Shown here: positions 1 through 64,000 of the stretch, in pieces | Layout: every line of letters starts with the position of its first letter | Numbering within the stretch: position 1 is the stretch's first letter | Assembly: GCA_051362555.1 (NCBI GenBank) | Contig: CM120646.1 | Location: 2,170,001 to 2,234,000, forward strand | DNA: 64,000 bases | Reading direction: 5' to 3' | Source of the DNA: Lingula anatina | Lineage: Eukaryota > Animalia > Brachiopoda | Position numbers and translations under genes: made by a program | The notes under the pieces: generated by a model | What the model saw: only the letters and a program-made list of their open reading frames with translations | Databases searched by the model: none | What the model was told of the DNA's origin: nothing

Positions 1-104
1 AGCATGGTGCAACAGCAGTTTTGTAAATATGGGTTCACAAAGGAAAGAAAGCTCTGACTGTTGCATAAAGAAGGAATATATAACTATTTGTTTATCCCCT
101 TATC

Positions 105-107
105 TGT

Positions 108-162
<55 letters not shown>

Positions 163-163
163 G
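105..163 (+). repeat. (TATT)n microsatellite
   Basis: Direct inspection. Confidence 0.95.
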
Positions 164-270
164 TTTTCATTTTTTACCCAGAAGACTACTTACTTGTATT
201 AAATGTTGTTGGGCAGTGTTTATTTATGCAATGAACAACCATTAAGTCATCACCACTTCTTATATTTTAG

Positions 271-550
271 CGGCATTGAATTCCTCGACCACCTAGACAA
301 ACTATACGAGACACAAAACATGGACATCAGCTCCGACGTCACCCCAGCTAAAACAGTTGACACAATGAAGCTACGCAATGCTATTGACAAGTGCACAGAA
401 TCCATGCCGCCATTACTGATGCTTGGTGATGCGCCCCAGCAGGAGACAGACGAGGAGTATAGCTTCCCGTATCACTGGCCTAGTGTGGTCAGCCTGGCCA
501 GTGCATCCAGTACTCTCATGCCGGAGTCCATTGGACACGTCCTACTGCAG
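271..550 (+). CDS. Dynein heavy chain-like gene (DNHD1-type probable), first exon visible in window
   Basis: ttttag| acceptor at 269-270, CAG|gtacag donor after 550; open frame GIEFLDHLD...GHVLLQ; phase-compatible with next exon. Confidence 0.75.
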
Positions 551-845
551 GTACAGTGTATGGCTTGGTGACAGAAGGGATTGAGATTTAAAATAAATGC
601 AGCTTAGTGTGGAAAACAAAAAGTGTAATTAAAAGAAAATAAGGAATAATGTTGTATTCACTGTTGAAGAGTTGAGTGTGTCAGACACAATATATGCTAG
701 GAGGTCTTGGATTGGGGGAGCTTTCTATCTTCTGTTTCCCTATATAGTCCTATTTCATCCTATTTTCCACAATACTTTTCTTTCACCCTTTATGGTACAA
801 GCAAAGCACTCGTGTTATACTGGCAATTTTTCTTTAATGTTTCAG

Positions 846-1047
846 GAATGCCAGTGGCTGAACTCCTTACTGTGTTACATCAGGCAGAATATCTATGACA
901 TCAGGAACTCTCTGGTGGGAGGTACCGAGTCCCTGCCTAACCCTCTCAAAGAGGCTGTCTTCTGCCTGCAGGAAGAGTATGTGCCAGTGACTTGGGTCCA
1001 CCCCAACAAGCAGCCTTGTACTCATACTTTAGACTCCTGGCTCACAG
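846..1047 (+). CDS. Dynein heavy chain-like exon
   Basis: ttcag| acceptor, G|gtacag donor; ECQWLNSLLCYIRQNIYDIRNSLVG...EYVPVTW...TLDSWL resembles the dynein C-terminal domain (QE..R.N.LL..I...L..L...L.G and VP..W....L.SW pattern). Confidence 0.85.
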
Positions 1048-1312
1048 GTACAGCAGTTATTTTTATTATAATCATCATGTTTTCCAGGAAAGAGACTTTT
1101 TGGGAGCCAAAAATATCATTGGTCTTAACCCCACACTATATTTTCTGTCTTAACTCCCCTTTGAGTGCAAGATTGATGTGTGCTCTTATAAAAGCTGTTT
1201 GGGATCTTGCCATTAAAAGGCAATAGACATTGCATCATGTTGACAATTTCTTTCATTTATTCCAAAATTTTATTATTCTTCTTCTTATTATTATTATTAT
1301 TATTATTAACAG

Positions 1313-1518
1313 ACTTGAGGAAGCATTACTCACAGCTCAATTCATGGGTCAAGTCTGGCATGGTGCCAACCTATGACAAAGAGGGTAATGTCAGTAATTC
1401 AGGAATAGCCAGAGGATCCTTGAATGTCCTATGGCTAGGAGGATTGGTGAAACCACAGGCGCTCTTCACTGCATTGAGGCAGGAAAAAGCTGTTGTCATG
1501 GAAACCACCATGGATGAG
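1313..1518 (+). CDS. Dynein heavy chain-like exon
   Basis: aacag| acceptor, GAG|gtagat donor; WLGGLVKPQALFTALRQEKA matches the dynein WLSGFF.PQ.FLTA..Q motif. Confidence 0.88.
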
Positions 1519-1801
1519 GTAGATATTTCAATGTCAATGTGAAGCAGTTCCATTCTGGATTTACAATGTTGTGAAAACGGGTGTTGCTTGGTTCAATTTT
1601 TTTCTTCAATATCAAAAAAGTGTAAAATTGCCATCTTAACAAACACGAAATGCTCTTTCTGGGCAAATTTAGGTATCTTTCTTCAACTGCCTTTGTTCTG
1701 ATAACATGAAACTGGGCTTTTTTATGTAAGATTTTTTTTAAACTGTCAGTGTTATAATGTAGTATTTATTGTGATAATTATCTGGATTATCATCCAATCA
1801 G

Positions 1802-1941
1802 ATCGCACTGAGTTGTGAAGTGCTGGAGGGTGCCGTTATAGAGCAGATGGAGGTACAAGACGAGGGCGGACTTTACATACGAGATCTACTGATGCAAGGT
1901 GCATGCTGGGATGGGGAAAATGGCAGCCTTGCTCCTGCCAC
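1802..1941 (+). CDS. Dynein heavy chain-like exon (not in ORF track)
   Basis: atcag| acceptor, AC|gtaaga donor; IALSCEV...GGLYIRDLLMQGACWDGENGSL matches the dynein GVYI.GLFLEGA.WD motif. Confidence 0.88.
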
Positions 1942-2197
1942 GTAAGAGTTTTTATTCTTCTTGATAAGTTGATAAAGTAAATGTTACAAGGATTAGAGAT
2001 GATGTTATGTAGTGTTATGTGATAATGATATTATCTATAATGACATCATAAAATAATATGATTTGGTAAGATATGTATAACACGAGTATGCATTCCTATT
2101 TATAGCAACAAACCACATTATATTTGCATCGGCCTTTATGTCATTTTACTATATTCTGTCATCTATTGAAATTATATTTATATTTTTCCCCTCCCAG

Positions 2198-2309
2198 GTC
2201 CTTCCTGTACCCCATGCCACTGATGTATGTGAAGCCAGTGATGAGATCAGAACTGGAGGAGATGAAGCAGCAGATCAGTCTGTATGATGTCCCAGTCTTC
2301 ATGAACAGG
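2198..2309 (+). CDS. Dynein heavy chain-like exon
   Basis: ctcccag| acceptor, AGG|gtaggt donor; MPLMYVKP...LYDVPVFMNR matches dynein MP.I...P...Y.CPVY. Confidence 0.85.
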
Positions 2310-3101
2310 GTAGGTGGGAGATATCACATAGCAGATCAGTCTGTACGATGTCCCAGGCTTCATGAACAGGGTAGGTGGGAGATATCACATAGCAGATCAG
2401 TCTGTATGATGTCCCAGTCTTCATGAACAGGGTAGGTGGGAGATATCACACAGCAGTTCAGTCTGTATGATGTCCCAGTCTTCATGAACAGGGTAGGTGG
2501 CAAATATCACACAGCAGTTCAGTCTGTATGATGTCCCAGTCTTCATGAACAGGGTAGGTGGTAGATATCACACAGCAGATCAGTCTGTATGATGTCCCAG
2601 TCTTCATGAACAGGGTAGGTGGCAGATATCACACAGCAGTTCAGTCTGTATGATGTCCCAGTCTTCATGAACAGGGTAGGTGGTAGATATCACACAGCAG
2701 ATCAGTCTGTATGATGTCCCAGTCTTCATGAACAGGGTAGGTGGGAGATATCACATAGCAGATCAGTCTGTATGATGTCCCAGTCTTCATGAACAGGGTA
2801 GGTGGGAGATATCACACAGCAGATCAGTCTGTACGATGTCCCAGTCTTCATGAACAGGGTAGGTGGGAGATATCACATAGCAGATCAGTCTGTATGATGT
2901 CCCAGTCTTCATGAACAGGGTAGGTGGGAGATATCACACAGCAGATCAGTCTGTATGATGTCCCAGTCTTCATGAACAGGGTAGGTGGGAGATATCACAT
3001 AGCAGATCAGTCTGTATGATGTCCCAGGCTTCATGAACAGGGTAGGTGGGAGATATCACATAGCAGATCAGTCTGTATGATGTCCCAGTCTTCATGAACA
3101 G
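2269..3101 (+). repeat. 61-bp minisatellite, about 13.7 copies, spanning an exon 3' end and its splice donor
   Basis: Unit agcagatcagtctgtatgatgtcccagtcttcatgaacagggtaggtgggagatatcacat recurs at 2269, 2330, 2391 ... 3062 with few substitutions. Confidence 0.97.
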
Positions 3102-3489
3102 CTGAGAAGAAGGCTGGGGTTTTAGTAGTATTTCTAGGGGAAGGGTTTTTTTTTTTTTGGGGGGGTGTACATTTATATAACTGGGTTATCAATCAAACGG
3201 GGGGCATATGAAAAGCAAGGTAATAGTCAAAGTTTGACATAATTTTTAACTCATGCTTTGTTGCTCAACATTTAATTTTTAACTTATGCTTTGTTGCTCA
3301 ACATTTACCCTATTCAGAGGGACCATGGCCATGAGTAATTTCCAAAAACGTTAAAAGCATTCACAATTTTAAACCACAATTATTACTGTGAAATATATGA
3401 TAAATGAACACTGAATTCTTTATGAATTTGTCCCATTCAATGATCTTATGATAAGAATATTTAATTGCTATATTTTGTTCTAACTCCAG

Positions 3490-3583
3490 GCCAGACAGGT
3501 GTGTGCCCTCACCCTACCTCTGGCCAGTAAAGATCCTGTGGAGACATGGCAGCTAGCCACCGTGGCCCTTATACTGGATCCAG
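3490..3583 (+). CDS. Dynein heavy chain-like exon ending the conserved C-terminal domain
   Basis: ctccag| acceptor, G|gtatga donor; LTLPLASKDPVETWQLATVALIL matches the dynein terminal W..RGVALL motif. Confidence 0.85.
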
Positions 3584-3830
3584 GTATGACATGCATGAGT
3601 GGACACGTGTATACATGTCCACACACACACACACACATCAAAACAGTCGAAGAAATATATAAATTCAGGCTTGCACATTGACACCATAAAATTGGCATAT
3701 TATGGTTATAATGATAAGATACTGTTAATCCTTTCTTGAAAATGGTAAATGCATGGTATCTTTTATGAATCATTATCCTCCTAATGTAATCTGTCAATTA
3801 GAAATGTGTTTCTACTGCTGTGTTTTTTAG

Positions 3831-4708
3831 GGGTCCCAGAGGATGCCCACCGTAAGCCTCGCAAGCATGCTGCAGTCAAAGCCATGCCGTATCACGTGGG
3901 TGATGCAGATGCAGCGCGTGCACTCAGCACACGCCAGGCTAACACAGCAGACCTCTTCGAAGGTGCAGAATCACAGATGGACGCTCGTATGTCTGCTCGA
4001 TCCCGTTTGTCTGCACGTTCATACCACTCCCAGATGTCGTACCGCCCCATGTCACCCCGCGCCCCTCCACTTCCACCTGACCTGCAGATGCACAGGGAAC
4101 AGGTAATGACGGAGGTGTCTGATGAGCCCGAGCAAAGTCCCAGAAGTCAAGCTGGTTCACAGCAAGGACAAAAACAACAGACAAATTTACCACAGAATAA
4201 GTTCCCCTCCAATGACTCATTGGGTAAGCAGTCTCAGAAATCTGTGGGCTCACGGAAAAAAGGTTCCCTGAACAGGCCACCTAGTGAGCAGTCAAGGAAA
4301 TCAGTTGAGGGTGGTATTGCCACAGGACCTGAGTCAAGGCCACTGAGTCGCCACTCACGTGATGCAGAAGAGGGCGTCACAGAGGGCGCTCAGGGGCAGT
4401 CTCCAAAAGCGTCTCAAGCTGGCTCAGTGAAGGGCCAATCACCAAGGGCCTCTCAAGCTGGCTCAGTGAAGGGCCAATCACCAAGAGCCTCTCAAGCTGG
4501 CTCAGTGAAGGGCCAATCACCAGCAGCATCTCAAGCTGGCTCAGTGAAAGGGGAATCCCCCAGAGGAGGGTCACAGGCAGGGTCCGTCAAAGGTCAACCA
4601 CAGGGGTCAGAAGGTCAAAGGTCACGTCGGCCTAGCCAGCAATCTGCCACTAAGGAAAGTGATGAGAACAAATCAGACTCTGAGAAACAGGCCAGTGCTG
4701 GAGAGTGA
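3831..4708 (+). CDS. Terminal coding exon of dynein-like gene: low-complexity S/Q/G/R-rich tail
   Basis: ttttttag| acceptor at 3829-3830 in phase 1 matching the previous donor; long open frame to TGA at 4706-4708. Confidence 0.8.
4394..4596 (+). repeat. Coding 39-bp (13-aa) tandem repeat GQSP(R/K/A)ASQAGSVK, about 5 copies
   Basis: Visible in DNA (tctcaagctggctcagtgaagggccaatcacca) and in the translation. Confidence 0.92.
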
Positions 4709-7498
4709 TATGTCCATTCTGAGAGAGAAACTGATACAATTGGTCATTGAACTGTTGCATGAAATTTAATTCATCCTTGATGTTAAAAATGTATTTATTC
4801 TTTCAGTGTGGAGTATAACTGCATAATATAGCTCTCAGCATGACATTGCAATCGTGGAGATAATTTGATGATGAGTAAAGATTTACTTGCTATTTTAAAG
4901 TGGAACTTTTTCGAATTAATTTTATATTGATATATTACTGCTGAGGTGTCTCAGAAGGGAAACTGTATATTGTGTAAGATTTGTTTCACTAATATAACTT
5001 TTATACATGAAATACATGTATGTGTTCTACATAAGACATTCATGAAAACCCGTCCATGTATCTAGGCACACTGTGATATGTTAGGTAATTGTATATATAG
5101 GAGATGTACCTAATTTTACTTGAACTGAACTGCTGTTTTGTGTTGGGAACGTTTGTTCCAATGATCTTTTTGTCATTTGTTCATTGTGATTGACAATTTT
5201 TTGTGTAATTTTTAGAGGATCAATGTTATAAATTTTGATGAAAAATGTTTATTGTTGTTTATGGGTTTTAACTGAATAAGTATTATTTTATTATAATTCA
5301 TTATTTGCCTTTTAACTGTATGCTAAATGCATATAATTGTTTTCATATTCAAATTTGATTGTAGATCAGTTTCCTTTTATTTTCTTAGTATTTTTAAATA
5401 AATTTTCTTTGAAAAGATTCTGGGCCATCGACAAGACCCAAGTTGACCTTGAAAACATTAAAAAGAATAATACTTGGACTTCATATTACAAGAATTTATT
5501 CCTCCCTCTGTCTCACATAAACAATTAAGCTAGAATGCTTAACAAATAAATAATAAATAACACGATGAGATTTCAGTAACACCTTATACAATATAAGTCA
5601 ATATTCCTAATAACTGTAACGATGAAAGTGCAAATCTAATAAATACAGCTTCTAGGTTATTTTTATAACAAATCAACCAAACAGCTATTTTTTTATTTGC
5701 AGGTATCAATCTAGGACCTGTTGAAAATTGTGAAGCATTTTATATGGCACATCAGTTCATTTGTTTTCACCCTGACAATGACAAAGTTTTTTCTGTTTCT
5801 ACGATCTTCCAAATCTAAGAATTTATTACATTTTCCCAGACATAACCAATTGTAGGTACTTAATATTATGGATATAATTTGACAAGAAAAGGATGTCTAT
5901 TCATTCTACCTTATAAATGTTAACAAAATGAATCAAATTTCATACCAGTCCTTGAAATGAATTGGATATAGAAAATCAAAAGTATTCTATTACAACCTCA
6001 ACAATGGTTTTAATATAAATAGTAGTAAAATTCACCAATATACCTCTTAGTATGCTGTGCTTTTTGAAAAGAATTTTTTTCTTTGTGGTCCTATCACCTA
6101 ATTTTCACAGGGGTTCTTAAAACAGAAAATGGAGCTTTCTAGCTTGTCATACCCCAGATACCAATATGTACCTGTGAATTCTGAACACCACAATCAACAA
6201 GAATGTAACAGTGCGTGGCAATTTTCAATTTTCCCCTAAAACCTTTTACAGATGTGATATATTATTTGAAATGAGTATCTTTGCCAGCTCCCTCCAGAAT
6301 ACCTCCAACTCTTTTTTTCAGTGAAATAGACCCAAACTCCACAAAATCAAAACACTGACAATATCCGCAATTCTTCTACATGAAAATACAAATGGTTCAT
6401 TTTCATCCTAAATGTTACAAAGTTCCCAGTGAGACTTGAAATGTTCAAATTTTTACTGATGAAAAACTATCAATGTGCTGTATTGTGATAATGATATTAA
6501 TGATGTGTGGAGAATAAAATGGGTGAGAGAAGGCTTGTACATAGACCAACAACACTGCCATAAAACATGAAATTCCACCAAAAACACAACAATAGCACCT
6601 GTCACCAATGTTCATATCAATAATTATAATAAATGAAAAAAAAAATCTCCCAAATGACTACCCTCAATTCTGTTTCAGAATGTCGTGGAATTGCTCATGA
6701 AAAGAAATAATTACACATTCTAAAAACTAGTTCCCATTTCTGTTATTTTAAAATCTTAATTCCTTTTCCCTGAAGCTTCTATTTCAGTATGTTAAGATAG
6801 ACAAGACGGCAGCAGCAGCAGATCGGGGTTTCATGTAAGAAGAAGACAAAAGCATAGGCAACCTTCTGTCACACTGTTGAACCAAAACTGGTTTAGATGT
6901 TAATCAAGTCACCAGACAGATGTACATATTAATCAGCCAGTGCTTTAATGGCAGGAAAGTTGAGGAAGCTTTCATCATTGAACACCTACCCCCACTCCAG
7001 CTCTCCTCTGTCTAATCATTTGCCTCTCTGTTATAAGGATGGATTAAAATGACTGGCATATATTCATTCTGCTGTCAGGTGACCAGTTATGAACTTTAAC
7101 CTTCTAAATGTAAAACTTCCAGCACAAGGTGCCTAGAGCATACCAGACATTAATAAATTCTTATACATGAATGGAATTCTTCATTAGAACTACAAGGAAT
7201 GAGTGATAAAAAAAAGAAGTACGTATAAAGATTTAAAGCTGAATTCAATTCACCATTTCAGAGGAGAACAATAATTTAAGTTGATAAGAGTATAGGCGTC
7301 GTATAGATGTCTTAATATATTTTTCAATCACCATAAAACTTGTGTTTCCTCCCATTTTTCTAAATACTCCTCTTCAGTACAATCAGATCAAGGTTATTTT
7401 TCACATCATCCCTCTCAAAAAACACAAATAAATAACGAAATAAAGAACAAGAAGGCTTTGACCTCTTCTGACAAAAGGTGACCTTGACCTTCAATGAC

Positions 7499-8046
7499 TT
7501 ATGCAGCCTGGCTGTTGTCAAAAGATATTGTTCCAAACCCGTTCTGTTTGCACCCATTCATCTCGACCGCACTTTGTGGGTTCGTACCATCTTGCTCATT
7601 CCGACTGTCAATACTATCCCTGCTTACTTCATGGTCATCGAGTTCATTTTTTAACTGTTCTTCATTCTCCAAGCAGTTTTTGGTACTGCCATTTTCACAA
7701 ATGTCACTGTCACAACGACTATTTTCAAAGTCACCATTTTGTTCTCCCATCAGGTCATCTTTGGGTTCCTCTTTAACACCGTCTCTGTTGCAACTTCGTG
7801 CATCTTCATTTTCCTCGTCAAATGTTTTTTCCTTCATCCCGATCAGTTCCTCTGCAAACTCTGCCATGCCATATTGCTGTGCAATACGCAGGCCTTCATC
7901 GAAAAGGGTCTCCTGTACGAATTGTCTTGTTTTTTGTGGATTTGCCTTTGGTGGAACTCTGTAGAAATCATGTCTAGAAAAGTCCAGATCTTCTTCGTGT
8001 CCCTCGTGTTGAGGAGATGTGCTCCCACTTGGAATATTCGAAGAGT
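7499..8046 (-). CDS. NAB: NAB terminal coding exon (core exon 10)
   Basis: tttttgaag| acceptor, phase 1; QETLFDEGLRIAQ resembles the NAB2 C-terminal QQTLMDEGLRLAR motif; contains VKEE SUMO consensus; TAA at 7499-7501. Confidence 0.85.
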
Positions 8047-8389
8047 CTTCAAAAATATAAAATTTATTCAGTGAAATAGCTTTGTTCCTTGTATAATGAT
8101 GGTAAAAAGGAAGATTGGATCTAAAGGGGCAGTGAAGTGACTTCACCTTCAGATGCTCAAAGTGTCAACAAACAGCCAGATGGGATTTATATATCTTTGG
8201 CACAATGGGCTTTCTTAATCAACGCCTCTACACAAAGACACCAAATACATTCAGTCTAAGTCAAAACTTGGTTTAGAAGACATAAAATTCTTTGACTGAC
8301 AAATACTTCTAGGTAAAAATCTTCTGTCTTCTGATTCTTGTTTACGATAAGGTTGTCTAAAACATCCAGTAAAGTTAGGAAATATTTAC

Positions 8390-8448
8390 CTGTGCCATCA
8401 TCCTCCAATGATGTATTTCCATTAGTGGCTTTCTTTGTCATGTTATAA
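8390..8448 (-). CDS. NAB: NAB core exon 9
   Basis: Poly-T tract cag| acceptor, G|gtaaat donor; phase 2 to 1 links exons 8 and 10 in frame (YNMTKKATNGNTSLEDDGT). Confidence 0.75.
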
Positions 8449-8775
8449 CTGAAAAAAAAAAAAAAACATTTGTAAAATTATAGAAGTTTAGTTAATCATG
8501 CTTTTAGCATAAAAATAAATTTAGCACAATGCTTTTACAACTTTCTTCTCTTTTAAAGGATCCAAATTTCCATTTTTTAATGATCTGTTATAGACTAAAA
8601 AAACAAAATAACAGATATCAGTTACAAAATTTAATGTTCACTAACTGCTCAAAATAAAAAGAGATATTAAATAATGTTATTTTTAGTTTCTTTATTGATT
8701 TTTAATGGATATTTTGGTGTAAAATCATTAATATCTGAAAAAAAATGTCAGAACGACCCAGACTCTATGACTCAC

Positions 8776-8981
8776 ATTTGAGATCTCCGTTGTCGCCGTA
8801 TAATTTCACTTTGTTCTGTCAGAAGTTGCAACTGCTTAGATGTTAGATTTTCTAACTCTGTTTGGAGTTCATGGATTCTTGGAAAATTTTCTTCATCTCG
8901 TGCCAACTGAATCTGTGTCTTTACTTCCTCTTGTTGCTGGGCAACTTCGTGAAGCTCCTGATTAATTTGCGTCATTCTCTC
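8776..8981 (-). CDS. NAB: NAB core exon 8 (coiled coil)
   Basis: ttctcag| acceptor, AT|gtgagt donor; ERMTQINQELHEVAQQQEEVK...LQTELENLTSKQ heptad pattern. Confidence 0.82.
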
Positions 8982-9715
8982 CTGAGAAGAAAGAAATGTG
9001 CTTAACAGTCAGATTCTAGCAGATATTAAAAGAACAAATACTTATTTTCTTTTAATTTTTTCCCACATGCATTTCTTAGTTCCAATTGGAATTTGAGTTA
9101 ACATCAAACAACTGTTAAATTCACAGGCAGATTGAAAAATTATTATCACCATTTTTCAAGTTGCAAACATTTGTCAAGTTTTAGGGACCCAACAGTTGCC
9201 CGCGTCAGTCAAAAGAAAGACATTCTTGTATCATCATATTCATGACACCACATGAATGCACTCTCACTCATATTTGTGTTCAACTTTGCTCCTAGTATAT
9301 AATTATGATCTTAGTATTTTCTTAACCATTATGATGACCTCTTAAGGCCCTTCCACATCAAGCATTCTGCCTTAGCATTTCTTCCTTAGTGCAGTTTTAA
9401 GAAATTTCTTAACAGTCTAACAGCCAAGTTATTGTGTATGAAAAATGCCTAAATAGAGTTTATGTGCTTGACACTTGCTGATTAATAAATAATTGATAGT
9501 TTCAGATAAATGATGCTTTGCTCATATTTCTACTGTGTTGAATAAAAAGTACTTGCTCCAGGTAAAACTTTCATGCAAAGAGCAGGAAACAAACTACTAA
9601 AACCCCCTTCAGTGCAATTTACATTATATAATCACTCAAACCAGAAAGATGGTATGCTAACACAGAATACTCAATGTGAAAAGGATTCAAAACATCTTTT
9701 TAAGTGCTCACTGAC

Positions 9716-9836
9716 CTCTCTTTTGATTTGGTCTAATTCGGCCTTGACTGACTTGGAATTGAGATCGTGTTGACGGTGAAGAACGCCATCTATCCTCGGT
9801 TTCTTTAATGGACTCTCCCCTGGCATAACACCAGAC
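9716..9836 (-). CDS. NAB: NAB core exon 7 (NLS-like PLKKPR)
   Basis: tttcaag| acceptor phase 2, GAG|gtcagt donor; SGVMPGESPLKKPRIDG...SVKAELDQIKRE. Confidence 0.82.
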
Positions 9837-9888
9837 CTTGAAAAAAAGTTTAAATGATTAAAATATACTGAAGAACCAGGCTGACAGA

Positions 9889-10117
9889 GGACCCACTCTC
9901 AATGAAACTATCATTCTCGATCCAACTCCGTGGGAACTCTCACTGAATGCAACTCCTCATTCTGGCATTGAGTAGAATACAGAAAAGCTGATGATTATAT
10001 GAGTATTTTGAAAACAAGAGGAGGTAGCTTTATCTATTAATCTGATTGCATTCAGCGAGAGTCCCTGCAGAGTTGGATCAATCTGTGCAGAACAATAGTG
10101 TTATTGGGAATGGGTCC
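9889..10117. mobile_element. Palindromic MITE, family B
   Basis: ggacccactctcaat...attgggaatgggtcc termini; inner arms gatccaactccgtgggaactctc / gagagtccctgcagagttggatc; related copy at about 35195-35645. Confidence 0.75.
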
Positions 10118-10752
10118 ATATTTGCTGGAAGTGAGGCATCTCTCTGGATGGAAATGCGCTAGTTGGGATTGCTATGCTGCTTCTCTGGCGCAATGAATAC
10201 TTGGAGTCGGGCACAAAACAAAAAGTTATGTAAACAATTAATATTTTTTTCCACAATGAATGAATAATGCAAATCTTCCCAATAATACGATTGTGCTTTA
10301 AAAGATCCAATAATAACTTTGAATTAAACGGTGCAAGTAAATTGATAACATTCTTTAGTGACAAATAAGAAAAATAAGAGGGGCTTTGCCTATAAAATCA
10401 TATTATTTCAAACTGGGCAAATCCTTAAACCACAAATGAAAACACCCCTATCACCAAACCCTGCAACAAGTCTTATTATTTTCAGATAGTATTTATAAAC
10501 ATTCAGCCTTACTAAAATCACTCTAAATGCACACCCTTTTTCATGCAAAACTAAACCAAGCATATCCTTTAAACATCATAAATGGGGTAATATTCAGCTA
10601 AAAATTCCTTTAAAAAAATCCCACTAGAATTCGCCACCTGCAATGATTCAGCCAAGACCTTTTCCCAAAGAAAAAAAATAAATAAATCATTTCCTAACCA
10701 AAACAATCCAGCAGACAACATGCATTTCCCAACAATGAATGCATCTGTTTAC

Positions 10753-10815
10753 CTGCTGAAGTCATTCCAGGGAATTTCAGGGGAACTATTGCTAAGGTCC
10801 CATGCAAATTTTCCC
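10753..10815 (-). CDS. NAB: Candidate NAB cassette exon (63 nt, phase 2-2)
   Basis: ctttccag| acceptor, CAG|gtaaac donor, open in NAB frame (GKFAWDLSNSSPEIPWNDFS), four TGCATG motifs nearby. Confidence 0.55.
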
Positions 10816-12018
10816 CTGGAAAGTTGAAAGTGTTTTTTCTTGGTATAAACTGTAAGACTGTGCAAGCACAAAAGAAGACACATGCAACTTTTGCATTCTT
10901 GAATAAAACATGGATATAGAACTATCAGACAACTCTTAAAAGGGATGAGCATATTTACAGGTGCTTTTTTTATTTAGAAATGTGGGATTCCATGTTGAAA
11001 AGTCATGTCTCATCTGGTGTTTCAATTGGAAATACGTGACTCAGCCACTGAGGCAGAGCAAATCAAAATACAGGGACGTCTCATGGCAAACTTGGTAATA
11101 CGCTTCGCTGTTCAGAACCAACTTTCTATTCTTTTCTATTTCTCACCCACCTTCAGTCAAAGTGGAAAAATAACAGGTTTTACTTTAGCCAACAGGCATC
11201 GAAATATCCCTCATTATTTTTAATACGTCCTTGTTTAGATGAAACAATGTCATTGTGAAAATGGGTCAGTTTTTTTAGCAACTTACATACATACATAGTT
11301 CAGTTCATACAGGCACAGTCATTCACTGAGGTGTCCAGTCAAATATTTATGGGAATCTCTATAACTATACAGCTTAGCTAGATCTACGTAACCATGGTTG
11401 CAGTAGCCTTCACAATCCATTGCTCTGAAACTGCTCATTCTTATAGTGAGAAAAAAAATTGCTTTTCTGTGATATTTCCCTTCCATGATCCAAAACTTTC
11501 AACTGACAACATTCACAAAGAGTTCTAAACACAGTTACTTCTAAAAGCAATGATGAGCAATGGTCACCTGTGTGGTAATCATAAAACAAAAGCAGCGGTT
11601 TCAGACGTGCACTATACACTATACAGTGTGGAATTCTTCCTTCACTGGTTGCAGTGCATGCATGTGTTCTGTAGTGTCAGAGAACGAGAAAAACATTTCT
11701 GCTTGCATGTTCCTATACACTCGAGTATGCGTGAATGCACGTTTGTGTCTTTTAGTCTAAGAGCATGTGTACATAGTCTAGTAGGAAGACTTTGACCAAA
11801 AATTGAAGAATGACAGGAGCTTCTGTCTTAATCTCAAAAGAAGTACTGGAAATGTATTTATCAACATAGGGTATTTAAAATGCATTTCATTTATCAAAAT
11901 TGGGTACAGAAATGTAGGCAACACAGCTGTCGTGAAGAACACACACTTTGCTACTGAGAAAAGCTCATTCAATGTGAAGACTACAGCAACCAATCAAAAA
12001 CCATCTTACTTTGAGTAC

Positions 12019-12152
12019 CTGGAATGGCCCTTAGAATATTGGTAGCCACTGTCTCTTACGACCTGGCGTGCGAGTGGGAACAAGTCCTCTCTTCGAGTTA
12101 ACAGCGCAGGCATTAGCTTACATAATTGGGCTGCTCCCTCGTTCACTGAGAT
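12019..12152 (-). CDS. NAB: NAB core exon 6 (NCD2); alternative in-frame donor ends the exon at 12010
   Basis: ISVNEGAAQLCKLMPALLTRREDLFPLARQVVRDSGYQYSKGHSR matches NCD2; tttccag| acceptor; donors gtactc and gtaaga. Confidence 0.95.
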
Positions 12153-12430
12153 CTGGAAATGAAGAATGCTTGTTTGTAATAATTCCATAGTTTAACAGTA
12201 TAAAATGTTATCACTCTATCTATTTTGCAGAATAAAAACTTTTAGTGTTTTTAGAAAGATTTCATAAAATAATCAAACTGATTATATTATCACTGAAAAA
12301 AAAGGCTGATAACATTTTTCCTCGCTTTCTCATTTATTTCTTACAGCTCATGATATCTTAAATGGACTTTCAGACACCAATACCCTGTTTAATAAGGCAA
12401 ATTACAAATGAAATTAAATGGATCACGTAC

Positions 12431-12550
12431 CTCGTGCAAGGACATGGGCTTGTCGTTCTTTCTCTTAGAATCGAAGCGCCCATAGATAGCAGCATACTTT
12501 CGTACCAGATCCATGCGGTCTGGATGACTGGGATCCATGTTTATCACCTC
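12431..12550 (-). CDS. NAB: NAB core exon 5 (NCD2; not in ORF track)
   Basis: EVINMDPSHPDRMDLVRKYAAIYGRFDSKRKNDKPMSLHE contains the NCD2 hallmark RKY.AIYGRFDSKR...SLHE; ttttaag| acceptor and GAG|gtacgt donor. Confidence 0.95.
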
Positions 12551-15500
12551 CTTAAAATAAATCATAGAAATAACGTCAATCCACCATTACACCTTATACA
12601 TATTACTTCAAAGACATTGTATTGGAATGTCTGAAATGGTATGGAACATACTGCCGCTCAACTTGCATCAAATAGTGTCAAAAGATGGTTTTATAAAAGA
12701 ACTGAAAACATATCTTTAAAAAAAATTAACAACTGAAGTTGTTTTAAGTGTAAATGTTATTTGAAAAGCATCCTTTAATTTGACTTTGTAACTATAGTTT
12801 TATAGCTTGTTTTTGATATTACAATATTTTAGCATTTCATTGTAAAATCTACTGAACTTTTAAGGATTTAAGTCTTTAAATTAATAAATATTTTTATTAT
12901 TTTATTATTATTATTAGAAGAAGAAGAAACCACGAAGAAATGTCTATGTGGACTTGAGACCGGGGATCTGAGAACCAAGAAAAGAATCAAGAAAACCTTG
13001 GACTTCCAATCAGAAGTGAAACAAAAATGTCTGAATTTAGGCTATGACAAATATAGGTCATTATCAATTTAAGTATTGCAATGTTTAAATCTTATCTCAA
13101 AATAAAAATAACAAGGAAAATAAGTGGTGAGCTATTAATATGTTAAATTTGTCAGGTTAAAAAAGGACTAAAAACTGGATGGACAGAAGAAAAGCTGATA
13201 AATTCAATGTTTTCATTGCCTTTTTGCCTTTATTAAAAACCCTTTATGTTATTTTTTACAGGATAAAACATTCACACCTGTCATAAAAGGTTTAAAACAA
13301 TGTGCTACAATTGGGCCAGCATAGATTCAATGCACAAATTCCAAAAAGAGTGAATCGAATATCTGTATTTAATATTTACCATATAAAAACAGTCTACCAT
13401 TACCAAGGTCTCTCTCCATACAAAGGGTGGCTGCTGTGCTTTTTCATTTTTCTTTCTTTTATTTTTCTTTATTATTTTTATTATTTTATTATTATTTATT
13501 TATTTTTTTTTTTTTTTTTGCATTTATTATGTGAGATACTGTATTTTCCAGGAAGATCTATATACACTGCTCTATCTGCATATTAAACAAAGAGCTCCAC
13601 AAGTTTTTATCTTCAAAATCACCCTCATACATTTTCATTTCATTTTTTTGCACTTCAACTCACTATCATGTCATGGCCAAATAAAGTAAATCTTAATCAC
13701 GAGCAATTCTTCTCTTTAGTCTGCTTAAAAAATAAAGAGCTTATTACCATTCCGTCATAATCACACCACCCATAGACCAAGGCCATATAAGCTCAAATAA
13801 AAACCAAGCCAAAAATATCCCCGCACAGAAAGCCATATCATTCATTATTTCTCTCTCCTAACCATACTCCAGTCGTATCACTTTAAAGTGACGCAGTTTT
13901 GACGCACTGCTTTTGTGACTCATTTCCTGAGCCCACCCCCATAAAGAAGAAAAAAAACTCCACACTGCTGTTACATACAAATTTAATGTGTCTTACTTTC
14001 ATCTTACTTTCTCTGTTGATATGTTTATACAGATCATCTGTGGAAATTTGATGAATCAATTCTCGTTTCTTTAATTCAATACAAAACAAATGGACTTCTG
14101 CAGATGTCACGAAAGGAATGTTTGGAGGTGGGGGGGGGGGTACTTAATTCCACTTCTTTCATTTTGCCACGTTGTCACTGTTATATAAAATGCTTTTAAT
14201 TTGTTGGTCTACCACCCACATCAACAGTTCCTTAAAAATATTTGTATTTTGGAAAATCAATATTAAAAGTGAAACATAATACAACGGTACTGTACAACAC
14301 ACACATATTCATGCATGAATCAGAGTGCTTTTTATATGATAATCTTTTCTTATTAACTATCATCTGACAACAAATCCGGTAGATATCTACTAGATTATGC
14401 GTACCATGTCCAAGAAGTCACCTGTTATCTCATATAACTTCATGTTGCCACTACATGTATCAAGGAAGGTAGAACACCAGCAAACAACTTGTGAGATAAT
14501 ACACTGTCACTCAAGCAATATATGCCATGAACACCTCTCTCTCTGACACCCTTCAAGGCACATTTTGTGAGAGGGTGTCTGTTTATCACTTGACATACAT
14601 ACCATGAGAAAGTGCTAGTATTTCACGGAAAAACACCCCTTAAACTGAATAAAGTCTACATTTCCGCAGTCATGTAACATCTCTAGGTATGTATTTAAGC
14701 TTATTATGTCAGGGCTAATCAGCCACAGTCTTAGACTTGAGACAAATTGAGTCAAAAAACCCACCACCAGTTCTCTTAGTGCTATGAAATCTTTGGTAAA
14801 TTGCTTTTATCAATTGTATGGTGATTTTTATTGTGTTCCTGTAAGTGTTTCAGTGTAAGTGTAAACACACCCTTTGAAATGATAAATTTGGAAAGCAGAT
14901 GGGACGTGTGTCAAGAGTCGGCCATCTTGGTTCAGATCTACAATGCTCCACCCAGATAAACTCGTTCCCCTTTCTAGTGTTAAGTATTCTATTTTTACTA
15001 CATGCAAATATTTAAGTTTCCAAGTCTATGGTGGAACCTCCGCATATAAAGTTATTTTTATTCCGGAATTTTTTGTTACTATTATTATTGGGTGCAAATA
15101 TCAAAAGATAAAAAAATTCTTATGAAATTCATCAAACACCCTTAAAAAAAATTAATATTCAAAGTAATTATCTTCAAAAATAACAGAATGTTTTCGTCAC
15201 AAGATCCCCCCCCCCCCCCCCCCCCCCCCCCACTACCTTTCAAGGCAAAAGCTAACAGAACTACACGGTTGTCATCATTCCTCATCTTCAGAAACTTCTC
15301 CATGAAATGAAGCAAAGGAAACAAAAGAGATACCAGTCTGACAGTGTAGTCTATAAAAGTCTTTTTAACAAGTAATGCACAAGTAATGCACCCTTTCCCC
15401 AATGCCTCGGTGTAAGTTTTCCTCAATTCCTATGGTCAGGTTTCAGTCATTTCCCTCTCCCCCACACTCCAACAATAATGGGTTCTTTGCATGGTCTGAA

Positions 15501-18500
15501 CGAAGAAGTGGGCGGTGAGGAAAAAAATCAAATGTGGTTTTGTGCACTTTTTTTTGCAGTAGAACTATTGCTACCTTACACGCTTTTATCTGCTACCAAA
15601 AGTAATAGTGACTTTTAATTTTTTCCTTTTGTTTAAATGAAAATGATGAAATAATAAACTGTTGCAGAAACATTCAGTTATTCATAACGTTTCAGCTTAT
15701 GGTAATGGCTTGAACATTTCAACCAGAAAAAATTAACAATTTTTCAAATACATAATTTAGGAATCATAAAAAATACATTTCTGTGAAGCATTTTATGAAA
15801 AAGAAATATTAGGTAGTCTGCTTTTCAATTTGTTGTTTCCACTCAATAGGAATGTTTTAATTTTATGACTTATTACTTGAAAAAATTAAGTTTCTATAAA
15901 ATTCACAAATTTCCCAGTTGAAATTATTGAGTCAAAACCATATTGATAAATTTTATTTTCAAGAGTCTAGGATGAATCATGGTTTGTAATATTCTATTTA
16001 AACACTTACATATGAGGCAAAAAATGAATGTTTGCAGCTAAGTTTCAATGTGGATAAGTTATCAGATATTATTCATTAAGCACAAAGTCTTTTTTAAAAG
16101 TGTAAGCCTTCAGTTGGCATCTGTCCCTATATAGCAAGTCCTTTGCAGCTCCAAGTGCCTACTTTTTTAAACAGGAAGTTCTTAAAAACACACATTAAGA
16201 AAAAGAGAAAAAAGGGTTACAAATTATTTCCCACAGTTTTCCCTCCCTTTTTAGAAGTGGCTCTGCATGTGAATGAAGTGCTTTCTGCTTCTCAATTGGC
16301 TTTATATAAAATAAAGTGGGTCCACTCAATATCCCATTGCTTAAACAGTTCATATTTGTACAAATTTACTTTGATTTGATAAGAACCGTTTTGAATTATA
16401 TTTGAAAATTAAAATTATTCTAGATGTGATGCAAGCTTCAAGGTGTTATATGAAACTAAATGCAGCTAAATTTACACCTCATTTCTAACCAGTTGATAAA
16501 AAAACTCTTACAAAGAGAACTATAATTTTCCAATTTCTCCTTTTATTAACCCTTTCCATATTCCAAAATGTATTTCCAACAAGCTGTGTACACAGGATTT
16601 CTAACCACCCTGACTAGAAACAACAAAATCAAATCAACTTAAAAAGCAAGCAATTCCCCCAGTGCAGATAAGCTGGGGTCACCATTACAACCATTTCACT
16701 TGATAACACGTTCCAGTGAAAAAAATCCCCACAGATTTCTTGGCATCAGAATAAGATTATTAAATTTTAATTCTGGATATTTATAACATATCAATAAGAA
16801 GGATGCTGCTAATATTCATTTTCGAAATTATTTGAAAATAGTGAAAAAGATAATGCAATAACATACTTAATGTAAAATGCTGTTTTGAGCCATTGCATAA
16901 ATGCTCTGTTATGCACAATAAGTTAAAACAGCTGCATTTTGCAGGAAATTTTTTACAAAATTTTTTGAAGTTCTTTAGGTATTCAAACATAAACTACCTA
17001 GAGAAATGACTGACAGTTGCAAAGCATGGTGGGTAAATCAAAGGAATGAGAAAACATCATGTAAACAACATCATGTACTTTTTAAATATCGCAAAATCGT
17101 TTTTGCAATGATCTTGATAAAATTTGAGTGTAATAACTACAAAAACTGACAATTTTAACAATTCTCTAACAATTCCATTTCTAGAACTTCATTATCACTT
17201 CATTCAGATGGCCTCGAAACTTTAAGAATATGTTTTACATTTTTAATATCAACCTTTTGAAAATATTAAGTCTGTCAACGTGTCTCAAACTTGTAACAAA
17301 ACTTTTGAATGATGCGATAAAATAATTGTCACCACTCCTATTAGGTAGATAGACTTCAAATGAATCTATTAAATTAACCTCATGTTCTTCGGGATAATCA
17401 TATGTAAATAATGCATATATCTGACAAAGACTAAGTAAACTTCACTTAAACATTTTGGTACAATTCCTCTAATAAAAAAACTATGTTAACAAGATTATGG
17501 CTTATGTTATATAAATAAATTAAACATTTTACAATATAACTTTTGTCCCTTTTTCATCTTTGAAGGAAGACTCAATTTTCCATTATAAATATAAGACAAA
17601 GCCGTAATAACTACAAGTCATGACTGACAGCAGATCAAGATTTCAGAGTATCCCGAATTTCAGATCTTTGGAGAGTATGAGCATTATATTAAAGTCTCCA
17701 TAACATCTAAATATGAAAAGGCAAAATTATCCTCTTGTTTACATGTGCTGAGTTTATATTCACAATTACCGTTATTTACATTACAGCGAATAATGATCAT
17801 CATAAACCTTGGCCTTTGTTTCCATGCAAGCAATTATATGTACACTGTAATGCGCTATACCCAATTGTTCCCTCAAATAATATATATTGCCATAAAATTA
17901 TTTCGTTTTCTAATTCATACACCTAATGTAAAGAATTAGTCACTTTACAGGAATAAAGTTTCTGTCAAAAGAATTTAACATTGTGTTTGTCTTAATCCAA
18001 ACGTTTTAGTTCTTCTGCTGTAATACTAATTGCATACCAAGGAATGTATTAGTCTCTTCCTACTGCAAAATCATGAGTGCAACGGAGTTTTATTCAATAT
18101 TTTGTTCATACGCCATTAATCATGGAAAAAGTTTCATAGGCAAAAAGATCCCTCAGTTTCTAAACACCAAAATAATAGAGTTCAGAATATACTTAAGCTT
18201 GTAACTTATGTGTAGCATATTAATCTAGTCATAATCAAAGAAGACTGCCATGATCTACTGTCACTTTTGCGTCGCCTACTGGTCTAGCGTAAAATGAGAT
18301 GCGTCCCTAAGTCCCTAAAGCCAGATCCATGACAAACTTTTTTTCCATATATCGAAAAACTTCTCTCCAACTCTTTCATCTCAATGGCACACAATTTTGG
18401 GAGATCTTTTATGAGTCTGGAACATTTCATTTGATGAACTTCTTCCAGATATTTGGTGAAAAAAATCGAAACTATAAATTCTAAAATGAATAGTTTGGTC

Positions 18501-18700
18501 AACACAAAGTGGATTTTAAAGCCACAACCATGTGGTCTATTCGACTAATGCTTTTAATGATATCCAGCTTCTGTAACTGCAGAGAGCAATTTCTAAGAAT
18601 GCCCATAGCATATAATAACTTATGTGCACCTTATTTCGAACACCAATCATAGGCTTCCATTGCTAAAACATCCACAGTTTCAACACCAATTACTTTTTGT

Positions 18701-19642
18701 TTAAGCATCGTCTGCGGCTGCAATAGTATCGTCTGAGCCTGCCATAACAGCAGAAGCAGTAGCACCACTTGTAGTATCAGCAACATCATACGAATCATTG
18801 TTACTGTCATGGCTACTGTCATTGTCAGCACTGTCATGTTCATTAGTATTATTAGCAATATTGCTATCATTGGTACTGTCCTGGGTGTCGTCATGACAAT
18901 AATCTTCATTGACTTCGACAACATAATCATCCACTTTGACTGGATAGCCATCCCCACTATCAGTCGATGCCATTTGAACTTTCAATGGTTTCACAGTGGC
19001 AGATTTACGAAATGTCACCTCAGGATGGCGGGTCCGAAATCCCTCAAACCAATCATATCCTGCAATGCCATTACGAAAGGGATGGCTTCTCCCGCTGGCA
19101 TCAGCAATTTCATAGGCCTTCCTCCTGACGTCTAGGCCTGACACGCCCTTACCCTGCTCTCTACTCTGCTGCATGTACTCCACAATGAGCTGCTCTTCCT
19201 CCATAGAGAGAATGGTGCGGGACGTCTTTGTTGTGCCCGTACGGTTGGCGTTATGCTTCCCATAAGGCAACTCAGGGTGACGGTTTTTAAACCCCTCGAA
19301 CCAATCAGCGCCTGCAATACCATTGCTAAATGGGTGAGACCTACCGCTGTCTTCGGCCAACCTGTATGCCATTCGACGGCAGTCCATCCCTGTCACAGTC
19401 TTCCCCGAGGCTCTCTTTTGGAAACAATACTCAACAATCTGCATTTCTTCTTCTGGCATGAGAATCGTTCTAGGACCTGGTCTACAAGATGGCGGCAGCC
19501 TCCCAGCAATCCTCCGCTGAATGGCATCTCTAGGTATCCCATAAGCCTCGGATGCTTTACGGATGGACAGCTTTCCCGCTGCAATGGAGTCGCATGCAAC
19601 TTCCATGGTTTCCTCGTTCCAGTGTCGCCGTGGTGATGGTTT
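18701..19642 (-). CDS. Pipsqueak HTH + 2x CENP-B/Tc5-type HTH + acidic tail; probable alternative last exon of NAB (pogo/Tigger-type DNA-binding module)
   Basis: RHWNEETMEVACDSIAAGKLSIRKASEAYGIPRDAIQRRI (psq pattern); two RTIL..EEE..IVEY...G......RR.AY..A...GRSHPF.NGIAG.DWFEGF..RHPE repeats; frame opens exactly at cttcttgctgcctag| (19643-19644), phase 0; no DDE domain. Confidence 0.85.
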   Translation of the reverse strand, partial: KPSPRRHWNEETMEVACDSIAAGKLSIRKASEAYGIPRDAIQRRIAGRLPPSCRPGPRTILMPEEEMQIVEYCFQKRASGKTVTGMDCRRMAYRLAEDSGRSHPFSNGIAGADWFEGFKNRHPELPYGKHNANRTGTTKTSRTILSMEEEQLIVEYMQQSREQGKGVSGLDVRRKAYEIADASGRSHPFRNGIAGYDWFEGFRTRHPEVTFRKSATVKPLKVQMASTDSGDGYPVKVDDYVVEVNEDYCHDDTQDSTNDSNIANNTNEHDSADNDSSHDSNNDSYDVADTTSGATASAVMAGSDDTIAAADDA

Positions 19643-20469
19643 CTAGGCAGCAAGAAGACGCTGAGTGTCACTTTACTACACACAAAATTCTAGATATTTG
19701 GATTATTCACAATTTTCTTAAACAAGCTTTTGACCTCTGTTTAGACATGTTGGACTTTACAAAATCAATATCTATCATTCAGTATTATCAAAATATATTA
19801 ACAGACTCGCAACAGAAAGCAGAGACCAAAAAAACTTAGCACTCTGCTACATTAAACACTTAGCCTTACATATGGAATCTTAAATTCTGAGCGACTACCT
19901 TTATTTATTAACAGCGCATCATTATTATTCTTATTGTTTTAACATTTTTGGGCACTTGCCCTCTAGTGCTGCACACTGAGATGACCCAAACTATCGACTA
20001 ACTCTTCACAGTATTACAATTACATATCAGCATCTTGTACCACCACAATTGTAGCAATAGGGATAATAATTTCAGTGAGCTAGTACTTACAATTGAAATG
20101 ATCCAAGATTCATATTATCTTAATTTTAGGTTATTCAGAGGGTTGGTTAGAAATGAGATGTATTGCTGCATTTTATTTCGAATGTTTCTTTCATTTATTG
20201 AAATCTTTATTTGTTTGTCTTTTTTTAATTCATGCGTTTTAGCTGAATTTTGAATGTGGCTGTTAAGCGTGTTGTCTTTTAGTGTGTACCTTTTCATTTT
20301 TGTTCTTTTTTCCCTTTAGCAGTAGCCAGCATAAACTTCAATTTTCTGTTCATTTTTTTTTCTTTTTTTTTTTTTTTTTTTGTGACATCATTTCCATAGC
20401 CATAACATTTACATCAACCCTCATATCTTTACTCTTTTCAAACAAAAAAAAAGTTGACAGTAAACCTAC

Positions 20470-20637
20470 CTCTATTTCCTTGTTAATCTGCTTTCTCATG
20501 TTCATTGGCTTTGGTTCAAACTGCGGTAAAGTTGGCACAAGTTTTTCTGCAGCCTCTGCGATAGCTGCAATTTGGCTTTCTACGAGAACAGGTGTCGGAA
20601 TGGGAGAATCACTATTGCGTTTCAGATCAGCATCGTC
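20470..20637 (-). CDS. NAB: NAB core exon 4 (start of NCD2)
   Basis: ttttgcag| acceptor, GAG|gtaggt donor, phase 0-0; PVLVESQIAAIAEAAEKLVPTLP...KQINKEIE. Confidence 0.9.
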
Positions 20638-21722
20638 CTGCAAAAACCAGAAAATTATCTTTTTGATATTCAAAAATAAAGTCAAATTAACAAATAAAGT
20701 ATGTGCAAAAACAGTGCCAACAGCACATCTGGATGATACATTAGTGGCAAAAAGACAAGAGAAGCTGGGGAAAATATGTAAATAGAAAATGGACGAAAAG
20801 TGAAACAAACAAAAATAATATCAACAATTAACAGCAATTACATGGTCAGGAAATGACAGGCTGTTATAAAGTGATTTTGACAGCTTGATTATTTTCACCT
20901 TCAGCAGTTAAGCAAATAGCCCAATTTAATTCCTTTATGTCTAATTATCAACAAGCTTAAATATCTAGCAGAATTTTCACAATTCAATCAATCAAAAGCA
21001 GAATAAGTGAAAAGATGTTGCTGAAACAATAGGAAAGAATTTTGTGTGGTTTGACATGTAAAAAATTAATTTCTTTGAAATTCATGATAATCATACCTCT
21101 ATGTTGAAATCATGATATTTCCTTTTTACACATTTCATGAATGTTTCAGTGCTATGAAGGTTAGATCGATAAAATTGTAAAAAGACATCAAATTTAAAAT
21201 CCAGCAATATGGTTAGAACAAAAGTGATACAATCCTAAACTGAAACTGCACTTTAACTCCAAGTGACAGATGTTGTTTGGAGAAAGTATTGAAGAAGCTT
21301 TTGAGTGCAAAAATTCTCCTATCAATGACTTGCCATGTCACTTATTAGAGTGAGCAGAAAATACTGTTGTTACATATTACTAATTTTGGAAATTTACAAA
21401 ACAATATTTTTTCAAAAGGTTTCACTTCATACCAGTTAAGTGTGACACATGAAAAAGGCTACAATATGCCTACTTTCTACCTTACCATGTATTCCAAAAA
21501 AAGAAGAGAGAATTTGTGTGCTTACAGACTTATATGAAAAAGGCGAAAACTTCCAGGTTCAGATAACACAGTAACAGTAACAAGTCAATATGAAAACCAA
21601 CAGGCACCTAAAATGGCTTATGCAACAGCAAAAAGAGAAAGGAGAAAAAACAAACACACAACAATACCACGTCATAAAGCACAGCAAAACAAAACACAAC
21701 AAACGCACACGCTACTGGATAC

Positions 21723-21818
21723 CTGGGCTGTGAAGCATATCAGGGACTTTTTGACAACATTATTTAGTTGTTGTTCTACAGACATACACAAGGGACCCCG
21801 AAGATCACAGCTAACTCC
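21723..21818 (-). CDS. NAB: Candidate NAB cassette exon (96 nt, phase 0-0)
   Basis: Long pyrimidine tract then ttttatttccag|, CAG|gtatcc donor, open in frame (GVSCDLRGPLCMSVEQQLNNVVKKSLICFTAQ). Confidence 0.4.
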
Positions 21819-22634
21819 CTGGAAATAAAACGCATGCAGGAAACATAACTGAGAGAAGAGAAGCAGGGAGGAGAGAGAACGGAACTTGTAGCAACCAACT
21901 TACACTTTCAGTTTGCAGCTGAGCTATCAACCTCACCGGCGCAATTAAGAGTTCTGAATTGCAATACAAGTGTTTGACTTTTTCTACCATCTCCAAAGTT
22001 TTGTTGTTTTTTTTTATTTTGCTCAGATGCTAGGTCCTGAAAGTGAAGTTGAGCTTTAAGATAAAAGTGGGTGCAAGACTTGAGAAGGGGGAAAGCGTAG
22101 GGGAAGGAGAAAGGGGAGGACAAAACAAAATGAAAACCCTTCATGAAATCTGCAATTTAAACTTCAATCAGGTTGTCTTTCCCGTTACGAAATGTTTGAA
22201 CCCAACAATCCTGTCAATTATCTCATTTTCTTAAATCACAGATCCAAATATTAATTTATAGTATGTCATCTGAAAGACAATAAAAAGTTCTGCAGTTTTC
22301 ACTCTAGTTTACAAAGTAAGTTTGTAAAGGTATACAGCATGCAGGAATACCATAAGACATTATGCTACGGGAACATAAATTCATAAATAAACAAAATATA
22401 ACACAAAAATTCACTAACACAGCCACATAAAATCCTTCATACAGCTTAGGATTTTTCCAGAAAAACTGTCCTGAAGTCTATGAGCAAGCAGCCACTTGAT
22501 AAGTCACAGGTGGCAGGGTTAATCTGATATCTGGTCATCTTCGGACCAATTTTAGGCCGATTTATGGTCTAAATTAGCCCTGGTCTGAATGCGGCTTCAG
22601 CCACTCACTCAAAACACACTCAGGTGACACTTAC

Positions 22635-22885
22635 CTGATGATTGCTGTCTTCTCTTAAATTCAATACTGGCGATAGCCCCGCCCCTCCGCCAGACGGGCT
22701 TGGACTAAGAGAGTTGGTCGGCCTGGCTGGCTGAGGATTCCACGTTGGAGCCGTTACTACATTTGGTCCACTACTAGAGGGGTAAATGGCGGAGAGGCCA
22801 CTTCGTACTGAGGTGGTCAAAGGGCTAGGTTGAGCTGAACCGCCCGAGGTCGGCGATGAACCTGTGTGGGGCTGCTGGAACAGGG
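22635..22885 (-). CDS. NAB: NAB core exon 3 (end of NCD1 and S/P-rich linker)
   Basis: ttcctctag| acceptor phase 1, CAG|gtaagt donor phase 0; ALFQQP continues DWVANP as in vertebrate NAB. Confidence 0.92.
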
Positions 22886-22940
22886 CTAGAGGAATAGAAA
22901 AAAAAAAAAATTGTGCAATTCTAAAGATATACAAGAATCA

Positions 22941-23109
22941 AAGGCTGTATTCAGAACAGTGGACTAACTAGGTCAAATATGGCAAACCAACTAAAAAGCT
23001 CGCCATCTAATCAGCTAATAGACACTGAATAGATTCCCTGTGGGAAAGTATTCAAGCTGGTCAACCATATTTGATCTGCAGACTTGTTAGCCGCTGTTGT
23101 GAATGTGTC
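22941..23109. mobile_element. Palindromic MITE, family A (diverged copy)
   Basis: ggtcaaatatggc...ccatatttgatctgcagac arms shared with copies near 23795, 31960, 41200 and 48003. Confidence 0.7.
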
Positions 23110-23588
23110 CAAAGAGACAATTTTTGGTAAAACATGCCAATTAAGTAATACATCAATCATTATGCCTTCTATTACTAAAATGAATGCTATTAATCACAGG
23201 ATTTTACTCTGTAACATTTTTATCATTTAGGATGCAGTACCAGTTCATTTCACAATAACTGTGTACTACAAGAGATGGACACATTATTTGTTTATAAGAT
23301 TCCTTCAGCCAAAACAAAGACATTTGCATAAGCTTTTTTTTTTTTTTTTTTTTTGAAACTCATTTTTTTTAATCAGTTATTGCCAAGAGGCCCTAGGTGG
23401 AAGACTAGAGTAAAATTTGCTTTCAAGTTTATTTTCACAATATAACCAATTATAACTACTTCAAAGCTACACAAATTGTACTTATACACGTCTTGCATTA
23501 CCATCTCCTCTTGTGACCTCAACCTCAGAGCCATCTAGTGAGTAAAAAAATCTAACAACTAGGAGGACTAATCCTTGGGATGTTTTAC

Positions 23589-23726
23589 CTGGATTTGCCA
23601 CCCAGTCCTGTAGCGCCTTCTGTAACCTGCGTACATGCAGGGGTTTGCTGGCCATTCCAACGAGCGCCATGATCTCCAGAAACTCTTCCTCCCCCGCCTC
23701 GCACAGTTGCTGAACATCATCCCCTC
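23589..23726 (-). CDS. NAB: NAB core exon 2 (NCD1)
   Basis: [46 protein letters not shown] is essentially the NCD1 consensus; canonical splice sites. Confidence 0.97.
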
Positions 23727-23794
23727 CTACGATTAAAGAGAAAACATTTAGTATTGATGACAAAGGGCATTTTCAGAACAAGCGGAATGACAAA

Positions 23795-23913
23795 TCTGCA
23801 GATCAAATATGGCCGACCCACTTGAAAGCTTATGCCAATCCCATAATAGTTACTGAACAGATTCGCCATATAATACGTTTTCAAGTGGATCAACTTTGGT
23901 TGTGAATGCGGCC
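23795..23913. mobile_element. MITE family A, partial copy
   Basis: gatcaaatatggccgacccacttgaaagctt...ttcaagtggatcaactttggttgtgaatgcggcc. Confidence 0.75.
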
Positions 23914-24781
23914 AAAATGGCAATTGACTCTAAAGAGATTAAACATTTTTTTTTTACCTTGGAGGCATGAGATTTCTATCAATCAGGTAGAAATTATGTT
24001 TATTCTCTTAAGAAATGGTTTATTATTTTTACAATCATAACCCAAGAGACGATGGAAAACCTACACCACCATAGATGTAGTTATAGATCAGTCAAACCAT
24101 TGCCAGACTGACAGAAATAATTAAGGTCTTGTTGTGGGGGATATTTACAAACACACATTTATGTCTTTAATTTACCACCATGGGAAAACAAACTGGGTCA
24201 CACAATCACAAAATGAATAAGAAATAGAAGTTTGTCAATTTTTTCTTTATTTGAAAGTTGATAAAAATTTCGAGATTTCTATACAAATTCAGTGAAAATT
24301 ATTTCTTACAATTAAGCCAACGTTCCTACACGAGTGACGAAACATCTGCTATAGCAGACGACAGCCTGTGTGGGTAGATAGTAGCAGGGAGGGGCAGGGC
24401 CAGGCCACATGTTATCATACATACGTACGTACATACTAGTCACTCAGGAACGAGCTGTACAACATGTGCTGCGGCCTAGAAAGGGATGTCACACAAGAAT
24501 AAATATGTTACCCTGGTTACAAAATATATATTGTATGAGCCATGCGTGCTGTAACAAAGAATCGCAGCATCCAGGAACATATGTTTATTATACATTTATT
24601 GGGTTTGTATGACAGTGGTTTATAGGACATGTTATCTCAGAGAGTTTTTTTTGTTTATTTTAACTTATGCATTATGTTTCTTCAGAACAGTGTTTCTCTC
24701 TCTCTCTCTCTCTCTCTGTTTGCTTTCAGGTTACTCTCCCTTGTACATCCACTACTTACACACTGTTACACACATATATGT

Positions 24782-26720
24782 GGGGCATTCCGTGGTATTC
24801 GTTTTGCATTACGGACGGAATTTTGACACTTTAAAAATAAATTCTACAAGAACTATAATACATACATTGTTCAAATTTGGCAGGAATATTGATTAGTGCA
24901 AGCCTAAACTTGTGACCAAAAAACTTGAAATAACATCTATTAGTTTTTGAAAAATATTGGTTATTGATCACCATTACGGACGGAAAAAAATGGACAAGCA
25001 TTTTTATTAATCAACTTCAACTTCAAAACTCTGCTCTGTTTGTGGCTTTTTAAAGATAAAACTGCTTTGACATGACAATTTCATTATTCTAGTTACTTGA
25101 AATGTAAAAGGTTAGTTAAAAAATTTTTTTTAGTTAGGAAATTTTTGAAGTTTAAAAAATCATGTCAGATTACGGACGGAAAATTACGGACGGAAAATTT
25201 GTCCACAGTGCAAAACTTACACAGAAGCCATTAAAAAAGTACAATTAATCATTTATTCATGGTAAAAGTTAACTTTTTACTAAATATGTACATAATAGGA
25301 AGTTATTTTTGATGTCAACTCAAATATTTTTGTGAGCTATTTCAAATTACAAAAACCAACTAAAGTCTACTCTTTCAGAAATAAGAGATCCCTTGTGTTC
25401 TCATATTGTCATTGTTTAAAATTCTGTGTTGAATGCTAATTCAGAAAAGCTACATTTTTAAGTCCTTTTTTTTCATGCTAAAGTTTAAACACTGTTTTTA
25501 TTCTGACACATTAAGACCAACATAGAATTTGTATCTCTGGCATTGGTCCATCACAGGGAATGATACAGGTTTGATAATTTGGTCACTGGAAATCCATGCT
25601 CTGTCTTCTTGAGAAGGAAAGGCAAATAGTTTTTTTTACTTGTCCTTTGCTCAGAGAAAAGTTACTTCTATATCACCACCATCTATGAATGTAATTTGAC
25701 CTAAATAAATTTTCTGAGGATATAGGATAATTTCAGGTAAGTGGCATGGTGCCGGAACAAAGGCATGGCCTCTAGTAATCTTTGATTAACTGCGGTCAGT
25801 AATTATCTTAACTGCTCATCTCCCAGGTATATGCAACTTGTATATGACAGGTAAGTGATCAAAAGCACATTTTATCTTCAAATTGCAATCAAAGTAACTA
25901 AAAATATCCAGGAGAAGCCATGATCATAAGTGATCCTTAATGCACAATTCAAATGCCACTAATTGACAAGTGAGACAGATGTTGACAAGTCTTGCCAGGT
26001 AAGAAAAAGCACTTTTTGACTTTAAATCCTGCATTTTTGAATAATCTTTTTTTTTAGAATAAATCTTTATTCAGGAAACAGTTCTTCTTTAGTTTTAAAA
26101 TTCATAAATCAATTACTTGAGTATGCCACATGAAACCACTCAGTAGAAATGTTATAGCCAGGTAGCTATGCCTTTCCGTCCGTAATGCTAATTTTCCGTC
26201 CGTAATGATTTTTTAATTATGAAATTAATTTGTCTTCAAATATGTTAAAAAAAATTTTTTTTGGATATTTGGTAAACATAGGACTAGTATGAGGAGAATA
26301 TGAAAGGAAATTTATTTCTGCCAAGTAGTCTTTAAAAAAACTTAAAAAATAGAGCCCAAATCATTACGGACGGAAAAAATGACTTTGGATTAATGATTAA
26401 TTAACTATTTTTTAAAGATTTCACTTGATTTTTTATGTGTTTACCCCAAGGACTTGCTGTAATTTATGTCTCAATTGAAAGATATTGATTAAAATTTATT
26501 TTTAGTGTTATATGCAAAAAATAAAAAATTCCGTCCGTAATGCTAATTTTCACATTTTTCAAGTTTAATGCGCTATAAAATCATGAATTCAAAAAATACA
26601 GATAAATCTTTTACAAATTCTTATCCCCTGAAGTCTCTTCTTTCAGAAAATGCAACTTTTGATTGATTTTTGTGCATTTGAAAATTTTATGCCCAGGACA
26701 CAAATACCACGGATTGGCCC
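24782..26720. mobile_element. Non-autonomous TIR DNA transposon relic (Sola2-like by 4-bp TSD and GGG termini)
   Basis: TIRs GGGGCATTCCGTGGTATT / rc GGGCCAATCCGTGGTATT; ATGT on both sides (24778-24781, 26721-26724); eight copies of ATTACGGACGGAA in both orientations. Confidence 0.85.
25510..25719 (-). pseudogene. Degenerate coding remnant inside the transposon
   Basis: Reads PQKIYLGQITFIDGGDIEVTFL*AKDK*KKLFAFPSQEDRAWISSDQIIKPVSFP...RYKFY; protein-like with two in-frame stops. Confidence 0.5.
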
Positions 26721-28184
26721 ATGTACATTTTTTCTTTAGATTCACCATTTCATTCAGTTAAACCAGATTAATTTCACCCTCACCCCTCCCCCTTGTCCTC
26801 AGTACATATCTGTGATAACTTAACATGTCTGTATACTGTGCCCCTACCGCTATTATAAGATAACTCAGGCTGCACAATGAAGCACGCATGGTAGAGAAGA
26901 CAATTCACGTTATCAGTTGACGCACCCCCAGGTCAGGACAAGCAGTGGTTGTCAGTGCACCGAGCAGATAAGCTGTGGTCAGGAGCATGATGGGAGGTTT
27001 TCGGCACGAAAATTCTCTCTGTTGACTTAATACAAATTTTGCTGATATACATACATCACAAGTTTTATCACTCTTGATGATTGACTTTTATTGATAAAAT
27101 TCATATTGTTTTTTCAATAATATTGAACCACACATCAGTTTTAACACGTCACCTGTTCCTCTTATCAAGAACATACAAGAAAAATTACTTCCTTGCTCCC
27201 AAAGGTTGGAGGTAATAGGAGGAGAGGGATTACACTGAGTTTATCATTAATGTAAAATGCCCCCCCCCCCTCTCCTGCCTTTTTCAAAGAATTGTCTTCT
27301 ATGCTGCATGTACTTCATTGTCTTATATCTAACACCTGGCACAGACAAACAATAAGGATACTACAGTCACATGACAGACCCCACTGGCCCTTGGTCTTCA
27401 GGTGTGTGGCCCCCTTTCCTACAGGTCAAAGGACATTCTAAGTGCTTTTTCCCCCCATTCACTGCCATGCCCCCTACTGTACATGACTTCGACCATTTTC
27501 AAATTGTGCCGTATGCTAATGTGCATGGTAACATTTTGAGCGATAAACTTGCAAGAACAGGGGGATAATATCTGCTGTCCCTAATGAGCTAAGCTTAAAT
27601 TGACAGCCTAAAGAAAAGGAAGGTTCCAGAAAAGGCTGACCTATCTTTCGCCTACACAGTCACAATAATTATGTTAATACCTGTAAATGCCTCACTACTT
27701 CACCTATGCGCGCGCGCATGTACATAGCACGTGCACACACACAAACACATCCTTACTATTAAGCCATAATTTTCCTATTTCTAATTATTACATATTAACA
27801 ATGCTGTCAAGCCAGACCATAAATAAGAATTGACAAGAGCAATTTCAAGACCACTGCTTTAAATGTTCCACCTATTTTCATTAAAAAAAATCAGCTTGAG
27901 TAGACCGACATAAGTAAACATAACACAATAAAATGATTTAGTAGAAACATTTCAATTATTGATCACCTCTCTAGAAAATACAACACACTTTTTCTTTCAG
28001 CAAATGTGGAGTTTTGTATGTTTTTACTCGGCATTTCATTATTTACCACCCATATTATTACCCAGAACTAAGACAACACAGCCAGCTGCCACCATGAAGG
28101 CATGGCTTGATTTCAAATATTGATATTTGTTAGGGTTTTTTTACCCTCCATCTTCATCTCTCTCTGTCTTCACTCCAATTTCTG

Positions 28185-28216
<32 letters not shown>

Positions 28217-30881
28217 ACATAAGAATTCTAGGCCAGAATGAAAACAACACTACTGGTGAAAAAAAAAATCAGAGCACCACAAAGGTATCCATATAACAAG
28301 GCAGTATACGAGTACAGAGTCTCTGCCACAGGGGTCATGTCAAGAGACCCCCTATGCAATTAAACTGTAATGTTTTGCCAAGGGGGTAATTTATGCTGTG
28401 GATGTGGCCAGCTAATCACTTCCAAACTCAGGGGTAATATCTACTAGAGCCCTGTTCACACTGGATTCGGTTGACACGAATCTGAATCAATCAAAACCGT
28501 TAATGATCAATCTTGGTTATTTCAATCAATAAGGGAATCAAATAGCTAACTATACTATATATGGCTCTCTCTTTCTTCACACTTTTCATGGAGCATTAAA
28601 CGCCCACACTAGCTGTGAGGCAAGTAAATCAGTCTTGCACCCAATAAGCCATGGACGTCGGTTCAGATAAGAACTGCCTAGCCCCGTGTGAACGCGTCAA
28701 CAGAAGACGGAGGCCTGCCTAATCACCCCGCAGCTCTGACACGGCTCATGAAATATTCACACTGGCGGTTGTTCCCTGGGTTGCGGAATACTCCCAGTTT
28801 AATATGACGCCAGTCAGGGATGAAAAATGGTGAAGAGTCTACACACTACAGATCTATAGAAAATAGTCAAACAGTGGGAACATATCTGACCATTTTATTT
28901 AGATGGTCAACATTTTTAATAAACCAATTGCCAATTTCCCCCCTCATAAATAAATAAATAAATAAACAAAGGGAAAATATTACTACAATATTTTATCATA
29001 ATTTAAGTAATATTCTCCTTTTCTGCAGCTGAATTAGTTTATCTCTAAACTACTGGTGAACATCTGTAAAGACAGCAAAACCCATGTGCCACGTACAGCA
29101 ATATAAGACAAAACCACCAGCAAGGACACAGAGAGATACAGAGAATGGGAAATAAAACCCACACCGCCCACAATCCATCTCCCCACAAACGTCATGAAAT
29201 GAACAGCCAATGCAAGTCTTTTTATTAAAGCAGGCCGCAGAAATGTGGGTATGGCTTCCAAACATGGATGCTCTCAATAAAGGAGATTTTGGTTTTTGGG
29301 TTTGAGACACCTTACTGCGTTAATCAATATAATTACTGGCCTTCCTTGGGGACTGAGCAGATTTTGGCCATTCACTAGGAGTTTTGAAAACATGTATAGA
29401 TCAAGAGCAACAAGAGGAAGCTCAGATTATTTCACTAATACCAGCATTTTACCCAAGTTTTAAGAGAGCTATCTTCCTCTTGGCTGCTGCCACTGATTGA
29501 ACTTTCGCAGCACTGAGTTGCCTGATGTTCCTTCAGGTGACTTTTAAATCTAATGGATATTAAAATATAAAGGGGTGAAAATTTCTTTTAATAGCTGACA
29601 CCCAAGAATGGTTATATACAGCTTTAAATTAATAGAAAATGTCAATGTGGTTAACCACCTAAAATAAGCTCTAGAACTTGTTTCACCAAGGACAGAATTA
29701 TGTTCACAAATTAACATTTGAACTTTGGAGTTTGTCTGAGACAACAGAACAGCATAGTTGTTGCTTAAATTATTCATAATGCATAGTTTTAAATCCTACA
29801 GAGAACATGTCTCAGATATTATTTATCAGGAAATCTACAAGTATCCATGGGGACTGTTACACAAGGTGGGGGGGGGGGGGGGATTGAAATCTTCCTGCAG
29901 GCTTTTATTTATTTATTTATTATTTCATTTATTTATTTTTATTATTTATTTTTATTTATTTATTTATTTATTTATTCATTTTATCTTTTATTATTATTAT
30001 TATTTTTGCAGCCAGCAAGTTCTTTTTTTTTCATGCACTGTTCAATACACTGGAGGCATACACAGACATAAGAATATTATACAAGTTTCCTTTTTTTATT
30101 CATTAATATCTATTAATTTATTTAAAAATGTTCTTGTTGGCTGGTTTGTCATTGATTTAAGTCAAAAGTTTATTCAGATCTTTTCAAAAGAAGTGATTGA
30201 GGAAAAAGCACTGCGAAAGGATTAATCACAGCAGCCGAAGACTGTCGTGACGCCAGGAAACCCGCCAGGAAATTCTCAAGGAAAGGTTACGGTTCGTCTT
30301 AACCAGAGAAACCATTGGTGTGGCCTTATTAGCCTCTACCCAGACCCAGAAGTGACATTCTAAGCCAGCGCTGACGCACAGTGGGGATATATTCATCCCA
30401 CACCATCCTGGAGATAATCGATGCCTTCGTTCATCAGGGGGCCTCCTCAAAATATCCCTGGTTTCTGTTCCTCAGGGGGCAGCTCAATATAGCCGCCGTC
30501 TAGGTTGGCAGAGCCTCAAGTGAAAGCCAGGAGACCAGGAAGAGCTGAGTTATTTTAGACAAAACGCCAAATGATAGGGTCGTATCTGACACAGGACTGC
30601 CATTTTGAGGAGTAGGTGGGAGGAGAGGAGGGGGATGGGGGGGGGGGACGATGAATTATTATAATTTATAATTCACATTTACTAACATGAAAGTTGTTTC
30701 AATTCCCTCTGATAATGATAAAAATCTTTGTTTTCCATAGTTCACCTGGATGAGATAAACAAGGACACTTAAACCAATACAAAAAGTCCACAACTTTTCC
30801 ACCTGAGTGGAGAGTATTGATCAAATACAGAAAATCACAGTGAAAAATATTCTCTCTCTCTCCCTCCCCCTCCCTATCTAG

Positions 30882-30922
<41 letters not shown>

Positions 30923-31599
30923 CCACCCTCCTCCCCTCCCCCCTCTCTCTCTCATCTTTTCTTAGGTTTGCAGAAGATGAGGGCTCCTGAATGGTTTTAT
31001 ATTAATTTTAGATGCACAGACTATGGTTGGAATATACAGAAGACACAGGTTGCTTATTATCAATTCTATGCCACAGGAAGATGACAAAGGAGACACGACA
31101 GGGGGGATTGCGACTTTTACAGTTTTTATAGACGGATCTCAAATATGAAAGAAACAAACAGAATCTTAATTTTTGCAAATTCATGTCAACTAATCATTTT
31201 TTGACTCAACACAAACATATCTAGAACATGAAAAAAAATTAGCAATTTTACGCAAGGTTCCAAATCTGACAACCAAAAATTATAGCAAAAGTCTAGCAAA
31301 ACTTTTGATAAGTACTACTAAATAGAAATGCTAGTGCAGATGCCTTTAAGGAGTTGTGTAATATACAGGACATGAAAGCTTATTCTAGAATGTCTGTAAT
31401 TACTAATAGGTGAGTTTTTAATTACAAATGACTGACAACTAGAACCAAAACAATGAAGCGATCAATATATTTCAGTTTAATTTTTCACATCCGACCATAT
31501 GTCACCATTTAAACATACCCTCTGTCTGAATTTTTTCATCAAAACAGAATTATAAACCTTGCTTTATTTTATGCTCTGTTATAAGACTTCAGGCTAACT

Positions 31600-32114
31600 T
31601 AGGCCATATTCACAACCAAAGTTGATCTGCAGACTTTGAGGCCATTCAGAATGAGAAGAGCCGAGTACTAGCTAGGCCATGGCCTAAATATGGTGGACCT
31701 ACATGAAAGGAAGACAGCTTAATCCTGTAATGGTCTTTCCACCTCTCACACGCCTCCCCACATGTTGTTCCTCGACTGGTTGAATTTAGGCCGAGATTGA
31801 ATTACTGTGCCCCTGCAGAGTCAGCGCGTGGGGAGGCACATGAGAGGCAGAGATACCATTACACGATTTAAGCGGTCTTCCTTTCATGTAGGTCCGCCAT
31901 ATTTAAGCCGTGGTCTAGCTAGCACTAGGCTCTTCTCATTCTGAATGGCCTCTTACAGACCTGTGGATCAAATATGGCCGACCTTACTGCATAATCCCCA
32001 CGGGGCATCTATTCAGTGTGTATAAGGGGATTATGCAGCAAGTTTTCAAGTGGGTCAGCCATATTTGATCCACAGGTCTGTTAGTTCAAGATCAAATTGT
32101 ATAGAATGCACCCT
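31600..32114. mobile_element. MITE family A copy interrupted by a nested hairpin element
   Basis: Left end aggccatattcacaaccaaagttgatctgcagact; resumes at 31953 with acagacctgtggatcaaatatggccg...cagccatatttgatccacaggtctgt. Confidence 0.75.
31638..31952. mobile_element. 315-bp fold-back MITE (family C) nested in family A
   Basis: GAGGCCATTCAGAATGAGAAGAGCC terminal inverted repeat; arm complementarity continues for more than 100 bp. Confidence 0.88.
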
Positions 32115-34353
32115 TAGATGATTCCCGCTGTGATTTATCTAATAACTAATAATTCAAAACCACCTTTCATTGTCTCTAGGAAAAATAATTCTTCTGATTA
32201 TAAAGCACCCTCATGTCTCAGTGCAGAATGTAAAATACCTTTTAAAATTTCAACAGTCTATAGAACAGCTTTTGTGTTTTCAGAGAACATAACAAGAAAA
32301 AACAAAATGTGAACAGAATAGCAGATGAGATGGGGGAAGTCAGTGGTGATTTCTTGGTTACGGACAGATAAAAGTTCATCAGCATTTGAACTGAAAAGGA
32401 GCTGATGAGGCTTAGAAGTACACTGTCTCCAATTATTCGATCTGTATCGAAAAGTATCTATAATGAATGAATAAGTTTCTATGGTATAGGATAGCTGATT
32501 AAATACACAACTTGAATTCTGCGTTTTATTTTTCAGAAATACATAGTTAACATCAAGGGCAAATTGATATCATTGAACCAGAGATGGTCTAACTAAACAA
32601 GCAATAATTTTTTAATCTGAGGAACAAAGTGATATCTTTTTAGTAAAACTCCTCCTCTTCCTTACGCACAATTTTATGTCATAGAAAAGGAGGCAAATCA
32701 TACCCCTGATTTGATCAAGGAACTGGGTAGAATGGCCCCCTCTCAGAGGGTTGTTGAGACAAATAAACACTGTACTAAGTGCACTGCACGGGTATTAAAG
32801 ACCAAAGTCCTATATACGCTAGAAATAATTAACTTAACCAACAAAAAGCATAAAGAAAAAAAATTTGGATACTATAATTTTCGGGGAGAATAATTCTAAG
32901 TTGCGAGGTATATTATCCGTATCTCTCCTCCCATCTCCCTTTCTGCCAGTCACCTTTCTCTTTTCACATAAAAATCCAATACAATATGTTTGCTCAGCCC
33001 TGCCGTTTCCCCCACCCACCCATAGCAAAAACACCCTCAAATAGACGTCAGAGACTGTGGCCCCACCCAGCAACAAAATAACAGCCATTCTATAAGGATT
33101 CCCATATTATACAGGGTCCTGCCCTAAAGATAATGAACAGACAGAAAGAAACCTGTCTCTCTGAGGCAATTCCAGTTCTAGACGTCATAAATACACAGTC
33201 CAACCCTCATGATAAGACAGAGTGCCCCGTTGTCTGGATGGCAAATAGCAGTGCATTTTTTGTTGGTGAGATAAGGGGAGGGATTTGTGGAGAGGGTTTA
33301 TTTTTAGACTCAATGTTCTCTCCAGTCCACCCACGACTATGAGCTAGCTTTATGTACAGGGTCAGACCATGGGTGTGGTGTCCTATATCTTAGAAAAACT
33401 ATGTCCCCGATACGACACAAACTCCTTTATGGTATTTACTAGAATCGTATACATATAATACCTTTAACCATGGGTTGCCGTTTTAAGGTTGAAAACGAAA
33501 GATAAATTTAAACGTTATGCCCCCCCCCCCCAATAAAAAAACTCATTCCTTAGTCAGCTGCCATGGCTAATATCTCTAAGCTGTCTGCACTTTCTTTCAA
33601 GCACAGTCATGCAATTCAATAATAACTGATGTGTAAATACAATGAACTTCATAAGATTTTGAAAACTATTTTCTCTTTTTTAAAAATTCTATTAAATTAA
33701 CTTACCTTTTGAGTTTATTCATTTAAGTATTAATTTGTAATACATGTGCAATTTATTGCTTTTAATATGAAAAAAAAAATCACCTGCCCACTGAAAATGT
33801 CTATTAAAATAAAATAAAACTTTTATTTCATTTGATATTAAATGAACAAGCATGGTTTGCAGGTATATATACCTGTAAAAAACAAAATTCCAATTAAATC
33901 CAAACATGCTGCCCAGCAGTCATTTAAGTTCAAACTTAAAATTTAGACCCCAAAAAATATCTTGGGGAAATGCACGTAAGCACAAGCAGCCATAAAGTTT
34001 CAATGACAGGAAAATCAGGGCAGGCTTTGCTAGTCGGCAGTGGGTGGGAATACTTCCTGTCAGAAAAAGGGTGTCAATTAGAGGGTATCTGGGTAAAATT
34101 TGACCAAAAAGAAAAGTTAACATGAATTCTAGCAACAAACCAATGGAGCTTATAACTTATAGCATTTCAAGAGGTGTTACGATTCATCTGTTACAAAAAA
34201 AAGATTGTTTCAACAACATAGATAGTGAATTATATAACATGGAGGTAATGAGAGGAGTGGCAGAAAATTCATATTTTGCAAGCCTGTCTCATTAAATAAC
34301 AAAACTTTGCCATCTGTTCCTGGTAGTTTCATACATCAGTCAATGTAAACAAA

Positions 34354-34355
<2 letters not shown>

Positions 34356-34402
<47 letters not shown>
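34356..34402 (+). repeat. (GA)n microsatellite
   Basis: Direct inspection. Confidence 0.95.
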
Positions 34403-34405
<3 letters not shown>

Positions 34406-35194
34406 GTGAGGTTTAGATATAGGGGAAAAGAAGAATTTATTTTCAACTAGTAAGGGTGTTCAAAACCCAGTTTTCTAATAAGACATAAAATATAAAATAT
34501 ACAACAGTCTGAAGAAGTTGGTGTCGGAACATATTAACTGATAATACATACATATCATGGCTTATTACGTGGCACGTGCTAAAATCAAGAATGTATACCA
34601 GAAATCAGAAAATTTTAGCCTGGAAATGTGAAGTTGACACACACAGTGATACTAATTATTGCACAAAAACTCCCTTCTTTAAATTAGTGCCACAAATAAG
34701 TTGGCATATCCCCAAACATCTCCAAATGTCATATGTGTGTGTCATCTTCAATGATCATACGTTGTGCTGTTCACCGAATTCACAACTAACAGAAATGTAT
34801 CCTGGGTAAATCAGGTCTCAATGGCCGCTGTACAAGACAGACAGACAGAATACCCTTATCCCTAGCACCCTTATCAGATATACGCCATAACATAAACTCT
34901 TTTTCTCTCTCTCCACACACATATAGACGAATTAAAAAAATGAATTTTTCTTTGTGCAATAAATTATTTAACTCCAGCATATTGCAACGCTCCTCACTTG
35001 CATAACTTTTTTTGTTCAGAAATCAAAAAGGGAATGAACATATATCAAACCTACTTTTTGAAAGCTGAAAGAAGGATAGAGAAAAATCAGCCACAAGAAT
35101 GATGCAATAAGAACTTCCAAAAACAAATACAAAGTGAAAACAATCACAAATGAAATCAATACGAATAACTGTCAAACATGCATAACATTTTTAG

Positions 35195-35645
35195 GCCCCA
35201 ATCCCATATGCCACATAGATCTACTCAGATCGAACCAGCTCTGCAGGAACACTCGCTAAGTGCAATCAGCTTAACTGAATGACACACCCCCTCTTGTTTC
35301 TAACGGTCTACTTGTATCATCACCAGCTCTTTTGTATTCTACTCAGCGCCAGGAGATGGTGTGTCTGGGGTAGCGCTAACGCTCGCCAATTCAGCCAAAT
35401 GCTAAAACTGACATAAATTGGCTAAAGAAAAAGGGCTTGATTTGACATGTTTTAGCCAAATTATAACCATTTTGGTAACAAATTGACAGAAATGTGGTGA
35501 TTTCATAATTTTGGCTAAGCGAAAAAAATTGCTAGCGCTTCCCCAGTGTGTCATTGTCATTCAGTTAAACTGATTGCAATCAGCGAGAGTTCCCGCAGAG
35601 TTGGATCGAACTAGTCTACGACAGTGATTATGGGAATGGGATCTT
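35195..35645. mobile_element. MITE family B copy with nested insert at 35365-35546
   Basis: Arms ctctgcaggaacactcgctaagtgcaatcagcttaactgaatgaca / tgtcattcagttaaactgattgcaatcagcgagagttcccgcagag; insert CTGGGGTAGCGCTA...TAGCGCTTCCCCAG flanked by TGTGT twice. Confidence 0.75.
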
Positions 35646-38600
35646 ACAAATTACTGCCATGACAGCCCCTAGCAAACTAGCACAGAATTCAACGGGCAAT
35701 TATTTAGACCTTACACTAAAGCCAAGCTGACTATAAGTACATTCAAATCCCAGTGCATACATCTTTTACGTCAAAGTTGCCAGGGTGTTAATTGTCTCAC
35801 CCACCCACCCAGAAACAGTTGGAGAGACTACACCAATATTACCCTTGGTCGTTTCCCTGACGTCAGTGCAGACTTTGCATGATGAGGGATATCAGTCGTG
35901 CAGTGCCAGTTTTAATATGCCTTGTTCGCACTATGTGATACCCGGAAGCTATGTCAGTCAATATTACACAGTCCCTTATAATATATATTATTCACAGGGG
36001 TTACCCCCCCCCCCCCCAACCGGGATTTGAGGTACAGGGAGTCCAAAATGTGAATCTGAAATTTAGTCATGGATTCACAAGGATTAAAACCCAAGAAAGC
36101 CCAAACAACTAACCCCAAAATTTTGCAAGCTGTCCAGCTGTCTTTGGAAATATTGGCAGTCTTTCGATGCCAATGACAATCAAAATGACGACTGGGTGGC
36201 TCTCTAGGGAAAGCTTTGACTATAAAATATATACAGATTATCTTTACCTATAAATTTCTCCTTCAACTTCTTTTTAAAAACTGAAAATTTATCTTTATCT
36301 TATTTAACCAACCAAAAAAAAAAATTTTCAGGCACATAGTTGTGTCTAATCTTAACTTTTGTGGACATAAAAGTTCGTGAAACTCATAAGGAATTCAGAC
36401 TGCATTTTTAAATATGGGGCAATGTGATAAAAATGGATTACTATGGAGTCTTTATCTTAATCTTGTGCACTATCAGACCCTTCCTATTCTATTTTTAGAC
36501 CTTGTTCTAAATTAAAATCTTAAAATATATTGAACAAACTAACACATGAACATGTAAAAAGCCAAAGTTTTTAGTGAACAACACCTTGTTGTTGGAGAAA
36601 TTTTATTTAGGATGAAAAAATGCCCAACATTTTTAAACACAATCCCTGCATACAAAAATCTTTATCAGAATATATACAAAGTAAAAACTTTTAAAATGCG
36701 GGAATGAGGGCTGTCTCATTTACTGAATCATTCTAGCTATATACAAGGACGGTTTTTTAATGTTTCATAGAACTTTGTAACTAATTTTCCCCCTTATTCA
36801 GTTCTTATTATTGACAGAAAATTGTTTTGAATAATTAAATTAAAATGGAGAACCTCCTTTCCTCATGACCATACAAAAGATATCTTAAATTCAGTTTTGA
36901 CTTGTGGCAGCAACAGTGGTGACCTGCCTTATGGTGGCAACATTAGGGAGGTAAAAACCAGGCAAACGGACTGACCTCGACCACCCAAGTAGTGACAAAA
37001 ACCAGACTAAAACCAAATACATAAATAGAAAAGCAACTTTCTGCCCACCATTTCACCAGGCACACACACACATTCAGGTTATTCATAGGCCAGAGCTCCC
37101 TGTACTCAGATTGCCATTTATCATACCAGTCACCCTGACAAGTAATGATGTCAACCCCTCCCCCTCTCTCCTCCCCCCTCCCCCCAGGTCCTTGGTCCCT
37201 ACGCTTGCCAATGGAGCACAATTAATATTTATGTATCATTAAATGTCACAATATGTATTTCATGTGCCCACATTGGCTACATGTCGCAGATACATCCATT
37301 ATAATAATAATACTCCTGGAATATTAAACATGGCTGGTTATGAAAGGCCTGAGGCTGTGTCATTGAGGAAGACTGAAAATTTCTGTCACAGCCCTGTCAT
37401 AAGAGAGTCCTTTGTTTCTCAGGGTAAAGAGATAATGTGATGAGAACAGTCATAATATAATTATCCTTGTCAATTCTAACTAATTGGTCAATTAATAACT
37501 AGAGGAAATATTTCTGAATTTCTGCACCTTTCTGTCATACTTTGTGTGTCCCCCAAAGATGACATGACAGACAAATTTGAAAAAATTCTTCAACTAAATA
37601 ATTCTCAGTCAAATTTACCACATCCGTTTCTATCACGATAAATATTCAATACTGCCACAATGACAATACAATCCCATTTCTCCTTCTCATTCAGTAAAAA
37701 AAAGTATTACAACATGCCAAAGCTTTAAAAAAAAAACAAGACAATATGACTTCAATGCACTTAGAGATAAGGGTCACATAATCTTCTATAACCTCTGTTA
37801 CAATCCCTATGCCGGACAATAAAACAATACCCGTCGTTTACGATACAGACATCACTCAGTGCTGTACCTGAATAGAATGACCTAGAATTCTTCAACCCGA
37901 GTTCCACGGGTCCATCAGTGAGTCATCCAACCTATCCTCATACCCGAGCCGTAGGTGGAAGTACCCTGGGTAACAGGGTGTTTGCTAATCCATCATGTTA
38001 GGGTTCAGAGGGTTGGCTCTGCCTCTCCAGACAGATGTACTTATTTAACTCTGGGGGCCTCGAAAGGGTGTTAGCCTTTACTTTAAGCACTATTTTGTAT
38101 ACTTTGGTCTGAGATACATTAGTTGTAGTCCAAATAAATGAAATATTGAGCCACTTTTATTAGGAAAAAGTTGTTGCTGATGTTTCAGGGCATTAGCCAG
38201 GGATTTCAAAGGAGAGGGGGGGGGGGTTATTTTCTAAAAAACCATAATGTACCGAGATCAAATTTTGCCAAGCACAGACCTTTTCCCAGCGAACAGGGCA
38301 GTTTCTTTCAACACCCCACCCCCCCACTAGTGGCCTGCTGACAAACTCTAATTAATGGACTAATTCTGTAGACTAAAATGTTTGATGTTTAAAGAATATT
38401 TACAAATTCAGTTCTTTTGTGAAAAAACCCTCAGAGACTAAAAAAGAAAAGAGTCTGCTTTGAAGAGATGCTGGAGCCAAACTCGGTAAACTAGGGGAGT
38501 TTGTGTCGACAACACAACCATCGCCATTTATTTTTCTTCCGATTTGAGACATTTCAAGACAGGACTTCTAACCTGGGCACAGGCCAAAAGGCTACACAAA

Positions 38601-41194
38601 CTCCCTTTTTCTTTTGAAATCAGCCATTTATGGGGGGGGGGGGGGGGGGGGGCTAGTATACGAGAGCATTTTATAATTAGTCTCAAGTTGATTGCTTTGC
38701 AACATGCTGTGACCAATGAGTTATAAAAACAGTAGAATTACTTTCTCACTATGAAAATATATTTTGTATATTTGTATCACCAGTTCTAAACAACCGAAAA
38801 TCCCAGTGAACAACTCTTCTGAGATTCTTAATTCTATTAGGTTTCGTGCAGCAAGACTTTCCTTGAATCTATATACAAGCAAACAGGGTTTGATTATTGT
38901 TTATACATCTGTAGTTAAATATACAGACATGATTTTTGTGGTATGGAAAAAGGTAGGAAGAAATAGCTCAGTGACCTTATGATGGGGGGGGGCATCTGAG
39001 ATGAAAAACTGCCAAGCAGAAAATTTGATTTTTTTCAATTTAAAGCAGAAAACTTGTCCAAATGAAAATTTTGTGACATAAGATATGCTGAATCAGAGGA
39101 GATTTTTATGATGGGTATTTTGCCCCAATCTTAATATCATAACAATGGTTAAAATAATACAAATAATTGAATTTCCATTTCTGTTTAAAAGTTGCCTTCC
39201 TGGTTTGAGTGCAGTGCTAATCCTAAAAGGTAAAGGGAGTTATGGACAAGTGCCTGCTATAAAAGCCACTGGGCACCAGAAATACATGGGTGCAAGGGAG
39301 TTTCACGGTTGGGTTGATTAGGCGAGGTCTCAGATTTCACACTGTTGACCTGTGCTAGGAGTCAATAGGTCACATGTCTCGTGTGCCTAATCTCTCCCTC
39401 GGCCCCCCTCCCCCTTTCATCCACCCCTCTCCCGGATTTGACATAATTACTGGTTTACTTGTCCAGCACAAATGATTACTGTAGTCAAGCAACTGGACTG
39501 TAAGTCATACTCACTCAGAAATGCAAGTGACTTGCTCATGGATTACTTGTCCAACATAAATTGTACTGGATTGCCCCTCCCCCCCTCCCCCCCCCCCTCC
39601 CCCTCCCCACTCCCTCAATAGTTACACATTTTTTAAAGGAATGGGGCAAGCAAATTTTCAGACCTAGTTGACCAACCAAACCAGTGTCTAAAAAACACAT
39701 TATACAAGTATCAGGCCCTACTTTCTCTTTCTCTCACTCTCTCGTATTCATGCACATACACATACAAAAAACCCCACTTCCTCTCTCTCTCTTTATCCTT
39801 CAACACAATAGGAGAGATATCAGGAGCAAAGTGGGTGGGTGTTGTCCAAAGTTGACTGTGTAAACTATATAAACAAGGCTATGACCTGTACAACAGCCAG
39901 CGTGTATCTCCATGCACAGAGACCACTAAGCCTGTTCACACAAATCATAACCTGGACCGATTCTATATCGGTCTTAAATTGGTCCAATTGGTAAAATGGT
40001 ACAGGAAGTATCAGACACCCAAAGAGTCTATTATTCTACATATTTTGATCCAACTCAAAGTGGATTCTTGTTGAATGCAATCAGATTAACATGCATTGAG
40101 AAGAACAAAGAAAAGCTGGTGATTGTAAGCTTACATTCGTAACAACAGGTGTGTTATTCTAAGTGTCTCAAATAGGATCAAATATGGTTCCCACTTGAAA
40201 GAAAGCAGCATAATCCACTAACATCTCCCACAGGCACTGTCCTACCAGGGGCAGAGCAATTAAATATGGGCCTGGGTACGAAGTGGGTCCTGCCATATAT
40301 GAGCTACACAGATAAATTTAATTGGGAATGGACCCTAAAACTGCACTGAGATCACAGTACTTATATACAATCAACTCTGTTGGAGATAAACTGCAACTCA
40401 CTCAGGGATGAGACCAGTCCTCGCAGAAAAAGTAGGAAAATTAGCAGGGGATCCAGAGTACAAGATTCACAAGAATGACCCAAATGACCATGAAAAAGTT
40501 GGAATTCCGACAAAAGTCGGAAAAGTCTCATCAGTGTTCATGCACCAAGCTGGAATATTTTTAATGAATCCAGTGAACATACTGAATGAGACTGGCTGGG
40601 CCAGTAAGACCTGATATGATATAAACAGGCACATGGGGTAGCAAGGGTTCAGAGTATCACCCATCACCACAGTACAAATTACAGACACATTTGCCCTAAG
40701 GTCTTGGCCCTGGTGTTATCTGACCCAAAATTTTAGACAATCATCTCTGAAAATTATTGCAATCTTGCTGTAATCTTGGTACAATTCATGTCTGATTGTG
40801 AAAATGACCCTTAAGGGCATTGTGTAGTTGATTTTTCATTTGCAAGGAGGAAGAGCCATAATGATACAGGTGTGATATAAACCTGCTTTTCTATAAGATC
40901 ACATTTTTATGAACTACCAGTTTTATTAAATTACTTAATGTATTAGATATTTAATTATCACTGAAGTGATGCTTGTGTGACCCAAGTGTTAAGAACAAAG
41001 AGCAATATTATCAGTAATGAAAATGGACAGTTTTTAAAAAATCCTGTAAATACAAGCACCGAAGGTGTGCAGCTCTATACGGGGGATCAAGGGGAGATTG
41101 GGGGGGGGGTATAAACACAAAATCCAAATACACAGATTTGGAAGACTTTCATGTCTAATATAACAACACTTATGCTCATTTCCCACATTCAAAA

Positions 41195-41373
41195 CCATAT
41201 TTGATCCACCAGTCTAACAGATCCATAGATCAAATATGGCCGACTCACTTGAAAGTTTACTGCATACTGACAATGGGAAATCTATTCAGTGTATATTAGG
41301 GGATGTTGTGGCAAGCTTTCAAGTGGGTCAGCCATATTTGATCTGTGGATCTGTTAGACTGCAGATCAACTTG
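41195..41373. mobile_element. MITE family A copy
   Basis: agtctaacagatccatagatcaaatatggccgactcacttgaaag / ctttcaagtgggtcagccatatttgatctgtggatctgttagact inverted arms. Confidence 0.85.
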
Positions 41374-41561
41374 TACCATCATTTTACCAAGTGCGTCTCG
41401 ATAGTCCGAAGGCTCACAGGTCCAAAATATCATAACAGTTTCATCATTTTTTTTTTAAATAAGACGGTTTGTTGGTCCAACGGTTCTTCATTGAACATTT
41501 GAACCAACGAACCTTCAGGGTGCTGCTACGGCTCTATTTCGCCGCGACTCTGACGGCTTAC

Positions 41562-41664
41562 CTTGAGCAATGAAGATATCAAAGTATTGGAGCAAATTGG
41601 CCCTCTGTAGAACTCTATATAGCTGGAGCTCTGACTGGCTGCTCGGCACCGTGGACGTCATCAT
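41562..41664 (-). CDS. NAB: NAB first core coding exon (start of NCD1; not in ORF track)
   Basis: [35 protein letters not shown] matches NCD1 [15 protein letters not shown]...FI.QG; G|gtaagc donor; acceptor aatttcag| at 41710-41711. Confidence 0.96.
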
Positions 41665-42274
41665 AAGCCGTCCTTGATTGCACGCCTGTCCCTTTTGTAA
41701 TAAATAAAGCTGAAATTAGAGGAAATTCATTTTTTGAAAACAGAAAATTTTAATAGACTTTTTCCTGCAAAAACAAAAAATACAGAAACTCAAACTGTTC
41801 TTCAATTTAAACTAGGCCTACACATATCCCAGATTTTAATTATTAATGTGCCATAGTCCTAAAATGGTTATGCAACATTTAAATAAATATTAAATGTTCT
41901 CATGTGCCAGGGGGATTGTGGATGTCACAAATAAATCATAAAGATAAATATCGCTTTCTCTCTGTTGGAAAATAGAATCAGTATTAAAATCAAAAGAAAA
42001 TTTAATTCAAATGAAATATTTTTTCATTCAAAAAATCATTGACAAATAAATATTTGCCTCTTCCAATGATGAAGATTTTAAAATGCTGTTAGATATTTTC
42101 TGAGTATATCCAGGCAAAAAAAAAAAAAATGGAAACAACAATAATGACAATGTGGACACCCTTTTTAGACTACAAAAAACAGTTCATCGAACAGTCAAAC
42201 ACTGTTTATATGTCTGTTGATATGTATTTTTCTTCGTGTTTACATCGTGTGAGCCTATCCTGAATCTCGTTAAA

Positions 42275-42291
42275 CAGCGCCCTCTGCTGGC
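42275..42291 (-). promoter_or_regulatory. CTCF-like motif
   Basis: Reverse complement reads GCCAGCAGAGGGCGCTG, close to the bilaterian CTCF core consensus. Confidence 0.55.
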
Positions 42292-42599
42292 TTCAATAAT
42301 TCCCGGCTTTTCCTGTTAAAGTCTTCACGTAACTGTTAATTCATCTTCAATTACGATTCCTACTTTCACTCTTGAAAATGTAACTGACCCCTCAGTTCAA
42401 CAAACTGTTGAATCTACAAATGTTAAAGAGACCTGCCTCCATAGCAAACCTAATAAAGAATCGACGTCACCCATCGATCGCTACATACATTGTGAGTGGC
42501 AAAATGGCCGGCCAAACTCCCCTTGTTTTTAAGCAAGGTTTGAATCACAAGAAGGTTGATACGACGCTGAAGACACTAAGATCGAGCTGCTGAACACCT

Positions 42600-44050
42600 A
42601 ACTCACCTCTCCAAGTCTACCTGTGTAATCGTAAGAGCGACAGACCGTCCGTTAAGCCATCATTTCTGCTGACGAGAAATTTTCCCCCGCGTCGTGTCCG
42701 CTATTTGACCCCTGCGTTCGCTTTGTGCGTCTGTGGCTTTGCTGGGCCAAACAGCTGGCACTTTAACGTTAAATCCAACTCCCTCCCTTCAACAGCTTGC
42801 GTCTGGGCAGAGTCCTAGTTCTGTCTATCATACACGCTTACCTACAATACACGATGGTGGCTGGTCCGAATCATCGGATCCACAGCGGTGAAATCAACAT
42901 TGAAAATTCCCCTCGCTCACACAAAGGAATTTCTGCTGGTAATACCATTTCCCCGACCCTCAGCACTTCGGTACGCGGGGTGGGGGCAACTGAGGGTAGA
43001 TTTCCTAATATGGGTTAAGACTCGTGCGTCATAGGGCAGCCCGGGGAATGTGATTGGTTGCGAGCCCCACGTGAGGGCTGTTTCTCGTGAGGGGTGGGAG
43101 GCCAAATGATGACGTATTTTCCCCCTGGAGGGAGGAGTTGGATATAAGGCTCGTAGTCCGCATACTAATGCTTCGACTCGTCCAGCTGGCGCTACACGTT
43201 GGTAGTGCCAAGCTGAAGAATCGTAGGGGGGAGGTCACGGATAATATGAGACCAGACAGGTTTTTATTGAAAATTCAATTAAAAATTAACCCCGAGTTTC
43301 GATAACACCGGCCAAAATACCCGTAACTGCCTGATATGCGGCACGACTTACCCTGCTGATGGCGAGTTGCCAAGGAAGGCTGGGTGGTTTTTTATGTGTG
43401 CTGAGATCTTATAGCTATAAGGTTTTAATTCAGTTAAGACGCTGCCTGGCCATAAGCCTAGCCCAATATTTCAGGGGGGATACAATATAAACTGCTAACC
43501 ACTTGACAGCCTTACAAGTTATCACTTTTCGTTAATTTGCCTTTGCTTTTCCTGTTTTTCTCCAGAATGACAAATTAACAGCGAAAAGGTGCTAAATGTG
43601 TATTTGTGTTAAATTTGTGTATTTTCTGTCTCTTTGGCTACTTTTACCTGAAATTACACACATTTGTTCGACAACTCGACTTCTCTGAAATTCTGAAATA
43701 TTGAAAAAAAATAAACAACTTAGCAAGTAAAACTGAGTATGTTAAAAAAAATAACGTTCACACACTCGATTCCCCTGTCCAACATAAAAGTAATAATAAT
43801 GACAAAATGCCGAACCATAAAACACACCGGCAAATAATGAACCATGTTAACATCAAACAAGGGGACGTTTGGAGCGTCCGCGATATCACGACTGGTATTC
43901 TGCGAAGCCGCGGCCCAGGGTGACTTTGCGTCTCAGGGCTTCCGTCCGGCAATCTGTCCTTCCGTCTTCCCACAGGAAAAGCGCCTTAAGTAGCGTCCTC
44001 GGCCCCGCACTAGTGCTGATATCTGCCGAAGCGTTTGGCAAGAAAACCCT
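42600..44050 (-). promoter_or_regulatory. CpG-rich NAB promoter / 5' UTR exon region with several donors
   Basis: CpG-dense relative to flanks; minus-strand donors gtgagt (42601-42606), gtaagc (42836-42841), gtaagt (43346-43351); CCAAT and CACGTG at about 43053-43073. Confidence 0.6.
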
Positions 44051-47000
44051 ACCACACTTGTATTGATTCCGACTTCGTTGAATTTTTTAAAAATTATAAC
44101 CAATTGGAAGCAAAGGTTCTGAGACAATACTGTTCAAGAGATCAATGATTTATGATAGATTTTTGTCATTGCCGTGTACGAACATGCGGGCATTGTTCAT
44201 GGAAGTTGGATGATGAGAAATTGAGAGGGAGAGAGAGGACTGAAAAGATGAATAAAGAAGGAGAGAAAGGGGGCCACAAGGACGCTCATACATATATGCA
44301 TGATATGAAGCTATAAATGATATAAATTGCACCCCAGGCTTCTCAGTGTAATTAATTCCACTTCGTCATCCATGAGAGATGATTTCTGTGCCCTTGAAAA
44401 GGGAGGGGCGAACTGAGCACGTGAAGACTTACAAACCATCTGTGGCCGACCTCATTTTTAGGGATTGTTTTTGATTTTTATAACAGGTTTTGACTGCTTC
44501 TGCTTTCGCGTCCAGTGACACCAAAAGGAAAGGGGGAGAGAGAAGGAGGGGGTCGATTGGATCGTTCGTTGGTGGTCCGGGCATTTAATATGTTTTTTAT
44601 AGTAGTGCATTGGGATCATTGTTTAATATATTACTCTTTAGCTTGTGGTTGCATCGAGTGTGACTATCACAGTGCGCTATGAATACTTTTTTTTAGATAT
44701 ATTTATAGTCTTTTCCTTTTTACAATTTAACTTTCTTGGTTATTATCATAAAATTATTCCGATTTTGCCTTTACGTGGAAAAGAATGGATAATGTTTTTT
44801 AAAAATAAGATCAAAGAAAATGGAACATAATATACAGTTTTATATGCTGTAAAAATGAAGACGAGGAGAAAAAATTCTATATGTATATTAAAGGACAAAA
44901 TTGATATCTATAAGTCTTATGACACATTAATATAGTAAGCAATATTTTAGTAGAAAGAAATATATCAAACCAAGAAATGATGTGCAGGAAAGAAAAAGAA
45001 TTTTTGTCTGGGCGGCGCAGATGTATACGTTTTTCTCCTAAATGAAAAATATAATCATACCTAATGTGCATATGAGAATATTGCTGGATGCATGACGTGA
45101 TTTTATAACTTATTTTCCCTACTTGTGAACCATGTAATGCATTAAAGTGATTTCATCGATTATCAAATTAATGAAAACAATTCAACGGTGAACTGTGCAC
45201 TATGGCAAATTTCCACTCAATTTCATTGAGAAAAGTCCTCAAATCCACTCCCTTGGTCTTCGATCCTCTAATGATATATTCTTCTCTGTGAGGAAATAAG
45301 AAGAAATTCAACAGACATCCGTGTAGAAGACAGTGAAGGTTACACTTGCCGATAGAGGGGCTCCTATCTCTTCCCACTGTTTACCCAGCATTCGAGGCCC
45401 TTACACCTGGAGGACTAACTTTAACCGAAAAACGGACGCAGGCTGACTAATATCAGGGGAAAAAAATCTCGGAAGTCAGGCGACGTCGGGTCATGTTCCT
45501 CGTCGACCAAAAAAATTACAACATCATCTGCTGAGTGTTGAATCTGTTCTTTGCCAGAAAAAGAATGCAAATATTTCATATTGATTAAAATCGATAAATA
45601 AATTGAACTTTTTTTGTTTATCTACTCCACTTTTTAATAGTCCTTAGTAAAGGTGGGCCGGGGGAGCAAGGGCTCATTTCGAGGAACCTGCTCCCGCATC
45701 AATGTGTCAACATGGGTTAACCCTGCCCCGTTTCAGAGGACGGAAATGACTGCTGATTTACGGAGAAAAAAGTATCACTTTTTGTTCTCAGATCACAAGG
45801 GTATACAACTAATTTTTGTGTGTGGGAGGTCGGGGGGGGGGGGGGGGGTCAGGCTTGGTGTCCTGCTTTATACAGTTATGACCAAGGATTTGAAAAAATG
45901 TGTGTGTGTGTGTGTGTGTGTGTTTGAGGGGGGGGGGGCACTCTCCCCCCCTTCCCAATTTCCTACGCCTTTGTATCTTATGATTCTTTCAATCTGTGGA
46001 TTTTGAAATAAACGAATAGGGCAATGATATTGAAATGAAGTGAATTTGCCCTCAGTGATGCAAACACTTCGTATGGCATATGTAAAACATTTACTTTGAG
46101 TAATTTCAAAAATTGTGATACACGATCGCGCACGCTTTGAATGTGGTCGGATGGAAAAGAACCTAGATATACGGGTGTGTGAATGCATGGTAAATGTGTC
46201 TTTAATATGAGGAGTTAGTGAAATTACATTTTAAGAGAATTTTCCCGGCCACCTTTTATCTCTCTCCATATACATGTATGAACGAGTTATGATACATTCT
46301 GTTTGCGGAGCAAGGAATTGTGTTCAAGCGCAACAAACACAATTGCGTTCTGTTTCGGCTAGTAGACATTAAAGACATCATATTAAGGATTTTCACGCCA
46401 ATATCTAATTTTCCACGGGAAAAAATCGCCTTCCCACGAATAATCTTCTCACCCTTCTCTGGGATTTGATTGGACAGTTTGTGCCTTTTTTCAATGAAAA
46501 GAATTTAGTTATTAATGACTCCCGAGTCATTTAAACCACCACTTTTCTCTGAAATTTCGGATGAAAAAATCGACATCAGGTGCTTTTATTATAGGGGTCT
46601 TAACTTATCACTTTTAATGTCTGGCTTGGGAGAAATAAGTAGTTTTGTAGGATATTTAGACATAAAAATGTCACTTTTTCAAACGCGTTCAGTAAAGCTT
46701 TAAGAAATTTATTACAATGAAAGAAATGTATTTTCCACATGCAAAAGTATTGATAACAAATCGTACCACTCGATTACAGACCTGCTTTCATCATTGACGT
46801 GCAGAAAGAATCTCGTGGTAATATTAAAGAAGATGATATTTGCTGTTCATGAGATGGGTTGGTTTATTTTATCTACTCAGTACAAAACCCGTAGCTGAAT
46901 AATGACTAAACTTCTCAAATTTTGTTGTTATCTGCTATGTATAATTAACAACGTGAAATGCAATGAAAAGCCACCTACTATAATGCACTTAAAAATACAA

Positions 47001-47248
47001 CAAAAAATTCTTAGCGTTCCCATGGCTATTTCATTAGAAAACTCTGGTTACGTGAAAATCCATCGCGGTCCCCTTTGTGGCCTATCTTGCTTCCTCGGTA
47101 ATCTTCGGTCAGTTCCGTATGTAACCCACAGAATAAGAGAGTAAGAATAATACGAGTTACGAAATCGTCTGAGGGTACCTCTTTATGCGGGCAAAGGTTA
47201 TGTAGAGTGGCACTAAATAGCCTGAGGTCTTTGCATTTTGCTTTTCCA

Positions 47249-47292
<44 letters not shown>

Positions 47293-47293
47293 T
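47249..47293 (+). repeat. (TAT)n microsatellite
   Basis: Direct inspection. Confidence 0.95.
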
Positions 47294-48002
47294 TTAACTG
47301 TTGTTATTGTTGCTGTTGGTGTTGTTATCATCGCTGAAGAGGGATTTTTATCACTGATGTATCTTTGAATTTTTCTACATGTTCAAAGACTCCACAAAGA
47401 GGAAGGAGATATACATGTAGATTAAGTATTGACTTCACAAATTTAAATCGTGTATACGCACGTTCTTGCTTCTCAGATGTTACAACAAAATGTATTAGAG
47501 TGTGCCTCGAGAAATACTAGATTAAGATGACTTTTTTATCGTCTTGTTTATATTTAATGTACGCAGTCGGTCAAATCCAATGTATAATCTATAACACTGT
47601 ATCGCTTTGCCCTGACAATAATAAGAAATAAACTAACTAACTAACTAACTAACTAAGAACATGAGGCATGGCATTGAATATAGTTATGAGAGGAAACCTC
47701 ATCCAGGCTGCATTGAGAGACCGTAGTATCAACGACACTGCCCGTAACGATTTTCGGGGATGCAATCGATGAAATCGGGAATGATTTTCCAAATGAAAAT
47801 GTTCCACTTGTAGGAACCTTAATTTCTTTAAGACGCAAATCTAAGAAAGAGAGAGAAAAAAAAACAAGTTCTAGGTGAAGAATTTCCGACTGAAGCTAAT
47901 TTGAAATCAACACGCCCAGTTCTAAAAACTCTTTACTTAACACCTGCTAGGTGATAATATGAACCCCCCTGGCTATTCGCTGTTTATACATTCGGCTTTA
48001 AT

Positions 48003-48211
48003 TAAGCCACATCCACAATCAAGATTGATCCGCAGACTAACAGATCCACGGGTCAAATATGGCCGACCCACTTGAAAGCTTACCGCGTTATCCCCGCGGG
48101 AAATCTATTGAGTGTCTGTTAGTGGAATTTGCGACAAGCTTTCAAGTGGGTCAGCCATATTTGATCAGCGGATCTGTTTGTCCGCGGGTCAACTTGTCCT
48201 GAATGCGCCTT
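48003..48211. mobile_element. MITE family A, near full-length copy
   Basis: ttgatccgcagactaacagatccacgggtcaaatatggccgacccacttgaaagctt with complementary right arm. Confidence 0.85.
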
Positions 48212-49222
48212 TAGTTAATAATCTCTTATTTCACTCTGGTTAGTAACAGTCGCACAATGTTGTTCTAATGGTTGATCGTATTTAGTCGTTTATGAATATA
48301 TATATATATTTTTTTAATTTTTTGTATGTATATAAGGCAGGAAGGGTTAAGGTACCGGTTGTCTGCACATTTCATGAAATCTAAGCCCCAACAAGGAAGA
48401 CTTCGTTAATTTTTAGAAAAATCCACCTACTGCTTCTAGACGGTTGTTATATCTTGGTGGGGGTGACCGTGTTCCTCTCAGCCTATAAGGAACGTTCTGG
48501 AATAAAAAAAAATACGTAGTTTTCGTTATGATGTAATCTTTTAAAGAGTGCGGGATTACCAGAGGAGGTAGAAAGGGTACACTTCCCTGAATTACTAATG
48601 CACAAAATATCTGGAGAAAATATGTAATTCATTATTCTTCCATATATATACGTATAGTACTTCCTTCTTTTTTGGAGCTATTGCTTAAAGTGTTTCTACA
48701 GAATGTACAACATTCCTTGAATATTGCAACCAAGAACAGGCATACCAGAACACGATTATGTTCAGGTTTTTCAACACTATTTATGCGGCGTAACGACTTT
48801 ACTTGCAGACATGTACAGATATTTAAAAGGAAAGTCTTATAGTCATGAAAATTACAAATGTAATGTATGATCTATAGATTCCTTAATACAGATCCCGAAA
48901 TTAACATAAAGGCACATATCAAAGTGAATGTTTTATTTTCCCAATTATCTTAGTATAAAGGCACAGATTTTGTTTAGCTACAGTGCTTGGTTTTGTCTTT
49001 CAGTTCAATCATCGCAATGTCACCAATTTCTCACGCATAAAATGCGAGTCCAACTCCAGGAAATCTAAGAAACCGCGTTTTTTCCCTTTCTTGCCCGCAA
49101 CCGTATCTATACTTTTAGCTACAGCTGTAACATTCTAACACGTACAACGATTCTAATAAAAAATAGGCGTAGTTATTCCAGGTCAATTAAAAATATCAAC
49201 ATAAATGTCGACGAGAACTCAC

Positions 49223-49480
49223 CGAATCACTTCTGTTGTTCAACAAAGAGCTTGCGCGCACGGACAGATCACGACAATCTCGCGTCCGGGGAGGAGGCAG
49301 CGGCGGCAGAGAAGGGTACGACCGTGGATTGGAGCTGTGTATCAACCCCGGTGGCGCAGGCAGAGAATGTACTGTGTGCGGCATATGTGGTGCTGTCTGC
49401 GCTAAAGAGGCGGTGTCGCTGTGGGACGTTCTTTCCGGGTAGGTCAACATGGAGTCAGCGCCTGAGGTGTAGGCAAGCAT
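49223..49480 (-). CDS. Candidate upstream coding exon giving an N-terminally extended NAB
   Basis: GC-rich island with 86-codon P/S/H-rich frame from ATG to TCG|gtgagt (phase 0), in frame with the stop-free 45 nt upstream of the NAB ATG; acceptor tttgcatgcag| at 49558-49559. Confidence 0.45.
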
Positions 49481-50413
49481 TGCTGTGGCATTAGATGTAG
49501 ACGAACAGGCCACTCTCCCACAGAATCTGTGAAATTTCTGTAGTTAACCTGAGGAGCCTGCATGCAAAAAATATGACGTAAATTTTAGACATGCTAATTT
49601 AAGAAATATGAATGATTAACACAATTAGCACCTTACTCAAAAACTGCATGGTAGTAGCAAAATAAGAGATCCAAAGTGATACTACTATTCCGTATTTAAC
49701 ATTCAACCTTGTTCACTCTTTCTCTTGACCAATTTGTTTCTTTTGAAAAACACATCCCTACATGATTTTAATAGATAAGATATTTTTTATAATAAAATAA
49801 ATTCAGATTAAACTTCGAAAATATCAGTAGTGAGTCCTGTGAACATTGACAGACAGTAATGAATACTTCGACATTAACTACAATTAACAGAGTATATCAG
49901 TAGAGCACTTTTATGATAAAAACAGTTATAAAAATCACCTGTATCAATCCAAGCAGATTAAGAGACGCCGTCCAAGTAGTCTCTGGGTTGGTGTGGACTT
50001 GTGATGACGAATTCCAGAAATGACAACTGATCTTGGTAGCTAGTGGCCTCACTACTATATAACCACCAGAGAACTCCTAGAGTCTCCAAAGACACCTGCG
50101 ATTATGATCACTCCTCATCAGGGCCACTATGGGATATAAAGCCATCTTTAACAGGAAAACGCTTATGAGACAACGTCATGCAGCTTTGTGGCCTCGTCGT
50201 TAACTGTTTGTTAGGGTCGGAAGCAGGATAAGAGAAAGCAAAGCGTTCTGATACCAGCATGTAATTAACGCCGCCGGTCTAAGCACACGCACCTACCCCT
50301 TCAATTTTTCACGAGATTTTATTTTTCGAGTGCGACTTAGTGTCAGCACTGTATTTATTATTCATATTTTTCAACGCTTGCTGTATGTTGTAGCAGCGAG
50401 AATATTAGGTACA

Positions 50414-50416
50414 TGT

Positions 50417-50506
<90 letters not shown>

Positions 50507-50518
50507 GGGGGGGGGGGG
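50414..50518 (+). repeat. Compound (GT)n(GA)n(G)n microsatellite
   Basis: Direct inspection. Confidence 0.95.
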
Positions 50519-50990
50519 CGTCTCTTCCCACGAGCCTACAACTTAATAATGGCCACAGACCCATTCAATATGGACGAGAAACATTATAGACCAGCAGTGG
50601 CGTTATCTGACGTCTAAAACAAAGTGATCGCATCGCAATAGATTTTCTCCATAAGCTTGCTTTCACTTGCACATCTAACTTGCACCAAATGTGATAATAA
50701 GGGTTTATTGTACTCTTCTTGCAAAACATACATCAGATATTAATTGCATACATGTACTGTATAAAAAGATTGCATACATGGATCAAGAGATATGAAATAT
50801 GTTAAAATTAAGCTATATTATGAAATATATAAATCTATTAAAAAAGGGAATCGTGAAATCGTAACATTGAAATGTCGCCTTGCCATTGCTTTGTAAGGAA
50901 CGCAATAGGCAAATACAATGAAATAAGTAGTAATGATAACGAGAGCATTAAATTAAGATAATGAGAAAATTAAATCTACTACGAAGAAAA

Positions 50991-51126
50991 AGATCACGAC
51001 GTTTCCACCTTGTCACAAGGTCTTCTTCAGGTGAACTGATATGAGTTGTCCCCGATGTCACGTGGTGCCATTCTGCGCAGTTCACCCGATGAAGACTTTG
51101 TGACAAGGTTAAAATGCTGTGATCTC
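50991..51126. repeat. Inverted repeat with about 48-bp arms (hairpin/MITE-like)
   Basis: accttgtcacaaggtcttcttcaggtgaactg pairs with cagttcacccgatgaagactttgtgacaaggt. Confidence 0.75.
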
Positions 51127-51235
51127 CGTTGCCACGAAAGATCCAGAGCTTGATTTGATTTTTTCATTACTTTAGTATAATAAATCTGCGTGAATCAAAA
51201 CATTGACATTCAGCATTTAATGTAACACTAACAGA

Positions 51236-51239
<4 letters not shown>

Positions 51240-51275
<36 letters not shown>
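51240..51275 (+). repeat. (CT)n microsatellite
   Basis: Direct inspection. Confidence 0.95.
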
Positions 51276-51278
<3 letters not shown>

Positions 51279-54038
51279 GAGACACCTCCGTTAAAGATAA
51301 AAATACTTTACTTCAAGTGATGGCTCGTCTGGTCTTATATACCCAGTGTCATGTTATTATTAAAATGCTGTCTTGACTTACACAGTGGATAACTATTCCA
51401 TGAAACCACGTGATAAACAAACTCCAGTCCCTCCGATTGGTACAGGTAAACCCCGTTCTAAATTTTGACCCAATTACGTCTTGCCAACCCTAACCTTTTA
51501 GAATTTAATGGAGGGCGGGTTCTCTGTTACACGGACTCCAAGTTTCTTAACAAAGATGTGAGCGCGGACCTGGGAAATCACCGCCATCCCATATTGCTAG
51601 TATGTGAAAACTAGAATCTGAATGATATTCCCACGACCGACAATATACTGGTTGCTGTTGGTTACGTAAGTGCCCTCTGACGTCACTGACAGTTCACGTG
51701 GGGCAAATGGTCGTCATGCTGGTCGTGGGCGTGTCGTCATTAATGCGTTTAAACAAAGAAAAAAATGTGTTTAAATAGAAAAATAATAGGAAAACGGATC
51801 ACACCCTCCCCCCCCCCCCTCCCACAACCATCTGAAAAAGTAGACTATGATTGTCATATCCATTATTTGATGTCTTTATCATTTTGCTGAATAATGATAC
51901 TAGTAGGCTAAACAGTAGGCCTAATATATACTCGGGTAGGTTAGGGCATAAAAGTGGGAAAGTTTTAGCTGTCACCGTCAAAATCTAGGTAACGCGTTTG
52001 TAGAGAAGAAACAAAAAAATAACATATATGTATTGAACGGCCGACAGAAGTTAGACACCCCCTACCCACCGTTATAGCGCTACAGCATCCGTTTTATCGC
52101 CATTTTACATGTTCCCAATGTTTCAGCCCTTGAGAAGTGAGGCACATTTGCGAGCGCTCGTGCTCAACGCATCGTCTTTATTGGCCAAAAAGCGTAATAC
52201 TACGCTAAATTGCACGCAGGGAAGCAGCGAATGGAAACCACATACGGGGTAATTTACTTGAAAGGTTTAGATGTCGCGTGCCGAACAAATACAAAGAGGG
52301 AGGAAAATAATGAACATTATAATTCTTAGATTTCTGAGCTACTTTCTTTTTTTATAAGTGCTCAAAAGTCCTTTGTTGAATAAAAAAAATTTGCATTAGC
52401 ATTACTCAATATTTATTATATTATGTATTAGCAGGATTCTGCAGAGGCAAATATAATCACTCTGGTGTTAATTTATTGAAATGCATTTCACGTGATTACT
52501 GTGGGAAAACCTTTTTTGTTGCAATGTTGTTTATGAGAACTGGAAACAAAACGAAAACAAACGTGTATCTGCATTTTGTCATATTTTAGATGATACGTTC
52601 ATAGGTCTTCATTCCTGAGTTGATTTTATTCAGCAATAATAGCGTGAATTACGTCAACAAAAGGGAATACATGAAATGTAATTTTTTTGCCGAGTCAAAG
52701 CTTTTAGAAGTGTTTTTAGTTAGCATTAAGCACCCCCCCCCCTTCCCCGTACTTCCCCACAACACGTCAATGATAATAATAACTATTCTAATGCTGGTAC
52801 TGACTGATAAAATTATAAGACAGAAACTTATAGTAGTAGTTGAAAAGTGTAGCACATCGTAAGGAATATCACCCCCCCCCCCAAAAAAAAAAAAAAAAAA
52901 AATGATCTAAAATTAAGAAAAGGTGCTGACCACAAGAATATTTTTAGAGATAGGATATTTAGATAATTTTTCCATTCTATTCTACATTTGTTATTGGACA
53001 CAAAACAGGCAAGTAAAATTTCAAAATACGCCATTAAATTCCCTACGTAATTACGTAATTTATACGTTAGCAGATGGTCCGATATACATACAACGACAAA
53101 TGACGACACAAAATGACGACAAATAAGACAAGAAGGTGCAATCGAGTTTTTTTCATCGCTAAGATTTTTGTAAAAAAAATGGACTGTTTACTACATGTCG
53201 ATCATCAGATGATTTATTGAGTAGCTTGATTGTACCTCCATCTCAAAGGATTGCCAGTTATTTGTTGAAGCATTGAAGTTTCAATACGTACATCAGGGAA
53301 CTGCTGATTTATTCAAGAACTCGACACGAGTTCGTGAATGAACCCCCACACAAAGAGACTCTGTATTGTCCATACAAAGACGCACAAATTGCTCGCGAGA
53401 TCTGCGGGCATTGCTAATAATCTTCTTCTCCATTGAATTCGAGGCTGTCACTGTTGCCAATGTTTTTCGTGCATAAGGGCCCTTGGGTAGGTGCTCTTCA
53501 AGATTTGAAACAAAACTCGAATGCGGGAGTAATGAAGGATTCGCCCTATTCGCCCGCTTTGTGTTTATATAACAGGTGGTTTTCGTGATAAAACAAAATG
53601 TAACGGACCAGATTATGTTTTGTTCTTTCGTGAACAAATCAAATAAGCTTTTTTAAATGTTAATATTTTGCAATGTTGTGCAGTTCTAAGAGAGATAGAT
53701 TACATCATTTAAAGTTAACACATTTCCTTCTGAACTTGTAAAAACCACGACACGCAAACAAGATAATTAACGTTGCAAGAAGCGTCAGTCACAACAACGT
53801 AACCCAAAATAAAGTGCGAGTTTGGAAGACACCCCAAAAAGGCACATTTTTTGGACTCTGAAACTGGGTCCTGGTAAGTTTTTATATCTTACTAATTTGT
53901 TTAGACACCTCCGTACCCCTTCAAAATTTAATTCTACAACATTGTACATGGGTAAGAATTCCGGTCTATTAATTTTTTTCCGGTGAAACATAATTACATC
54001 GTTTCTAGTGTAGTGATGGTAAAAAGCAAATCATAGGT

Positions 54039-54487
54039 AACGGGAAAATCACGAAGAGAACACAGTCCTCCCTCAATGGATATCAGTCTTCATTATCATT
54101 AATTGTTTATAAATTAAGTAATTAATAAGTGACATCTTCATTAATATTCATCATAGGTTAATTGAATAATTAACTAACGAATGAATCAATTTACTCATCA
54201 CCAGCAACAATCCAGCCAATTTCTGACATATCCTGAAATTTTCATTTAAATCCCTGAGTGACATTTTGCATAATGTTGTTTACAGACAAGCGGATTTAAT
54301 TAATTAATTAATCAATGGATCATCACCAAAATCTTTTTTTTTTTTTTTTTTTTTTGTTTAACTCGGTCCACTCCCCACAGTTACTGAAAATGTCATCAAA
54401 ATCCGTCCACAACAGTTTCCATAATGTTGCTAAAAGGAAAACAGATAAAAAGAACCAAGCACATAACCCCCTCGGCGGAGGAAGGTA
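54039..54487 (+). mobile_element. Possible Helentron-associated non-autonomous (HINE/DINE-like) element, degraded
   Basis: Two internal ctgaaa...tcat..aaatcc.t repeats, acagaca core and 3' ataaccccctcggcggagg stem-loop end, recalled as typical of this class. Confidence 0.4.
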
Positions 54488-56647
54488 AAAAGAGAGAGAG
54501 AGAAAAAAAACTGTTTACCATTTTCTAATTGTTTGTGAGATCTTTGTCAGTTTGGGTAATAATTACCTATAGTTAGCAGTTGCACTTTTTGACAGGTAAA
54601 ATATAATTTCCTGCCCATTTTTCTTTGAGAGATTTTAACCGTGTTGTCTCTGATCGCTCACGACTCTTGGTTTATCAAGGGGCTATCAGGTTTTTCCTCT
54701 CGCGTCAAAAAATTATATCCCCAGCCTCTTGGTATTTGTTTTTTTAAAATCATATTTCTTGATACCTTATATAAGGAGCTGAAGTATAACCTCAGAAAGG
54801 TCAGCTGTGGAAGACTTATGCTTGTTGTGCTCGCTTAGTTCGTGTGTACTTTTATGGGGTTCGAGGATTGACAGAGGTTTTGACATTATCCCAGGAACCC
54901 CCCTTTCAGGTGACAGTCAGGGGTACATGTCAACATTTCCGTAGTAGACGTGTGAAAATTCAAAGAATTAAATCAATCTCATTGGTGCAAATCACGCACA
55001 AGGGTGTCGTTGTCATACAAGACCTCTAGCCCCAGACCAACATGAACAACATCATATGGACCAAAAAGTTTTCCCAACTTTACCCACGTACTTTGATTTT
55101 ACCCACGTACTTAAATTTTCGAGGGCGTGTCAGACAATTAAGCTGATTACACTGACTGCGCCTTAGAGAAAATCCCCGCTGGGATAGATCGATCCTGCTA
55201 GTACGATTATTCTATTCTGAACACAGCCTTAGAAAAAGACAGGCCTTTACTGGTGACACTACTCTGTGAAAAAAGACAAATATCCCAATACACACAATCT
55301 AACACAGTAAAGCAATCAAGCTACAGCTCAAAACCAACTATACTCGAGTTGGTGGTAAATAATTTAGTCACAGTTGCCGCTAATAACAACGGCCATGTTA
55401 ATTCTGCGACTTCACCGACGCTACCAGCACCAAACGCGTCGTGATAAAGATACCTCGTTAAATATATATAGCGTTGCCATTATGAACGCCGCTCCGTCTT
55501 TACGGCCATTATACTCGTTGAAATGTTCCGTGTAAATTCTGTGAAAAATTGTGAGAAATATTGGACGGAGAAGCGCCGTTTATTATTCCAAAAATTGGTG
55601 CTCTGCAATGTGGTTCCTGGCTTTAACCCGTCTCCCGTAGTTTGGCGTAACTGCGTCAACCGGAGATCGTACTCAAAGTGATATTCTAATGACTATTTTT
55701 CCTGGAATTCACTTAGCTGTTAATAATGTCGATTAGAATTTTCATAGTCCCGTCGTGAGAAACTTAACATAGACTTGCGAGAGGCGGGGTAAGGGTGGAG
55801 GTCTTTGTACCGTAGTTAAAAGTCTAAGCAATATTCAAAACCACCAATTGCATGATACGCTATACAGAAATAAGCATAGCAAAAAGCGCTGGATGTCGGA
55901 CGGGAAGGTTCTTGCACCAAAAAGCTCAACTCAGCGATTTGAAATATGGAAATAATAAAAAATAATAAATCTTAAACCCACCCTGCGGATTTAGAGTTCG
56001 AAGCAGTGACCCTCTGGCGGAACTAATACAAAAATAAATATTCACCGAGCTTGGTGTTCAAAAGTGAAACAAAGGCAAATTTCAAAGTAGCACGCACATT
56101 TTCATCGTGAAAAACTTTTAATTGACATTACAAGTATTGGCTTCTGGTATCATAGCGCCATACTAACAAAGAATCCATAAATACCATGTAAAGGGCGTTA
56201 CTTTCCTTACACAATGTCGGTTATTTGACTATCAACACAAAGATGTATTTGTAGGTAAATTTGTTTCAGTGATATATCATTTTAACAGTTCATAGAGTCC
56301 GATCATCTTTTGACCGTGTGCGTGAAGTATGGTTGTTGCACCCTCAGAATCCGAGGTATTTCTGTGGTGGCAAACGTTCACTGATATAGAGGGGCTTGTT
56401 TGTAACACACGTGTATTCAGGGTACTTCTTGGCCAGTAAAGTCCTTTCACATAGTAATTCCTTTTCTTCAGAAAACAAACCAAGTTGTCTTCAAAATACT
56501 CTTCGAGTTCATTTCATAGGATCGTGGTGTTCGCCTTTCATGAGATACATTCAAATGTTCATTTACAATAGTATTGGTCCATGCTTTTGTCTTTATAGAT
56601 ACTATCTCCTGAAAACAATCTATGAACTGCTAGGCTGCCTTCATTTA

Positions 56648-56725
56648 TTACGGGAATCCGTCAAAATCTTCGTCGGCAATTTCTTTGGCGCTCTCCAGTT
56701 CCTGTTGTTCTCTCTCACGGCGTTC
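56648..56725 (-). CDS. PSMD3: PSMD3 (26S proteasome lid subunit Rpn3) last coding exon
   Basis: taaag| acceptor; ERREREQQELESAKEIADEDFDGFP* matches the PSMD3 C-terminus. Confidence 0.93.
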   Translation of the reverse strand, partial: ERREREQQELESAKEIADEDFDGFP

Positions 56726-58856
56726 CTTTAATGATAAAATAAAAACCATTTTAATGCTTTAATTTAACAACTTAAGTTGTAAATTAAATTTTTATAATGG
56801 TTTTAAGTAAAATTAAAAATAAATTTATCGTATATAAGATACATCTTATCAATATGAATGTGCAATGTGTGTGGGATGGGAGTTTATTCTACTGGCCAAA
56901 TTCCACTAATAGGTTTAGGAGAACAAGTCATATTGGATGTCAAAAATAAATTGTATTATGAACTGATATATTCTATTCACACTATAATAGTATTAATATT
57001 TAAGTCTAATTATAGTTTTGAACACCACTAACAGCCGCATCCTTTAAAAGTAGTCTCTCTCTCCCTCTCTCTCTCACACACACAGACACACACACACACA
57101 CAGACACACACACACAGAAAGACACAAACATGCATAATAAATAATATTTAATTTATACATTCTATTTGAAATGCCACTGAATAAAGACATTCACAGTTTT
57201 TTATCAATGCATTTTACTAAATGGTGGTTCTATTCCCCTACTACTGTAAACCTTAAAACCACTCAAGTTTCAATTTTATTGAACTTGAAGTTAAATTCCC
57301 AACGCAACTGCACAAATCCCTTAAAACCCAGTTATACTTCATAACCATGTTCCCTATTACAGGTGCAAAACTTAAACAGCCTCCAACCCTGCCAGTGGTG
57401 AATATGACAGCCTTGCTCTACCAGACGGCCGCCACTGGTACTGGGTACAACTTCCTGTCCCCAAGACATCTTCCTAGCATGATCATTTAGGATACAAACA
57501 CCAGTGATTAAATTCCGCATATTAAATCAACTCAGTGACGGGATCGGGGCAAGCGGGCAATGGAGCGTATAATGGTTTTGATGTTTTTACACCCCCTTTT
57601 GATACTACAGGCACATTTGGAGAAACTACCCTTAAGTTTTAATGTTCACCCAGTATATGGTCTATGTAGGGGTTGACAGTGACTGATGAGACGGAATATC
57701 AAATATAGCCAGCGGATAAGATTTTAAAATGCTTAATCAAACGATTTTATTTTACACGTATGCAGGGATGAGACTGTCATTTAGTGAAAAAGTTGGAAAA
57801 TATAGCATGGAATGCAGGGGGCCGCCAAGGCTGATGAGATTTTTGGCTCCCTGTCATTAATCAGAAAAATCTCATCTGTGTATATGAGAAAAAGTTATCC
57901 CTTTTTCCAGTCATCATCATCAAAAATATATATATATCTGACATATGCAGGTCTGCTTGTAGTTTAAATGGGTAAATGTAGTGATCTGCAGAAACTAGAG
58001 TTCGGGGAAAAATACTAATGCATAGTGCATCTGCCAAAAGAAAAGAAAAAAATATTTCATCTCCAGGTCTTCCTTCTCTAAAAAAATGACTTACTCATGT
58101 TCAGTTCAACATCGACATGTTCCCGAGGCATCATAACCGTTTAACCCTTCCAACTTAGAACAAAACACTGGCATGACAGTGAACCTTATCTCCAAGTTGT
58201 GATACAGCCCCTGGTGCTTACATGGCCAACTCGCCCTCAGGTCTGTTCAGAGAAGGTGTACATGGAGAGGTCGCCCCCCAAGTCAGGGAAGACAGTGCAG
58301 CCACATTCTCACATAATTAATAAGGGTGAATATAGCTTCAAGAAGGACCACGGAACTGACCTGAGGGTCACGCTTTGTGTCTTTTATCTCCCAAAAAAAT
58401 TCATTTTCTATGGTAAGAAAGTGATGCCGTTAAATATGAAAATATATCATCACACTTATATCACCTATTTCTTTAATTCTTATCTCCAGAATTTCTACAG
58501 ACGAGGAGTTAAGGCCAAGACTGGGTTTTAGTTACATATCTTCAAATAAGCAGGATCATCCAGCTTTATAATGGGGATCATCCAAGAGGCTGTTTGCACT
58601 GTGTGATATCATACAAAACTAGAAAATATGCAAAGGTGAAACTTGCGTGTTCAGTGAAAGTAATTACAAAAGGCACAGGTAAAACAAGCTATCTATCTGT
58701 ATATAACAATATACTAACATGAAACAAACAACATACCAAGCAGAAAAAAAAAATTTTTTTTTTCAACCAGAGTGCCAAAATGTCAAAAATTTAAATTCCA
58801 AAATAAAAGTTGTCAAATACAAAAACAAAGAATGATATGGAACTGACCCCCCTCCA

Positions 58857-58860
<4 letters not shown>

Positions 58861-58901
<41 letters not shown>

Positions 58902-58903
58902 AT
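58861..58903 (+). repeat. (AAAT)n microsatellite
   Basis: Direct inspection. Confidence 0.9.
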
Positions 58904-60725
58904 CAAGACTTTAAACATGATTGGTGTATATACGCTCTTATCATAGTTCTATATTAGTTTTTATTTGTTATTTTTTCAAATTTATTCTCAAATATAATTT
59001 TCTTAACTGCAGTTGTGCCATGGCCACTTATGTCAGTGACATGGACACAATAAAAGTTAATTACAGAGGAGTAGGTGCCTGGCCAGACAGGCAGGTAGTT
59101 AAGGAGGGTTATGCATAGTATAGTACCTTAGCAGAAGACACTCTGTCTGTCCATTTTTTTAACACTTTACAAATCTCCCATCCCCACACAACACCTGCAC
59201 TACAGGTTGAACTTTCGATTATAAAATTTTAGCATTTTTCTTCCCCTCTGTTTCTCCCTGCCTCGGGCAGGTGACAGTTCACACCAGCTCAGCGTTTAAC
59301 CTTTCGCCCCCTCTCCTCTGATAAAAACCTTCCCCGTTTCCTTCTGGGTTAAAGCATGGTGCAGTGGAGTGACACGACTCTCTGTGGCTGGGGGGCACAG
59401 CTGCAGCACTAGGGGGGAAGGCTGGATGCCACATAGGCATTTAGCTAGTGAGGCTCTTCTGGGGACTGGTTCACAAGAAATTCTTAGAATCTTAAGCTAA
59501 GACTGCTCAGATCAGTTAGCTGACTATCTAAGCCAACTTTACAATATTAGCCATAGGGCTCTTGATTGGTTTAAGGGTAAACAAAAGAAGAAAAAACTCA
59601 TGATTTTCTTAGGGTAAATGGTATTTTCCCCCCATTTTAACCCAACCCTTGATCCACCATTCTGGGTACTTTTAAGAGTCCTTAAGTTAACATGTGTTTT
59701 AGTGATTATTTTTTTCAAATTCTGTCATCCCTTTGAGCTGACATTCAATGTATTTGACACACCTAAACGAGCTGCTGTCCCACTGAGGGTAAAAAAACCT
59801 TCAACATTATTGCTATTTGCTGTGATATGCTTAAGTGATTTTGTAAAAAAAAAAAAAAAAAGAAAAAAAAAAAAAAAAAAAACTAAAAAAAGTCCTTTCA
59901 AATACTTTGAGAAATGCACTTTAGTCAGCGTTATAGCAGAAGGCTATAAGTCTAAAAACCAAAAACTGAGTTTCGACTTTTTTGTGATTTTGTCTCCAGA
60001 AAAAAAAAAAAAAGAACTGGACCAAGGGTAATTTTAACAGGAATTGTATACAGTGTCATCATGGTAAAATCCATTCTGTTTGTGTTTCTGTGCAAAGCAA
60101 GTCTCTGTGGAGAAAAATATATTGCTAACAGTAGTCTCTAGCATACTGTCATGACATGATAGGAAACTGTAAATTTAAAATTCCACCTGGCGATTCCTTA
60201 TTGATATAAGTAACTTTCAAATGCATGACAAAAGACCATGCCAAGAAAAATATCTTACTATGTCTCTGACTGCTGAAAACAGCTCATGATAATAATGCAA
60301 GTCATCAGCTCTTATTTTCAATTTTTTTCATGGACTTCTCTCCTGAAGAATTGTGTATATTTCTCCCTATTCAGGCCTCTTCCCTGCCCCAAAGCTTTGT
60401 GAGTTTAGTCACCCATAAAAATGCTACAACACAGCAGAGAGGGGTTGCCTTCAGCAATGCTTTCATGTTTTCCCTGGCTTTTTACAGTGCTCTCATAAAG
60501 ACTGTTCACAAGAAGAAATCTTTAGACTGGAATTCAAACTTGTAACCAAATCTTTGCATCCAATTTCCAGTCCAGTATGGTCTCTGTGTAAACAGACAGT
60601 TATGTTCACAGTGCACAACATTTCTGAAATTTGCATTAGTTTGTTCTGTATAAAAACTGACATGGTGATTTCAACATAAAAATGGCTGATTTATGACAGA
60701 TAAAAAGGAGGGGGAACTTGACTAT

Positions 60726-60730
<5 letters not shown>

Positions 60731-60768
<38 letters not shown>
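60731..60768 (+). repeat. (GA)n microsatellite
   Basis: Direct inspection. Confidence 0.95.
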
Positions 60769-60773
<5 letters not shown>

Positions 60774-63464
60774 AGAATAAAATCTTTGTTTTAAGGAGTA
60801 TTTCTTTGTGGTGTGTAAGATAAGACTTGGAGTGGAACCTGCACCTTGTACACAGTGTCCCTGACTGAGCCCATGAGACCAAGGTGACAATTCTAGTAGA
60901 CCGAATAACACAAAATAAGGATAATGAATGTGGCCAAATACTTCAAGGTTCAAGACTGTAGGCATTCACTGCAAAGATGCCACACCATTTCCCCCACTTG
61001 TTTTAACCTACTTTTTTTTTCTCAAAGAAATCTATAATACACATTCTAAAACTGGACAGAGACAGGAATTAATAATGCAAAATTCAGTATGTTTCTTTTA
61101 AATAATTCAAATCACGAACCCATATGACATCAGGTCGTGTATTGTGACAATTTGCAAAAAAGATAATGGATGACTTGGGGTATTCTATCTCCTAATAAAA
61201 AAGACCTGTCCTTTATTCTATGTTACAGAACAGACAACAATCTCAGTAACCAGCAGATTGAGTTTGCACAGGTGATGACATAATCAATTATTCAATGGGT
61301 TTCAATAAAGATTAAGTTACTACCATTATATGAACAAGCGAGGATAAAAGAAAAAGCATCTCTGGGTTTTATGTACACACAGCCCATATGTATGACAGAT
61401 CTCATAGTGGAGGTGCTCTATATACACACACACAGTGACAGGGTGAACTTGACACACAGCACTACACTGAAGGTTATAATGATTAAGATCATTAAGACAG
61501 AGCCAAGTCTGGGGGAAAGCAGTGTGTTCGTGTGTGTGCAGTGTGTGCGTGTGTGTGTGAAGGTGGGGAGAGGGTTTTGCCGGGATGAAAGACCCAACTT
61601 GTGTAAATTTATTCTCCTCATATTAAAAAAGTAGATTCAATTCTGCTGACAAAAAGAGCAAAATAGGGGTTTCAATAAAAAAAAAAATCACTCACTTTTA
61701 AATGCCATATAGCACTTACCAATACCGAAAACAGCTGCAGTATATAAATAGGGAAATTAGAAGTTTTATGTGTAGATTTCAAACCTGACCACTGGTTCAG
61801 ATCTTTAATCTTCTATTTTCAAGGTGAGCCTTGAAAAAAGAGTAAGAAATCTTGTTTCTGCTGATTTTTACTACTTTTACATTTATTATCAAGCACTGGG
61901 AAGGGTGTGGTTAACTGGTGCATTTCACAAGTGCTAAAGCCATTACATTCCCACACCATAAACATCCTAACTTTGTTACTGTGCATCCTTTGAAGAAACC
62001 TAAAGGCAAGTAATATCTTAAAACTGACCATATCATTTGAAGTGTAGTAATCATTATAAGACAGATTATGCCTCTGTGGTAGCAAAACATTTAGGCATTA
62101 AAAAATCAATTTAAAAAAAAATGATGTTGTGAGCTATTTGAAATGCTGGGAGATGCCATATTGTCCATGACCTTGACCTTAGCCATATCTAGATAGCACA
62201 GCTACCTGGTTTCCAAGAACGGCCTCCACTTGACAATTATCACTTTAAAATCAGTCGAGGTAAAAACATTGTAAGTAGAACAAAATGCTTTGTGCAGTGC
62301 ACGGATACAGCTGTTCCCTCTATGTAATCACTTCTCTTCCCTAACTCTGTTCCCATCATCAAATAGCACAGAATCTACACGTAAGACAAACCACCAGTAT
62401 ACACAGCGCTGACTCAGCCCAACTAATCAGAGGCCCTTCATTATGTATAAGTCACCTGACTGTCACAGCCATACATCGTCACCCTCACGTCTACCTCGCA
62501 CAGGGCCCTGAACATGGATGGGGACAGATCACCGGATCCAGCGCTCCATGTGGCAACAGTTGTGTGTGAATATTTGATGGGGTGTACAGTGCACAGGTTT
62601 TCCCACTGTCACGACAAGGCGGGTTGAATCATGTATGATGTAGATCGTTGCCAAATTCACATGGAGGCGAAGGTGAGTAAGAGCTGAATAATTCACTGTT
62701 GGGTGCTTAACAACCTCCGAGCAAGTTCTAATACACTATAGGGGTGGTACTTTGCTTTGGGTGGTCCAAAGAAGGAAAAAAAATCTCAAATCAGTGATAT
62801 AAAATTTCATATCTTATTTTTTCCCATTGTGAAAGCTGCAAAACTGCACCTCCATCCAATAACTTTTTTTGGGGTACAAAAAAGTTTCTTAATCAACTAA
62901 TCACATCTTTAAATGTGACTTGAAGTCTCAAGCCTTCACCAAAGGACATTGATCACATGACAGTCTACGCCATGTCGAACTTTGATTTTGATTTTTTTCT
63001 TCCTTTTCCTCTGATTTTTGCTGACTCATTGTAACATAAAATCAGTTGCTGAAGACAGAAGCTAAAACCATACATGGCTCAACAGGGGTAACATTAAATC
63101 AGAAATAAAAAATTGAAATTGCTGCCTTCCAGTATGGATCCATACCAAGACAGAAAAAGGCCTATTCCTAGTCTCCTTGATTTTATTTCATTTCTCCACT
63201 TCACTGTCCTTGCATGTGAAATATACAAAACATCCTTATCTCATACAACAATGATCATGCAGATCTTTCTGCACCATTTAGTGAACCTTATATCTATAGT
63301 GGAATTCATCAACATTAGAACCAAGAATAAACCAGTGCCTTAACCAGTACAAGTCAGTCAATAAAATAAATATATCTACTACATGGTAATCTCTCTCTCT
63401 CTCTCTCACCCACCTCAAACTTGCATCATATAAAAATTGTGAGAAAAATAGATTTCCATCTTAC

Positions 63465-63515
63465 CTCTGCAGATTCAAGGTCCTTGTTATAAGACTTTGG
63501 TGGAAAGCGCATGGC
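63465..63515 (-). CDS. PSMD3: PSMD3 penultimate coding exon
   Basis: ttatttcaag| acceptor, GAG|gtaaga donor; AMRFPPKSYNKDLESAE matches the recalled vertebrate PSMD3 sequence. Confidence 0.95.
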
Positions 63516-64000
63516 CTTGAAATAAGAAATACAACAGAAAGCAATGGTGAGAAAATCTGTCTCAACTAACACAATGACAAAGTCGGACACAACTCAATTC
63601 TATGCCCAGCACATTGTACATGTCAAAACCAGGAAAACACCTGGTAATCAGCTGGGAAAAAAGCAATCTATCCTATATCATTACAACGCTTAAAGACAAA
63701 TTTTAATAAATCATTCCCGAGTTAGGAATTTGGATAACAAATGATGGAAATATATAACACAATCTTTTGATATATAATACAATGTTTAGTCATCTTTCCT
63801 TGTTCTTTGATTGCAATGACATTTAATCCCCAAGTCTGGCTGAATAAGTTTATCATTCAACAAAATTATTATTAATTGGAAATCTAACTTCATGTTAGGT
63901 GTTTGAAAAAATTCTTTTAATTTATTTTCAAGACAGACTTTCTCAACTCAAGATGTTTTTTTACCTTGACAGAATTATTGTGTATGTCTAAACAGAAGGC

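Follow-up and report, generated by a model that had tools for sequence, protein, structure and literature searches.

Lingula anatina NAB has an alternative last exon for a predicted DNA-binding module of the pogo/Tigger type

Introduction

The fusion of host genes with transposase sequences is an established mechanism. In the primate fusion CSB-PGBD3, a domesticated transposon open reading frame in an intron of ERCC6 serves as an alternative 3' terminal exon joined in frame, and the host and fusion products both come from one locus (PMC2268245). There the element is a piggyBac, the whole transposase is retained and the host is a chromatin remodeler (PMC2268245). In KRABINER and other KRAB-transposase fusions, a transposase DNA-binding domain (DBD) is joined to a host regulatory domain by alternative splicing. 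In this tetrapod survey, DBDs made up 76.5% of the captured domains, and capture via alternative splicing and fusions with the DBD only were a common pattern (bioRxiv 10.1101/2020.05.07.082677). In the tumor fusion NAB2-STAT6, a somatic rearrangement that brings in a known activation domain, the NAB N-terminus with its NCD1 domain is retained and the C-terminal repression parts are swapped for foreign domains (PMC11554739). Pogo-derived factors with CENP-B and HTH-psq domains, including LCoR, belong to the same DNA-binding fold family as the module described here, but are separate genes (PMC10027918).

A host-transposase fusion of the CSB-PGBD3 and KRAB-transposase kind is present at the NAB locus of the brachiopod Lingula anatina, and its host partner was not found to have been described before. 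The domains are fused in frame, the junction is spanned by RNA reads, and the captured domain is under purifying selection. Both features of CSB-PGBD3 named above, the in-frame alternative terminal exon in a host intron and the two products of one locus, are shared by the Lingula gene. Unlike CSB-PGBD3, the Lingula fusion joins to a transcriptional corepressor only a pogo-type DBD, in which one helix-turn-helix (HTH) is duplicated and which is followed by an acidic tail; no equivalent of the dispersed target elements of CSB-PGBD3 (MER85) is known in Lingula. The KRAB-transposase fusions resemble the Lingula fusion in that splicing joins a transposase DBD to a regulatory domain of the host. They differ in that KRAB represses on its own, whereas NCD1 in the Lingula protein binds partners, and most of the repressing parts of NAB are missing. 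What is kept of NAB recalls NAB2-STAT6, but the Lingula fusion is a germline alternative exon.

The BTB genes lola and mod(mdg4) splice a constant N-terminal interaction domain to many alternative DNA-binding exons. Lingula NAB has the same layout, but one alternative DNA-binding exon was found, in intron 4.

An earlier note on this DNA knew of no description of a NAB fusion of this type. No NAB-transposase fusion was found in the literature searched, a search that lay mostly outside subscription papers and outside the supplementary tables of two fusion surveys. One survey reportedly screened 10 million eukaryotic proteins for fusions with transposable-element domains. 'NAB' has 0 occurrences in the main text of the tetrapod survey (bioRxiv 10.1101/2020.05.07.082677), and LOC106152439, XP_013381467 and NCD1 have 0 occurrences in five supplementary files of PMC10027918. 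The protein was nevertheless already modeled in RefSeq, as an unnamed and uncharacterized isoform, X4.

The NAB locus and its alternative exon

The window is the whole stretch of 64,000 nucleotides that was analyzed, and the features of the locus are collected in Table 1. Isoforms X1, X2, X3 and X5 of LOC106152439 are canonical NAB proteins, whereas isoform X4 (XP_013381467.1, here P0003; Lingula anatina, 656 aa) is 100% identical to the translated exon over the module and combines SAM_NCD1, HTH_psq and HTH_Tnp_Tc5. All three domains, for which the earlier note had proposed a profile search, were matched in this protein by Pfam. Joining exons 41664-41562, 23726-23589, 22885-22635, 20637-20470 and 19642-18701 gives 533 aa that correspond exactly to residues 124-656 of XP_013381467.1. 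In isoforms X1-X4 (X2, 741 aa; X4, 656 aa), upstream exons add 123 N-terminal residues. This extension is proline-rich and is encoded by exons 49480-49223, about 48496-48430, and one that extends to 41709; isoform X5 starts at Met 41664. The canonical protein had been given as about 615 aa; it measures 618 aa from Met 41664, and the X1-X4 forms are longer by the 123 residues.

Table 1. Features of the NAB locus in the window, from upstream to downstream on the minus strand
Feature	Position	Strand	Basis or remark
Upstream coding exon of RefSeq NAB isoforms X1-X4 (residues 1-86)	49223..49480	-	tblastn of P0003/P0021 on the window, 100%
Exon 1 in the numbering of the earlier note: conserved NAB start Met (41664), first part of NCD1	41562..41709	-	alignment with 29 other NAB proteins
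NAB exon 2, second part of NCD1 (SAM) domain	23589..23726	-	
NAB exon 3, low-complexity linker, phase-0 donor	22635..22885	-	no listed reads to 19642
NAB exon 4, first third of NCD2, phase-0 donor	20470..20637	-	joins 19642 (reads) or exon 5 (RefSeq models)
Left arm of imperfect inverted repeat of about 40 nt	20144..20179	.	lead
Alternative exon, DNA-binding part (psq HTH and two Tc5/CENP-B-type HTHs), 215 aa	18998..19642	-	Pfam, AlphaFold2, spliced reads, variants
Alternative exon, acidic Asp/Ser/Asn-rich tail and stop codon	18701..18997	-	poorly conserved relative to P0002
Inferred 3' UTR of fusion mRNA	16520..18700 (lower end approximate)	-	read depth, AATAAA at 16547
Right arm of inverted repeat, about 50 nt beyond AATAAA	16452..16491	.	
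Downstream canonical NAB exons (rest of NCD2, coiled region, C terminus), not in fusion	7499..12550	-	tblastn of P0021; exon 5 acceptor 12550

The fusion carries a whole NCD1 (SAM_NCD1 positions 2-79 of 79, E 7.5e-45 in Pfam). NCD2 is matched at positions 2-41 of 125 only, below the Pfam cut-off, and the C-terminal region is absent; the canonical isoform P0021 has both. The earlier proposal that the fusion lacks an intact NCD2 is thus consistent with Pfam, with the refinement that exon 4 supplies the first third of the domain.

The alternative exon is a minus-strand frame of 313 codons without a stop (19642-18701) inside NAB intron 4, and it is the one copy of the module within the 64-kb window. 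It opens at a pyrimidine-rich acceptor at 19642 whose TAG is itself the in-frame stop just upstream, and it matches the phase-0 donors at 22635 and 20470. Its domain content is as the earlier note had read it. HTH_psq occupies residues 10-48 (E 6.4e-8 in Pfam) and is followed by two HTH_Tnp_Tc5 stretches (E 8.8e-18), which have 45 of 68 residues in common; the last 91 residues examined contain 23 D+E and 1 K+R. The G+C content is 52% in the HTH part of the exon vs 31-32% in the surrounding intron. A stand-alone gene starting from the first ATG (codon 13, 19606) was rejected, as the earlier note had argued: this codon falls within both the psq match of Pfam and the first helix of the structure prediction, a start there would cut the domain, and reads enter the frame by splicing.

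Other features were observed at the locus and among NAB entries. Canonical NAB has small splice variants: isoform X3 lacks three residues (window about 12019-12010), and isoforms X1 and X5 have an 18-residue insertion after NCD2 (about 10815-10750, a range read by eye). Scorpion and sandfly NAB entries (P0007, P0008) with doubled NCD1 regions look like gene-model artifacts. A dispersed MITE- or SINE-like repeat of 80-130 bp, often in local inverted pairs, occurs in NAB introns (23782-23869, 22970-23090, 31966-32081, 41214-41354, 48032-48185). A convergent neighbor gene has exons at 203-4708 (+), and its final frame contains tandem 12-residue Ser/Gln/Gly-rich repeats.

Splicing into the exon and the 3' end

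Four of nine Lingula RNA runs (X1, X4, X7 and X9), with 6-30% of each run sampled, were mapped to 16300-20340. The junction from exon 4 (20470) to 19642, one of two for which the earlier note had suggested a search, was found in 11 reads from two of the four runs and two of three studies. Loose read ends occur at 19644 in run X1 (7 reads, median 118 letters) and run X7 (4 reads, median 62), and the loose letters match the window once, from 20472, which is the 3' end of exon 4. The two-base offset (19644/20472) is the AG common to the exon end and the acceptor. Runs X4 and X9 have no junction row listed, and run X4 has zero depth at that place. Run X1 covers the frame at a depth of 6-23; the bin above the acceptor has 1.1, positions 19810-20079 have 0, and positions 20080-20340 have 0.9-2.3. 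All mapped reads of runs X1 and X4 have the first mate on the plus strand, which indicates minus-strand RNA given the usual stranded libraries. The reads show the step from exon 4 to 19642; exons 1-3 on the same molecule come from the RefSeq model.

The other proposed junction, from exon 3 (22635) to 19642, would keep the frame open and give 477 aa; no loose-end row was listed for it in the four runs at the sampled depth. Of the two fusion sizes that had been predicted, about 533 and about 477 aa, the reads at the exon 4 junction and RefSeq X4 bear out the former. A 952-aa UniParc model (P0006), in which the exon is not the last but an internal one that ends at a donor at 18914, was set aside as a probable prediction artifact: the donor is weak, and no loose-end row was listed there in the mapped RNA reads.

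In runs X1 and X4, read depth continues past 18701, where the earlier note had suggested a search for 3' ends; it is uneven and low, reaches the 16435-16569 bin and is 0 below. Since this end lies beside the AATAAA at 16547, a 3' UTR of 2.2 kb was inferred; the mapped reads showed no poly(A) end. Loose read ends at 16730, 17026, 17725 and 17778 (runs X1, X7 and X9) fall in the inferred 3' UTR and probably reflect divergent alleles or a repeat.

The main claim of the earlier note, that NAB has an alternative last exon for a DNA-binding module of the pogo/Tigger type, is supported by the spliced reads into 19642 and by the variant pattern described below; the exon is confirmed to be real and expressed.

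Variation and selection

Within-species variants were taken from reads of at least 95% identity to the window; 40 of the 57 are listed, 16 of them in the frame. Fourteen of these 16 are synonymous, vs an expected 22-27%, and in the HTH part of the exon all listed variants are (11/11). Both listed amino-acid variants sit in the acidic tail, and there is no frame-breaking indel among the listed variants in 19642-18701. The binomial P for the synonymous excess is 1e-6 or less, a value that is indicative only and overstated, because the rows are linked on few haplotypes, 40 of the 57 are displayed, and the reads had to reach 95% identity to be mapped. The captured module is under purifying selection: the pattern is that of a selected gene and not of a decaying transposon piece.

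The divergence of runs X7 and X9 from the window suggests a distinct Lingula population. In run X7, 3 of 30 exon 4 letters differ from the window, all of them synonymous, which shows the junction in use in a population that has clearly diverged.

Relatives of the module

Among 597 candidates in a word-indexed search of proteins of near length, one relative was found, P0002 (Logan, 304 aa, 67% over the module). Its psq-HTH-HTH-acidic layout is the same, with no match to DDE, and its tail is also acidic (14 D+E of 79 residues). P0002 begins two residues before the aligned region, which could be explained by an unspliced exon whose reading starts at an ATG in the intron. No ortholog in a known NAB context was found. 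A search of longer proteins gave two matches among 1328, P0003 itself and P0004 (psq+DDE_1, 29%). In a profile search of 1.84 billion representatives (3016 hits), P0003 and P0002 were the only close relatives among the 150 listed; the other 148 have at most about 42% identity over psq and HTH1. Catalytic regions were found with their own profile in 35 of the 148, and P0136 (psq+Tc5+DDE_1) is 40% identical to the module over the first unit. No match to the NAB N-terminus was obtained among these 148 relatives, nor to the module in 119 other listed NAB proteins (of 1663 hits). For the database check suggested in the earlier note, the listed matches include no NCD1+psq protein besides Lingula X4; they also include no second close Lingula-named protein. 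With one close relative and no other listed NCD1+psq protein, the module looks lineage-restricted, and by sequence comparison it looks like an old capture of a pogo-type DBD.

A tree was built from 47 rows and 121 columns, comprising the 45 best of 127 hits that cover at least 105 residues and the pair of P0001 (the module) and P0002. This pair (100/100) lies inside a 33-row clade (99/94) with eight DDE-bearing rows, on a stem branch of 0.61, and its sister branch is weakly supported (90/42). Of 404 pattern matches in metagenome contigs, 0 were confirmed. In the ESM Atlas, the module leads to arthropod-rich psq/Tc5 clusters; the fused region gave no usable feature match there, a result that bears on neither absence nor novelty. 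Two proteins from Sphagnum and Selaginella (P0126, P0130) carry five or more psq(+Tc5) units, with no DDE among the top five families shown, and are possibly separate domestications in early-branching land plants.

Predicted structure and proposed mode of action

An AlphaFold2 model of module residues 1-215, based on a 34-row alignment (pTM 0.54, mean pLDDT 85.8), has three units of three helices each, and residues 133-141 form a flexible linker. Foldseek found nothing for this model at E <= 0.001; its top three matches, all weak, were the Pax6 paired domain, CENP-B on DNA and the LCoR HTH (PDB 2COB and 1HLV are among the structures). The best solved sequence match of the module is likewise the LCoR HTH (E 1.3e-4), and LCoR is a corepressor with a psq HTH. 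From its family membership, the module is predicted to bind DNA. NCD1, which drives NAB multimerization, is classed by Pfam as a SAM domain. A two-copy NCD1 complex prediction scored 0.00 in both runs, which says nothing either way.

Nab2 has no DNA-binding activity and binds the R1 domain of Egr-1, with NCD1 mediating the interaction and NCD2 regulation (PMC2768752); the background given in the earlier note holds for Nab2 to this extent. A C-terminal CHD4-interacting domain ties NAB2 to NuRD (PMC11554739). Splicing of exon 4 to the second acceptor in intron 4 would give an mRNA for NCD1, part of NCD2, the psq-HTH-HTH module and the acidic tail. The three HTHs would bind a DNA motif, plausibly descended from the ends of the old element, and the intact NCD1/SAM domain would bind EGR-type partners and oligomerize with full-length NAB. 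Lacking the C terminus and the greater part of NCD2, the fusion would be an adaptor that recruits the full-length NAB repressor to sites without EGR elements, repression being supplied by the recruited protein. How often exon 4 is spliced to exon 5 rather than to the internal exon would then set the ratio of cofactor to adaptor. This mechanism, in which the HTHs sit on DNA and NCD1 recruits EGR partners and full-length NAB, is proposed tentatively, as plausible but not quite probable.

The fusion could instead be an antagonist of NAB or an activator, with NCD1 occupying EGR partners or poisoning NAB oligomers and the acidic tail activating, in loose analogy to NAB2-STAT6. Such a role would suit a protein that is missing most of NCD2 and the whole C terminus and whose tail is acidic in both relatives (23 D+E of 91; 14 of 79 in P0002). 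NAB2ex4-STAT6ex2 likewise retains NCD1 but is without the CHD4-interacting domain and part of NCD2, and NAB2-STAT6 proteins are activators (PMC11554739). However, the tail is poorly conserved and holds both listed amino-acid variants, and three conserved HTHs would be needless for a pure antagonist; this role is considered unlikely.

An inverted repeat around the exon

The acceptor, the frame and the AATAAA are enclosed by the two arms of an imperfect inverted repeat, which match at 80% with gaps. A 19-nt core starts with TA in both arms, and the likeness continues past it. A partial third copy of the arm lies at 16589-16607, and a half-match at 18625-18640. All comparisons with shuffled sequence were post hoc: 6 of 200 shuffles were as good for the ungapped 19-mer, 9 of 200 for the gapped DNA score, 0 of only 7 for the RNA duplex of -44 kcal/mol (best -31.9), and 0 of 500 for a pairing-aware score of 58 (best 57.5), which was also matched by 0 of 32 real tiles. 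Pairing is slightly better in sense (-44.9) than in antisense (-40.6). The significance of the repeat varies with the score used. It is treated as a lead only, since it could be what is left of a terminal repeat, an element that loops out RNA, or a chance likeness.

A more elaborate form of the adaptor mechanism would have NAB work in two modes. The isoform would nucleate full-length NAB on sites inherited from pogo, and the terminal repeats would pair in the pre-mRNA and so loop the exon out; the fusion itself may also bind them. The transposon would then have given the DBD, its targets and a splicing switch. This version is regarded as a long shot. Given the lack of a catalytic remnant, surviving terminal repeats would need deletion or selection on the arms.

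Origin of the exon

The exon probably arose from a pogo/Tigger-type element that entered intron 4 and came to serve as an alternative last exon; its catalytic half was lost and its second HTH was duplicated. Transposase relatives align from positions 5-9, i.e., the module begins where transposase proteins begin. The case for direct insertion at NAB is weakened by the approximately 40% identity of the nearest transposases and by the 90/42 sister branch. An autonomous pogo/Tigger transposon was rejected, since no DDE_1 after the HTHs was found in intron 4; a six-frame search with a profile of DDE-bearing relatives gave negative best scores for the catalytic region, and tblastn likewise found no remnant.

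The absence of a DDE remnant anywhere in intron 4 would also agree with an exon derived by duplication or exon shuffling from an older host gene of the psq/CENP-B type, as would the long stem branch, the lack of a close transposase, and the fact that DDE-less psq+HTH host proteins are common among the matches. Against this origin, the frame is intronless and begins at the transposase start, the protein searches gave no closer Lingula paralog, and the inverted repeat encloses both the exon and the poly(A) signal. A host-gene source is therefore judged improbable, and local insertion is preferred.

The relatives also bear on whether the module alone was selected, for example for silencing copies of its parent transposon or as a CENP-B-like chromatin protein, with NAB giving a promoter, a start codon and nuclear delivery and NCD1 being incidental. 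Selection was seen in the module only, that on NCD1 being accounted for by the canonical isoform, and anti-transposon defense is among the roles speculated for CSB-PGBD3 (PMC2268245). Yet the 148 further representatives that were listed include no close transposase and thus give no sign of an active parent family, and NCD1 is kept whole and in frame; selection on the module alone thus has little probability. A recent, near-neutral exon trap, i.e., leaky splicing into a functionless transposon fragment, might account for the few junction reads and the low, uneven depth over the inferred 3' UTR, but it is largely refuted and very improbable in view of the 14 synonymous variants of 16 listed, the absence of a listed frame-breaking indel, and the 67%-identical relative P0002 that keeps the three-HTH layout, also without a DDE domain. 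Overall, the best explanation is a spliced NAB fusion in which a likely domesticated pogo-type DBD would let NAB bind DNA by itself, and it is held with moderate confidence.

Concluding remarks

The reach of this finding is limited by the lineage-restricted look of the module, by a fusion mechanism that was already established, and by a protein model that was present, unnamed, in RefSeq. Within these bounds, host-transposase fusion, which has been surveyed mainly in tetrapods, is extended to a developmental regulator of a brachiopod. The Lingula fusion is a germline counterpart of the NAB2-STAT6 layout, with NCD1 tied to a predicted DNA-binding module without the whole of NCD2. NAB proteins act via EGR-type partners because they do not bind DNA, and the Lingula isoform provides a route by which an obligate cofactor could become a sequence-directed factor without gene duplication, DNA binding being predicted. 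One NAB locus would thus give rise to the usual cofactor and to a predicted DNA-binding version, which would likely bring NAB complexes to new sites.
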